Below, one piece after another: positions 1-53,370 of a DNA stretch of 53,370 bases (position 1 is the first letter of the stretch; each line of letters opens with the position of its first letter). The notes under the pieces were generated by a model. That model did not search any database. It had not been told where the DNA came from and saw nothing but the letters and a program-made list of their open reading frames with translations. Source of the DNA: a virus (Duplodnaviria > Heunggongvirae > Uroviricota > Caudoviricetes); the IMG/VR virus record IMGVR_UViG_3300029906_000160; one strand, written 5' to 3'. Both the position numbers and the translations under genes were made by a program.

Positions 1-2
1 AT

Positions 3-1784
3 GTATCAGAATATGAGTGTGCTGCTCAAAATATTTTAAACTATGTAAAACATTCACGTGATCTCGACTTAAAAAATAAAATGCGTGAATTATTTACAGA
101 TTTATTAATTTCTGGTATTTGCTATTATAGAACAAAACCTTCTGGTAGTGGAGAAAATCTTAAATTAGAAATTCTCAATCCTCTTGATACATTTATTGAA
201 AGAAATAGAAACGAATTCTATTTAAATAAGTCTCCTCGTTCCGTTATTAGGAGATGAATGACAGAAGAACAAATTAGGTATGAATTCGAAGATGAACTTT
301 CACCGGAAGCTAAAGCTATTCTTAAAGATTATGCATCTAAAGGAGAACGAAATTATAATACAGTATTTATAAGACAACCTCGTTCTATAGAAGGTGAAGA
401 TAATCAATATCAAGCAACAAGAGTAGTTCCTTCTCCAGGTATTTTAGGAGGATTGGAAGTTACACCTGTATTCCCATGAAATGAAACTGGAATGTACAAT
501 TATAATAATAATCCTGTAATTCCTGTTTATGAATGCGAATGACTTGTTTGGGATAAGGATAAGAAACGGGTTACCAAGCATGAAGGTGTAAAAATTGGAG
601 AGGAAATATTTATCACTAGAGGTGAATCAAAATATATATGTAGAAGTCAATCGGATCCAAGAAGTTGTAGTTTATCAGTAAACGGAATGTTCTTTAGCGA
701 TAAAAACGGTCAACCATTTAGTCTTATGCTTAATACTATGGGAATGCAAGACAAATACGATCTCTTATTATACTATAGAGATAATTTAATTGCATCTAGT
801 GGTACAGTAGGAGATTGGATTGATATAGCTCATATTCCTAGCGCTTTAGGCGTTGAACTTCCAGAAAAACTCGCTAAATGAAAGGCATATAAAAAGAACG
901 GTCTTGCGATAATCGATTCTTCAGAAGAAGGAATTCCTTTAAATACAACATTTAATGGATTTGATGATACAGTAAAAGCTCAATCTATTCAAGCTATACA
1001 AATAGCAATAGATTCTGTTGAACAACAAGTTTGTCAGACAACTGGAGTGTTCCCAGAAAAGCTTGGGGGAATACAACAAAGAGACGCTGTAAGTAATGTA
1101 AAAGTAGGTATTCGTCAATCGACAATACTTACGAAACAGTATTTTTATGCAATGGATTTGATGTATAAAGAGATTAATTATGATCTTTTAAATCTTGCAA
1201 AATTTGTTTATAAACATGGTTTAACTGGAACAATTATTCTTGGCAATAAAGTTAAGCAAATATTTACTGCTCTTCCAGAATATTATACTGTAACTGATTT
1301 TGATATTCATATTCAAGATAGCTCAGAAATGTTTAGAGTTCGTGAAACTTTAAATCAACTTAGTATCGAGTTTGTTAAAAGTGGACAAGCTGATCCTGCC
1401 ATGATTATTAATACAATGATGGCTAAGAATATGACTGAAATGAAAGATTATCTTGAAGAAGCTCTTGAAGAGAAGAAACAAGAAAATAACGCAATTCAAC
1501 AGTTACAACAACAAGTACAACAACTTGATCAACAGAATAAACAGCTTAATCAACAATTACAGAAAGCTCAAGCTGAAAATGAGAGACTTAATTCTCAGAT
1601 TCAGCAAAATAATAATCTTAAATGAGATATTGAAAAGAAGAAAGTTGCACTTCAAGAACAAGAGATTAGAGATAAGAGAGAAAATGATAAAAAGCTTACA
1701 GAATTAAAAGAAAAGGAACTTACTGTCGAAATTGCACAGCTTAACGACGGAAATCCATATAATGATCGCATAAGAAATTCGTAG
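3..1784 (+). CDS. Portal protein, 5' partial (TGA=Trp)
   Basis: Track ORFs 258, 687 and 1047 share one frame separated only by TGA; first TAA/TAG is TAG 1782-1784. VYECEW-type motif, C-terminal Gln-rich coiled coil and position at the head of the virion block fit a Crassvirales portal. Confidence 0.8.
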
Positions 1785-1785
1785 T

Positions 1786-2523
1786 ATGAATTTAAATATT
1801 ACAACAAATATATCTAAATGTAATTGTCAATTTTGTGCAATTGATAATACTGATTATTCTACTATGTTAGATAAACTGGTATTTGTTGAATTTTTGTGCT
1901 ACTTTGCGTATAAAGACGATGCTAATACATTGCTTCCAATTAAACAATCAAAGAAAATATCTATAGGTTCCGAAAATGATTATAAAACATATGGATATAA
2001 TTTTGATTATGATGGAAGATACATATATAATAAATACGCTATTTACAATATAGAATCTTTATATTCAGATAATCAATATTTGATTAAAGATAAAATTTTT
2101 TATTATAATAATAATATTTATATAGGTTTACAAAATGTTAATTCGTTACAAGAAATAAATGCTTCTAATAGTAATATGATTTCTAATTGGTATGAATTAA
2201 AAAACTATATTGGACAATATATTAATTATTTTTATACCACTGAATTATTTACTATATGTAAATTAAACAAATGTGTTATTAATTATCAAAAACAAACACT
2301 ATTTAATAAATTAGAATCTTGTAAGAAGATTTGTAAAACAGACGATACAAAAGAACTTCGAGATTTCTTATTTATAAGTGTTCACGTATTAAGCTATTTA
2401 ATCTGTAACGAAAATTATGAAGAAGCACAAAGAATTTTAGAAAGTTTATCTGCTTGTGGAGAGCTTTGCAACGATACAGTCTTTTTAAACTCAACAAATA
2501 ATTGTAATTGTAAGAATGGCTAA
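1786..2523 (+). CDS. Cys-rich hypothetical virion protein (245 aa)
   Basis: Intact ORF starting 1 nt after the portal stop; CNC motifs at both ends plus CxxxC pairs. Confidence 0.7.
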   Translation: MNLNITTNISKCNCQFCAIDNTDYSTMLDKLVFVEFLCYFAYKDDANTLLPIKQSKKISIGSENDYKTYGYNFDYDGRYIYNKYAIYNIESLYSDNQYLIKDKIFYYNNNIYIGLQNVNSLQEINASNSNMISNWYELKNYIGQYINYFYTTELFTICKLNKCVINYQKQTLFNKLESCKKICKTDDTKELRDFLFISVHVLSYLICNENYEEAQRILESLSACGELCNDTVFLNSTNNCNCKNG

Positions 2524-2860
2524 GAAAATTTTTTGAAAAGATAATACTATACCTCCAACTAATCATATCTGGGCTAAAACAGACGATAATGGAAAAGTAA
2601 CTGGAATTTATGAACATGATGGAGATAAATGAGTATTAGTTAAAACACCTCAAACAGGTGATGGAGTTCCTATAACTAATATTCCAAATCAAGTTTATGT
2701 AACAGATAAGTATGGAAATCAAACATCTATTGAATATAGTGTAAATCCAGTTCCAAATACAATTGCAATGAGAGATGGAAGAGGCAATTTAAAAACAGGA
2801 ACTCCCGTTGAAAATGACGATTGCGTTCCTTTAAAATCATTCTCTTGAATTGAAGTATAA
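2516..2860 (+). CDS. Small fibre-associated protein (114 aa, 3 TGA-Trp)
   Basis: MAKKIFWKDNTIPPTNHIW...TIAMRDGRGNLKTGTP...FSWIEV-TAA; overlaps the upstream stop, and its TAA overlaps the next ATG (TAATG). Absent from the track because of TGA. Confidence 0.75.
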
Positions 2861-3045
2861 TGAACGAATTATATGCAATATTATATAAAACATATATTAG
2901 AGAATTACATCGTTTAAATATTGGTTATACATTAAATAAACAAAATATTCAATATATGTTTGATTTAATAAATACAATCGATTATATAGAAAATGGGGAT
3001 CCGACAGTTACTGAAATTTATAAAATCATAGCATATTATGAGTAG
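2860..3045 (+). CDS. Hypothetical protein (61 aa)
   Basis: TAATG-coupled start, TAG stop overlapping the next ATG. Confidence 0.65.
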   Translation: MNELYAILYKTYIRELHRLNIGYTLNKQNIQYMFDLINTIDYIENGDPTVTEIYKIIAYYE

Positions 3046-6000
3046 AATTTTTAGTAAGACTTTTAATTGTGATACAACCACAAGAAACTTAAATAAAGGT
3101 AAGTCATTTAGATTTAGTGAATGAGATAGAACTTCATTATTTGTAAATGACGAATATATACAAGATTTTGTCTCCTATGCAGGATCATTATATGCTTGTA
3201 TAAAATCAAATTCAAACATAACTCCATCTAACGAACAATATTGAAAATTAGTTATTTCTGGAGTAGAGGGTCCTCAAGGAGAAGTAGGAGAAACTGGTGC
3301 AACTTTTACACCACATGTATCTGAAAGTGGAGTATTGAGTTGAACAAACGATAAAGATCTTGAAAATCCAGTTTCTGTTAATATAAAAGGAGAAAAAGGT
3401 GATCCTTCAACTGTTCCTGGACCTAAAGGAGACAAAGGTGAAAAAGGAGATAGCATAGTAGGTCCTAAAGGAGACAAGGGTGACCAAGGAATTGGTTTAG
3501 AGTTTACTTGAAATGGTACTAAACTTGGAATCAGACGTGAAGGAGAAAGTAGATATACTTATGTAGATCTTAAGGGTGCTACAGGTACTAGAGGTATTCG
3601 TGGTCCTCAAGGTAGACAAGGAAATGAAGGTCCAGAAGGTCCGAAAGGTCCGAAAGGTGATTCATTATATATTCAAGTTTCTGATCCAAACGAATTAGGA
3701 CAAAGGTTTCTACAAAAGAGATATTCAGAAGATGAGCCTTGGGTTCCATTTTTTGATTTATCTGAAATGCGTGGAGAAAATGGTAAATCAATTATTGTTG
3801 AACGTGATAGTAGTGGTAATGTATATTATCATTATGAAGGTGAATCAAGTTCTAATAATAAATTATTGATTTATAAAGACGAAATAAAAGGTCCTAAAGG
3901 AGATACTATTGCAAAAACATATGTTGGAGACGATGGATATCTTTATATTCAATTATCTAACGAAAAAACTCCTCGTAGAGCCGGATATGTTCGTGGAGAT
4001 CGAGGAGCTGATGGACGTGAAATCGTATTAAGAACTTATACTGGTCCTAGTGAAGATCCAAATGATCCTCGTTTAGGCACTCATATTCAATGAAAATATG
4101 CTGGAGACGAATATAAATTATGAACTAATTTAATTCAAATTAATGAATTAATGAATGTTGCATTAATGGGAATTAAATTAGAATATAATTTAGAATATGA
4201 TACAGATGAAGACGGCGTTAAAACTAAATATGATGTTCTTGAAATTAATAGTTATCAAGTCGAATTTGATGAAGAAGGAAAATTAGTTTTAACTGATAAA
4301 ATAGCAAATATTTCAAGAGTTGCAATGCCAACACATACTCAAATCATATCTATTGAGTATGATGAAGAAAAGAATGAAATACAATTTATTCTTGATACTG
4401 CAACAGGTCAACAAGTAGTAGCTATTAATTGTGATCGATTTATTAAAGCAGGCGATGGAATTACTGTTGATCATGGTAATATTATTAACGTACATATTGC
4501 CGATGACAGTGAAGTCTTATCTGATAATTCACATATATTAACCGTTGATAAAGAAGGATTACGAATTCGTGGAGTTAAAGATAAACTTATCAAAGAAGTT
4601 AATTTAATTAAACATGATCGTACTAACGATACACATTATTATTCTTATGATTATGTAGCACAAGATGGCACAATATATCCAATTGAAATTCCAGATTTCA
4701 TAGAATGAGAAAATAATGATGATGGATCTAGACAAATTTTCTTTAGAAATAACGATAAACTTGTAAGTTGAGATAGTGAAAAAGTAATAAGAAACTTAAT
4801 TCATTTAGATGAAACAAATATTACACAACTTGGCGATGCAGAAGCATCAATAAATCTTAACGGAAAAGATTTAAATCCAACTTATAATCAACAAGAAAAA
4901 CTTGCTTTACTTTCTAACTTAGAGGAAGCAGTTACTGGATTACATTTAGTTAAAGAAGATGTGCCAGAAGAATCAGATTTAGCTGCTCGTTATTCTATTG
5001 CAGATAAAGACGGAAATCTTTTAGGAAATGTTCATATTGATGTTCTTAAGGATAACTATCTTAAAGATGTTGTTTATAACGAAGATACTTATACATTTAC
5101 TTTTGATTTTTGAGTAAATGATGATCCTGAAGAAGCGTCTCAAGTTAAAGTAGTTACTATTACTTTACAAAAGCTTTTTGATAATTTAAAGGCTCTTGTT
5201 GATAATCTTGAAGCAAAACATGACTCTGATATTCAAACAATCAGAGATGAACACAAACAGGATGTTAAAACTCTTAACGAAGCAATAGCTAAAAATGCTG
5301 AAGGTATAGAATCATTAAGAGAAAATCTTGAACAAGAAACTACTGACCGTAAAGCTGCAGATAATGTTCTTCAATCTAACATAGATGCTGAAGCACAAAC
5401 TCGTAAAGAAGAGGATGCAAAACTTCAGGAAGCACTTGATGCTGAGATTTCTCGTGCAATAGAAGCTGAACAAGTTATTGATTCTAAATTAAATGATGAG
5501 ATTGCTCGTGCTCAAGTTACTGAATCTCAAATTCAGACTAATTTAGATAACGAAATCGCTAGAGCAAAAGCTGCTGAAGAATCTCTTATTAATAAGACTG
5601 ATGAATTAAATCAGGATCTTATTGATACACAAAATAATTTAGCTGCCGAAATAATTCGTGCGTCTAATGCTGAACAACAATTACAAGAAGTTGTTACTGA
5701 TGCTTTAGCTAGTATTAATGGCAAAATAGATGAATCAGAAAAAGGTCAACCTAATGGTGTAGCTACTCTTGATGAAAATGGATTTATTCCTTCTACTCAA
5801 ATAAATGGTCAAATGGCACATGTATTTGGGGTTGATGGAGTTGCGACAGCTTCTACACTTCCAGCATTAACTAATTTAGATGTAGGAAAAATATATTGAA
5901 CTACTGATACTAAAGAATTTTACAATTGAAATGGATTATCTTGGGACGATCCAATGGCTCCTAAAGATGATACTATTTATAATTTTAGAAATTGTGATGC

Positions 6001-6724
6001 AACTGGAGACCCATCTCGTACTAATATTTTATATAGATGAGATGGAGAAAATTTAACTGAAATTTCAGAATCTCTTGCACTTGGAGAAGTAACAGGAACT
6101 GCTTATGAAGGAAATAAAGGTGCAGCTAATAGAGCAGCTATTAATTCTATTCCTGAATCATTAGTATCTACTTTAAAGATATCTTCTGATACATCTAAAG
6201 TTGATCTTAATTTAGAAACTGCGACTAAATCTGGGCTTAACTATAATGCAGTCGCATCTGTAGTTAAGAATATTCCAAATGCAACTAAATTAAGTGCTGG
6301 TGTTATTACTTCTGCAGAATATACCTCTTTAGTTGAAACTATTCCGAATAAATTAGTGGAATTAGAAACAGAACTTAATACTAAGCAAGATGCTGGAGAT
6401 TATGTTACTAATGAAGAATTAGAAGCCAAAGATTATGTATCTAATTCAGAATTAATAAATAAAAAATATCTTACTGAAGAAAAAGCTGCAGAAACTTACC
6501 AACCAATTGGAGATTATGCTACAAAAACAGAATTAGCAGCTAAACAAGATAAATTAGTAGCTGGAACAAATATAAAAACAATAAATGGCACATCTTTACT
6601 TGGATCTGGAGATATAGTTATAGAATCTGAAGTATTAGATGTACCAGATAATAAAATATACGCAAGGACTCAAGGATCATGAGTAGATCTTACAGACTAC
6701 CTTACTTGAGCAGAATATGATTAA
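3038..6724 (+). CDS. Long fibre protein with collagen-like and coiled-coil repeats (~1228 aa, TGA=Trp)
   Basis: Track ORFs 3767, 4151 and 6356 are in one frame from ATG 3038 to TAA 6722-6724. G-X-Y blocks, EI(S/A)RAxxAE repeats, GVATLDENG and SLALGE motifs typical of phage fibres. Confidence 0.8.
3260..3661 (+). repeat. Collagen-like G-X-Y blocks (GPKGDKG etc.)
   Basis: Three G-X-Y runs; near-identical cctaaaggagacaa(a/g)ggtga copies at ~3422 and ~3464. Confidence 0.85.
5330..5690 (+). repeat. Coiled-coil repeats E(I/T)xRAxxAE
   Basis: ETTDRKAAD, EAQTRKEED, EISRAIEAE, EIARAQVTE, EIARAKAAE, EIIRASNAE in frame. Confidence 0.75.
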
Positions 6725-6757
6725 TTATAAATTTTTAAAACATTAAAATTTAATTTT

Positions 6758-7827
6758 ATGGCAGTTTTAAAATTTTATCGTGGTTTAGAAGCTAGATATT
6801 CGTCTGTTACACATGCAGACGGTATTTACTTCTGTACCGATTCTCATAAAATTATGTTAAATGGAGAACAATACGGAGGTTCTTCATCTAAAACTGTAGA
6901 AGACGTTACATTAGACGGATCTACACTTACAATTCATTATACAGATGCATCAAGCGAAGAACTTGATCTTTCTGTGCTTGGAGGTACATATACTTCCGAA
7001 ATAGAAGATACTGAACTTGAAATGCCTTCTGCAGTAGGTGGTATTTCTAAAGGTACAACTGTAGGAGATCTTAATGGAAAGACAATTAATCAAATGTTTG
7101 ATGATCTTCTTTTTCCGACTGTAGATCCAACTTATGTAGCACCTAGTGCATCAATTGCGTTTAAGAGTTATGCTACTCTTCAGAAAGTTGGTTCTACTGG
7201 TCCAACTGAAGATAACTTTACAACTGGTTATAATCCAGGTGCAATTAACGTAAATGGAGTAAAACAAGCAGATCGTGGTGGTGCTCGTAAAGATGGTGAA
7301 TCGTTTATTTATGTAAATGGAGATCCAGCTAATAAGACTCTTCCTGCAACTCTTGCTCTTGGCAATACTACATTTAAATATCGTGCATCTTATGAAGCTG
7401 GCCCTCAGCCTAAAGATAATAAGGGAAATAATTATGGATCTCCACTTGCTGCTGGAACTGTAGATTCTTCTGCAATTACAGTAAATGGAACACATCCTTA
7501 TTATGCTTCTACTGCAACAGCAGGTCAGCAGATAAAGTAGGTCATGGACTTACAGTATCTCTTAATGGTACAGCACAGACTAAGTTTGACGGTTCTGCAG
7601 ATGTAGCATTTAATATTACTGCTGCTTCTGTAGGCGCTGCTGCTGCTTCTCATACACACTCAAACTATGTTCCTACAACAAGAACTATTAATAAAAAGGC
7701 TCTTTCTGCAGATATTACTTTAACTGCTGCTGACGTTAATGCAGATGCTGCTGGTAGTGCAACTTCTGCTCTTAATTCAGCTAAGAGTTATGCAGACGGT
7801 CTTTGGGTTTGGGCTGAATTTGAATAA
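6758..7827 (+). pseudogene. Tail fibre gene with a frame break at ~7527 (or two fused fragments)
   Basis: Frame from 6758 stops at TAG 7538-7540, but a fibre-like frame (SADKVGHGL...LWVWAEFE-TAA 7825-7827) starts at 7525 in the -1 frame with no evident start of its own. Confidence 0.6.
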
Positions 7828-7838
7828 TATATAAACTT

Positions 7839-7872
7839 AAGAGAGTGGAGATAAACTCTCTACTCTCTTTTT
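7839..7872 (+). terminator. Intrinsic terminator
   Basis: aagagagtggag / ctctactctctt stem (one G-U pair) followed by a T-run. Confidence 0.75.
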
Positions 7873-7890
7873 AATTTTAAATTTTTAATT

Positions 7891-9837
7891 ATGGCAATTA
7901 CAAATTATTTGGTACATTTTCTTACAAAAGACACATACACTTCTAAGAAATCAGAACTTAGAAATGATGCTGTTGCTTTTGTAAAAGATGCGACAATAAT
8001 TCATACACATGGAACTGATTATTATTGTGGATCTGGTCCTGTTGCACTTAAATCTGAATTATCAAATTATGCTACTACTAGTGCTCTTACATCAGGACTA
8101 GCTGGTAAAGCAAATGTGTCGCATACTCATACTATTTCTCAGATTTCTGGATTACAAACAGAATTAGATTCTAAACTTGAATCAGTTTCATTAGCCGACC
8201 TTGGAATTACAGCTACTGCTACTGAATTAAATTATGTAGACGGTGTTACTTCTAATATACAAACACAACTAAATAACAAAGCTGCTAGCTCACACAATCA
8301 TTCCGCCGCAAATATAACATCTGGAACTCTTGATCTTGATAGAATTCCTTCTATTACAGATGCAAAAATTACATCTGTTTCTGCTAGTAAGATTACAGGA
8401 ACTATTCCGCAAGCTAATCTTCCTAGTTATGTAGATGATGTATTGGAATATAGTTCAAAATCTTCATTTCCGAAAACAGGAGAAGCTGGAAAAATTTATG
8501 TAGATACTACTACTAACTTAACTTATCGTTGGGGTGGTTCATCTTATGTAGAAATTAGTCCTTCTCTTGCTTTAGGAGAAACATCTTCTACTGCATTTAG
8601 AGGAGATAGAGGAAAAATAGCTTATGATCATTCTCAAGCTACTGGAAATCCTCATAATCTTACTTTATCTAATTTAGGAATATCTGCTACTGCCGCAGAA
8701 CTGAACTTCGTGGACGGGGTCACCTCGAACATCCAGACCCAGCTCAACGGCAAGGCGAACACGTCGGCACTATCGGCTTACCTGCCGCTCGCAGGTGGGA
8801 CGATGAGCGGGACGTTAACCTTCCCGACGGCGACAGCGGCTTACAATTCGTTAGGTGTGAGATTCTCGGGCGTCTCCTCGAGAATAGGAGTAGATGCGGC
8901 GGGGGGCTTGGGATTATACGCGCAAGACGCCATATACTTGAGACCAAGCTGGACATACGGCGGAACGTCATACGGACTTATCATAAGAGCAAGTGACCTA
9001 ACATACAACGGGAATACGCTGCTCCACTCCGGCAACTTCACTTCCTACACTGTAACGAAAACTGGAGGTGGCGCTTCTGGTACTTGAAATATTAATATTT
9101 CTGGAACCGCTGCTAGTGCTAATTCAGTAGCTTGAGCTAATGTATCTGGAAAGCCTTCAACATTTACTCCAGCTACTCATACTCATACAGCAAGTCAAGT
9201 ATCTGGCCTTGCAAGGGTTGCAACAACTGGTTCATATAATGATTTAACTAATAAGCCAACTATACCTTCGATTCCGTCAATTAGTATTTCTACTTCAGGT
9301 AGTGGAAATGTAGTAACTGGAATTTCTGCAACTGGCCATACTATTACAGTAACTAAAGGTACTATTAGTTCAGTAGATACTAAGAATACAACCGGTACAT
9401 CTAACTCAAATAATAAACTTTACTTAGTTGGAGGTATAAGTCAATCACGTACTGGTATAGTTACATATTCTAATTCTTTAGTTTATACACAGAGTGGACA
9501 GCTTTATGCTTCTCAAATGAATGCAACTAATGGATTCTTTGAGACTTCTGATGCTAGATTAAAAGACTTTAAAGAAGATATAAAAGCGCTTGATACAATA
9601 GATCAAATTCCAACTAAGTACTTTACTTGAAAAGAAGATGAAAGTAAAGAATCGCAGATTGGTACATCTGCTCAAGAAGTAGAAAAATTATATCCAGAAT
9701 TAGTATCTAAAACAGAAGACAATACATTAACTGTAGATTATGCTAAGTTGTCTATTATAGCATTGGCAGCAATAAAAGAACTTAAGGCTGAAATTCAGTC
9801 TTTAAAAGAAGAAATCAAACAATTAAAATCAAAATAA
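7891..9837 (+). CDS. Tail fibre/spike with C-terminal intramolecular chaperone (peptidase S74-like), ~648 aa
   Basis: Read-through of TGA 9085-9087 gives SDARLKDF...AQEVEKLYPELV...VDYAKL plus a coiled coil ending at TAA 9835-9837; HTHT and ELNYVDGVTSNIQTQLN repeats. Confidence 0.85.
8692..9057 (+). other. High-GC in-frame module inside the fibre gene
   Basis: Hand count: 60% GC at 8701-8760 and 63% at 8761-8820, versus 35% at 8641-8700. Confidence 0.85.
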
Positions 9838-9839
9838 TT

Positions 9840-10019
9840 ATGACAATTGATACTAAAAAGAAACTTTTAAAAGCTCTTATAATTATAGTAGTTGTATTAG
9901 TAGGATGTGGAGTCCTCGCAGCTTCTAATTTTGGAGCATTACTTATGTATGTCGTTTCATTTGTACTTGGAATTGCAGCAACTAAAGCTTATCAGAAGAT
10001 TACTGGTTTAAAAGAGTAA
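9840..10019 (+). CDS. Small two-TM membrane protein, holin-like (59 aa)
   Basis: MTIDTKKKLLKALIIIVVVLVGCGVLAASNFGALLMYVVSFVLGIAATKAYQKITGLKE: two hydrophobic helices with basic ends. Confidence 0.6.
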   Translation: MTIDTKKKLLKALIIIVVVLVGCGVLAASNFGALLMYVVSFVLGIAATKAYQKITGLKE

Positions 10020-10022
10020 ATT

Positions 10023-10051
10023 AAGAGGGAGTGAAATATTCTCCCTCTTTT
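10023..10051 (+). terminator. Intrinsic terminator
   Basis: aagagggag-tgaaatatt-ctccctctt-tt. Confidence 0.8.
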
Positions 10052-10062
10052 AAAATTTTTAT

Positions 10063-12042
10063 ATGGCAGTAGATTTAAATTATGGAATTGGCGTTGAAGG
10101 TAAAAATTTAGTACTTAAAACTCTTGGACGCGTATATGTAAAGGTAAAAGATAGAAAATATGAACTTCCATTTAGACCAGAAGACTTTAGAGATTTAATT
10201 AAACAATATTCTGGAAATTCAAAATCTAATGAAGATACAGCAAGTATAATATTATTAAATTCTGCTAATGATATTAATAATTTAGAATATCCTGGAGATG
10301 GAGTTTTAATTTTAACAAGAGATGGATTATTTTATTATACAGAAAGTGGAGAATACACTCCAATTACTGTACAATTAATACAAAATGATTTAAATTTTGA
10401 AAATTTAACTTTATCCGGACAACTTATATTTACTGGAAATGGAACTTCGTTAGTTATTCCTAATACAAACTTAATACAAAATCTTAATGCAGATTTATTA
10501 GATGGATATCATGCTAATCAATTTGCAATTAAAACAGCTAATGAAACAATTTCTGGTCAATGAAAATTTGAGAATTTATTTAATTTTAAAACAGCTATAG
10601 GTAGTGATGTACTTCAAGATTTATATGGTCAAAAAATTAAAATAAATTTTAATACTGGAGAAATAAGCTGTAATACACTTCGTACAAACGAGATAATTAC
10701 TCCAAAACAAGAGACCACATTTGATACTGTATCTGGAATTGGTCAAGAAGTTTGAGTAGGAGTTCAAGTTCCAATAGAAGAAAGTACAATCTTAGAAGAA
10801 TTTGATAGTGATGATTATTACAAAATATTACTTATTTCTCAAGCATATAATAATGAAGAACTTCCAAATCCTTCAGAAATAGGATCTGGTTCTCAAAATT
10901 GAGATTTAGATTGATGATATGATTTATTTTTAGAATCATATAATGAAAATACTGGAAATTATATACTTAGAGATTTTTCTAATCAAGATGTTTGAAATGA
11001 ACAAAATGCTAAGTTTAATGGAACCAATTATTCCTTAAATGATTTTCAAAACATAATTGATGGATTATCAGAGCCTGATGCTTCAGAGTTTACAGGACCT
11101 TACTATTCTTTAACGATCTCAAATAACGTTCCTATTTTATCTTTAGTGCCTAATATGATTATTAAAGATAATGTTGGAAATATTGGATATATAGTTAATA
11201 GAGATGGTGTTTCTGTAATTATAAGAATGTTAAATTCTTCAACATCTTTACAAGGAGATCAAATTATATCTATAGGTAGTTTAAATCGTAATGGAGGAAT
11301 ATTATTTAATGCATTAAATCCTTCATTATCAATTCTTAAAAATGTTCTAGATAAAAATTCACACTCTGTTTATTTTGGAGAATTATCAAAAGTAGATAAC
11401 ACAAAATCAGGTATTGGAATGTTATTAAATGGAACAGAAGCAACAATTCCTGTTTCAGATACTACTAAAAATCTAATCGATAATTATAAATCTACTTCTG
11501 AAATAAATATAACAAATCCAGTAATTAAATGAGTATTTGGTGGTCAAAATACAACTGTTATTACACAAGATGGTTCTGGATATTTGTCTGGTAATAAAAT
11601 TATTTGAAATAAAGATAACTTAGTTGTATCAAATAGTTCTATTAGAGAATGTCACATAATGTGATCTACTCTGGATAATAATGATTATATATTTCTTGCA
11701 GATAGAGTGGAATTTCATAATGAATCTGGATTTATTTACGATACTCTTATATTTGATTCACAAGGTGTTATAAAGAATCTTCCGATTGGTCCTGCTGGAG
11801 GTAGTTTAACTGGAAATTATCCAAATCCAACTATTGCAGATGGAGTAATTACCGAAAATAATCTAAGTGCAGAGTTACAAGAAAAAATAGAATCTGGAGG
11901 AAGTTCATCTGTTGAAGAATTAAAAGAACAGATAGCTACACTACAGTCTAATTATAATGATTTATTATCTAGAATTGAAGCACTAGAAAATATAGTAGGT
12001 ACGTTAAATACAACTTTAGAAAATCGATTAAATGGAAACTAA
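10063..12042 (+). CDS. Tail/fibre-associated structural protein (~659 aa, TGA=Trp)
   Basis: Track ORFs 10063, 11146 and 11707 are one frame (includes a TGA-TGA pair); LNADLLDG and GPAGGSLTGNYPNPTI motifs, C-terminal coiled coil, TAA stop. Confidence 0.75.
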
Positions 12043-12043
12043 T

Positions 12044-12385
12044 ATGAAAAATGGAATTTGAACTAAAATAGTTATATGTATATTGTGTATAATGATTGGA
12101 ATTTTAGGATGCAATTATTATTGACTTAAAAAAGATTATCAACTTGTATCTAAGGATCGTGATAAATATGAACAAGTAGCTAGTGAATTACTTGAAGAAA
12201 ATTTAAAAAATAAACGCATTATTGATTCTCTTACTATTGATATAGAAGAATTACAAAAAGATATTCACGATATATCAAAATCTAAATATGAACTGGAATT
12301 TAAATTAGAACAATTTGAATTTAAAACTAATTTAGATGAAAATGTAATATTATTAAAAGAAAATATATGAAATTACTCGCATTAA
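12044..12385 (+). CDS. Membrane-anchored coiled-coil protein, spanin-like (113 aa, 3 TGA)
   Basis: MKNGIWTKIVICILCIMIGILGC then heptad-rich region; missing from the track because of TGA. Confidence 0.6.
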
Positions 12386-12807
12386 TTCTTAGTTTTTTCT
12401 TATGTTTTACTGGAATAAATGCGCAAAATATCGATTCAGTAAAACATATGGTTGTTGTTACTGAACTACAAGATAGTATGGCTTTAATTAATAATGATGA
12501 TATAAATGTTATTAATAAAGTTTTTTATGAAAGGAATATTCTTGATAGTTTAAATATTATTAATGATACGATAATTAGAAATTTAAATCTTGTCAAAACT
12601 AAACAAGATACAATTATATTAAATCAACAAAAAATTATTCAAAATGACTCTTTAATTAAGCAAAATTATCAATTATCTATAGATCAACAAAATAAAATGA
12701 TTCAAGATAGTAAAGATGCTATTAAAAGTCAAAAAACTCAAAAAACAATATGGCAATCAGCTACAGGATTACTTGCAATTGTATTAGTTGTTGTATTGTT
12801 AATTTAG
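12367..12807 (+). CDS. Exported coiled-coil protein with C-terminal TM, spanin-like (146 aa)
   Basis: N-terminal signal peptide (…GINA-Q), coiled coil, C-terminal ATGLLAIVLVVVLLI. Confidence 0.6.
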   Translation: MKLLALILSFFLCFTGINAQNIDSVKHMVVVTELQDSMALINNDDINVINKVFYERNILDSLNIINDTIIRNLNLVKTKQDTIILNQQKIIQNDSLIKQNYQLSIDQQNKMIQDSKDAIKSQKTQKTIWQSATGLLAIVLVVVLLI

Positions 12808-12827
12808 ATAAATTTTTATAACTTTTA

Positions 12828-12859
12828 TTTGGATTTTTAAAAAATTATTTTTAGATTTG
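12828..12859 (+). promoter_or_regulatory. Bacteroidota primary-sigma promoter upstream of the capsid operon
   Basis: TTTG (12828-12831), 20-nt spacer, TAGATTTG (12852-12859), matching the -33 TTTG / -7 TAnnTTTG consensus. Confidence 0.75.
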
Positions 12860-12899
12860 CAACGTTTAATAGATATGAATTAATAAGAGAAAAAAGTTT

Positions 12900-14045
12900 A
12901 TGCCAGAAAACAAAAATTTAGAAATGTTTGATGATCTCTTAACTACAGAACGTGACGATTCGGTTCAGCCACAGCCTGGTGATCTTAGACCACTAGATCC
13001 AACGGATGATCCTATTCTTAATGATTTTGTAAACAGAGAGACAACTCAAGAAGGTGAAGAAGAACCACCACAGGATAATGATACTGGTAATGAAGAAGAT
13101 AAAACTCCTCCAGTTTCTAATTTCTTGTATGAATTCTTAAAAGAAAAAGGAATAGAAGATCCATCTAAGCTTCAATTTGAAAACGAAGATGGAGAAATTG
13201 AAGAAGTTGATTTTAATAGTCTAAGTGAAGAAGAAAAACTTAATATCATTAATAGTATTTCTGATCCTGGACTTAGTCAACACGAAACAGATGTTATTAA
13301 TTATCTAAGACAGAATAACGTTACTTTTAATCAGGTAATTGATTATTTCTCTAAGAAAGCTGTTGAAGATTATTTAGCACAAAATCCTGATCAAGCTCAT
13401 CAGAAAATATATACAATCGATGATTATACTGATGATGAACTTTATTTAGCCGATCTTAAGTCTAAATATCCAGAATTTACAGATGAAGAATTAACATCTA
13501 AATTAGAGAGTGCTAAATCAAATGAAACTTTATTCAAGAAAGAGGTTGACGCTCTTAGAGCAGATTATAAGAAACAAGAAGATGCTGAAATAGAAGCACA
13601 GAAACAGAAAGAGCAGCAAGATTATGATGATTTAGTTGGAAATTTACAGAATATTTTAAGTAATTTTAATGAAGTTGCTCTCGATTCAACTGATGCAGAA
13701 AGTGACGTTTTAGAAATAGAAGACTCAGATAAACAGCAAGTTTTAGCTTATTTGCTTAATCAAGATTCAGAAGGTAAAAGTCAATTGGTAAAAGATTTAG
13801 AAAATCCAGCTACATTGATTGAACTTGCTTGGTTAAGAACTCAAGGTAGAGCTTTAATAGATAATACAACAAGATATTGGAAAGATCTACTTAAACAAGA
13901 AAGAAAAGAAAAAGCTAAACTACAGAAAGAGCTTGAGTCTTATCAAAATAAAGGAAGCCAATCCGTAGTTGTTCCTAAACCTCCAAAGAAGGATGAAAAC
14001 TCCAACACGATTCCTACATTTGGTTCAGTTTGGGATAACATATAA
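12900..14045 (+). CDS. Acidic pre-capsid protein, probable scaffold (381 aa)
   Basis: Very acidic, coiled-coil rich, directly upstream of MCP; no TGA. Confidence 0.65.
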   Translation: MPENKNLEMFDDLLTTERDDSVQPQPGDLRPLDPTDDPILNDFVNRETTQEGEEEPPQDNDTGNEEDKTPPVSNFLYEFLKEKGIEDPSKLQFENEDGEIEEVDFNSLSEEEKLNIINSISDPGLSQHETDVINYLRQNNVTFNQVIDYFSKKAVEDYLAQNPDQAHQKIYTIDDYTDDELYLADLKSKYPEFTDEELTSKLESAKSNETLFKKEVDALRADYKKQEDAEIEAQKQKEQQDYDDLVGNLQNILSNFNEVALDSTDAESDVLEIEDSDKQQVLAYLLNQDSEGKSQLVKDLENPATLIELAWLRTQGRALIDNTTRYWKDLLKQERKEKAKLQKELESYQNKGSQSVVVPKPPKKDENSNTIPTFGSVWDNI

Positions 14046-14085
14046 TATAAACTAATGTAAAATTTAATTAAATTAATTTAAAATT

Positions 14086-17000
14086 ATGAGAATATCAGGT
14101 TTTACAACTACTAGACCTAACATGCCGGATACGAGAACTTATGAGGATTAATTAAGGTCCACTATTAAAGTAATTTGATAGTAAACATCTCTTTAATTGC
14201 TGGAACATCTCAAAGTTGGATGAGACAATCAGCAGTCAAAATTTAAATATTATATTTAAATAAGATTCAACGACTATTCGTAAGAAGTAAAATTATTTAA
14301 AATTTGAAATAAGAGATAACTTTATAAGTTAATAATATAGTCTAACCTTTATAGTGATATAAAGAATTTAGTGTTTATGAAGTTCTTGGGTGAATTTGCG
14401 CCCCAATTATAATTAAACATTACAATTGAAAATCTTGTGAATTGCTGGAAGCTATATTTTGTATATTGTAATCAGCAACTAATCCAAATTTAAATTGGAA
14501 AGCTCAACGACTATTCGTAAGAAGTAAGTTAAGTTAACTGAAGCGCAAGACATTGATGATATAGTCTAATAGTATTGGCAAATCCAGCGAGGTTAGGTAT
14601 CGTATCAACTCTGTATGATCAGTATACTGCAACTCACCTTACCGAAGCTCTCATGAATACATATACTCTTGAGAAAGGTAAGAAGAATCAGTTCCAGAGA
14701 GTTGACTCATTCTTAATTGAATGGGATCTTAATATTAATCGTATTAAGAGAGTATATATGACAGCAGTTCCTGAAGGTGATGGAGCAATGGGTTCTGACA
14801 TCCTCTTCCATTTTGCGGAGAACTACTATCAGAAGTATGATACATTTATTATTGAAAGAACTCGTCAGCAAATCATGGTTATGAATCGTCCACAGAGAGT
14901 TCGCGATAACGATTGGTTGATCGTAGGTAAACTTTTGGATAATAGCTATGATTCAGTTCTTGATACTAGTGGTGCGTTCGTAGGCTCTGCTACACGTTTT
15001 ATAACCAACATTATGCCTGAAATGCATGAAGAGGGTCAAGTATGGCTCTCTATAAAGTTTTCTAATTGCTCGAAACCCGCTCTTCTGATATTCTAAGGGT
15101 AACAAGCAGCGAAGATTTAATTTAATCACGTTCAACGACTATTCGTAAGAAGTATATAATTTATTATAGAAATGGAAACTAATTTTAAATGACTCGTCTA
15201 TAAAACAACTAATAAGAAAAATGGTAAATATTATATTGGAATTTCATATGAAGATTCAAATAATATGGATAAAAACTTTTTGGGATCTGGGATATATAAA
15301 AATGATCCATATACTTATCAATATTCTAAAACTCCATTACAATGAGCAGTTAAAACAGACGGAATAAATAATTTTGATAGAATTATAATTGGAGAATATA
15401 TAGATTATTGAAACGCAATTATTGTATTTGAAAATTTGGTTAATAAGATAACTCTTCAAAATAGAAATATTTATAATAATTTTTTACGAGGAGATTGTCC
15501 ACCACTCATTAATATTTTTGATACTAATGGTGGAAATGTTCTTGAAAAAGAAAGATTAATGAGTAAAGAATATGAATTTTATTATATAGAATCGTGTTTT
15601 AGTGGAAATTCCTTTTTAGATCCAATTACTAATAAATATGTTTATGCTTTACCTTGAAATATTTCAAATAAAAATGGAGAAATTAAATATGATCATTGTA
15701 GAAAACAGTATATTCAAAATCGCCCTGTCTTTAAATATAACGGAAAAACTGGAGAATTTATAGAAGAATATAATACTCAGGTAGAAGCCGAAAAAGCTAA
15801 TAAATATAGTAATATAACTAAATCTATAAAACTTAAAACTCCAGATAAAAACGGATTTATATGAGCTATATTTAAAGCAGATTATTATAATATTCCAGAT
15901 GAAAAAACTATTAAACTTATTGAAAGACGTGAAAGAAATCAAGCTAAGTTTGCAGCATCAAAAGCTCGTAGACGGGAAAGACTTGGATTAAAGCCAAGAA
16001 AAATTAAAGAAATAGTCTAATTATTATAGAAATATAATATAGATAATTGTATACTAAATATCAGAGCAATACGGAGAAACACCGTACTTATATGGCGACG
16101 CATCGTGCTGATGTAGATATGTCTGCACAGTACAAACCAATGGAGGATGTATTTATCCAGATTGGTAAGGGTCAGAAAGACGATCCAGTTTATAAGATGA
16201 ATTCTGCTGAGAAAGATTGTCTCGACACATTCATGATGGCTCGTAACAATGACCTTGTATGGGGTAAGACGGACGTAGATGAGAATGGACGTCCTTGAAA
16301 ATCAATAAATTACAGGGACCTTATAGCGGTGACGTTATAAGTAAAATCAATCAAATTGCTGGGAAATCCTAAAGTTCTAATAGCTACAACACAATCTAAA
16401 TGATAAATGTGAACGCTTGAAAATATTAGAAATTGGACAATCAGCAGCAAAGGCTCCTTTTGAAGGAGAATGTTCAACGACTAAATGTTTGAAATCTTAT
16501 GTATAATTATATCGTATATAAAACAACGAATATAGTTAACAACTATATTTATATTGGAGTTCACAGAACTAATTTAAAAAAAGACGATGGATATATTGGT
16601 TGTGGTTTAAGTAAAGGAGATCATGTATTTAAACAATATAAATTCCACAACGCAGTAAAAAAATACGGAAGCCATAATTTTAAAAGAGAAACACTTTTTA
16701 TTTATCCGGATACTGAATTAGGAAAAAGAAAAGCATATAAAAAAGAGGCTGAACTTGTAAATAGAGAATTTCTTAAAAGAAGGGATGTTTATAATACTTG
16801 TTTAGGAGGAAAAGTTCCGTCTTCTATAAATGAAAAACAAATAAATCAATATGATTTAGATGGAAATTTTATTAAGACTTGAAATTCTATTAAAGAAGCG
16901 GAGCGAGAGTTAAATATTTCTGATTCTGGAATTCAATCAGCTTGCAAAAAAGAAAGTTATTGTTGTAATTTTCAATGAAGATTTTTTAATGGAGATACTT

Positions 17001-20000
17001 CTAATATATCTCCAATTCAAACGAAAGAAAAAACAGTTTACCAGTTTGATTTACAAGGAAATTACATAACTTATTATAAATCAGTTAAAGAAGCTGAAAA
17101 TAAAACTGGAATTTCTTCTACTGTTATTAGTAGAGTTTGTTTAGGAAATCAATGTCAAGCTGGAGGATATTATTGAAATTATAAAAAGCGTTTTGATTTT
17201 AGAGAAAAGAAACAAAAGGTAACAGCTGTAGCATGTTATACGGATGAAGGTAAATTTATAAAATCTTTTACTTCGATAACAGAAGCAGCTAAAGAATATA
17301 ATGTAGGAGTTCCATCTATACATAAAGCAATTAGTGGGCAACGAAAGCATTGCGCAAAACTCAGATGGAGATACTTTTATGGAAATACTGATAATATATC
17401 CGCATTATAAGATTAAGATATAGTCTGCTCTATATAGAAATATATAGCTAACATTAAGGAAACTTTATGATCCTGAAACCGGAAGACCTCATCAAGGGGT
17501 TGTGTATTGGTGACAATATATTAAAATCTTCAGAATTGTTGGAAAATCTATTATATAGATAATCAACAGCCAAGACTTATTTTTAAGTAAGGTTTAACGA
17601 CTATTCGTAAGAAGTACTAAATAGGAAGTAGAAGACATCTAAATTTAATTAGATGAAGATATAGTCTCATCTTTATAGTGATATAAAGCTAAGAATAATG
17701 CTTATTTCAGGTGATGGAGTAATCGCTCAAATTGAAAGGTTTGCTACGAAGATGGTGTTCAATCGTCTTAACCCTAAATACTTTAATCGTGCTCTTCAGA
17801 TAATGATTCAGAAGAGTGAAAAGCCTAGAATAATCCCGTGGGCTTTTAAAATTCATCAAAGTGCTGAAAAATCTTAATATTAGATAATTAGCAACCAATT
17901 TAATGGTTCAACGACTAGTGGTAACACGTACAACAATGGAAATGATGAATAGTTATAATAACTAATAATATAGTCTCATCTTAATAGTAATATTAAGCTA
18001 AGAATTAGTATTGACGGGCAATACCTACATGTTCCTCTGCAACACTTTAGGAAATTAGAGTGGGTAATTAGTAATAATTACAATAATTAATCTCTTGAAT
18101 TATTGGAAAGTCCAAATTAGATTGGATAATCAATAACTAAGACTTAATACTTGAAATTGTATTAAGTAAAGCTTAACGACTAGCCATAAGGCGTACATGA
18201 TTTAAATATATTGTGGAAGTGAGAGATATCTTATTAAAGATAATGATATAGTCTAGTCTTTATAGTAATATAAAGTATTTTGTCGTAATGTGGACAGAAA
18301 TCCAGGAGACAATGAGCGCTTGGATTCGTGACTGGAAGACAGTAGGAACATTTGTATTCTCAAAGGCAGCTAATGGTTACGTTAACATTGGCGCAACTTA
18401 TCAGTCTTATGAATTTGCAGGTAAGAAACAGTATTGCCTGCTATAATTAAAAAATTATATAAAAAGTTACTAAATTGCTAGAAACTCTTTAAGCTAGTTA
18501 AACTACAATGTTGGACGAAAGATAAAACATGAACGTTTAAAAATTAATTAGATTAGACAACTAGCAGCGAATCTCCTAAGTCAAATAAGATATGGAGAAC
18601 GTTCAAAGACTATGCGAAAGCAGTAATAATTAAAAAAGTAAACATCCTATGGAATTAAAATGAATTGTATATATAACAATTAATCAATGTAATGGAAAAT
18701 TTTACATTGGAGTACACGAAACAAACCCAAATGTATGGGACAATTACATCGGGGACGGAATTTATAAACAAAGCGATGCAAAAAAAGACTTTCCTTTTCA
18801 TAAAGCTGTAAGAAAATACGGTTATAAAAATTTTAAAAGAACTACATTAGTAATATTTCCAGGTACAGAAGAAGGAAAAAAACAAGCATTTGCATTAGAA
18901 ACGATTTTAGTTAATAAAGATCTTTTAAAATCAAAACAATGTTATAATGTTGCTTTAGGAGGTCATGGAGGAGTAAATCCAGATTTAATGAGAAGAATTT
19001 ATATATTCGATTTAAATGGAAATTATTTACGTAGCTTTGAAAAAGCAAGAGATGTTGCTAAGTTTATAAATCCAAATGCAGATGGAGATGAAGAATATAA
19101 TATTATAAAAGCGATCAGAAATAATTGTTTAGGAACATCTTCTAGTTGTCATGGTTATTATATGAGTTATAAAAAAGAATTTCAATATAATAACGAATGC
19201 ATAATTCCTATAGCACAATATACTTTATCTGGAAAATTTCTTAGATATTTTAAAAGTATTATTGAGGCTGAAGAAGAACTACATATTTCTAATATATGAC
19301 AAGCAATTAATAAAAAAGGAAGTTCGGGTGGATTTCAATGAAGATATTACACTGGAGATCAATCAGATATCAGCACTTTGATCAACATCAAAACCCGAAA
19401 TACACAACTTCCAATTATAATGATCGATAAAGATACAAAAGAAGAAACTAAATATAATTCGGTTTCTGATTGTATTAAAGAGAATCCCAATTTATCTGCT
19501 TCACAAATTAATCGTGTGCTTAAAAAAATAATCAAATCACATAAAGGATTTGAATTTAAATATCAGGATGAAGATATAGTCTAATCTTTATAGAAATATA
19601 AAGTATATACGAATACTGTTACATTTAAGATTGATAGATCATTTGATATTGAATATCCTAATAGGAAATACGGAATATTCCTTGATTTAACGGCTGATGC
19701 AGCTAGTGGTAAGCCTGCCGTTGAAGAATTTGCAGCGGCAGCATAGAGTGATCTATGTTTAAAAATCCTTTTAATTGCTGGAAAGCTAAGTCTATTTAGA
19801 TATGCTAATCAGCAGCTAATTTATAGTTCAACGACTAACCATACGGTGTAGATTTAATCGAAATAAAGGAAAACTAGAAATAGTTTGTGATATAGTCTGA
19901 ACAATATAGAAATATATTGATTAACAATAAATGTGCATTCTTTACGTTTAAAAATGGTGAATTTATCCACAACTTTATTAGAGGCGTTAACTAAGCTCCA

Positions 20001-20346
20001 AACCAGCGCCAAATTGTAGTAATACAGTTTTAAAAATTTATTGAATTGCTGGAAAATATTTAGATAATATAATCAGCAGCGAATAAAATCGTTCAACGAC
20101 TATCCTTACGGAGTACAATTTTAATTGGAAGTAATAAATAACCAATTCTGGTTAATGATATAGTCTAAAATAACACAAATTAAAAGTTATATTTGTGGTG
20201 GGGCAACAGGACTTCAACATGGCGAAGTAAGCTCACCAGTAGCAGCTTCTAAGCTCATAAACTGAGGTTATGCAGCTTGTGGAGTCTTCAATCCTTATCG
20301 TTCCGTAATTCTTATTTCAGAAGAAGTATCTAATTACTTATTCTAA
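14086..20346 (+). CDS. Major capsid protein, 11 exons, 475 aa spliced
   Basis: Exons 14086-14148, 14374-14391, 14578-15036, 16050-16295, 17460-17489, 17701-17826, 18014-18047, 18286-18422, 19612-19721, 19934-19987, 20196-20346 sum to 1428 nt. They give an open frame MRISGFTTTRPNMPDTRTYED|FMKFLG|ANPARLG...VFNPYRS...YLF resembling Crassvirales MCP. Confidence 0.85.
14149..14373 (+). mobile_element. Group I intron 1 (225 nt)
   Basis: 5' exon ends in U, intron ends in G; aattgctggaa, aatcagcag, ttcaacgacta, atatagtct core; IGS gtcc pairs with ggat. Confidence 0.85.
14392..14577 (+). mobile_element. Group I intron 2 (186 nt)
   Basis: Core motifs present; P10 atttgc pairs with the 3' exon gcaaat; terminal G. 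Confidence 0.85.
15037..16049 (+). mobile_element. Group I intron 3 (1013 nt) with homing endonuclease
   Basis: IGS gctctc pairs with gagggt; agtat pairs with the 3' exon; core motifs flank an ORF. Confidence 0.85.
15172..16020 (+). CDS. Intron-encoded GIY-YIG endonuclease (282 aa, TGA=Trp)
   Basis: METNFKWLVYKTTNKKNGKYYIG; open through TGAs to TAA 16018-16020, which overlaps the P7 3' strand. Confidence 0.8.
16296..17459 (+). mobile_element. Group I intron 4 (1164 nt) with homing endonuclease
   Basis: IGS gggac pairs with gtcct; extended P5 region; P8 arms aatcttat/ataagatt flank the ORF. Confidence 0.85.
16499..17410 (+). CDS. Intron-encoded GIY-YIG endonuclease with three NUMOD1-like repeats (303 aa)
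   Basis: IVYKTTNIVNNYIYIGVH; repeats of QYDLDGNFIKTWNSIKEA type; TAA 17408-17410. Confidence 0.85.
17490..17700 (+). mobile_element. Group I intron 5 (211 nt)
   Basis: IGS gggtt pairs with gacct; aattgttggaa / aatcaacag / tttaacgacta / aagatatagtct; terminal G. Confidence 0.85.
17827..18013 (+). mobile_element. Group I intron 6 (187 nt)
   Basis: IGS gggctt pairs with aagcct; P10 cccgt pairs with acggg; P3 attcatca/tgatgaat. Confidence 0.9.
18048..18285 (+). mobile_element. Group I intron 7 (238 nt, phase 1)
   Basis: IGS gagtg pairs with cactt; P10 atta/taat; the join gives CNT-L-MW. Confidence 0.75.
18423..19611 (+). mobile_element. Group I intron 8 (1189 nt) with homing endonuclease
   Basis: IGS gcctgc pairs with gcaggt; P10 cagtatt/aatactg; P8 catcct/aggatg. 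Confidence 0.9.
18649..19584 (+). CDS. Intron-encoded GIY-YIG endonuclease with NUMOD1-like repeats (311 aa)
   Basis: MELKWIVYITINQCNGKFYIGVH; track ORFs 18988 and 19378 are in this frame; ends QDEDIV-TAA across P7. Confidence 0.85.
19722..19933 (+). mobile_element. Group I intron 9 (212 nt, phase 2)
   Basis: IGS gcggc pairs with gccgt; P10 tgca/tgca; core motifs. Confidence 0.85.
19988..20195 (+). mobile_element. Group I intron 10 (208 nt, phase 2)
   Basis: IGS gcgcc pairs with ggcgt; P10 acca/tggt; core motifs. Confidence 0.85.
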
Positions 20347-20362
20347 AAACACATATAAAGTT

Positions 20363-20400
20363 CTCCCTCTTGAAATATAGAGGGAGTTAACTTTATTTTT
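20363..20400 (+). terminator. Hairpin / probable terminator after MCP
   Basis: ctccctct-tgaaatat-agagggag then ttaactttattttt. Confidence 0.6.
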
Positions 20401-20446
20401 ATTAGATTTATATATAATAGACACAGTTAATAAAAGTAAAAATACA

Positions 20447-21283
20447 ATGACAGATTATCTAGAAAATAAAATAATTACCTTACGTTCAGTTTTTGGTAAA
20501 TTCAAAGAGTATCATTTTCAACCATGTAAACAACGTAACGGTTTAAATCATCCATTTGTAAAGAAAGTTAGATATAATGCTGATGGTTCATCTGAAATGA
20601 TCTTATCCAACGAAGATCTTAACAATCCAGAATCACAGTATTTTATTCCAGAAGATATGGATATTGTAGTTACTGATGGTACTACATTTGATTTATCAGA
20701 TCCTCTTCAGCGTAATAAGTGGCTTGCTATTAAAGATTCAGATCTCATAGTACCTACACGTGACGCTAAAGACGAACATGGTAATTTAATTATAGATGGA
20801 GATAAACGTAGATATGGACTAGCTGAAATCTGGGTAGATGTACCTGGTGAGCAATCAGAAAAAGCAGTTAGTCGTAAGAAGCTTATCACTAAAGCTTGGA
20901 CTTTCATTGAGAATGATTCAGTTGAAGGTCGTTTAACTAAATGTAAGTTACTTGGACGAGTTATGCGTAATGCACCTGCATCTGATGTAATGGATTATCT
21001 TTATCAGAAAGCAGAAAAGAGTCCAGCAACAATTATTGAGCTCTATACTAGTAGCGATATGGCTCTAAAACTTCTTGTTATTGATGCAAAAGATCGTGGC
21101 AAGATTGTAAAAGTAAACGGAATGTGGATGTACGGCGATAACATTCTTGGCGCTACTGATGATGCCGTTATTCAGTTCTGTAAAACACCAGCAAATAAGA
21201 AAGTTCTTGATATGCTTAAAGCTGATGTTTATCCTGAATATGCAAGACAGACAGAGAATGAAGATTCTAAGTCTGCAAAGTAA
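20447..21283 (+). CDS. Conserved post-capsid virion/assembly protein (278 aa)
   Basis: Intact ORF, all 4 Trp are TGG; position directly after MCP. Confidence 0.7.
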   Translation: MTDYLENKIITLRSVFGKFKEYHFQPCKQRNGLNHPFVKKVRYNADGSSEMILSNEDLNNPESQYFIPEDMDIVVTDGTTFDLSDPLQRNKWLAIKDSDLIVPTRDAKDEHGNLIIDGDKRRYGLAEIWVDVPGEQSEKAVSRKKLITKAWTFIENDSVEGRLTKCKLLGRVMRNAPASDVMDYLYQKAEKSPATIIELYTSSDMALKLLVIDAKDRGKIVKVNGMWMYGDNILGATDDAVIQFCKTPANKKVLDMLKADVYPEYARQTENEDSKSAK

Positions 21284-21319
21284 TAGAAAATAATATAAAC
21301 TTTTAAATATAGACAGCCA

Positions 21320-22249
21320 ATGACTGCAAGAGAAATGTATGAATACGCTCTGATAGAATGTAATAAATTGGAAGCTCCATCATTACTTCTTGAAGACTAT
21401 AATTATTTTATTAACAAGGCTGTCCAACAGTACATAAATTTGATTTATAATCGTTATGATATGAATCAACAAAGTACTGATGATCTTCGAGTTTTAAAAA
21501 CTTCCGCAGTTATTCCTTTAGTTAAAGGAGGAATTGGCGAAGGAGGAATTGGCGAAGGAGGAATTGGCGAGGACTTTACTCAGTCTGCTTTATTTGGAGC
21601 ATCTTTCATAGGAGAACTTCCTAAGGATTATCTACACATGCTTAATTGTATAGTAGAGTATAAAGTAGCAAAGCCATTTAAATGCTATGAACCAGCAGAA
21701 AAAGTACAATTTGCTGCACGTAGATTAACTTCAGATATGTTCTCTGGAATTCTCAATAATGCTTATATGCGTCCAATGTACAAAAGACCTTATTATTATG
21801 TAAATAACTGGAATCAACAAGTTGAACTTCCAACTAATGAAGAAATGGATTCTCAAATTCCAGAAAGTGCAGAAGGTCTTACTAGTAATACATCTACAGT
21901 AGATTCAATTAAACCTACTCAAGGACGTAATGCAAATGTAACTAAAGTGTTACTTGAGATTCGTTTTGGAAAAGATTCTGCTTTATTTACTCCTGAAAGA
22001 GCTTATGTAGATTATCTTAAAGGTCCTCAATTTATCAGACTTACACAAGCACAAATTGACAAGACAGAAGATACATCTCAAGTTCTCGAATTTCCTGATT
22101 ATGTTTGCTTTGAAATCGTTAATATATTTACTAAACTCTTAATGGAAAATTCTAGTGATCCAAGACTTCAAACAAACATTCCAATTAATCAAACAATTCC
22201 TAGCGGCGCTCAAACACAACAAGCCGCTCAACAGCAACAAGGACAGTAA
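21320..22249 (+). CDS. Head-tail adaptor/ring-like protein (309 aa)
   Basis: MTAREMYEYALIECNKLEAPSLLLEDYNYFINKA N-terminus and LEFPDY C-terminus resemble Crassvirales neck ring proteins; recognition only. Confidence 0.55.
   Translation: MTAREMYEYALIECNKLEAPSLLLEDYNYFINKAVQQYINLIYNRYDMNQQSTDDLRVLKTSAVIPLVKGGIGEGGIGEGGIGEDFTQSALFGASFIGELPKDYLHMLNCIVEYKVAKPFKCYEPAEKVQFAARRLTSDMFSGILNNAYMRPMYKRPYYYVNNWNQQVELPTNEEMDSQIPESAEGLTSNTSTVDSIKPTQGRNANVTKVLLEIRFGKDSALFTPERAYVDYLKGPQFIRLTQAQIDKTEDTSQVLEFPDYVCFEIVNIFTKLLMENSSDPRLQTNIPINQTIPSGAQTQQAAQQQQGQ
21527..21571 (+). repeat. 15-nt tandem repeat x3, (GGIGE)3
   Basis: ggaggaattggcgaa twice plus ggaggaattggcgag. Confidence 0.95.
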
Positions 22250-22279
22250 TATATTATTAATTTTTAATTAGATTAAACT

Positions 22280-23410
22280 ATGTTTCAATATACACACGAA
22301 GTTATAATTAATTCTCTTACCCGTGATGGTCTTGATAGACTTCAGCCATCTGCTGGTGTTCTTCAAATTCTCCGTTCTGGAGTTTATAAATTTGAGCACG
22401 TAGTTGACGGTAAGATTTATAAAACCGCAGGATATGAAGGTAAAGTTTCTAGCCTTATGTTTGACTTTACCGATACTTCTGCATTCGCTGAGGATGGTAC
22501 TTATAGACTTACTATCTTCACAAAGATGCCAAATAAATTCCTTGGAGAATACGCAAACGCCAATTGGTATGAATTTGGTAAGCCACTTATGGTAGAATTT
22601 GAGTGCGTTGGTGCAATGACAGCTGAAATACTTATGAATAAGGTAGCTAAAGCACTTAGACTTGCTCTTCCAGAAAACAATCAGTGGCTTAAAATTACTA
22701 CTGGCGACACTTCTAAGGTAACTGTACAGACTAAAGATCCTTATATGATCTTCTCTGGAGTTGAACTTGAATACTACGAGCCTACTGCTTGTGATTCTTG
22801 CGTTGGTTACTATGAGAAGAAAGATCTTTCTAAGAATGTGACTGTAGAAAACGGACGTGAACCATTTGCAACTGCAGCTTGGATTACAGAGAACCTTCGT
22901 TTCCCTTCTTATCCAAATGTACGTTATGCTTCTCCTAATTCTGATGAAATTCCAATTCCTGGTGCAATTTATAATATGTATTCATTTGCATATGATGTTG
23001 TACGTAAAGGACTTGGTGGACTTTCAGTAGTAGGTCAGAAAGCTGAATCTGTAACTCGTCATATCTATTATGTTCGTCAGGATCTTGCAGCAGCGTTTGA
23101 AGCAGCTGTAGAAGAAGCTTTTGGAGCAAACGTTATTATCGAAAATAACGCTTCTTACATTCTTGGTGCAGGTACTGTAGCTAATGATGGCGTTGCAGTA
23201 GAACTTAAAGCAGAAGTTGTTCCTGCATCTGATTCTGTAACGTTTACTTGGGCACTTGGAGAAGATGCTGTTGAAGGAATAGACCTTTCTGGTGCAGCTT
23301 TAACTGTTGAAAGTACTGTTCCTGCTGGAACTAAGTTTACTGTAACAGTTACTCCTAGTGATAGTAATTATAAATCAGCATCTAGAGTTCTTGAAGTAGT
23401 TCAAGGCTAA
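22280..23410 (+). CDS. Abundant structural protein (auxiliary-capsid-like) with C-terminal Ig-like domain (376 aa)
   Basis: Biased codon usage, TGG-only Trp, C-terminal beta-rich VELKAEVVPASDSVTFTW...FTVTVTP. Confidence 0.55.
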   Translation: MFQYTHEVIINSLTRDGLDRLQPSAGVLQILRSGVYKFEHVVDGKIYKTAGYEGKVSSLMFDFTDTSAFAEDGTYRLTIFTKMPNKFLGEYANANWYEFGKPLMVEFECVGAMTAEILMNKVAKALRLALPENNQWLKITTGDTSKVTVQTKDPYMIFSGVELEYYEPTACDSCVGYYEKKDLSKNVTVENGREPFATAAWITENLRFPSYPNVRYASPNSDEIPIPGAIYNMYSFAYDVVRKGLGGLSVVGQKAESVTRHIYYVRQDLAAAFEAAVEEAFGANVIIENNASYILGAGTVANDGVAVELKAEVVPASDSVTFTWALGEDAVEGIDLSGAALTVESTVPAGTKFTVTVTPSDSNYKSASRVLEVVQG

Positions 23411-23421
23411 TATTAATATAT

Positions 23422-23455
23422 AGGCGGTGGAACCTAAATCCGCCGCCTTTTTTAT
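23422..23455 (+). terminator. Strong intrinsic terminator
   Basis: aggcggtgga / tccgccgcct stem then a T-run. Confidence 0.9.
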
Positions 23456-23464
23456 TTTTCAACT

Positions 23465-24130
23465 ATGAAAATTAACGAAATTGCATCGGCTATTTATAAT
23501 GATGTAATGTCTGGGTTAGTTAATATAACAAGTGATCCAAATATATCATTAGAACAATTAGAAGATGAAGTAGTTGAAGAAAGACAATCCGTAATTAAAG
23601 AATGGTGATATAAAAATATTATAAATCCTAAAGATTTATTATTAGCTATAAATTGTATTCCTGTTGATTGTGCTGATCCTGCTAAATGTTGTAAATTTCA
23701 TTTAGCTAAACCAACACATCATTTTGAAATTCCACAATTAATGAATGATCTTGGAGAAGACGCTATTGAATTTGTTGGATCTGTTGATCGCGAAGTACAA
23801 TTTAAATTTTATACATCTACATCATATCAATATCATAAATATAAGCGTAATAAATCTAACGAACCTTACGTTTATATAGAAACTACTCCAAACGAACATG
23901 GAATGTATGATGGATGAATTTATAATGCACCATTTATTAAATATATATCAGTAATAGGTATATTTAAAGATCCAAGACAATTAGATCATTTTGATTGTTG
24001 TCGAACTTACGAATATCTTGACATAGGCCCAATATCTAGCGAAGTTAAGAAAAGATTAACACAACGTAAATTCTATTACTATCGACAAGCATATCCTGGA
24101 CCTCGTCCTGATAATAATATTCCTACTTAA
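23465..24130 (+). CDS. Neck/ring-like structural protein (221 aa, TGA=Trp)
   Basis: MKINEIASAIYND...IGIFKDPR; open to TAA 24128-24130, coupled to the next ATG. Confidence 0.7.
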
Positions 24131-24822
24131 TGAAATTTTACGATTTAAATGCAGCTTATTCTCTTGCTAATACTTTATATGGGGTTGATCCTTCACCTAC
24201 AGATTTTGAAGATATTGCTTTAAATGCCTGAATTTTAATTAATAATAAACATACTCGTTTATATAAATATGTTGGAGATACAGAAGATCATGAACTAGCG
24301 CTTCCTTGTAATGTAGATATTATTGAATCTGTACACATTCCAATTGAAGATGCACAGATGACTTCTAACCAAACCGTATTTAATTCAATTGAAACTCTTT
24401 TTATAGAAAATTATATAAATTGCTGAAAACGTATAGACGATCCATATTATCAAACTGGAAAATTAGTAAAATATAAAGAAGGTGATAATACTCTTTATTT
24501 TACTCGTGATTATAAAAGAGTAATGGTTATATATCATGGAATTCTAGTTAATGATGAAACAGGACTTCCAATGATTACAGATAAAGAAATGCAAGCAATT
24601 GCAGCGTACATTGGATTCGCTATGTTATATAAAGAATCTCTTAGAAAGAAAGATGCAAATCTAATGAAGATGGCACTTCAAGTAAAACAAGAATGATTAA
24701 GAGCTTGTAGTGCTGCAAGAGTTCCAGAGCATCTTTCTCAGAATGATATGGATAAAGTTCTCGACGCAAGTGTAAGATGGGATAGAAAACAATACGGTAA
24801 AAGCTTTAAAGGTGTTTTATAA
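24130..24822 (+). CDS. Neck/ring-like structural protein (230 aa, TGA=Trp)
   Basis: TAATG-coupled start; 3 TGA and 1 TGG; TAA 24820-24822. Confidence 0.7.
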
Positions 24823-24829
24823 TAATTGT

Positions 24830-25291
24830 ATGGATTGAAAAGAAGGTAAATGAGTTAATACGTGAAGTTTTACATCTCAAGATTTATTTGATAATATAAA
24901 TTTTGCTCAATTTGGCTGAACACACGCTTTTTATAAACTATTAAAAACAGATCGCTGAAAAAAATTAGTTGGAATGGTGTTTACATATTTCATGTACTTA
25001 GTTATTTTGGATATTATCGAAAATAATGTTACATTTGAATTACCATTAAAGGGTGCTGCACAGGGTGAATTTTACGTAAAATCGTTTACAGGAGAATCTT
25101 TTAGAAAACTATATCAAGCTGGTAAATGATCAGATATAGATTTTTTAAATAGTGATTTTACAGGTTATCAAATATATTTTAGATATAAAACTAAACGAGG
25201 AGATTGAAAAGAAAAACCAGTATATTTATCGCATAAAAATGCAAGAGATATATTTCATAAAAAGATTAATGAAGGAAAGAAATACTATTAG
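24830..25291 (+). CDS. Putative IHF/HU-like protein (153 aa, 7 TGA-Trp)
   Basis: MDWKEGKWVNTWSFTSQDLF...LVILDIIENNVTFELP...KINEGKKYY-TAG; function inferred from helix-helix-strand pattern and position. Confidence 0.55.
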
Positions 25292-25293
25292 CT

Positions 25294-25923
25294 ATGCAAT
25301 TAGCTTATCCAGAAAAATATTACGAAAAAGTTAAGGAGCGTTTTCCAGAATTAACTTATCGTGAAATAGATACTATAGTTAAATTTGGATTACGCTCTTT
25401 ATTTATAAATTGTGGATATGGTGGGGACATATTGTTACATTCTCCATATTTTACAATGTATATAGGAAAAATATTTAACGATAAAATAAAATTTTTTAAT
25501 TATAGAGTTATAAAAGAATCTATAAAACTTAGAATTAAATATAAAAGAGCTAAAACTCAATGAGATGGATATTACTACTTTGGATTATCTGATAAAGAAT
25601 TTGAACAATATTTAACTAATTTTAGAGAATTTGGTCAAGGTAATAAATCTAAAGGAGCGAGACGAAGAAAAATAACATTTCCAAAAATTAAATGTTATAA
25701 ACTTTTAGAAGAATGTAAGATTCATCCGATAAATAAACACATCTTTAGATTAAAATATCCTGAAGATGTTGGATTTACTTTTTGAAAAGAAAATTACGCG
25801 ACGTATAACGCACAATATATATTAAGAAGAAAAGATGATGAATGAGAATCAATAGAGTATAAAACTACTCGTTACGGTAATAAATATGTAAATCATTCAT
25901 ATTTAAATAAACAAAAGAAATAG
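25294..25923 (+). CDS. Putative IHF/HU-like basic protein (209 aa, TGA=Trp)
   Basis: Track ORF extends through 3 TGA to TAG 25921-25923; basic; FPELTYREIDTIVKFG...GGDILL. Confidence 0.55.
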
Positions 25924-25926
25924 ATT

Positions 25927-26754
25927 ATGGCGAGACAAGAAGCAGAAACTATTATAGGAACTGTTTATAAAATAACTAATATAATAAACAATAAAGTTTA
26001 TATTGGAGAAACAATTATGCCTATGAAAAAAAGATTTCAAACACATTTAACATCCGCTTTTAACGCCAAGTCAAACACATATAATTATTATTTTCATAGA
26101 GCTATAAGAAAATATGGAAAAGACGCTTTTATTATTGAATGTTTAGAAACAATAGAAGGAAATTTTCAAAAGTGGGTTAAAAAGAAAATTCAACAACTAG
26201 AAAAAAAATATATAAAACAATATAAATCAAATGATCCATTAGTTGGCTATAATTCAGATTCTGGAGGATTAGGAGGAAGGATTCCAAATATAGAAGTTAG
26301 ACAAAAACAAAGCCAAATAAAGAAAAATGATCCAAAAACAAAAGAAAGATTGGATTACGCTAGATCTTTTAATAAGAGTGAAAAAGAAATAAGACAATAT
26401 AATTATTATACTGGTGAATTTATAAAAGAATATAAATCAATTAAGAATGCTTCTGAAGAATTAAATTTAGATGATAGTAGTATAGTAAAATGTTGTAAAC
26501 ATCCAAATAAACATAAATATTTAAAAGTAAATAATATTAAATATACTTTTAGATATAAATCTGAAGATTATATTCCAGTTTATACTATAAAAATGACATT
26601 AGAAGACAATAGTTTTGTAGATTATTTAATAGATACAGTACAATGTTATGAAAAATATCATATAGATAGATCTCAAATTGTTAGATGTTGCAAAGGAAAA
26701 AATAATTATGCTGGAAAATATAATAATTTAAAAATGTTATGAAGCTATGTCTAG
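25927..26754 (+). CDS. Free-standing GIY-YIG homing endonuclease
   Basis: VYKITNIINNKVYIGET, a NUMOD1-like repeat (QYNYYTGEFIKEYKSIKNA), no intron core nearby; TGA 26740 then TAG 26752-26754. Confidence 0.85.
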
Positions 26755-29700
26755 ACAAGAAATATCATCAACTTTTCAGGACGGATTGATGATGGATTTA
26801 AATCCTATAAATACTCCAAAAAGTGTTTTAACTGATTGTGTAAATGGTACATTTATTACATATAATGGTAATGAATTTGTACTACAAAATGATATGGGTA
26901 ATTACGAATTAAAAAATTGTAAATTACCAACCAATTTTATTCCAGTAGGGGTAAGGGGTTATGCAGATATTCTTTATATTGTCTCGTATAATCCTTTAAC
27001 AAAAGAAGTTGAGATTGGATCTTATCCAGCACCTCAAAGTATATTTAGTACTGGAACTTCCCCAAATATAGGTCCAGATAATCAACTTACTTCTTTCACA
27101 ATTAATGAAACATTACAATATAATAATATAATTCAAGACCAGAAAAAGAATTTATATGTTTTTATGGATGGAACTGATCAAGACACATACAAAATGTATC
27201 CTGGAGATGAATTTAAAATAACTGGATTGGTTCAAGAGAACTTAGAATTTCCATATCAGCATTTAAATTTTTATATTATTGATGAAGATAATAAATTATT
27301 TGATATAGATGATACAAAATTGTATGCAAACGTATCTGAGGATTATAAAAAAGTATTCTGAGAAACTCCGGGTTGATTAGCCGCACAGTATGATTTATAT
27401 GTTCCAGATAAATTTAACTTAAATCTTAGATCGTTAAATGTTCCTGAATTTATAACTGATAATAAAAATACTTCAACACAATCTGAATTACCTCAACCAG
27501 ATGCAGATCATTTTGAAGTTTCAATGAACTTATCAGCACAAGTTATTATTTCAGATTCATTATTTCAAGCAGAATTAATGAAACATAAGATAGAAAATAC
27601 CTCTCAATTTGAACACTTAAAAGTTCGTTTTAAATTCAGTTGTGAATCTGGAAATTTTGCTTATTTAACTGAAGATCCTGCTCAAACATATACGGGAAGT
27701 GATCAAATAATTGACATAAATTGTAATTATCATAATTATCAAGATGATATTATTACAGCATACGTAAATTGTACTCCAGTTTGATTTATGAACAATCCAA
27801 CGAATCCTGAAGATTTATCTGATTATAATGGCGCTGTTTCTGTAAAAGCATATCCTATAATTGATATGGGAGGAGGAAAAGTTCTTGAATATACACAATT
27901 TACAACTACATATAATTTTAAATTAAACAATTTAAAAAATAAAAGTGCAATTAATATTGGAGAAAATATTTATAAATGATCAGTAGATGACGATAGTTGT
28001 ACAATTTCCTTTGATGTTAATGGTCCGTTTGTAAATGCAAATAATATAACTGGAAGATACGAAATTTATCGAGTTAATTTATTTAATTATTTTGAGAATA
28101 TTACAGCTGCTGAAACTGATATTGATAGTGGAAATAGTAAAAGTGCTTCTAGTTTTAAATTTAATAATGTTCAGGGAGGTATATTAACTAAAGATGAGGA
28201 AAAGAATAAATGAAATCGTACTAATGTTTTATTAAATACTTCTATTTTTCCTAAAGCAAAACTTTTAATGTGTGACGGAAATATATCTAACCTTGTTCTA
28301 TATGGACAAAACACATTAAATATTGATTGATTAACTTCAGATAAATATACATTAATAGATTTTCAAAATACTTATATTAATCCTGAATATGATGAAACTG
28401 ATGAAAATTCTAAAAAACACATAACTACAGCTTCAATAAATAAAGAAATTTCATTCGAAAAAGAGGGTGGAGTATATTTATTAAGAATTGTATTAGAACA
28501 AAATCATGAACAAATTGCGGATAAAGTTCTTCCATTAATTCCTAGTGAAGTATTTAATGAGTGATTTGGAGAAAAAGATAATTACTTAGATGAAAACAAC
28601 GGAGTAACAGGATCAGACTGAGTAAATAAATATTGAGATTTAGTTTCTGTTAATGTTTTAAATCCAAATTTTAACATTTCATTTGATAGTGAAAATTTAG
28701 AAAGTTTTAAAGTTTTACTTAAGCATAATCGTGATGAAGTCAAATGAGAATTCCTAAAAGATGAAAATAATTCTTCTTTATGAAATAAAGATTTAGTGAT
28801 ACGTGATTTAACTGATTTAAATTTGGGTCCTAATAGATTTAATTCAAATCCTACAGGAATTCAATATGACATTCAATTGCTTCCAACAATCAACAAAGTT
28901 TCTGGAGAAGTTAGTATTATAAGTAAAGCTACTAAAGGTTTATGAAATCCGATTGGTAATAATAATATTATATTTCAAGCAAACAATAAAAACATTATTA
29001 ATTATAATAATGAATTAGATACATATAATCTAATGCAAAATATAGTTATAGATTGAATCGCAAACGGAAGTAAAAATTCAATTCCTAAATTTATAAGTTC
29101 AAGATATATTTTAGACTCGGATCTTTTAATAAATGGAAATATTGATGGAAGTTTGGTATATACTGGTGGCGGATTTACTAATCCAGGTATAATTTGTAGT
29201 TGTAACGGAATATTAATAGACAAAACTAATAAAGAACAAAAAAATTTCTATGCAGAGCAAACGATTCCATGGAAAGGAACATCAGATAAAGATTCTTATA
29301 TTTTTGGAATGTTAGGTGAAATGTTAAATCGTGGAAACTGTTGCATTGCTCCTGTTAAATTTACTGCTAAAAGAGAGGTTGGGTCTACATTTTATCCAGT
29401 ATTAGTTAGCGATATTGATGATAACCCAGATTCAGCTGGAGAAGGATTAACTTGATCTAATGGCGGCCCTAATTGTCAATATTTAGTTATGCGAACTAGA
29501 GGTGGAAATAGTAATAATTCAAATAAAACAATTGCTATAAGATTAAGCGATGAAAATCTACACACATTTGCTAATATATTACGTTATATTACTATATATG
29601 AATGCTCATTGTCAAATTATGAAGATGTGTATTTTTCTTCATTTGATTTAAGTGGATTAACTAATTCTGAAAGTATAACGATAAATCAATGTATATATTC

Positions 29701-30301
29701 TGGACAAATATATCAACTTCGTTGTGATGATGAATCTTTGTTTAATTCTACTCAATTACAAAAAATTAATTCTCAGTTATTTAAAAACATTAATTTTAAA
29801 TTTAATCAAGTTATATCAACGAAACTTCCTTCAATAACTATTATACTAGATTATATTAAAAATAAATATTATTCAGAATTTTATTATAATATTAATGATG
29901 CGTTTATAGAATATAACGAAAAGCAAAGTAGTAATATAATAGAATTTTCATCATATCCTGCTGGCATATCTTTACAATATTCAGAAGATCCATATATATA
30001 CGACAATTATAATAATTTAACAGAAGAAAATAAAACCAAATTTGAAGAATATTTAACATTAATGTTTGGAGAAACAGATCTTAGTAAACTTAGTACACCT
30101 TCTAAAGATACTGTAAACAAAACTATAAATAATTTAACTAAAAAAACAGACTCGTTAAATTATTCTTTAAGTAATATTGCATTAAATATTCCTAATAACG
30201 GAACATTAAAATATGTAGAAAATCGTAAAAGTACTACAAGTGTTGCTTCGAACACAGCAAAAGTTTTAGTTTGTTATCAAACCGACACATTAGATATATA
30301 A
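26747..30301 (+). CDS. Large tail structural protein (~1184 aa, TGA=Trp)
   Basis: Five track ORFs share one frame; the N-terminus FQDGLMMDLNP...LQNDMGN is of the type found in Crassvirales tail proteins. Confidence 0.75.
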
Positions 30302-30302
30302 T

Positions 30303-33300
30303 ATGGATATTAAATTATCGGTTAAAAAATATAATCAAGAAGGCGATATGGCTCATGAATATAGGCCATTAAGAAATAAATTACTTGCAGGTGAACAACA
30401 AGATCCAAAAGTTAATCCGAAAGACTTAACTGATTTTCGAACAAAAGAAATTAATGTTGATCTTGATAATCCGCTTAATATTGAATGTCAACCTTCTTAT
30501 GATGGTACAGTAAATCTTATCATTAATGATGATAAAAATCCACCTAGAATTATTAATACTAGATTTTCTGCCATAGAAGATAATAGATTCAGAATTATCA
30601 ATCGTAATCAAAAGGAACAAACTAATATTTATGAAGAGACAATGATTGACCAACAAACACGTCTCTTTAGGAATTTAAATTTTATTCCAAGAATCCAATT
30701 AGTATCTGTAGATTATTTTGGACAATTAAAAGGTGGAAATTATACATTTTATGTTAAATTTGCAGATAACGATTTTAATAAAACAGATGTAGTTTGTGAA
30801 AGTGGACAAATTTCTATATTTAATGGAACCTTAACTTCTCCAAAAACTATAACTGGAACTCTTCAAGATGAACGAACAGATAAGGCTGTAACTATTAGAA
30901 TTAATAATATAGATACTTCATTTCAGAAAGTTTATCTCTATTATACTCGTGAAACTTGTGATGCTAATGGTTCTAGAATTACAGAAGTAGCGATGATTAA
31001 AGAACCTTATGATATTAAGAATAATTATCTTGATATTACTATAAATGGATTTGAAGAAATAGAAGAGATAAGTGAATCTGAATTAAATATACGATACTTA
31101 TATGTAGATAGAGTTAAAACTCAGACACAAAATCAAGGAATGCTGTTCTTTGGAAATGTTGAAATGAGCACAATTGATCCTAGAGATTTACAAGCTCTAT
31201 CTTTATATATAAATGTTGAATTAACACATAAAACAGAATCAATTGGATATGTTGATACTAACTACGAAGGTCAAAAAACAGATGATGCAGAACAAATAGA
31301 ATATTATAATCCACAAAACGTTTATTATAATCTTGGATATTGACCAGATGAAATGTATCGTCTTGGTATAGTTTATATAATGAGAGACGATAGTTTATCT
31401 GAAGTCTTTAACTTAAGAGGAATTAAATATAGTTTAGGAAGGGAAGATATTCCAAGTGTATTATCTAATATTGATGATACTACTTCTAGTGAAGTTACTG
31501 CTGAATATCAACAATGATATGAGCGTGAAGATGAAAACAAACCAATTGAAGAACGTAAAATTAATTATATTCCAAAAGAAGACTTTATTTTAAATGGACA
31601 ACATTTAAATAATACAATGGGAGTATTTAAACTTCCCGCAGATATTCAAATTTTTGATCATAATAATTCAAAAACACATCCTTGAGGATTTAAAATTAGC
31701 ATTAAATCGGATCTTAGAGAAAAATTAAGATCTATGGGAATTAAAGGATTTTTTATTGTAAGACAAAAAAGAATTCCAACTACATTATGTCAAGGATTAT
31801 CGATCGGTATTGATAGAACTAGTCACGTACCTACAATTCCTATTTTCGAAGAAACTAAAAATGGAGACACAATATCATATAAAACACGTTACATAACAGA
31901 AGGTTTTATAGATGATAATGGAACACTTAGCACAAATTTTAAAAAGAAAACAAGTGATTTTAAAGCAACTTCTGCTTTGTTATCTGTAGATTCTTGTGTA
32001 ACTCCGATATTACAATCAATGTTTGATGGATCTGAATATACAATTCAATCTTATGAAGCACGTTGAATTAAAAATCAACAAGATAATAGAATTTTTACTG
32101 CCGAATATGATGAAACTTTATTAAAGAATAAGAATGAATTAACAGGAATTCAAACTATAGAGTCACAAAAATTAAATACAATATTTGTGCAGGGAGATGT
32201 TCCTTTTAAATATATAGCTAACCAAAGTTTTTCTACTAGAGCTGGAGTTGCAGAAGATGTACAACAAATTGCATTCTTTGATCAACAAAATTATAAAGAA
32301 GATTATAGAAATCTTTTACGTGGAATTTGGTGTCCAATATTAGGATTATCAAGTAATATTAAAGATGCTTGAATTTATAACGTTAAAGTAAAAAACTTCT
32401 CTAACGTATTTGAACAAGAATATTTTAAAATTCGAGGTAATGATAATTCCCCATTCTATGCAATTAGTGATAGATGAGCGATTGATGATCCAAAGTCAAA
32501 CGAAATAGAAGTATACAGAGGAGATTGTTATACTTGTACAGTAAGTATGAGATTACAACGTAACTTTGTAGATTCTGATGTTCCTGTAAACGAAACAATT
32601 GTTGATCCAAATACTTGAAAAGATCATTATCATGGATATAATACTACTGATGAAGAAGATTGATTAGATATTAATAGAGGTGATGTAAATACTTCTCCAA
32701 TTGGTTCTTGAATTACTTGAAAATGTTTTAGTAATTATAATTTAGGATTAAGATCTCAAGATTATACTAATGTTGAAGAAATGGCACTTATGGGTAATCC
32801 TCGTTCATTCTATCCTATTACTGGAGCATCTACTTCAGTGGCTAACAAAATAGACGAATCTTGAAAACTAAATGATGGTTATTCTTCAACTGTAGGAAAG
32901 AAATATTTTCTTCCAGTTCAAGATGTACCGTATACAAGAGACATATTTGACACAAGAATTATGTTCTCTAATGTTCAGCAAGACGATGCTTTTCAAAATG
33001 CTTATAGAATATTTCAAGGTTTGTCTTACAAAGATATGGATAGACAATATGGAGCTCTTGTTAAATTAATTACTTGAGGTTCTAATCTATTAGCAATCTT
33101 TGAACATGGGATTACAATCATTCCTGTTAACGAGAAAGCGTTACTTACTACAAATACAGGCCAATCTGTACACATGTATGGTGCAGAAGTATTACAAAAT
33201 CAAATGACTGTAATATCTCAAGATTATGGTTCTATTTGACCAGAATCTATTATTAGAACACCAATTGCTGTATACGGAGTAGATACCTATGCAAAGAAAA

Positions 33301-34955
33301 TTTGAAAACTTGGAGTATCTAACGATTTTACTTTAATCTCTGATGCAAAAATTCAAAGATTCTTAAATGATCATATTAGACTTAAAGAGAAAGATAAATA
33401 TCCAACAGTAGCATTAAGAAATGTAAAATCACATTATAATAACTATAAAGGTGATATAATGTTTACTTTCTATAATGATACAGAAGAGGAAGAATGAAAT
33501 ATATGCTATAACGAGAGACTTGATAAATGGTCTACTAGATATTCTTGGATTCCACTTTATTCAGACAATGTAAATAATATATATTATTCATTAGATAAAA
33601 AGAGATCTGAAATACTTGCTTATATATATGATAATATTAATGCAGAAGCTGGCATTGTTAGTTTAGATAATAACAGTAATGTTTGAAGTAATTTAAATAA
33701 TAATCATACTGTCACATTTAGTATTAAGTCATATGATTTTTATAAATACTTTAAATTTGAAATCGAAGCTATTAAATCTTCATATATAAATGAAAATGGA
33801 GTTGAACAGATTGTCATTTTACCATGAAAGCCTCAAGAATCAGATTGATTAGCTAATGTTAGAATCAATAACAATAAAATAGAAGCTTATGGTTCTGAAG
33901 CAGAATTAGCTAATAATAAGCAAGGAAAGTTAATTTTATCTAAAGACGCTCTTTCTACTTACGACGGACATAAATTATATTATTGATATTTTATTGTAAA
34001 AGCTACTCCTTATACAACAGCAGAAAATAGTGATAAACTTATAACTGGAGAAACTTTTAATACAGTCTTTGGAATTGTTACAGATTATAATAAATTAAAT
34101 GGTCCAGATGACGATCCAAATAGTGATAAGTTTAAATATAATGAATTACTTAGAAATGGATTCTATATTCATGGTCGTGCTGGAATATTTGATGAAATTA
34201 ATTACTTTAATGAAGACGTAAGCAAAGAAGATCAAATAATGCCAACTACATGATACGATAAACAAGAACCATTTGAATTTGAATTTGTAGTTAATGAACC
34301 TACTGGATTACATAAAATATTTAACAATCTTGTTATTATCTCTAATAATGTTCAACCTTCTGAAATAGAATACGAAATAGTTGGAGATGTTTATGGATTT
34401 AATAAAGCTGGAATATTCTGAAAACAGAATAAGAATTATTGAGAAAAACGTGAAGATCCAGATTCATATAAATCTAAAGAATGAGGAGATTATAATACTC
34501 CAGTTCAATTACTTCCAGATAAAGATACAGAATTTGTAAAAGGAAATGAGTTATCTAAAGATTCTCAAAGATTACCTTGAATTAAAGATAATCCAGCTAA
34601 AACTTCAGAAGACTTTAAAAATACTACTGTTGAATGAGATCCAATTTTAAATCAATATCTTCTTAAAGTAAATCAACCTTGCTATGATATTAAAGAATAT
34701 GGACGTATGAGAGGTAATATTACATATAAAGAGGATGCTTGATATTTAACCATAGATCCAATTCTATTTAGAAAAGCAGATACAGAAAATGCAGAGTATG
34801 GAGTAACTGGAAATACGGATATTGATGAAAAAAGACAGGATTATAAATCAACTCGTATTAGAGATAAATGATGCAAGATTAGAATAAAATATACAGGAAA
34901 AGATTTGGTTTTAATTAGTGCGATTAAAACTATGATAACTATGAGTTACGCATAA
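30303..34955 (+). CDS. Tail stabilisation/muzzle-like protein (~1550 aa, TGA=Trp)
   Basis: Track ORFs 30303, 31734 and 32187 are in frame; C-terminus RIRDKWCKIRIKYTG...ISAIKTMITMSYA-TAA. I read parts of 33100-34700 less closely. Confidence 0.7.
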
Positions 34956-34956
34956 A

Positions 34957-36297
34957 ATGAGTTATACAAATTTACAAGCATTACAATCAGCAATTTCTAA
35001 CGAAATGTTTGGAAGTTTACCTTCATTTGTAACTCCAACTTTACCATTTCCATCTCCTGGAAATTGAACAATACCTAAAAGTTTTGATACTACACAAAGT
35101 TTATTACCGCAAATTCCAAAAAATCCTGCATTAACTGGAAAAGCAACAACTAACTCTAATGCAGGATTAGTTGGATTTGATAATCGATTAAATTCTGGTG
35201 CTGGTAGTTTATTTCAATCCTTAAAAGCAGGCATTGGAAATTTTAATAATAGTTCCATTGGCGGAATTACTTCTTCTGTTGCTACAGGATTGCGAGGATT
35301 AACTGAGCAAGATGTATCATATACAGGAAAAGCTGCAGAAATTGCAAATGGAGTTAGTGATGTTGCAGAAAATATTAATGGAATGATTAATCCATTAGGT
35401 AATACAGCAAATCAAGTTGGAGCAACTATTGGAAATTTAATAGGAGGAACAGAAGATCGTGTAAAGGGAGTAGGTTCTGCTGTAGTTGATGGAATTTCTG
35501 CAGTAGCGTCTAATTTCGGTCCTATTGGAATGGCAGTTGGTGCAGCACTTCAATTAGCAAATGGAATTGGAGGAAAACGTGTTGATAAACTTCAAGATAA
35601 TACTTCAGAAATTGCTAGTCGAACAGGTAGCGCTTATATGGGATCGATTGGAGATGTACAAGATAACATAGACAAATATAGTAATAAAAAAGCAGGGTTG
35701 TTTGATTTTGGGTTTGCTAAAGAAGGAAATAGTGCTATTGATAAAGCAGAGAAGATGCAAAACACTATGTTAGACATAGGAAGATATCAAGATTTAAGGA
35801 AATCGAATAATGCTGCAGCTGATTTAGCTCAACAAAATCGTAATAGATATTCTGGTTATACTGGAGCTATATCTATTGGTCAAGAAGGTATAAAATTACC
35901 GAATTTAAGTTGGGCACATGAACTATTATCTAAATATAATTTACAGAAATTCCAAAAAGGCGGAAAACTTGGAACTCCAGGTATAGAATCTAATGTAATT
36001 GTTGAAGGAGCTTATCATGCTCATAAGAATCATTTAGATGAAATAAATCCAGAACTTGAAAATATGACTCCAAAAGGCATTCCAGTAGCAACAGAAGATG
36101 CGTCTGGTAATAAAACTCAAGTTGCAGAAATAGAAGTTGGAGAATTAATCTTAACTAAAGACTTAACTGATAAACTTGAGGAATTATATAAAGACGGGTC
36201 TGATGAAGCTGCCATTCAAGCTGGAATGTTATTTGCAGGAGAAATTATTGATAACACAGTAGATAATAAAGGGGGAGTTTTAGATGAAGACAATTAA
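34957..36297 (+). CDS. Cargo/ejection-type protein (446 aa)
   Basis: Start at ATG 34957 via one TGA; Gly/Ala-rich hydrophobic segments, FQKGGK motif, AEIEVGE domain. Confidence 0.65.
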
Positions 36298-36880
36298 TCT
36301 TGAAATTAACGATAGAGAATATAATGTTCTTGTAGCACAAACAGAAGATGAAAAAGCTACTGGACTAATGAACGTAGAAGAAATGGATGATAGTGAAGGA
36401 ATGTTATTCATTTATGATGCTCCTCAAACTCTTGAATTCTGAATGAAAGATACAGAAATTCCTTTAGATATAATCTTTATTGACTCTGATTGAGAAGTAA
36501 AGAAAATAGCTAAAGGAAATCCATTTGATGAAACAATTATATCTTGTGATAATGTTCAATATGTTCTTGAATTAAATCAAAATTCTGGAGTACAAGTTGG
36601 AGATGAAATTGATATAGAAGATGATGAATTAAGTCCAGGAAGTAATTTAGATTTAAATAAAATATATGTTTATGGATCAGATGGTAATGTTCAAGCAGAA
36701 ATTGTAGGAGGGGAGCGAATTTTCAGTATATCCAACACGAAAACCCTTATTCGGATAGCTAAGAGAGCATATACTACTAAAAAAGAATCTGATTATAAAC
36801 GACTAGGTAAAAAGATATTTGAATATTTATCTATTCAAGATTCTAATACTCCAGAATACGTAGAACGAAAAGAAAATTAA
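36284..36880 (+). CDS. DUF192-family protein with C-terminal extension (198 aa)
   Basis: GLM...EGMLFIY...EF-TGA-MKDTEIPLDIIFID...VLELN...GD matches the DUF192 GMLF / FWMKNT-IPLD pattern. Confidence 0.8.
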
Positions 36881-36896
36881 TTCAACAATATATAAC

Positions 36897-36923
36897 AAAA
36901 AAGGCGAGTACTAACTACCCGCC
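36897..36923 (-). terminator. Minus-strand intrinsic terminator
   Basis: Minus strand reads ggcgggta-gttag-tactcgcc-tttttt. Confidence 0.75.
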
Positions 36924-37010
36924 ATATACAGTCTCTATAAATGATTTTAAAGTGATTTCTGTGTAATTTATATCCAGAACGTCAACTCTCTTTTTGTAAC
37001 GTTTAGACTG
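36897..37010 (-). ncRNA. Candidate ~115-nt small RNA
   Basis: Bounded by a promoter and a terminator; terminal inverted repeat 36926-36934 / 37005-37013; no ORF. Confidence 0.5.
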
Positions 37011-37015
37011 TATTG

Positions 37016-37046
37016 CAAATATAGAAAAATTTTTAGAAATATCAAA
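37016..37046 (-). promoter_or_regulatory. Bacteroidota-type promoter, minus strand
   Basis: TTTG (37046-37043), 19-nt spacer, TATATTTG (37023-37016). Confidence 0.7.
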
Positions 37047-37068
37047 ATAAAATTAAAATTTAAAAATA

Positions 37069-37100
37069 TTTGGAAAAGTCAAATATTTTTTATAATTTTG
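37069..37100 (+). promoter_or_regulatory. Bacteroidota-type promoter for cargo genes
   Basis: TTTG (37069-37072), 20-nt spacer, TAATTTTG (37093-37100). Confidence 0.7.
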
Positions 37101-37174
37101 AGACCGAGTCGAGAAATAACAAATTAATAAAAGATTTTTTATTATAGTTTAACGTTAAATTAATTAATTATACT

Positions 37175-37576
37175 ATGAAAATTGTAAAAAACTCAGATCG
37201 AGTACAGAAATTTCAGCAAGGAGGACCCGCTCCTATGCCTCAAGATCCTGCTCAGCAACCTGCAGCTCAACCTCAGGGACAAAATGATCCAATTCTTGAG
37301 ATCGCTAACATCTTTATGCAGGGTCTTCAAACTCAAAATTGTGAATTGCTTGCACAAGGTGCTCAAGCTTTCTTAATGTTACTTCAGCAAGCACAAGGTG
37401 GAGCAGAACAGCAAGCTCCTGTAGGCGAACCACAAGGAGAACCAGTCTTTAAGAAAGGTGGTAAAATCTGTGGTCGTAAAAAGAAAGTAAAGAAGGATTG
37501 CAATGGAGGAAAAGTTGCTAAAAATTGTGGTGGCGGTTCCTTTAAGAAATGCAATGGTGGAACTATGAAGAAGTAA
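37175..37576 (+). CDS. Small Gln/Pro-rich protein with basic Cys-x-Gly-Gly tail (133 aa)
   Basis: Intact ORF between a promoter and a terminator; FQQGG, FKKGGK, CNGG/CGGG repeats. Confidence 0.8.
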   Translation: MKIVKNSDRVQKFQQGGPAPMPQDPAQQPAAQPQGQNDPILEIANIFMQGLQTQNCELLAQGAQAFLMLLQQAQGGAEQQAPVGEPQGEPVFKKGGKICGRKKKVKKDCNGGKVAKNCGGGSFKKCNGGTMKK

Positions 37577-37607
37577 TATAGTTTCTCAATAGACAAGATT
37601 TTTAGAT

Positions 37608-37644
37608 ATGAGAGATTAGCTATATTAACTAGTCTCTCATTTTT
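37608..37644 (+). terminator. Intrinsic terminator
   Basis: atgagagattag / ctagtctctcat stem then a T-run. Confidence 0.75.
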
Positions 37645-37662
37645 ATTATAAATTAAGATGAC

Positions 37663-40600
37663 ATGTCACAAGTAAGAAAATTTAAAGACGGAGGAAGTAA
37701 TACTGCAGAAACTACTTCCAAATCTAAACACAATAGTAAATATGGCCATTATATTGTGGATGGAACTACTTATGATGTCAATGATGATTTTATTCGTGAT
37801 TATATAGCTAGTGCAAAACAGTTTGACGATAATAGTACAAATACAGTTGCAAGTCATGTAGTTAATGCACTTAAATCAGGTCAAGATGTTTCTTTAGATA
37901 CTTTAAATAACAGAATTTATGGTATTAATAATTATCTAAATTCTGAAGATGTTGAAAGATCTAATGAGTATTCTCAAAACTCATTAAATAAAAAGTATCA
38001 ACGTAAGTATCGTAGAAAAGAAGCAAGACCTAATTCATCATTACATCAATTAAATATAGGTATTTCGAATTTAGGATCAATTAATTTTACAAATCCTGTC
38101 AAAAAAGCTGATCAACAATCCGCAACATCTTTAATTGATTTATACAGAGATACTAGAAATTTTGATTACAATTCTAATTCTGACGGAACATTAGTATGAT
38201 CTAATGGACCGCAAAATGCAGGTAATTTAGCTGCATTAAATAATTTTATTGATATGCTTAGTATGTCTGAAGAAGACGCTAAGAAAAAATATAATTGAAC
38301 TGGATATGAGGATCAAATTAATGATTTAAGAACATGATATGCGGGAAATCAAAATTATGATTGGGAAGGTCTTAGATCTCGTATTAAAGAAAATCAATTA
38401 GATGATGCAGATTGGGATATTCTTCGTTATATGGGATTTGGAGAAAATCAGCCAAGTTCAAGTTCTGCTTCAAATACTGATAATACTCCCCGTTCATATG
38501 AAGGTTCTGGACTTAACAATGATTGGTTAACTAGAAATAATTATTATGTTCAAAAAGGTTCAGATGAAAACACATATCTTTATCGTTTAGGAACTGATGA
38601 AAATGGAAAACCAAAATATTTAATAGATACATCTGCTAAAATATATCTTCCAAATATGGGGATTCTTGGAGATAATTCTCAATGAAATGGAGGAGCTATT
38701 ATTAACGGGCGTTTTTATACAGAAAATGAAATATGAGATCCTAATTCAGCAGCAGGACAATCTTTTGCAGAATTAACTAGAGCTTGAAATTCTGGTTCTG
38801 GCGAAACATCTTGACTAAATGCGAAAAATACAGGGTGAAGATTCGCAGGATCAGATGCAGATAATTATATGTTTTCTACCTATGATAGAAATACTGGAAC
38901 AAATCCTTTGTGAGATCAATATTTTGACCAATATAAGGACGATGATAATATATGGTATGTAAGAAATTTAGCAAATAATTTTTTAGGTACTCCTAAAGGA
39001 ATGGAAATTATATCATATATTGATCAAAATAATAGATCTAAAGCTGGTTATGAAAATCCTTATTTTGCTGTTTATAATCCAATAGATAAACAATTTAAAC
39101 GATTTGAAAACGAAGAAGCATTAAGTTCTTATTTACAGGGATTAAATATCCAAAAGCAAAGTTCTCTTTATTCTGGAGATGCTAATTTTGATATATATGA
39201 TTTTTTATTTGATAAAAATAAAAATAAGTATTCATATGTTTCTCCGATAAATACATTTACTGGAACTGGTTCATCTCAACAAAGCACTGAGTTATATAAA
39301 GGACCTGATGGAAACTATTATTATCTTTTAGATAATTCTAATCCAGAAGATTTACAATTTATTCGTATTGATGATCAAAACGTAATTAATCAAATATTAA
39401 ATGGTCAAACTATATCTAATGAAAATCTTCCATCTTGAGCAAAGCGTAGATTATTAGAACGTGGAAAAAGAAGATACATGAAACAAGGTGGAAAAATAGA
39501 TTTTAATAAAATCAACTATTTACAAAAACATCAATACGGAGGTATCTTTTCTAATCCATATACAGGATCTACAAATAAAGTAGAACGTAATAAAGATGCA
39601 AAAATAACAATTGGGGGTTCACATCAAGCTTTTGGAGGTGGAAAACACGGAGTTCGTACAGAAGCAGACAAATTAGCTAATTGAGCTACTGGATTTGATA
39701 CAGCTGCTGTAGGAACGTCATTTATACCTGTTTATGGAAATATTGTTGGTGCAGCATCTGGTTTAACCGGTTCAGCTTTACGATTTGCTTCTGACATCAA
39801 GAAAGATGGATTTCAAGGTAAAGATTTATGAAGATTTTTAGGTAATGTTGGATTAGATGCTCTTACTTTAATTCCAGGTTTAGGTTCAGCAGCAGCAGGA
39901 ATCAAAGCTACTAAAGGTGCATCTAAAGTAGCTAAAGTTGCATCTACAATAGCTAAAGGAGCAGGTAAAGTATCAAAATGAGGAGATACCACAAAAGTAG
40001 GAAAAGCCGTTACATATGGATTACCTGCAATGGGAGTATTACAAGGAACAAGTGCAGCCATTCAAGCAGCTACAGATGGACAACCATTAACTACAGATCA
40101 ACTACAAACAATTGCTGGAGGTTTAATAGGAGGAGTAATACTTGGAAATAAAGCTGGAAAAGCTTTCAATAATAAAGCGTTAAAATCAATTCAAAAAGAA
40201 TTAGGATTAAATAAATCTAAATCTTATGAATATAAATCTAAGGATAAAACAGTAAGTTTATCTAAAGATGATATTAATGCAATAGCTAATAAAAAGGTAT
40301 CTGAGGTTAACGAGTTTCTTTATAATAAACTTAAAAATGCAGGAATTGAATTAGAGAAACCTAATTTTGAAACTGCAACTTTATGAAAAGATTTTGGAAT
40401 TACTGCGAATGTAAGTAAAAAAGGAATTAAAGGTTGATGAGGAAATAAACTAAAAATAAAACAAGAAAAACCCAATTCTATAGAAAGTTCTAACTTACAA
40501 AATGAAGATTTAGCTAAAAGATTAACAAATCCTCAATCACGAATTGAACGTAGAGCTCAAAAAGCATACAGTGAACAAATTCTTCAGAATCCTAAATTAG

Positions 40601-42885
40601 CAGCATTTGTAAGAAAAATAACTGGAACAAAAGTAAGACCACAGGGGCAATGAGCTTTTGGAGGATGAGGCACAAATTGAATTAATAGAGTTAAACCTAT
40701 AGTTTCACAAAGATTGGCTACCGATTCAGTAAATCCTGTAAAATCACCGGTGTTACTATTGCCTGCTTGAAAAGGAAATAATATTTCTGAAGTAAATATT
40801 TTACCTTCATCTAATAGTCCAATTACTACACCTTCTTCTCCGTTAATACAAATTCCACAATATGCATCTTCATATAGAAACGCACAAGGACAGTTCTTGT
40901 TACCTCGTGGAGATGGAAGATTTTTTAAGAGAACGCAACGTGTGTGAAATGGAGGTCCTGCACACGAAGTAATTCAATTACAACCAGCTAAATATTCTAG
41001 AACTCCCCGTAAATCTACTAGAAGAAATATTGGATTAGAACAAGCGCATAAATCAAAGGTTCTACAAGAAGCTGGAAGACAACAAATGCCTGTAATTCGT
41101 GGATTACAAGAAGATATAGCTAAAGTAAGAACAAGCGAAGATTTTAAAAATTTGTTATTTAAAATAAATAATAGAAATTCTTATAAAGAAATAATTAAAA
41201 ACAATCCTGAAATTAAGGATCAGTTACGTCAAATGTTTATTCATTTAGATCCTGTAAGACTTGGAAATTGAATGACAAAATATGATTTACGTTTTAAAAA
41301 GGGTGGAAAAATAGTTAAAGGTCAAAATGGATTAAAACCTGGAGACTTAGTATATAATAATACATCTTCTCCATCTTATTTTGATTATAATCGTTCTGGA
41401 ATTAAATTTAATGGATCTAATGTTGATTGAACTGCAACGTATGATCCAAATAGTTTATATTCAAAATACAGAAACATTTATCTAAATAATTGAAATAATC
41501 CAGAATTTAATATATATAAACAAGCATATTTAAATCAATTATCACAAGGTAACAGTAACATTGATGTAAATAACCTATCGAAAGATGAGTTTGCGAGAAT
41601 TACTAATGATGGTTTATTAGGATATGCACATAACTTATATGTTGATCCAAATAGAGATAATGGGTTATATAGTTTAGCTATGAATCAACTTCCAGCAGCT
41701 ACTGTTACAGCAAAAAGTAATATAAAGCCTATTCCTCAAGGAAAAGCTGTAGCTCAGTCAAGTTTAGGTTTAATTCCAAATCCAGCTTTATCCAATAATA
41801 ATCAAGTAGTTGAAGAAACAAAACAAAGTACACGAAAATCTTCTGGTGCAGGAAGTCAATATACTAATGCTAATTCAGTACTTAAAAATCTTAATTTTAA
41901 TCCAGACGATTTATTTGGTTTAATTGAGACTACTAGAAGTATTATAGCTAATAATCAATTATATAAGGATTTAAAAGAAGCTAATACTGCTATACTAAAA
42001 CCTTATATGCCAGAAATTTATGATCGTTATCAAGATCATATAACTCCGATTTATCAAGAAGCTGCTAAAGCAAAGAGAAATTTTGTTCCAACTTCAACAG
42101 ATTCTACTGTTAATTATGCTATGCGTCAAGCAAACGAAGATGCTGCTCAACAATTAGAAACTAAAGGAAGATTAAAAGCCTCAGAACAATACTCTCAATA
42201 TCTCGATAAGGATTTAGCTGCAAGAAGAGCATATGCAGAAGATAGGCGTAATACCGCTTTCTATAATACTCAAGAAATGGCTAATAAGGTAATGCGTGAT
42301 GCTCAAATTGAACAAGGAAGAAAATTAGCAAATAATCAATCTATTTCTAATTATGTAATGGAAATGAGAAATAAATTTGCTCAAGATAGAGCTAAATCTC
42401 AAGCCTTCCAGAAACAACAAGATGCTTTATTAGCTCAGCAAGCATTAAATGCAGAAGTAAATAAAGCCGCACAAAAATGAAGAACTATGTTTGCTAATAT
42501 GGATCCTGAGGAAAGAAAAGCACGTGGCTATGATTCATATGAAGATATATGATTAGAACAAGATCCTGAATCTTATAATAACGCATACATAACAGGACAA
42601 TTAAAAGCACAGCAATATTTACAGGACAATCAAAATAAATACATAGATTATTTATTTAATAAAGTTCCTTATGTAAGTTTATTAGCAAATTATAAAACAC
42701 CTGTTTCTATGCCAGCTTATATGTCTTCATTTAAATCTGGAGGAAAAACTCGAAAATATATACAAAGACATAATGGCCCAAAACCAGACGAAGCTATTTG
42801 GATTCAAAGAAACAAAGATACTGCTAAAGCTTTAGAAAAATTACATGATGCAGTAATTAAACTATTTATGAAATCAATTTCGTAA
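37663..42885 (+). CDS. Large cargo/ejection protein (~1740 aa, TGA=Trp)
   Basis: Seven track ORFs in one frame with no TAA/TAG until 42883-42885; central Gly/Ala hydrophobic segments; five xxxGG motifs. Confidence 0.8.
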
Positions 42886-44754
42886 ATGAAAATACGTAAA
42901 AATAACATAGAGAAGAAACAATCAGGGGGTATTATATATACTCCCTTTGTTCCTTCTTATAACACTTCTGAAGCTGAGAGTAGTTCTTCTAATTCCTCAT
43001 CTTCAGATGAAGGAAAGATAGGAGATATACAAAAAGAGATATTAGATGTTCTTCAGGAAAATGGATTACCCAGTGATGTAGATACTTTTATGAAATCAGC
43101 AAATAGATTTCTTAGAAAAGCGGAAATCACCGGAGAATGATCTATGGCAGATTTCACTAGAATACAATCTTTGGCTAATCGTGTTGCTCATAATAAAACA
43201 TTATATGATGCAGCAACACAACATTTGACTGAAACTGGAAATTGAAACGAAGTTGCTTTAAATGATAAAGGACAAATGTATGTAATAAATAGAGATAGTA
43301 AAGTTATAGCTATAGATCCTGGAGAATATTATAAAAATAGAGATAATTATCAAGCTCTAACTAATAACGACATACTTGAATTTAGAAGTAACGCTAGTCC
43401 ATTTGATAGTTCTGTTTTAAATTCCTTATCTGGATCTATTGGTTTAGATGACATATTAGATTATGCTAAAGGAATTGCTCTTGATTTTGGAACTAGATCA
43501 ATTTCTGGATATACAAATAGTGATATAGCTAAAATGGATGAAGCTCTCAATAGATTAATTAACAATGGTCCAAAAGGATATTACAAATATAAAGAAGAAT
43601 CACAAAATGGAGGAGGAGCTACAGTAGAAGCAGTTCAATATTTATATAACTCTCTTCCAAATAACATGAAACAGCTATTAAGAGCTAAAACTGCTGCTGA
43701 AGGACAAGATCCTAATGTTCATTATGCTGATTTATTAGCACAAATATTATCAAATCATCTTGATTATTCTGTTTCTACTGATTTTGATTCTGTTGCTACT
43801 TCTGCAGCTAAAGGAACTTCTGGTTCTGGATCCGGAGGAGTAAGCGATACTTATTTAAGAAAAGTATCTACTTTTTCTAATGTTAAAAGAGATCATATAA
43901 ATCTTGTTCCTAACTATAATTCTCCAATAGATCAAGGAATGATGACTGTTTCTGCTTATAAATTAGGACCTATAACAGATAGATTAACAGATAATATCGA
44001 TACTGATAAATTCTCACTTAATTATCTTATATCTAAAGCAGAATTTATTAAATCTGGTAATACAGAGATGATTTCAATGGGAGGTAGAGTACTTAGCCCA
44101 GCAGAATTTAATAAGGTAATGATTAATAATAGTGCTCAAGTAAATGGAGTTGTACTTCCATATAAAGTAGACGCTAATGGAAGATATATACCAGATTTTG
44201 ATAAAGTAGAAGTATTTAATGCGTGAAATAAAGAAATTCAAAATAATCCAAATATAACCGAAATGGAAGCTGAAGATTTAGCTAATCAAGTTGGATTAAG
44301 TGGAAATGATGTAGAATATGATCATCAAACTAAGTCATTCAAGCTTAGAAATACAATGCAATTTTATGCTGTATCTGGATATATAAATTCTGAAGTAGTA
44401 GATATAGATGATAATATGAAACGTTGACTTTATCATATGACTCGTCAAGAAGGAAAACAGCTTAAAGACGAATATGACAATTTACTAGTTTATAGAACTA
44501 CAACACCTTCTAAAAATGATAGAAAAATCGGAAGTCTTGGATTTATGGGCAAGACTAAAGATGGTAATGCAAATTCTTTTTATGAAGGTATGATATTTAT
44601 TCCTATTACTAATCCAGAACTTGGATCATTACTTACAGTACATGGAAAATTATCTAATGATATGGCTAATGATCCAATAACATTTATGACTGCTGATCAA
44701 ATTTTACAGCAATCTAGAGAAAATACTAACGAAGACATAGGTAGTTGACATTAA
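42886..44754 (+). CDS. Virion cargo-type protein (622 aa, TGA=Trp)
   Basis: Track ORFs 42886, 43276 and 44437 are in frame; TAA 44752-44754 overlaps the next ATG. Confidence 0.8.
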
Positions 44755-47700
44755 TGGAAAGAAAAAATGACTGAATTGCAGCGTTAATTAATCGACCAGA
44801 CTTTACAATGGTTGATATGTACGCTAATGATATTAAACCTGAAAATACAGGATTACAAGATAAAGATTATTACAAAGAAATTCCCCAAGTAAGGGAGAAA
44901 TTTACAACTGATAACGGTCAGTTTGATGAACAAGCATACGGAGAATTTTATGATAGTGCTCTTCGTATGTATAACGCATATACAGATGGGGATTTTCTTG
45001 ATAAAATGCTTAATAACATTGAACGATCTCCATTTGATTGAACTAAAATTGATAATCCACATGTACAAGACGTTAGCGCTGTAATTTCTGCATCGCACGA
45101 TCCATATAGACATTCAATGGGTCTTCGTAATTTTTATGATATTGGAGACCCTCAATTTTCTATAAAAGAAGTTGCACAAGCAAATTTAGTTCGAGATGAA
45201 AATGGAAATACATTAGATTGAACTCCAAACGATAAAGGCGGACTTATCAAGGGTTTATTTAGACCAACGATGTATCTTGCTCAATATGATGAAGATACTA
45301 CCGAAACAGATGAATTTGGAAACACAATTGTTCATAAAGCTGGGGATTATAAATTTGACCCAAATGGAAATCCATATTATCAAATATTAGGAAAAGAAGA
45401 TCCTTACGGAAAACAAATTCTTAATTATTCTGATACTTTTACAATTGAAGGAACTAAGCTTAATAAATTTGATCCTTTTGATTCAGATGGAATAAATAAA
45501 ACAATTGGAAGTACTTTAGCTAAAACTACTCTTAAATTAGCTCCATTTTTATTTGGACCTACGGTTGGTGCTGTAGCAGGAACTGCATATGCTTTATTTG
45601 GATTAGCTTCTGTATTACCAGTTTTAGGTAAAATGATCAATGGAGTTGTATCTAGCAACGATACTGATTTTGGGAGAGGATTAACTAAATGGGAAAGTTA
45701 TATGGAAAGATTTGCTCCAGCTAAAAGTGAATCTGGATCAAATTCTTTCTGAAATTTCGAAAATTTAGCAGATATTATTGCTACTTCTGCATCTCAATTA
45801 TATAGTCAAAGACAAATAGCCAATATACCTAAATGACTTTCTAAAGGTAAAGAAACAATGCGTAATTCTAAGATCGGACAGCAAATAGCTTTAGGTTATA
45901 TGGCAACTACTTCGGCTCAAGATGTATATAGTTCTTATATAGAAGCTGGTGCAAACGAAGAACTAGCTGGTATTGCATCTCTTGCTACAATGGGAGCATT
46001 TTATGGATTAATGAGTCAAGATTATTGGAAATCTCATATGTTTGGAGGTTCTTGACTTGATGAAAACGCAACAATGTATCGTAGAACAATGCAAGAATGA
46101 AGTAAAGAACAAGCAGCTAAGTTAAATGCATTGAATCCTAATCCAGCTCCAGCTAAATGATATAAGTCTGTCTATGATAAAGTAACTGATTTCTTAAAGA
46201 ATAATAAAACTTTAAATTCAGCTAAATCTAAAGCAGCATCTTTAGTCAAGAAATCTGGAGAAACAACAGAACAAGCTACTACACAAGCAGCTAAACAAGC
46301 TAATAAATCATTCTTATCTTCAGCTTCTGATTATCTTCGTACTGGACTTAATGAAGGTATAGAAGAAACTATGGAAGAGGCAACAATAGACTTAATTAAA
46401 GGATTATCATTAGGTCTAGAAGCTTTAGGTGTTGATGTAACTAAAGATGAAGGTAAACTTGATTTTGGATTTTCTGCTCAAGATTTCTTATCTAGATATA
46501 CTTCTGCATTTGTAGGAGGTACGATTGGAGGTATGGTGTTTGAGGGTCTTAATAAAAGAGATAGAAGATTTGGCCCTCAAACAGTATCTTTATTAGATAA
46601 AGATTTAAAAGAACGTCTTATTTGATTAGAATTAAATGGTTATGGAGATAAAATGAAGCAATGAGTTGAAAGAGAATATCGTAAAGGTAATCTTGGAAAC
46701 GAAAACCTATCTTCAGAAAAAGTAGACCAAACCTTAAAGAATTCTCCATTTAAACCAGGAACTAAAGAAGACAATCAAAACTTATTAATGCGTAATGTTC
46801 TTATACAAACACTCGATCAGATAGAATATGATATTAATAATTTTGCTGGAACTTTAGTTTATTCTGATTTATATAAAACTGCCGTCGAAGAAAGCAAAAA
46901 GAAAGCTAAAGAATTAGGATTATCTCTTGAAGAATATGCGCAGAAGGAAAAAATAAGTCCGTTAGTTAATACTCTTTTAGGTATGGGAGTAACAGATAAT
47001 ATAATGGACGATTTTGTTGATATTACTGAACGTATTGTTGATTTAAATACTAAGATAGATAAAGCAGAGGCAGAAGAGACTTCTAAAACAATTGATAGTG
47101 ATCCTAATCATAGTACTTCTAATCAATATATTAGAAACTTAATTAAGCAAAGAAATGATTTAGTCAAACAAGCAGAAGATATTAAAAAAGGTAAAAATTT
47201 AGATCAATATCTCGAACAAGTATTTTTTGCTGTTAGTCCAGAATTAGCTAATTTTTATATAAATCCAAAATTTGGAGATGAATCTAATCCAGAAACTAGT
47301 TATATACATACTAATGTAGAAGCTTATACTAAATGGAGATATAATTTAGATTATAATTCTTTATCTGATACTATACAAAAGCAAATAAACGATGAATTTA
47401 AAGAATTTAAAGAATCTAATGATAGAGTAGAAAAAATTAGATTAGCGCAAAGAATTCATTCTACAGCATCTCAACAATTTAAACCTGTTTTAGAATCTTT
47501 AAATACTGAACTTAAAGGATATAAGAAGAACCCATTTTTTGGAGCTGTTACATTTGGAGAATTTGCTCAATCTGGAATAGATGATATTCTAAAAAATAAT
47601 AAAATAATTAAAAGTAAGTTAAGTAAAATAGAGATAGAAAATCCAGACTATTTAACTGATCCAGATTGAACTGCTTTAAATGCAGAATTACAAGAAAATG

Positions 47701-50700
47701 ATGTAAGATTAACTAAATATAATATTTTAATTAATAGTTCTTTATCTAGACTTAGACTAGATTCTATTAATCCTGAGTCTTTAAATTCTGAAGAATTACA
47801 AGATTTTACAATTCTTAAAGACATAGAACAATTATCTGATGATCTTTCTAGAAGAGAAGTTATTACTTCAGAAAGTGGAGAACAAACTAAAATTGATTAT
47901 ACACCAACAGATCAAGAAAAATTAGCATTATTAGGTACTGTTAAAAATTATTATCAGTATTTAATAGATAATAAAATTGTAAATACTGGAGAAGATCCAT
48001 TAAATGCTGCACTTAACGTTGTATTTAAAAGAAGTTCATTAGGGATACAAAATCTTAAAAACAGCAACACTAATGTTTTGGATAAATATGTTCAAGATCT
48101 TACATTACTTACTCCAGAACAAAAAGAAATTTTATGAACTGTTGATGAAGATAAATCACAAGAAACATTTGAAGAAGAATTAGCTAGTAATCCAGATTAT
48201 TATCCGCAGAATTGAGAGCGTACATTGCTTGAATTAAATTCTGATCAACTTATTAAAGTTTTTGGAAATGATGCATTATTAGCAGAATATGTTTTAACAG
48301 ACGATAAATCTAAATCTAATACTAGATTAGGAAAAATAATACCTGAATTAGAAGCTTTATCTTCAACTCTTCAGAGTAATACTTTTGATTTTAAACGAAA
48401 ACTTGATGAAGTTAAATCTCATCTTCCAGAATTAGGTGTTACAGAAACCCAATTCGATAATTTAGTTCTTGAATATTTATTTGGAGGAAATAAAGAATTA
48501 TATAATGATACAATTGACTTAATAGATACTAGAAATAAATCTAAATATGTTTCTGCATATAATTTAATTAAAAATATAGAACTTCAGATTAATGGACAGA
48601 ATAGTGCATTATGAGATGTATTACAGAGAGAAGAACAAGATTTATATAGTAAAAAATCATTACAGGATTATATAACCGATGATTTTAGTAAAAGTGCATT
48701 TCAATATGGACTTCAAATTGTAAATCTTTTAATTCCTCAAGTATCTGCTGCTGTTAATGGAGGGTTTAATACTCATATAAACGATGAAAAATTAAAATTA
48801 GGTAAGAGTGATTTGTTACCAGTTATTGATGTAGATGCAGCTAGTATTATCTTAGATGAACTAGAACATATTGCATCCAAATTAAGATTTTTATTACATC
48901 TTGTTAATACTAATCAAGATTCACAATGAAGAGAACAACAAGATGCTGGTATTCGCATGAATCCAATGTATATTGACAAACTTCTTACTTATTCAGAACC
49001 TATTAAGAGTCAAACTGATGGAGAAATAGATCTACAAGATATTTGAAAAAAGGTAAATAAAGATACAGTATTAGAATTAAATGATATTACAGATCAAAAT
49101 TATGATACATTTGATAAAGTAAGAACTCAATTTGAATCAGAAGTATTTAAAGTAGTTAATCAAAGCGATACAGTTAAACAATCTTTTAAAAATGCTATTG
49201 CTGAAATATTTGGAAGTGGGTCTTTAGGAATGGGCCATAGTGAATATTCAAAATCTCTTGACCCTAATGACATGACTTCTTGAGATGTTCTTGAATATTT
49301 AGAAAGTATTGCTTTTACTGATACTAATCATTTTCTTAGTTTATATAAAACTGTTATTTCTGCAGACGATAATCAATATGTACCTTTCACTGGACAAGAA
49401 TTCATTATTAGATTAATGTATTCTCATGCAAAAGCTCAAGATGATTATAGAGATGTTTTTAATCAAATTGCAGAAAAATTTAAGGCTAGATCTGAAGTAG
49501 AAAATGATAATTATTTAAAAAATAGATCTATTCTTGATTCATTTTTATTTGTTGATGGTAATTCTGCTGTAGGAAAAAGTTCTGCTATATCATTTACATT
49601 TAGAAAAATACTTGAAGCAGAATTTGGAACAGATGTTCAATTTAGAGGTTTAGCTAGATTTGATAGTAGATATGAAAATCTACAAATTAATCTCCATTTA
49701 AATAAAGATACAGAGATAAAAACCGTAGAAGAACTTGTAAATAATTTATGGCCTAAAGATAATGGAGAATGGGATCTTGATGACGATAGATTTTTTGATA
49801 CAGGAAAAGATGGCAGTATTAAAAGTGAGCATCGTGGAAGAATCAAAAAAGAATTTGTTATAAACAAAGATTCATTCTTTAATGGAGGTAAACTTAAAGT
49901 TTTAGTATTTGATGAAGTTACTTTAGCTAACGAAGGAGAATTACAAGTAATAAATAAATGGGCACAAGAAAATAATATTTTAGTAATTGGTTTAGGTAAT
50001 AAAAAACAGAATGCTTGACAAACTAGAGTTAAAGTATATAATAAAGATGGAACTCCTGCTTTAAATCAAAAAGGAAATCAACTTTATGCTATGAGTAATT
50101 CCAATATAGAGGATTGTTTAGTTGCATCTACTCCAATATTAAAAGCTTCTCTAAGAACACAAAATGAAGGAAAAAGAAGAAATAAAAATTCAATAGAAGC
50201 AGTTGTCACTAAATTATGAAATCAACTTGATGATAATCCAAGTTTATCGCTAGACCAAATTAAATATAATCCTCAAGATTATCCAATAACGTTATTAAAT
50301 TACGAAGATACTATTGAAGGAAAACATCAATATTATGGAGAACATGTCGTATCCGATGATTCAATATTACAAGAATTAAGATCGATAAAAGAAAAAAATC
50401 CAGAAACTACTGTCTTGATTGTAGCAGATGGTGAAAAATTACAATTTTATAATGCATATAAAGATTTAGGATTTATTATTAGAGATGTTGGTTCTGCACA
50501 AGGAGATGAAGCAGATTATGTATTTATTGATCATGATTTTTCAAAAAAGAAAACAATAGAGGATAAACCAAGCGCTCTATTATTCTTTAGAGATTTTTAT
50601 ACAATGATTACTCGTTCTAAACAAGCAACATTTATAAAAATGGAAAATCAAGATATTTTTGGAGAATCACAGTATAATATTAAATTTAGTAAAGACGCTA

Positions 50701-53370
50701 TTGCTAAATCTAAAATATCTAGTGTTATTGATAATAAAGACGTTCTTGATAAATTTAGAGCATGAAGATTGGATTTACTTAAAGATATAGAAACAACTGA
50801 AATTAAACCTATTGAGGAAAAACCTGAAGTAAAGGTAACATCTTCTGAAAAATCTGGAACTGGTTCTGAATCTGAAAGTTCTACTAGAAGTATAGAAATA
50901 ATATTGCCTCCTGAACCAGTTAATGTAACAACGATAGAATCAGATAAAGATCATTGAATTAACGCCGTTAACAATGGATTAATCAATAACGATAATGCTA
51001 GAGATTATAAGAGAAGAAATGAATTAGTAAAATCTGGAACCTTCATCGATATGAATAAATTTATAGATGATATTAATAATACAACAAAATATCTTAAATT
51101 TAATTCATTAAAAAGTATTGATCCAGATTTTGATGATAAAACATATTCTACTTTTATAAGCTATTTATCTTTAGGAATTTCCAGATATTTATATGATAGA
51201 AAAACTAATAAGAATCTTGAGTTTGACACTCGATATTTAGATAGGTATATTCCAAATATAAATTCTACAGTAAGAGAGTCCATATATGATGCAATTAAAC
51301 AAACGGTTAATAATAATGTAGATTTTATTATTAAACAAAACGATGATTATACTTCTACAATATTTATTCCCATTTCTGTAGATAATATGTTTCATGTTTT
51401 ACCTATATTACAAGTTAATCAGCAATTAAACGGATTTATATCTAAAGATTATTTAGTTTTTGATACAGATAGACATGTAAGTTCTATAGCGATAAGTAGT
51501 TCAGGTAATACGTTTATGTTTTTAATAGAAGCTGCTAAAAATAAAGCCTTTGTATTAGATGGAGCCTATCTATTTAAGCCAGATAGAGATTTAAGTTGTG
51601 ATATAAATAATGGATATTTTAAGCGTAATAACTCTGGTACTAGTAATAAGATGATGCTAGATATTCCAGTAGCCCCAGGTAATGATTCTGCAGAAATTAA
51701 TAGTCGTTTTCAAGTTAAATTAAAAGACGGAATAGTAACATCTTTTGTTGATACATCTGATGCAAGATTAATTAGATCAAATGTTAGAGCTAAAGATTTT
51801 AATGTATTCTGAGATTTAGTAAGAGCTAAATTTATTATTGAAAGAAGTTTTGATGAATTAGATGGAATGACTGTAAGTCAAGCAGACGATTTATTATCAA
51901 AACAATATGGAGATGTAATAAATCAATTAAAATTTACTCAATCTATTGATCCATCTGAGAATTGTAAAAATTCTAAAGAAAATGATAAATTAAGAAAAAG
52001 TAGTTATCGTATCTTAAATAATAATTCATTAAATAGTGTAACTTCAGCTCTTTTATATTGGTTTGATATTTATCAAGATAATGATAAAATATTATCTACA
52101 TGAAAACAATTAATAGCGGATTATGCTCAAAGTGATATATCTCAAGAATATGATTCTGGTTATAGGTATCAAAATGCATTATTCTTTGGATTTAGAAATG
52201 CTAATGGAACTTATTCTAGATATTCAATAAGAAGAAAATCTGGAAATAATGATTCTACAATATATGAATTAACTGATGCAGATGCTTCTCATGTATTATT
52301 AGAATTTGAGTACGATAATTTATCTGATTTAAATCCAGAAGAATTTTTTGAATATTTCTTAGAAGTATGTAAAAAAGCAGGGATTACTCCTCAGGGATAT
52401 TCAAAAGATACTGATAATTTAGTTTCATTTGATAAAACTAAATTAAGAGAATATTTACAAAATCGTTCTTTAATATTTGGATTATATAAACGAGGTATAA
52501 AAGACGAGGAATCTAAAAATAATGAATCTAAAGAAAAAATAGATACATATTTCTTACCTTATGATACTGATTTGCTAGAAATATTTAAATATAATGGAGA
52601 ATTTAATGATGAATCTAAAGATTTAATGGATTCGTTTAATAAGTTAGCTTCTTTGTTTAATCCATTTAAATATGGTATTTTCTTAAATGTTGCATCTTCT
52701 ACAGCTATACCATCTTCTGATCCAGCGATTGCTTCTGCATGATCTATAATAAATACTAACAATAACGATAAATTTGTTACAGATATAGTAGATGTAATTG
52801 CTCCTTTATATGGAATTAATATTAATATTGGTGGAATATCTCAAGTTTCTAATCAGACAGAAGCTGATTTATGAGCATTAGTTAGTGGAGAAAAAATAAA
52901 AATATCTCAAGAAACAAAATCAGACGAAACTCAAATTGGAGAAGATCTAAAATACAATACAGTAACATCTATATTTACAGATTTAGAAGGAAAATCTTGA
53001 TCTTATTTAGGTAGAGCAAATAAGGGTGATCATTGAGAATATTATTTATCTGATGATTATGGATTAGTAAGAACAGTTAGTGTAAACAATGAAAATAATT
53101 CTAAAATTGAAAATTCTTTAAATAAAGCTTATTCTAGACAGAATCTAATTGGATATACAGAAAATGAAGAATTTTCTAATGGAGTTATATATGAGGAAGA
53201 AGGTAAATATTATTATTATGAAACTAACAAAAATTATATTATTGAGCCAGGAATATCTGGAGTTGAGGTTGAACAAGTAACTAAAAACGGAATAACCATA
53301 TTTCAATCTAAAAATGGAACAGAATTTAATAATATAAAAGTTGTAGTTCCATTTAATGATGATTTTCAAG
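44754..53370 (+). CDS. Giant virion protein, 3' partial (>2870 aa), with TM segments and an SF1-helicase-like domain
   Basis: MERKNDWIAALINRPDF start; eleven track ORFs in the same frame, open to the window end. GNSAVGKS, VFDE, SAQGDE and YTMITRSK motifs. By position likely part of the virion RNA polymerase gene cluster. Confidence 0.75.

Follow-up and report, generated by a model that had tools for sequence, protein, structure and literature searches.

The capsid operon of the phage analysed here nearly lacks TGA, a codon that this phage reads as tryptophan, while the genes that follow it in the same late module are rich in it. Between a promoter-like motif and a terminator (12828-23422), the putative scaffold gene, the spliced major capsid protein (MCP) gene and three downstream genes together use 1 TGA and 18 TGG, whereas the four genes 3' of the terminator (23465-25923) use 15 TGA and 2 TGG. 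These counts reproduce those of a preliminary description of the locus, which had proposed that the operon avoids TGA selectively, and the comparisons given below bear this out. We consider it probable that the depletion reflects translational selection against a costly recoded stop codon in very highly expressed genes. All positions refer to the window, i.e. the whole stretch of 53,370 nucleotides that was analysed (IMG/VR record IMGVR_UViG_3300029906_000160).

Several observations establish the genetic code and the identity of the phage. Reading TGA as tryptophan raises the coverage of the window by long open frames from 0.49 to 0.90, TGAs align with tryptophans of standard-code relatives, and all listed genes end on TAA or TAG, never on TGA. 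The phage belongs to the Zeta group of crAss-like phages, and the window corresponds to its late (virion) region, in which early genes are absent. Zeta-group phages (PMC7886860; PMC12386605) use the TGA, TAG or standard code depending on the branch and carry dense group I introns, also in the MCP gene. We checked three traits of the group, a genome of 145-192 kb, many introns and code switching between close branches, and found contigs of 165-204 kb among the relatives, ten group I introns in the MCP gene, and TGA-, TAG- and standard-code clades all present among 80 relatives. Furthermore, the Crassvirus auxiliary capsid, ring, muzzle and portal proteins occur in their conserved order, the muzzle and portal genes matching Pfam crAss_MUZ (2e-27) and P22_portal (1e-11). 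The features of the capsid operon and its downstream neighbours are as follows, with TGA:TGG counts in the window:

12828-12859, + strand: Bacteroidetes-type promoter-like motif, TTTG-N20-TAGATTTG, in the gap 5' of the putative scaffold gene; a pattern match with a predicted function
12900-14045, + strand: putative scaffolding protein, 381 aa, very acidic; 0:3
14086-20346, + strand: spliced MCP gene, 11 exons and 10 group I introns, 475 aa; 1:6
14086-14148, 14374-14391, 14578-15036, 16050-16295, 17460-17489, 17701-17826, + strand: MCP exons 1-6
18014-18047, 18286-18414, 19604-19721, 19934-19987, 20196-20346, + strand: MCP exons 7-11
15172-16020, + strand: intron-encoded homing endonuclease ORF, GIY-YIG-like (PHROG 314/19446); 5:0
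16433-17410, + strand: intron-encoded homing endonuclease ORF (PHROG 314, 2e-25); 4:1
18649-19584, + strand: intron-encoded homing endonuclease ORF (PHROG 314, 5e-24); 3:1
20263-20265, + strand: sole in-frame TGA of the capsid operon, tryptophan of an NWGY motif in the last MCP exon
20363-20386, + strand: GC-containing hairpin of 8 bp directly 3' of the MCP stop, a candidate partial terminator
20447-21283, + strand: 278-aa protein; 0:4
21320-22249, + strand: 309-aa protein; 0:1
22280-23410, + strand: auxiliary capsid protein, 376 aa, homologue of crAss001 gp36 by predicted structure; 0:4
23422-23458, + strand: intrinsic terminator ending the capsid operon, with a T-run and a 10-bp stem in which 7 pairs are GC; 23422-23448 in a narrower delimitation
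23465-24130, + strand: tail ring protein 2 (Pfam CrAss_Ring_2, 7e-8); 2:1
24130-24822, + strand: tail ring protein 1 (Pfam CrAss_Ring_1, 3e-7); 3:1
24812-25291, + strand: 159-aa protein; 7:0
25294-25923, + strand: 209-aa protein; 3:0

The introns of the MCP gene match Rfam RF00028 and its exons were placed by tblastn against the intronless MCP of relative L002, giving a junction model that is colinear with intronless MCPs of 473-475 aa. Contigs of related phages in public runs show the joins 15036|16050 and 17826|18014, as in this model. The spliced product is approximately 50% identical to the L002 MCP and colinear with it, and the latter matches Pfam Crass_capsid at 4e-14; neither the MCP exons of the window nor the L004 MCP matched Pfam directly, so the assignment as a Crassvirus-type MCP is by transitivity through L002. 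The predicted structure of the 22280-23410 product matches 7qof_a, the 333-aa capsid chain of crAss001 (Foldseek E 9e-10), which identifies it at the level of the model as an auxiliary capsid protein, crAss001 gp36 having 333 residues (PMC10172136). The product of 12900-14045 had zero Pfam or PHROG matches and is a putative scaffold by its composition and its place directly upstream of the MCP gene. An AlphaFold model of the 278-aa protein (pLDDT 83) gave only helical matches of local extent, SAP-like and RecA C-terminal-domain-like.

Could base composition explain the excess of TGG? All other non-endonuclease genes of the window use 154 TGA and 28 TGG, which differs strongly from the 1:18 of the capsid block (Fisher p=2.2e-12). 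GC3 is indeed higher in the block, at 0.16-0.41 versus about 0.10 elsewhere, but just 21% of its other A/G-ending (NNR) codons end in G, and with this share as the expectation for TGG the excess remains unexplained (binomial p=9.5e-12). Regional mutation bias is excluded by the MCP locus itself, where the exons have a TGA:TGG ratio of 1:6 and the three intronic endonuclease ORFs one of 12:2. Outside the block the TGA share is 85%, close to the A-ending share of the other NNR codons (about 90%), which amounts to compositional equilibrium, with the shell genes alone deviating. For this reason we do not follow the earlier suggestion that TGA load tunes stoichiometry.

The depletion is shared by all 13 TGA-recoded lineages with flanking data. 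When these lineages are pooled, the TGA:TGG ratio is 0:39 for the auxiliary capsid protein, 8:78 for the MCP, 3:33 for the 278-aa protein and 8:27 for the scaffold, compared with 20:11 for ring protein 2, 41:27 for ring protein 1, 22:3 for the 159-aa protein, 22:2 for the 209-aa protein, 33:14 for a 1184-aa protein and 24:3 for a 659-aa upstream protein; the 309-aa protein (4:7) is not clearly TGA-avoiding. The MCP and auxiliary capsid genes favour NNC over NNT and have raised AAG and CAG in TGA-, TAG- and standard-code relatives alike. They also have the lowest TGA share among the genes compared, and the per-gene TGA share falls as general codon bias rises (Spearman -0.77, p=0.005, 11 genes), although both this correlation and the pooled counts overstate independence because the lineages are related. 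At tryptophan sites common to a standard-code relative, capsid genes have 7 TGA and 71 TGG and other genes 26 and 18, respectively, so that the difference lies in the conversion of TGG to TGA and not in newly arisen tryptophans.

This breadth also bears on history. Had the block been acquired recently from a standard-code relative, TGG would not yet have decayed and a similar excess would be seen. G001, the closest complete relative, appears to have acquired genes in this way: two of its tail-fibre genes are TGA-free (0:6 and 0:4) at low GC3, probably through import, which means that genes other than high-copy ones can lack TGA as well. However, the capsid pattern is still present in 13 lineages that by now share 55-80% identity in their capsid genes, and MCP position 76 is TGG in 27/27 sequences despite saturating divergence. 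Relatives rank alike by identity for capsid genes and for flanking genes, giving no sign of a recent block import. Early-strand genes of G001 with a GC3 of 0.11-0.2 are nearly without TGA and use TGG, so TGG use is also independent of GC3. Taken with the NNR share, these observations largely refute composition or history as the source of the pattern, and we regard either as very improbable.

A sister clade in which TAG encodes glutamine has recoded independently and shows a parallel depletion. TAG makes up 12-17% of the glutamine codons of its MCP, 278-aa protein and auxiliary capsid protein together; for the genes downstream the share is 57-61% (Fisher p 2e-5 to 3e-4). The scaffold of this clade is not depleted (55% TAG), which counts against the explanation favoured below; it contains 16-18 TAGs, compared with 3-5 in the MCP.

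We favour the following explanation by translational selection. AT-biased mutation would push TGG to TGA wherever this is tolerated, bringing most late genes to compositional equilibrium at about 85% TGA, and purifying selection would purge TGA from the scaffold, the MCP, the 278-aa protein and the auxiliary capsid protein. At each recoded stop, suppression that is slow or incomplete, and early termination, would lower yield or fidelity, a cost that would grow with the amount of protein required. TGA avoidance would then be codon bias of the ordinary kind, as seen at the other codons of these genes, taken to its extreme. The capsid-shell genes are presumably the most highly translated, if virion copy number in the distant crAss001 is taken as a proxy for abundance. 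In that phage the MCP and gp36 each occur in 9 copies per asymmetric unit (PMC10172136), in agreement with the earlier proposal that avoidance falls on high-copy shell proteins; by analogy, the auxiliary capsid protein would be equimolar with the MCP, at hundreds of copies per virion. The TGA-rich neighbours of the capsid genes encode ring, muzzle and portal proteins. In G001 the + strand block at approximately 16.5-88 kb has mostly 0 TGA and many TGG, and the near absence of TGA from its early genes means that its host very probably reads TGA as stop; judging from G001, the host of the window phage would do the same. The cost may stem from competition with release factor 2, which had been suggested for TGA decoding before and is plausible, or from limited suppressor capacity. 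Against a high cost, giant proteins contain 14-27 TGAs apiece, so suppression must be efficient and the cost per codon limited. Furthermore, the base 3' of sense TGA did not differ significantly from the base 3' of other NGA codons (p=0.14), and thus gives no direct sign that release-factor contexts are avoided.

The operon might instead be standard-code compatible so that it can be translated before or without the switch to TGA=Trp, the tail, cargo and lysis genes being held back by their TGAs. Published models regard recoding as a timer of late genes; late genes are recoded and early genes conform to the standard code, and integrases are reported to avoid recoded stops (bioRxiv 10.1101/2021.08.26.457843). 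The operon has a host-type promoter motif and a strong terminator of its own. The site at 12828-12859 matches the Bacteroidetes-type consensus TTTG-N20-TAnnTTTG in a pattern search; the motif alone is not enriched across the window (6 found versus 3.2 expected), yet it lies 5' of the scaffold gene in 13/13 TGA-clade lineages examined, and TGA-, TAG- and standard-code relatives have a hairpin with a T-run 3' of the auxiliary capsid gene. Depletion is close to complete in several lineages, the capsid block of L011, L017 and L027 having 0 TGA. However, the block is not truly standard-code compatible, as the window MCP has a TGA 26 codons before its end, the MCPs of L005 and L006 have 4 and 3 TGAs, scaffolds have up to 3, and the scaffold and MCP of the TAG clade carry the TAGs given above. 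The portal, which is required for procapsid nucleation, carries 5 TGAs, and a timing switch does not predict a depletion that is graded along general codon bias. Thus, we consider this account unlikely.

A third possibility is that selection acts on fidelity and not on yield: if TGA were decoded ambiguously, as Trp mixed with near-cognate amino acids or with termination, the lattice-forming shell proteins would be the least tolerant and would keep TGG. Avoidance is indeed strongest in the two proteins of the shell lattice. A suppressor tRNA with the anticodon UCA was not found in the window or in the complete relative G001, although G002, G003 and G006 have one, which suggests that near-cognate reading of TGA may serve some lineages. 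The alignment of TGAs to positions that are tryptophan in standard-code relatives speaks against ambiguous decoding, and the bias of these genes at other codons is a classic mark of selection for speed or yield, though selection for accuracy would fit it too. We give this alternative a small probability only, and retain translational selection as the probable explanation of the depletion.

The sole TGA of the operon had been proposed to act as a checkpoint, giving truncated MCP until recoding is on. It lies in a conserved C-terminal motif (...LINWGYAAC...), followed by 26 sense codons and TAA at 20344-20346, and if read as stop it would cut 27 residues off the MCP. Across the recoded relatives, however, this tryptophan is TGG in 22/25, including the closest relative L003, and TGA in 3/25 (the window, L005 and L006 only). 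Other MCP TGAs are scattered over alignment positions 140, 255, 332 and 342, many MCPs have none, and related contigs of three public runs (X1, X2, X3) carry G in place of A at position 20265. With a pooled rate of 9% TGA per MCP tryptophan codon, a set of 7 codons would contain one or more TGAs in 48% of cases. The preliminary description had itself set positional conservation as the criterion for such a gate, and we therefore reject it as highly improbable. The lone TGA is best read as a slightly deleterious or neutral variant at mutation-selection balance. Sites of programmed readthrough or stop-based autoregulation, such as those of the Q-beta A1 protein and prfB, are conserved in position and context. 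A capsid gene with a lone stop close to its end could in principle likewise give two products, but the MCP TGA of this phage is not conserved in position.

The recoding of stop codons in phages is at present seen chiefly as a timer or lock that acts on late and lysis genes, and structural genes are described as the class that is recoded. In this phage the recoded codon has been purged, within a single late module, from what are presumably the most abundant structural proteins, and the same purge occurred in two independent recodings (TGA and TAG) in one phage family, which argues that reading a former stop still bears a measurable cost during infection. The share of recoded codons in relation to protein copy number offers a comparative test of this cost. 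The depletion also explains why the MCPs of recoded phages often look 'standard-coded', which matters for code prediction and for the use of the MCP as a marker of the genetic code of a contig. It is possible, though on balance doubtful, that depletion in capsid-shell genes is a general rule of alternatively coded phages, the code change never being complete while release-factor competition or limited suppressor capacity persists. If true, one could read from the genome, as the recoded-to-canonical codon ratio of each gene, how much protein is demanded and how efficient suppression is in vivo, and the view of structural genes as recoded for delay would need qualifying.

MCPs free of TGA or TAG are already known from published papers as single cases only. 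In the Zeta-group studies (PMC7886860; PMC12386605) a stop-free MCP is a single-genome remark, without a count, an extension to the auxiliary capsid protein or operon, a composition control or a clade comparison. The phage-recoding work cited above likewise describes an uneven distribution of recoded TGA and TAG among genes and proposes selection to 'enrich or deplete' them in families, but there the recoded stops are reported as enriched in lysis and tail genes and avoided by integrases, both read as timing. The depleted set found here is a capsid-shell operon within the recoded late module, and because its depletion follows codon bias by degrees and is found for both TGA and TAG, it points to a cost of expression and not to timing. 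Classical codon usage bias is strongest in the most abundant proteins. The depletion resembles it in that the same genes favour NNC, AAG and CAG and keep this bias across relatives, but it differs in that the disfavoured codon is a reassigned stop, termination by release factors being part of the cost, and in being near-absolute (0:39 in the auxiliary capsid protein) where other codon pairs shift modestly.

The putative scaffold, the major capsid protein (MCP) and the three genes that follow almost never use TGA for tryptophan. We reproduced the counts of the preliminary description exactly: TGA:TGG is 0:3 in the scaffold, 1:6 in the MCP exons and then 0:4, 0:1 and 0:4, giving 1 TGA to 18 TGG in this capsid block, while the four genes 3' of the terminator stand at 15:2, as it had also counted. 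Non-endonuclease genes outside the block use 154 TGA and 28 TGG (Fisher p=2.2e-12 against the block). The two proposed boundary elements are present as well, each recurring at the equivalent place in relatives: the putative promoter at 12828-12859 fits TTTG-N20-TAnnTTTG, and the terminator at 23422-23448 consists of a strong hairpin and a T-run. The genes concerned are the following.

Capsid block and assigned virion genes of the window
3-1784, plus strand: P22-like portal (Pfam P22_portal), with five TGAs
12900-14045, plus strand: putative scaffold
14086-20346, plus strand: MCP
20447-21283, plus strand: 278-aa protein
21320-22249, plus strand: 309-aa protein
22280-23410, plus strand: auxiliary capsid protein (376 aa)
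23465-24130, plus strand: tail ring protein 2, by family assignment
24130-24822, plus strand: tail ring protein 1, by family assignment
30303-34955, plus strand: crassvirus muzzle protein, by family assignment

Every gene in these 53 kb (GC about 29%) lies on the plus strand, reading TGA as Trp raises long-open-frame coverage from 0.49 (standard code) to 0.90, and the listed genes stop at TAA or TAG. By family assignments the window belongs to a crAss-like phage and falls in its virion module. Its 80 IMG/VR relatives, on contigs of up to 204 kb, comprise three groups, one with TGA=Trp (L003-L028), one with TAG=Gln and one with the standard code; along with the dense introns, these features fit the Zeta crAss-like phages (PMC7886860). 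The intronless MCP of the syntenic, standard-code relative L002 matches Pfam Crass_capsid (4e-14), and Pfam gave no match to the window's MCP exons or to the MCP of L004, another relative. For 22280-23410, AlphaFold gave a model that matches chain 7qof_a (333 residues) from the crAss001 capsid (E 9e-10); this chain is the auxiliary capsid protein gp36, present like the MCP in nine copies per asymmetric unit (PMC10172136). Profile searches of solved structures with the 278-, 309- and 376-aa proteins returned no credible match, PHROGs none for the capsid-block proteins, and a protein-atlas look-up of the 376-aa protein only sub-threshold leads. No equivalent of the conserved 278-aa protein turned up among the crAss001 virion structures that were searched; fold searches with its model gave local helical matches only, and these SAP-like and RecA C-terminal-domain-like modules hint at DNA binding.

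The MCP gene has 11 exons and 10 group I introns of 186-1189 nt, with Rfam group I matches all along 14139-20170 and homing endonuclease ORFs in three introns. Exons were mapped by homology to the intronless L002 and L004 MCPs, with U required at the end of each exon and G at the end of each intron; the spliced product of 475 aa is colinear with relatives of 473-475 aa. Public runs contain contigs from related phages, which served solely to check joints and the base at 20265; they support junctions and give no ranking of expression: they join 15036 to 16050 and 17826 to 18014, and span 14149 to 14578 with 17 letters between that resemble the 18-nt micro-exon. Ten introns thus break a single 1.4-kb coding sequence, leaving four exons of merely 18, 30, 34 and 54 nt. 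Intron content varies among relatives, code-4 (TGA=Trp) open-frame coverage of 0.97 suggesting few or no introns in L004, and the public-run contigs are without several of the window's MCP introns. Directly 3' of the MCP stop, a hairpin at 20363-20386 is followed by a weak T-rich tract and might reduce transcription of the capsid genes beyond it.

Differences in GC3 between genes, which the preliminary description had raised as a possible full explanation of the TGG bias, do not account for it. Other A/G-ending codon pairs are 21% G-ending in the block against 10% elsewhere, and 18 TGG among 19 Trp codons compares with an expected share of 0.21 (binomial p 9.5e-12). Outside the block the TGG share of 15% equals those of AAG (15%) and CAG (14%), so that these genes are at compositional equilibrium and the capsid block alone deviates. 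The closest complete relative is G001, the 176,910-bp genome behind L003, whose nucleotide identity with the window is about 80%; its early-strand genes with GC3 down to 0.11-0.2 use TGG almost exclusively, a codon usage that points to a host reading TGA as stop. Within the MCP locus, the exons stand at 1:6 and the intronic endonuclease ORFs at 12:2, which ties the difference to the reading frame and not to the region. Intron homing sites might constrain the sequence and so keep TGG in the MCP, but only there; such constraint leaves the auxiliary capsid protein and the 278-aa protein unexplained, fails also for L004 and its fellow relative L026, where coverage of 0.97 suggests few or no introns, and was ruled out.

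The depletion is shared across the TGA clade, the block having a lower TGA share than its neighbours in 13 of 13 lineages with flanking data, and it is graded between genes.

Pooled TGA:TGG counts per gene in the TGA clade, from related lineages that are not independent of one another
Auxiliary capsid protein: 0:39
MCP: 8:78
278-aa protein: 3:33
Scaffold (putative): 8:27
309-aa protein: 4:7
659-aa upstream protein: 24:3
Ring protein 2: 20:11
Ring protein 1: 41:27
159-aa protein: 22:3
209-aa protein: 22:2
1184-aa protein: 33:14

At Trp sites common to a standard-code relative the contrast persists (7 TGA to 71 TGG in capsid genes, 26:18 in other genes); the difference thus lies in how often old TGG codons were converted. 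Whether capsid or flanking genes are compared, the relatives come out in one and the same order of identity, which makes a recent import of the block unlikely. Two tail-fibre genes in the TGA-rich late block of G001 are TGA-free (0:6 and 0:4) with very low GC3 (L099:10433-13122, that is G001 150430-153122, minus strand); they were perhaps acquired recently from a standard-code phage, and show that import can also yield TGA-free late genes.

A recoding cost, i.e. selection against the recoded stop in presumably highly expressed genes, is the best supported reading. A second recoding, that of the TAG=Gln clade, gives a parallel result: the TAG share of Gln codons is 12-17% in the MCP, 278-aa protein and auxiliary capsid protein against 57-61% in downstream genes (Fisher p 2e-5 to 3e-4), with the scaffold, at 55%, as the exception. 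Whichever of the three codes is used, the MCP and auxiliary capsid protein favour NNC over NNT and contain more AAG and CAG, as is typical of genes under translational selection; TGA share drops as this bias rises (Spearman -0.77, p=0.005, 11 genes). The graded depletion fits a cost that scales with output. Pure timing would need the block to be translatable ahead of the code switch, which it is not: several MCPs and scaffolds contain TGAs, the TAG-clade scaffold has 16-18 TAGs and the MCP 3-5, and the portal carries its five TGAs. A caveat to the recoding cost is the efficient suppression implied by giant proteins that contain 14-27 TGAs.

As to decoding, no UCA-anticodon tRNA was found in the window or in the whole 176,910 bp of G001 (ARAGORN and the Rfam tRNA model), and three other TGA-clade relatives encode one. 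A release-factor domain search of five relatives gave no match, a blank that is no proof of absence. Late genes of G001 use TGA=Trp heavily, and no release-factor gene was found in this genome either. Sense TGA is followed by A in 50%, G in 26%, T in 17% and C in 7% of cases, a distribution statistically indistinguishable from that after other NGA codons (p=0.14), which provides no usable signature of release-factor avoidance.

The lone TGA of the block does lie at 20263-20265, in LINWGY, 26 codons ahead of the MCP stop. The suggestion that it acts as a checkpoint, giving truncated MCP until recoding is on, is refuted by the variation of the TGA position among relatives, an outcome that its proposers had named as contrary to it. 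Apart from the window, only L005 and L006 have TGA at the NWGY Trp; 22 other recoded relatives have TGG there, among them the closest one, L003, whose MCP has a TGA at alignment position 255 instead. MCP TGAs are scattered over positions 140, 255, 332, 342 and 454, many MCPs have none, and base 20265 is G in related contigs of three public runs, A being kept in one. Given a TGA share of 9% per codon, at least one TGA among seven MCP Trp codons is expected about half the time.

Two further features lie downstream. A free-standing GIY-YIG-type homing endonuclease gene (25927-26754) sits between the 209-aa and 1184-aa genes, at a place where L002 has no gene. Upstream of a 133-aa gene (37069-37576 region) with raised GC (0.42) and no Trp codons at all lies a second Bacteroidetes-type promoter-like motif (37069-37100); the gene product, whose N-terminal part is rich in Gln and Pro and whose very basic tail is rich in Lys, Cys and Gly, is possibly a DNA-binding internal protein.

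The codon pattern described here is real and conserved. Our literature search found no quantified report of depletion across a capsid-shell operon or of its tie to codon bias; two earlier remarks, each on a single case, mention a stop-free MCP in a recoded crAss-like phage (PMC7886860; 10.64898/2026.08.21.746148), and published quantification of the enrichment or avoidance of recoded stops covers lysis genes and integrases.

Follow-up and report, generated by a model that had tools for sequence, protein, structure and literature searches.

How can a gene that is more than three-quarters intron encode the protein of which a virion needs the most copies? The question is raised by positions 14086–20346 on the plus strand of the window, the 53,370-nt stretch of phage DNA that was analysed. 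This locus is a single gene of 11 exons and 10 group I introns, and we conclude that it is very probably, in a Zeta-like crAss-like phage, the one functional gene for the major capsid protein (MCP), interrupted by ten mobile introns of the IA type. The phage is a large, chicken-gut crAss-like virus recoded to read TGA as Trp, and its placement with the Zeta group is probable. The parts of the gene, the reading frames within its introns and the hairpin that follows it are these (bit scores are for the Rfam model RF00028).

14086–14148 (+), exon 1: 63 nt, aa 1–21, ATG start; tblastn match to residues 1–21 of the intronless homolog L002
14149–14373 (+), intron 1: 225 nt, ORF-less; 61.5 bits; P1 4 bp, P10 4 bp
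14374–14391 (+), exon 2, a micro-exon: 18 nt, FMKFLG, corresponding to FYKFLG in the homolog
14392–14577 (+), intron 2: 186 nt, ORF-less; 68.2 bits; P1 4 bp, P10 6 bp
14578–15036 (+), exon 3: 459 nt, aa 28–180; tblastn to L002, E 3e-44
15037–16049 (+), intron 3: 1013 nt, with ORF; halves 35.3 and 23.3 bits; P1 7 bp, P10 6 bp
15172–16020 (+), ORF of intron 3: putative GIY-YIG-type endonuclease, 282 aa, five in-frame TGA; phrog_314 homing endonuclease, E 7e-6; SegE_GIY-YIG weak
16050–16295 (+), exon 4: 246 nt, aa 181–262; tblastn E 6e-21
16296–17459 (+), intron 4: 1164 nt, with ORF; 58.0 bits (5′ half), 28.9 bits (3′ half); P1 5 bp, no P10
16499–17410 (+), ORF of intron 4: putative GIY-YIG/NUMOD1 endonuclease, 303 aa, three TGA; NUMOD1 E 2e-22, phrog_314 E 4e-25
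17460–17489 (+), exon 5, a micro-exon: 30 nt, KLYDPETGRP, corresponding to TLFDPDTGRP in the homolog
17490–17700 (+), intron 5: 211 nt, ORF-less; 74.2 bits; P1 5 bp, P10 3 bp
17701–17826 (+), exon 6: 126 nt, aa 273–314; tblastn E 1.5e-8
17827–18013 (+), intron 6: 187 nt, ORF-less; 63.1 bits; P1 8 bp, P10 5 bp
18014–18047 (+), exon 7, a micro-exon: 34 nt; TGNTYMFLCN, corresponding to TGNKYVLICN in the homolog (tblastn)
18048–18285 (+), intron 7: 238 nt, ORF-less; 58.7 bits; P1 5 bp, P10 4 bp
18286–18422 (+), exon 8: 137 nt; tblastn E 4e-13
18423–19611 (+), intron 8: 1189 nt, with ORF; halves 36.9 and 29.4 bits; P1 6 bp, P10 9 bp
18649–19584 (+), ORF of intron 8: putative GIY-YIG/NUMOD endonuclease, 311 aa, three TGA; phrog_314 E 5e-24, NUMOD1 E 1e-10, GIY-YIG E 1e-3
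19612–19721 (+), exon 9: 110 nt; tblastn E 7e-9
19722–19933 (+), intron 9: 212 nt, ORF-less; 77.8 bits; P1 7 bp, P10 4 bp
19934–19987 (+), exon 10: 54 nt; tblastn to residues 416–431 of the homolog
19988–20195 (+), intron 10: 208 nt, ORF-less; 41.1 bits, E 5e-8, short of the gathering score; P1 5 bp, P10 4 bp
20196–20346 (+), exon 11: 151 nt, TAA stop included; 72% identical to the C-terminus of the homolog
20363–20386 (+), terminator-like hairpin just past the stop codon: 8-bp stem with five G-C pairs and a T-rich tail, a consensus match only

The exons sum to 1428 nt (22.8% of 6261 nt), which is 475 codons and a stop with TGA read as Trp, and the introns to 4833 nt, 77% of the gene. An earlier note on this DNA had described an MCP gene split by ten group I introns. 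Every element is found where that note placed it, recomputation returns the same exon share and the same 475-aa frame, and the six junction peptides that it listed (YED/FMK, FLG/ANP, EEG/YTK, GRP/KLY, CNTL/MW and RGV/GGA) are all reproduced. The junctions contain no frame errors and no duplicated exon ends. The sole in-frame TGA of the capsid reading frame lies in exon 11 (20263–20265), where it aligns with the W of KLINWGY in the homolog and is read as Trp. Each of the ten introns presents an in-frame stop 0–22 codons beyond its 5′ splice site, and thus unspliced RNA could give truncated peptides only. A scan for sigma-70 promoters returned background (46 found, 40 expected). Inteins, frameshifts and translational bypass are ruled out as the nature of the inserts, which shift the frame, are rich in stops and match a ribozyme model.

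What are the ten inserts? Thirteen matches to RF00028 cover all of them, and the search of both strands of the 53 kb gave none outside the capsid gene. Introns 1, 2, 4, 5, 6, 7 and 9 reach or exceed the gathering score of 50 bits (58–78 bits, E 4e-18 to 3e-12). Six matches fall below it (E 5e-8 up to 0.09), namely intron 10 and halves of the ORF-bearing introns 3, 4 and 8. Three introns as a whole are below the gathering score, introns 3 (35 + 23 bits) and 8 (37 + 29 bits) because the ORF splits each match, and intron 10 at 41 bits; their matches are nonetheless significant (E 5e-8 to 0.01). In every case the 5′ exon ends in a U that pairs with a G of the guide sequence within P1, and the intron ends in G. 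The P1 helices are 4–8 bp long with a mean of 5.6 bp, and P10 has a mean of 4.5 bp; U/G pairs drawn at random from the window give 2.65 and 0.64, and none of 20,000 resamples reaches the observed value (p < 5e-5). P10 is present in nine introns at 3–9 bp, as the earlier note had proposed for most, and is undetectable in intron 4. Intron 2 lacks an ordinary P9 hairpin, its terminal G standing just 10 nt past P7′; the end of the Rfam match (14587) lies 10 nt too far.

The cores are near-identical across the ten introns, with the same P7 strands and shared P7.1 and P9 hairpins. RNAalifold applied to the seven compact introns predicts P2, P3, P4, P5, P6, P7.1, P7.2 and P8, and 29 of the 40 predicted core pairs show compensatory changes. 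The J6/7–P7 and J8/7–P7′ motifs are found in all ten introns; for introns 4 and 10, P4 was read by eye. A profile HMM of the compact introns scores intron 10 at 134 bits, intron 10 being itself in the training set. The ten introns belong to one IA-type family with P7.1 and P7.2.

Joined, the exons give a protein whose alignment with the intronless L002, of 473 aa, runs from end to end; the identity is 50%, and none of the junctions falls at a gap. L002 in turn matches phrog_11589, a major head protein, and the intronless homologs L002, L005, L009 and L012 pass the Pfam family PF23898 (Crass_capsid) at 30–52 bits for a cut-off of 27. By its global identity of 50–70% to member homologs, the predicted spliced product is placed in the Crass_capsid family. 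The translations of single exons have no capsid match in PHROG or Pfam, and the family is reached only via the intronless homologs; profile and sequence searches of solved structures gave no match, and an AlphaFold2 model of a 70%-identical homolog, built on a seven-sequence alignment, has a pLDDT of 48, too low to be of use. The neighbouring genes encode a P22-like portal and crAss ring proteins 1 and 2. The exons are under purifying selection: comparison of exon 3 with relative L003 gives a dN/dS of 0.09, with 41 of the 54 differences at third codon positions.

Three introns carry reading frames that can be read solely with TGA as Trp. On their profile matches introns 3, 4 and 8 are taken to encode diverged homing endonucleases of the GIY-YIG/NUMOD kind. 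The ORFs of introns 4 and 8 pass the Pfam cut-off for NUMOD1, and the Pfam GIY-YIG match of the intron 8 ORF is sub-threshold (19.8 against 22.6 bits). In introns 3 and 8 the ORF extends into the P7′ strand. The other seven introns are ORF-less.

How general is such an intron load among relatives? In 82 relatives the capsid gene mostly has none or one intron, and the closest carry five or six, so that the description of this gene as extreme was fair. Relatives have genomes of 165–190 kb with a high intron density, and the genetic code varies among close ones (standard, TGA as Trp or TAG as Gln); the probable Zeta placement comes from these features. Where a relative lacks an individual intron, its exons meet at exactly the mapped boundaries. 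In a contig of 116 kb (X16), introns occupy sites 2, 3, 4, 6 and 10, and sites 1, 5, 7, 8 and 9 are empty, precisely at those boundaries. Joined alleles at sites 1, 2, 8 and 10 occur in DNA run X5. Intronless DNA alleles are known for seven of the ten sites. The site of intron 9 (aa 408) is filled in more than 20 relatives.

Are the introns removed from RNA? RNA-library contigs from two studies have all ten exon–exon junctions joined; they derive from relatives 85–95% identical to the studied phage. Exon 2 is joined directly to exon 3 at contig ends, exons 6, 7 and 8 are joined to one another, and a 673-nt contig spans exon 4 to exon 9, where a spacing of 104 nt is the exact spliced length over introns 4 and 5. 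The joint 14148 to 14374 across intron 1 is found in DNA contig X5 and RNA-library contig X30, that across intron 3 (15036 to 16050) in two RNA libraries, that across intron 7 (18047 to 18286) in X15 and X16, and that across intron 8 (18422 to 19612) in all four runs. Joined forms at intron 2 occur in X15 and X5, and at intron 10 in X30 and X5; those at introns 3, 4 and 6 are confined to RNA libraries. Since intronless DNA alleles exist at seven sites, joined contigs could be the DNA or RNA of intron-poor strains. The spliced junctions expected by the earlier note are all found as joined contigs, but in relatives, and maybe as intronless DNA. Splicing in vivo in this phage is strongly implied. 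RNA-library contigs look shallower over introns 4 and 8 than over exons, but per-contig depth is no guide to ranking the parts of a gene and is given no weight here.

We infer that the introns are self-splicing and are removed in vivo, within a single late transcript of roughly 6.3 kb. Each would fold its own P3–P9 core. Its guide sequence would pair with the last 4–8 nt of the upstream exon, forming P1 with U.G at the cut, and nine of the ten would also form P10 with the first 3–9 nt of the exon downstream. Excision of the intron and ligation of the exons would follow through two transesterifications, initiated by guanosine, and ten such events would yield a 1428-nt mRNA for a 475-aa capsid protein, presumably of the HK97 type. 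Must the introns be helped? Several might splice only with trans factors (the ribosome, an RNA chaperone, a phage or host cofactor, or a neighbouring intron) and so gate capsid output. Ten near-identical cores on one RNA invite inter-intron mispairing, micro-exons of 18–34 nt separate some ribozymes, intron 4 is without P10 and intron 2 without a normal P9, and translation of an ORF lying in the P7′ strand (introns 3 and 8) should disturb the core. Yet each intron has a complete core and guide sequence of its own, the T4 td intron and others of the phage IA kind splice themselves in vitro, and no candidate cofactor was found; we regard obligatory help as improbable. The earlier note had suggested that MCP output may depend on splicing kinetics or on a maturase or chaperone. 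Both proposals are unsupported. The intron ORFs are all GIY-YIG/NUMOD, with no LAGLIDADG-type maturase ORF found within the capsid gene by profile searches. It is speculative that removing ten look-alike ribozymes one after another, with micro-exons of 18–34 nt among them, governs when or how much capsid protein is made, and the timing we propose for these events is itself presumptive.

Could the ten-intron allele have been composed by a metagenome assembler from strains with subsets of the introns, so that no one genome has all ten? Chicken-gut samples do contain strains with different subsets side by side, and both intron-bearing and joined forms are present in runs X5 and X15. Four runs hold 0.97–1.00 of 657 31-mers sampled over the whole 6.3 kb, which weighs against a composite, although runs holding 97–100% of the sampled words may be the source of the assembly itself. 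A 31-mer is longer than either of the micro-exons of 18 and 30 nt, and words across them therefore physically link introns 1 + 2 and 4 + 5. Contigs of independent studies cross exon–intron boundaries (X5 at 16253–17446, X15 at 18396–19641 and X16 at 14425–16295), and an assembly artefact is hard to square with junctions so clean in frame and exon ends. We consider a composite very unlikely.

The closest complete relative (176.9 kb) has a single MCP locus that is likewise split, and no second MCP was found in its genome or in the 53-kb window, the intact copy that would have undone the earlier note's reading thus being absent from both. That the locus is a pseudogene overrun by mobile elements, with capsids made from an MCP gene elsewhere in the genome, is scarcely credible: intron forms 77% of it and the search for a second MCP covers the window and that one relative, but the 475-codon frame is perfect and aligns with homologs throughout, dN/dS is about 0.09, and all ten ribozyme cores are intact and covarying.

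For a functional gene with mobile introns, homing would explain why close relatives have differing subsets at identical sites. The endonucleases of introns 3, 4 and 8, whose ORFs need UGA suppression, would presumably be made late and would drive homing into intronless alleles during co-infection. Is the saturated allele then maintained by selection rather than merely tolerated? Each insertion would abolish the site at which some homing endonuclease, present among the relatives that co-infect, can cut. Ten filled sites would confer immunity to every such nuclease, the three endonucleases of the phage would cut the capsid genes of competitors, and the seven ORF-less introns would be cheap copies giving immunity only. 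We think this unlikely; interference competition of like kind has been shown for the intron endonuclease of phage PhiPA3 (PMC11620839).

The capsid gene takes to an extreme a feature that is known from crAss-like phages, and is not a new type of element. The classical phage IA introns with GIY-YIG endonucleases are T4 td (I-TevI) and sunY/nrdD (I-TevII). They share with the present introns the IA architecture with P7.1/P7.2, the U.G at the 5′ splice site and a GIY-YIG endonuclease with NUMOD-type DNA binding that homes into intronless alleles. In T4 there is one intron per gene, in genes of nucleotide metabolism, whereas here a single structural gene has ten, and the ORF is placed after P7.1/P7.2 and into P7′. 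Staphylococcus phage Twort orf142 likewise has several related group I introns in one late gene, but three rather than ten, and in a phage without recoding. Fungal mitochondrial cox1 (e.g. of Agaricus bisporus) carries homing group I introns at twelve or more sites, which are conserved, and is similarly an essential gene saturated with them; there, however, the setting is an organelle, splicing is protein-assisted, and there is no race of coupled transcription and translation in a lytic cycle.

Closest are crAss-like phages belonging to the Delta and Zeta groups, for which group I introns in the MCP gene are published (Yutin et al. 2021, PMC7886860; review PMC10136315), in keeping with the earlier note's statement that such introns are known in Crassvirales structural genes. 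The gene, the type of element, the Crass_capsid MCP, the endonuclease ORFs needing TGA suppression, the 165–190 kb size of relatives and a stop-codon recoding that switches among close relatives are all alike. The example given there, cMAG OLRF01000054, has its MCP cut into five pieces, and the largest number given for a whole genome is 14 introns, detected via endonuclease domains (PMC7886860). Here ten are in one gene, seven of them ORF-less and thus invisible to that method, and the source is chicken rather than human gut. The Jug jumbo phages, also gut phages of the Bacteroidales type with many short group I introns, have essential genes split by introns of ∼206 nt, and metatranscriptome reads bear out the splicing of 37 among 76; they have about 18.5 introns across a 360–400 kb genome of standard code, with terL in 2–3 fragments, and no single gene with ten is reported (PMC12880540). 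Cluster J mycobacteriophages, a different phage group, have introns in capsid and tail genes, and splicing is needed for the capsid protein; the introns described there are single (PMC3706429).

The present gene thus bears the heaviest intron load in one phage gene found in the searchable literature, ten introns and 77% of its length, and the affected protein is that required in most copies. It offers a test case for the way in which numerous near-identical ribozymes, all on a single bacterial transcript, fold and choose partners without skipping micro-exons, for the loss of yield if ten splicing events must succeed (0.9 per event, for example, would leave about 0.35 overall), and for stacked introns as selfish ballast or as protection and weaponry in competition between phages. 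Gene callers will miss or shatter capsid genes of such intron load, and counts of endonuclease domains underestimate introns because seven of the ten here are ORF-less.

Where did the ten introns come from? Relative L003 carries orthologs of introns 2 (83% identity), 3 (80% over 987 nt) and 9 (96% over the 5′ 98 nt), and L011 has an ortholog of intron 4 (67% over 1172 nt). A tree of the intron cores, built on 126 columns only, has support of at least 0.9 for site-specific pairs of introns 2, 3 and 9 and for the pair 6 + 10, and for nothing else. Introns 1, 5, 6 and 10 may tentatively be viewed as a local expansion. The global identity of 73–86% between introns is inflated by AT-richness and gap settings and is uninformative, and megablast against GenBank phages gives only 34-nt matches to intron cores. 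A 30-nt word from the exons has no exact occurrence in IMG/VR. The enrichment of junctions at conserved residues is too weak to count as evidence (0.754 against 0.696, p about 0.05).

The observation that ten introns interrupt the major capsid protein (MCP) gene is confirmed, and its interpretation as a capsid gene split by group I introns is supported. The further idea of the earlier note, that splicing kinetics or a maturase may limit MCP output, is speculative. As junction candidates we took every frame-preserving pair with U as the last exon nucleotide and G as the last intron nucleotide. These were scored against a homolog, and ties were settled by pairing in P1 (upstream-exon end with the intron guide sequence) and P10 (guide sequence with downstream-exon start). 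The exons are assigned as follows.

Exons of the MCP gene
14086-14148, + strand, exon 1
14374-14391, + strand, exon 2
14578-15036, + strand, exon 3
16050-16295, + strand, exon 4
17460-17489, + strand, exon 5
17701-17826, + strand, exon 6
18014-18047, + strand, exon 7
18286-18422, + strand, exon 8
19612-19721, + strand, exon 9
19934-19987, + strand, exon 10
20196-20346, + strand, exon 11

Introns 1 to 10 are 225, 186, 1013, 1164, 211, 187, 238, 1189, 212 and 208 nt in length, and the exons sum to 1428 nt, encoding 475 amino acids plus a stop codon. This junction scoring reproduces the exon total and frame of the earlier note, and all six of the junction peptides it had listed are recovered in the spliced product. 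P1 comprises 4–8 bp in all ten introns and P10 3–9 bp in nine, there being none in intron 4. Mean P1 is 5.6 bp and mean P10 4.5 bp; U/G pairs drawn at random from the window average 2.65 and 0.64, and the observed pairing was reached by none of 20,000 resamples. An in-frame stop occurs 0–22 codons past the 5′ splice site in every intron, and the GC content is 0.39 in the exons against 0.23–0.30 in the introns. The MCP stop codon is followed 17 nt later by a terminator-like hairpin (20363-20386) with an 8-bp stem and a T-rich tail.

Single exon translations give no family match in PHROG or Pfam. Two gut phage records, both unannotated, were recovered by tblastn with exon 3; one of them, MT835470, has a continuous 473-aa ORF. 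This matches Pfam PF23898, ‘Crassvirus major capsid protein’, at 52 bits (cut-off 27), and phrog_11589 major head protein; three more intronless homologs also pass PF23898. Residues 1–470 of the MT835470 ORF tile the window in eleven collinear pieces. The check proposed by the earlier note, alignment of the joined protein with an intronless MCP, yields an end-to-end match with 50% identity in global alignment and no gap at any of the ten junctions. The split gene has a P22-like portal gene and the genes of crAss tail ring proteins 1 and 2 as neighbours, and thus the locus is a crAss-like structural block. Between exon 3 and its counterpart in the closest relative (L003) there are 54 differences, of which 41 fall on third codon positions (dN/dS ∼0.09). 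Another intact MCP gene, which the earlier note had named as contrary evidence, was not found within the 53-kb window, and the closest relative, whose complete genome is 176.9 kb, has MCP matches at a single split locus only.

Seven matches to the Rfam group I intron model RF00028 reach the gathering score in 14086-20346 (+ strand; 58–78 bits, E 4e-18 to 3e-12). Six more appear in the gene under permissive settings, from the tenth compact intron (41 bits) and from three long inserts, each split into a 5′ and a 3′ half. A permissive scan of the whole window on both strands returned these same 13 matches and none outside the MCP gene. Together with P1 in every intron and the covarying core, they bear out the ten group I introns read earlier from sequence. 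In several introns the 3′ end given by Rfam lies before or beyond the actual terminal G; for intron 2 it is 14587, but the intron ends at 14577 according to homolog alignment, P10 and the joined contigs alike. Within 14561-14587, the terminal G of this intron lies only 10 nt after P7′, compared with 29–37 nt in the other nine, and the hairpin taken by Rfam as P9 extends over the 3′ splice site and includes exon 3 sequence.

The seven compact introns were aligned and folded with RNAalifold, giving a consensus of P2, P3, P4, P5, P6, P7.1, P7.2 and P8 in which 29 of 40 predicted pairs stay paired through changes on both sides. The extra hairpins P7.1 and P7.2 of this predicted fold point to subgroup IA, the usual group I type in phages. 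Each of the ten introns, with or without an ORF, carries a J6/7-P7 motif that reads TCAACGACTA or differs from it slightly, and the J8/7-P7′ motif GATATAGTCT. On inspection, introns 4 and 10 also show their P4 strands, which a regular expression had missed or misplaced.

Under the bacterial code the three long inserts resemble broken ORFs. Reading TGA as tryptophan opens ORFs of 282, 303 and 311 aa, all with matches to homing-endonuclease families.

Endonuclease ORFs within the introns (matches to phrog_314)
15172-16020, intron 3, 282 aa, E 7e-6, 5 in-frame TGA
16499-17410, intron 4, 303 aa, E 4e-25, 3 in-frame TGA
18649-19584, intron 8, 311 aa, E 5e-24, 3 in-frame TGA

NUMOD1 and I-HmuI NUMOD-like domains exceed the Pfam cut-offs among the intron ORFs and GIY-YIG falls slightly under its own; pairwise identity among the three endonucleases is only 27–34%. 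In introns 3 and 8 the endonuclease ORF has its stop codon inside the conserved P7′ strand, ATAGTCTAA (16012-16020 and 19576-19584). Its C-terminal coding sequence thus shares nucleotides with P3′, P8 and J8/7, and translation of these ORFs should compete with folding of the ribozyme core. The 3′-terminal part of intron 4 includes 34 nt (17415-17448), comprising the P7′ strand and the next hairpin, that are 100% identical in phages of the Lactococcus AM1/LW81 group and Escherichia phage Pollock, where they are unannotated; this identity suggests a phage intron module that is widely shared.

TGA occurs once in the 475 codons of the capsid frame (20263-20265, last exon, the W of KLINWGY), against six TGG. 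Intact intronless genes of one MCP clade use three codes: L001 (6440-7861), L015 and L047 have 4–5 in-frame TAG aligned with Q, L006 (1703-3121) has a single TGA aligned with W, and L005, L009, L012 and L022 use the standard code with no recoded stop. Elsewhere in the window an ORF of >2875 aa with 27 in-frame TGA (44745-53369) runs off the end, with further giant TGA-rich ORFs spanning 26747-30301, 30303-34955 and 37663-42885; the probable products of this set are tail or cargo proteins and virion RNA polymerase.

Is there any sign of splicing? One study, probably its source, accounts for the four chicken-gut runs that contain all of 14086-20346; other chicken-gut studies contain ∼20–25% of its words. 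We compared contigs from three RNA-labelled public runs and one DNA run. One of the former, X16, is labelled ‘RNA? (probably DNA)’, and its 116,751-nt contig is a phage genome ∼90% identical, with introns at sites 2, 3, 4, 6 and 10, that of site 4 having a different ORF; it lacks introns 1, 5, 7, 8 and 9, being empty at exactly the assigned boundaries. The DNA run (X5) has joined alleles at sites 1, 2, 8 and 10, and intron 4 is also present. In RNA-library contigs of X15 and X30, from two studies, all ten junctions are joined.

Joints in RNA-library contigs (X15 and X30)
14148 to 14374
exon 2 directly to 14578
15036 to 16050
exons 6-7-8
18422 to 19612
exon 9 to 19934
exon 10 to the start of exon 11

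A 673-nt RNA-library contig that spans exons 4 to 9 has 104 nt between anchors, exactly the spliced distance over introns 4 and 5. Among the four runs, joined forms of introns 3, 4 and 6 occur in RNA libraries only. The joined RNA-library contigs fit the prediction of splicing, and count as suggestive because they come from relatives, the libraries may contain DNA, and there are strains with few introns.

Capsid-gene group I introns in crAss-like phages are of an already known kind, and the novelty is one of degree. In Delta and Zeta crAss-like phages, group I introns and inteins reach a density termed ‘unprecedented’; MCP is one of their usual targets and lies in five fragments in a Zeta phage, the genome maximum is 14 introns, and intron ORFs require TGA suppression (Yutin et al. 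2021, PMC7886860); a 2023 review restates these findings (PMC10136315). In Jug phages the genome average is 18.5 short group I introns, 37 of 76 being confirmed by metatranscriptome reads (PMC12880540). The relatives of the window share Zeta hallmarks, with 165–190 kb genomes and switching between standard, TGA=W and TAG=Q codes within one MCP clade. What is new here is ten introns in one gene, seven of them lacking an ORF and so escaping domain-based intron counts.

Among 82 relatives (80 from IMG/VR and two GenBank records) most have a continuous MCP gene of 1.41–1.43 kb. About 20 have a single insert, at residue 408, the intron 9 site, and closer relatives have 2–6, at residues 21, 27, 180, 262, 279, 318, 408 and 450. 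The window introns lie at residues 21, 27, 180, 262, 272, 314, 325, 371, 408 and 426. There are thus at least 12 insertion sites in the gene family, ten of which are filled in the window phage. Same-site orthologs in the closest relative are 83% identical for intron 2, 80% over 987 nt for intron 3 and 96% over the first 98 nt for intron 9; that of intron 4 in another relative (L011) is 67% identical over 1172 nt. In the core tree the same-site pairs for introns 2, 3 and 9 are supported at 0.92–0.99. Window introns 1, 5, 6 and 10 cluster, with support only for the 6 plus 10 pair (0.91), tentatively suggesting that these four may have spread locally and recently.

The sites after residues ∼279 and ∼450 are empty in the window and carry inserts in relatives.

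Inserts of relatives at these two sites
L003, 10776-11641
L013, 10016-10880
L004, 11211-12366
L007, 10552-11708

The insert at 279, of 865–866 nt, has no match to Rfam at gathering score or to the family HMM, and may be a different element. Two further relatives have a member of the window intron family in another gene, ∼6 kb upstream of an intronless MCP (L025, 2698-2880; L051, 4423-4605).

Follow-up and report, generated by a model that had tools for sequence, protein, structure and literature searches.

Genome Setting of the Locus

The window (the whole stretch of DNA that was analyzed, 53,370 nucleotides) is a genome segment from a crAss-like phage of the gut that uses TGA as a tryptophan codon; phages of this group are among the most abundant gut viruses. 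Under translation table 4, broken open reading frames (ORFs) fuse into long plus-strand genes, among them giant genes of 1740 aa and over 2875 aa, and every long ORF of the window then lies on the plus strand, as a preliminary description of this DNA had claimed. Seven group I introns are recognized by Rfam between 14 and 20 kb. The locus considered here is the 294-nt gap between a DUF192 gene (36284–36880, plus strand; Pfam E = 3e-26) and P0002 (37175–37576, plus strand), which encodes a small Q/P-rich protein with a basic tail. A candidate small RNA gene lies here, between two virion-protein operons. The predicted transcript of ∼115 nt occupies 36897–37013 on the minus strand, an assignment based on its fold, the lack of an ORF, and homologs found with a covariance model, with the 5′ end put a few bases past the −7 box of its promoter and the 3′ end within a T run. 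Between the DUF192 stop codon (36880) and the 3′ end of the small RNA (36897) there are 17 nt, and hence no overlap.

On the other side of the gap, P0002 is a constant neighbor of the small RNA and is followed by a terminator-like hairpin with a T5 tract (TGAGAGA…TCTCTCA, 37609–37644, plus strand), which is kept in six lineages; the gene therefore looks like a promoter-terminator unit of its own ahead of the giant cargo genes. The 5′ untranslated region of P0002 contains a perfect 12-nt palindrome, TTTAACGTTAAA (37150–37161, plus strand), which is shared with L091 and L120, occurs as a near-copy in L121, and might serve as an operator or form an RNA hairpin close to the start codon. A further consensus promoter of the host type, the same type as both promoters at the small RNA locus, lies at 12828–12859 (plus strand) in the gap before the capsid-operon gene that starts at 12900. 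A replication origin or primer RNA was also considered for the small RNA site and was rejected, since no GC-skew switch was found there and the cumulative GC skew climbs steadily through 36–38 kb.

Promoters, Terminator, and Predicted Fold

The small RNA unit opens with a promoter of the Bacteroidota host type, TTTG-N19-TATATTTG, located by pattern match at 37046–37016 on the minus strand, in which a −33 box (TTTG, 37046–37043) and a −7 box (TATATTTG, 37023–37016) are separated by a spacer of 19 nt. This is the Bacteroides −33/−7 type, whose TAnnTTTG motif was used in the transcriptome map of Bacteroides thetaiotaomicron (Ryan et al., 2020, PMC7366714). A second promoter, TTTG-N20-TAATTTTG (37069–37100, plus strand), faces the opposite way with 22 nt between it and the minus-strand −33 box, and serves the gene for the small basic protein as well as the cargo operon; both promoters had been named in the preliminary description and were recovered here. 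Matches to the promoter pattern are not above chance when taken singly (six in the window against 4.05 expected). Only one of the 24 promoter-like matches on the two strands, that of the small RNA, has a terminator within 250 nt, and the small RNA unit is the sole promoter-plus-terminator unit of the 53 kb.

Transcription would end at P3 (36903–36923, minus strand), an 8-bp GC-rich hairpin with five G-C pairs and a GUUAG loop that doubles as an intrinsic terminator together with a U6 tract (36897–36902). The terminator scan of 35500–38500 returned this GC stem and T6 run, already noticed on first reading, as its sole terminator-like site, and gave no plus-strand terminator after DUF192. When read on the plus strand, the hairpin contains an A-C mismatch and lacks a T run, and the terminator is therefore unidirectional.

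The minimum-energy fold of the 116-nt RNA has a free energy of −30.8 kcal/mol (z = −4.74), and none of 200 shuffled sequences folds as well. As first described, the body is free of ORFs, in that no ORF of at least 20 aa is found inside the transcript under code 4; a 21-aa plus-strand ORF opposite the small RNA loses its ATG in L091. The fold contains the 9-bp closing stem that had been pointed out (ATACAGTCT/AGACTGTAT, 37013–37005 and 36934–36926). In this stem, designated P1, the 5′ arm AUACAGUCU (37005–37013, minus strand) pairs with the 3′ arm AGACUGUAU (36926–36934, minus strand), the segment just before the terminator. The inner aacgt…acgtt hairpin that had been proposed inside it did not hold up, being absent from the minimum-energy fold, and AACGT is missing in relatives. 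The fold instead has P2 (36949–36989, minus strand), a two-part inner hairpin with a 13-nt loop, which is the most conserved part of the body and has the consensus AGAGU.GR..UUCUG-loop-CAGAA.YC.ACUUU when read from 36989 to 36949. The only repeat found is a weak 11-nt sequence in two copies, and a repeat array is absent.

Conservation and Covariation in Relatives of the Window Type

Relatives of the window's type (W) were reached via contigs that carry homologs of P0002. The units of L086, L088, and L089 are 96–99% identical to that of the window, and more distant copies occur in L116, L114/L115, L091–L093, L103/L129, and, in truncated form, L120. In four diverged lineages the body is 68–80% identical to the window, and the promoter, P1, P2, and terminator are all kept, with compensatory changes in each helix. 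The identity of the body is about that of the small protein gene (75–86%) and above that of the next gene (63–66%). A covariance model built on the window structure (R1) recovered all W homologs at E values of 1e-11 to 1e-34 and nothing else that was convincing. The promoter motif pair precedes every homologous unit in the relatives whose upstream sequence was read, and every unit that was read ends in a hairpin and then a T run, even where the hairpin has a different sequence.

Within the helices, P2 is paired in 100% of the cells of seven sequences, with one pair changing from A-U to G-C; P1 shows a compensatory change from G-C to A-U in L103 and changes of register in L116 and L091, and a terminator pair changes from U-A to G-C. 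Across the model-fitted W alignment 96% of the cells are paired and four pairs are changed on both sides, compared with 0–2 in slid controls, counts that come from about five independent lineages with few events and from an alignment that leans towards the model to which it was fitted. All seven sequences have G-U at one and the same P2 pair, and G-U pairs also occur in the terminator; as such pairs would be mismatches on the other strand, the minus strand is the functional one. The P3 terminator hairpin is identical at 27 of 27 bases in L116 and L129 despite their diverged bodies, which fits a role for this element beyond termination. L091 and L114 carry another terminator hairpin (GGCGAGG…CTTCGCC, followed by T8) in the same place, so that here the role has been kept and the sequence replaced.

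These data bear on the reading of the site as what is left of a decayed minus-strand gene cassette, or as a chance mix of AT-rich motifs. In favor of such a reading, the site is an insertion hotspot where relatives carry a homing-endonuclease-like, a 218-aa, or a 506-aa gene, and, taken alone, the promoter motif does not occur in the window more often than chance would allow. Against it, an ORF-free unit is kept with covariation across lineages that are 60–80% identical, and no second promoter-plus-terminator pair exists in the window; the comparative data have largely refuted this explanation, which is now barely credible.

The neighbor on the promoter side of the unit is constant, and the far side varies: it is DUF192 in the window, L086, L088, and L089, a 218-aa gene in L116, and a 506-aa minus-strand gene with its own promoter in L091 and L114. 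Whatever gene adjoins the far side, the unit is always back-to-back with the plus promoter. The 506-aa gene (L091, 7–1527, minus strand; also in L114/L115) lies just downstream of the small RNA as an ORFan with a host-type promoter and a hairpin-rich leader, and that of L091 has no match in Pfam or PHROG. In some relatives a gene of 307–313 aa that the window does not have (L089, 1072–1995; L114, 1072–1995; L116, 1073–2014) is inserted after the plus promoter and ahead of the small protein gene; it has DUF723, CapR, and treble-clef zinc-finger matches and is homing-endonuclease-like.

The position of the unit against flanking operons resembles that of the OOP RNA of phage lambda, a short RNA that has a promoter and a terminator of its own, overlaps the 3′ end of cII, and works through this overlap. 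A cis-antisense RNA of this kind would pair with read-through from the upstream operon, and processing by RNase III would separate the messages of the two operons. The small RNA is indeed perfectly complementary to any plus-strand read-through, and no plus-strand terminator lies ahead of it. However, unlike OOP, it overlaps no ORF, being separated from the DUF192 stop codon by the gap given above, and it is kept where the opposing gene is absent, as in L091 and L114, which have no upstream plus-strand gene. What is conserved is in addition the structure and not complementarity alone, and an OOP-like function is therefore regarded as improbable.

Sister Types A and B

A unit of the same build and in the same spot, with another sequence, was found in L001, L002, and L121; in these, the small protein or DUF192 shows 40–55% identity to that of the window. 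An alignment of small-protein homologs (A8) gave 80 IMG/VR loci, and a unit is present in 47 of these. Two sister types, A and B, were distinguished, and both lie, as in the window, back-to-back with the small basic protein gene's promoter. Type A comprises L143 (= L001), L144, L146, L147, L148, and L186, together with L002 and L121. For seven type A sequences in a plain MAFFT alignment, RNAalifold predicts a two-part P2, in which 8 of 10 pairs are changed on both sides in at least one sequence; compensatory change is seen in 11 of all 17 predicted pairs. Type B comprises 40 IMG/VR loci and L124 (an ENA contig). Its RNAalifold prediction has P1, P2 in two parts, and an additional hairpin, P3, after which comes a terminator that varies. 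Among 18 distinct type B sequences, 99% of the cells are paired and 10 pairs are changed on both sides, a count that was reached by none of 500 shuffles and compares with 0–3 in slid controls; the covariation of this type is strong. In L152, for example, the whole of P1 has been swapped from AACCC/GGGUU to GCCUA/UAGGC. G-U pairs are also frequent in type B and fit a minus-strand transcript only.

The three types share the position, the strand, the kind of promoter, the back-to-back arrangement, and the P1 closing stem. They also have in common an A-rich linker that ends in AGAG before P2 and a UUAAA-like stretch directly after P2. A hairpin apex of the form UA-G(U/G)UA(A/G/U)-UA is found in W, B, and some A units; in W it forms the loop of the terminator, and in B that of P3. 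The motif TAGKTADTA occurs elsewhere in the window at chance level only, and its copy at 37623 is part of a plus-strand terminator. None of the covariance models reaches the other types at a significant score. W, A, and B may nevertheless be taken as one family with at least three sequence types, because their architecture and position are shared.

The plus promoter is present at a type-specific distance from the unit in all 16 lineages examined. From the start of the unit to the plus −33 box, this distance is 53–64 nt in W and A, 78 nt in six of seven B-type lineages, and 72 nt in L152. Such spacing could be expected of a cis-acting module, in which the act of divergent or convergent transcription matters and not the RNA, either by tuning the cargo promoter through supercoiling or polymerase competition, or by blocking upstream read-through through polymerase collision; the lack of a plus-strand terminator after DUF192 points in the same direction. 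The compensatory changes in P1 and P2, and loops conserved beyond what termination needs, argue against such a module. In L091 and L114, moreover, the upstream neighbor is on the minus strand, so that there is no plus-strand read-through to block. A purely cis-acting function is thus considered unlikely.

Database Searches

The preliminary description had not recognized the RNA as a member of any family, and this was borne out, as no Rfam 15 family matches 36800–37200 at gathering thresholds. The best loose matches are L20_leader (23 bits against a threshold of 58.7) and 6S-Flavo (18 bits against 85), and the sister types have no Rfam match at E ≤ 0.1. A scan of the JGI metagenomes with the core pattern gave no match, and three matches to this pattern in bacterial genomes were rejected as chance, since they lie inside coding sequence and are unrecognized by the model. 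Similarly, of 20 matches to 16-mers in IMG/VR, 19 were taken as chance and are unrecognized by blastn, leaving L103 as the only real one. Among GenBank phage records, the A and B units have no match, and the window region is matched within the DUF192 gene only. Full-text literature searches revealed no small RNA described for crAss-like phages, and none is mentioned in the main comparative paper on crAss-like genomes (PMC7886860). The central claim of the first description, that of a structured phage small RNA, is supported by the conservation of the unit, the compensatory changes, the strand-specific G-U pairs, and the lack of an Rfam match.

Proposed Role and Relation to Known RNAs

As judged from these sequence comparisons, the small RNA is very probably real, and it is probably highly expressed. 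Compensatory changes and conserved loops indicate selection on the RNA itself, and together with the poor fit of a cis-antisense function in L091 and L114 this makes a structured, trans-acting RNA the best-supported reading. On balance, we favor the view that this TGA-recoded crAss-like phage carries a non-coding small RNA gene that is transcribed independently, the product of which would be stable and would act in trans via P2 and P3. The trans-acting mechanism taken alone is put forward tentatively, as at best an evenly balanced possibility. Host RNA polymerase would start at the Bacteroidota-type promoter (37046–37016) and stop at the intrinsic terminator (36923–36897), giving an RNA of ∼115 nt. 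As the comparison of relatives shows, its 5′ end pairs with the segment just before the terminator to form P1, which encloses the conserved two-part P2, and the P3 terminator hairpin at the end of the RNA has a GUUAG loop that is likewise conserved. The stable folded RNA could then act in trans through P2 and P3, either as the binding partner of a protein or through loop-loop pairing with a second RNA, and would be expressed alongside the virion-protein operons, which have promoters of the same type.

Several more specific roles had been suggested at the outset and found no support. A regulator of splicing is disfavored, as complementarity to the mRNAs of the window is not above chance: against 30 translation-start regions of the window, RNAduplex scored the small RNA worse than shuffled RNAs, and exact complementarity of at least 11 nt to the plus-strand sequence of the window occurs at the null rate. 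Pairing with the neighboring 5′ untranslated region is likewise no better than for shuffles in 15 of 16 lineages (z of about +0.5 to +1.8). An antitoxin role is not borne out either, there being no repeat array and no adjacent toxin gene; in particular, a type III antitoxin RNA (ToxI-like) was rejected, with only the weak two-copy repeat mentioned above and with DUF192 and the small basic protein as neighbors. An RNA-polymerase decoy of the 6S or 6S-Flavo kind (RF00013, RF01685) would likewise be a non-coding RNA of Bacteroidota with paired 5′ and 3′ ends, but the phage RNA is much shorter and lacks the central bubble, and the 6S-Flavo match, far below its cut-off as given above, is on the wrong strand.

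Neither Hfq nor ProQ is present in the Bacteroides host group (Ryan et al., 2020, PMC7366714). Among its trans-acting intergenic small RNAs, GibS likewise comes from a stand-alone gene that has a TAnnTTTG-type promoter and ends in a terminator hairpin, and RNAs of the GibS type share with the candidate a length of 100–150 nt and a low GC content (PMC7366714). GibS differs in that it is chromosomal and has no sequence in common with the phage-encoded candidate, and in that it is largely unstructured with a 5′ seed, whereas the phage RNA is highly structured and closed by a stem between its 5′ and 3′ ends (PMC7366714).

The small RNA lies beside the operon for injected “cargo” proteins and the virion RNA polymerase and is confined to TGA-recoded lineages. 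It would therefore offer a small, mutable handle on late-gene control in crAss-like phages, and possibly on the management of recoding, and RNA family databases would gain a new family from phages, with three subtypes.

Distribution and Stop-Codon Recoding

The distribution of the unit was assessed in 76 loci, which were anchored on the small protein gene and classed by the stop codons that lie in frame in the giant gene downstream. TGA recoding is seen in all 44 unit-bearing loci, a count that includes two with 9 and 12 in-frame TGA and a single TAG, and the unit is present in none of the 17 TAG-recoded loci. About 12 loci with in-frame TGA and no TAG do not have the unit (five scored as TGA-recoded and seven with a single TGA). 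This pattern is what a recoding-linked regulator might produce, that is, an RNA that assists the phage in translating UGA as tryptophan; it might do so by reducing host release factor 2, for example, or through the suppressor tRNA system. Expressed from a late host-type promoter, such a helper could switch the cell to UGA as tryptophan, for instance by silencing release factor 2, and if true this would explain why, among crAss-like phages, the unit is confined to the TGA-recoded branch. However, the association is confounded by shared ancestry, which alone may account for it, and the loci with in-frame TGA that do without the unit speak against a regulator of this kind. The link is therefore a lead and not evidence of function; a regulator of recoding, as first suggested, is unsupported apart from this restriction to TGA-recoded phages and is regarded as very unlikely.

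Loci that do not have the unit show either a short gap from DUF192 to the plus promoter or convergent minus-strand genes after DUF192. In L199, and probably also in the similar L200–L208, only a remnant of a P3-like hairpin is left, beside a minus-strand gene. In L004, L017, and about 30 other IMG/VR loci, a two-way terminator follows DUF192 at about 3075–3115 and is itself followed by convergent minus-strand genes, which in L004, L017, and others encode a 223-aa protein and a giant protein, so that in these DUF192-anchored relatives the cargo block is inverted relative to the window.
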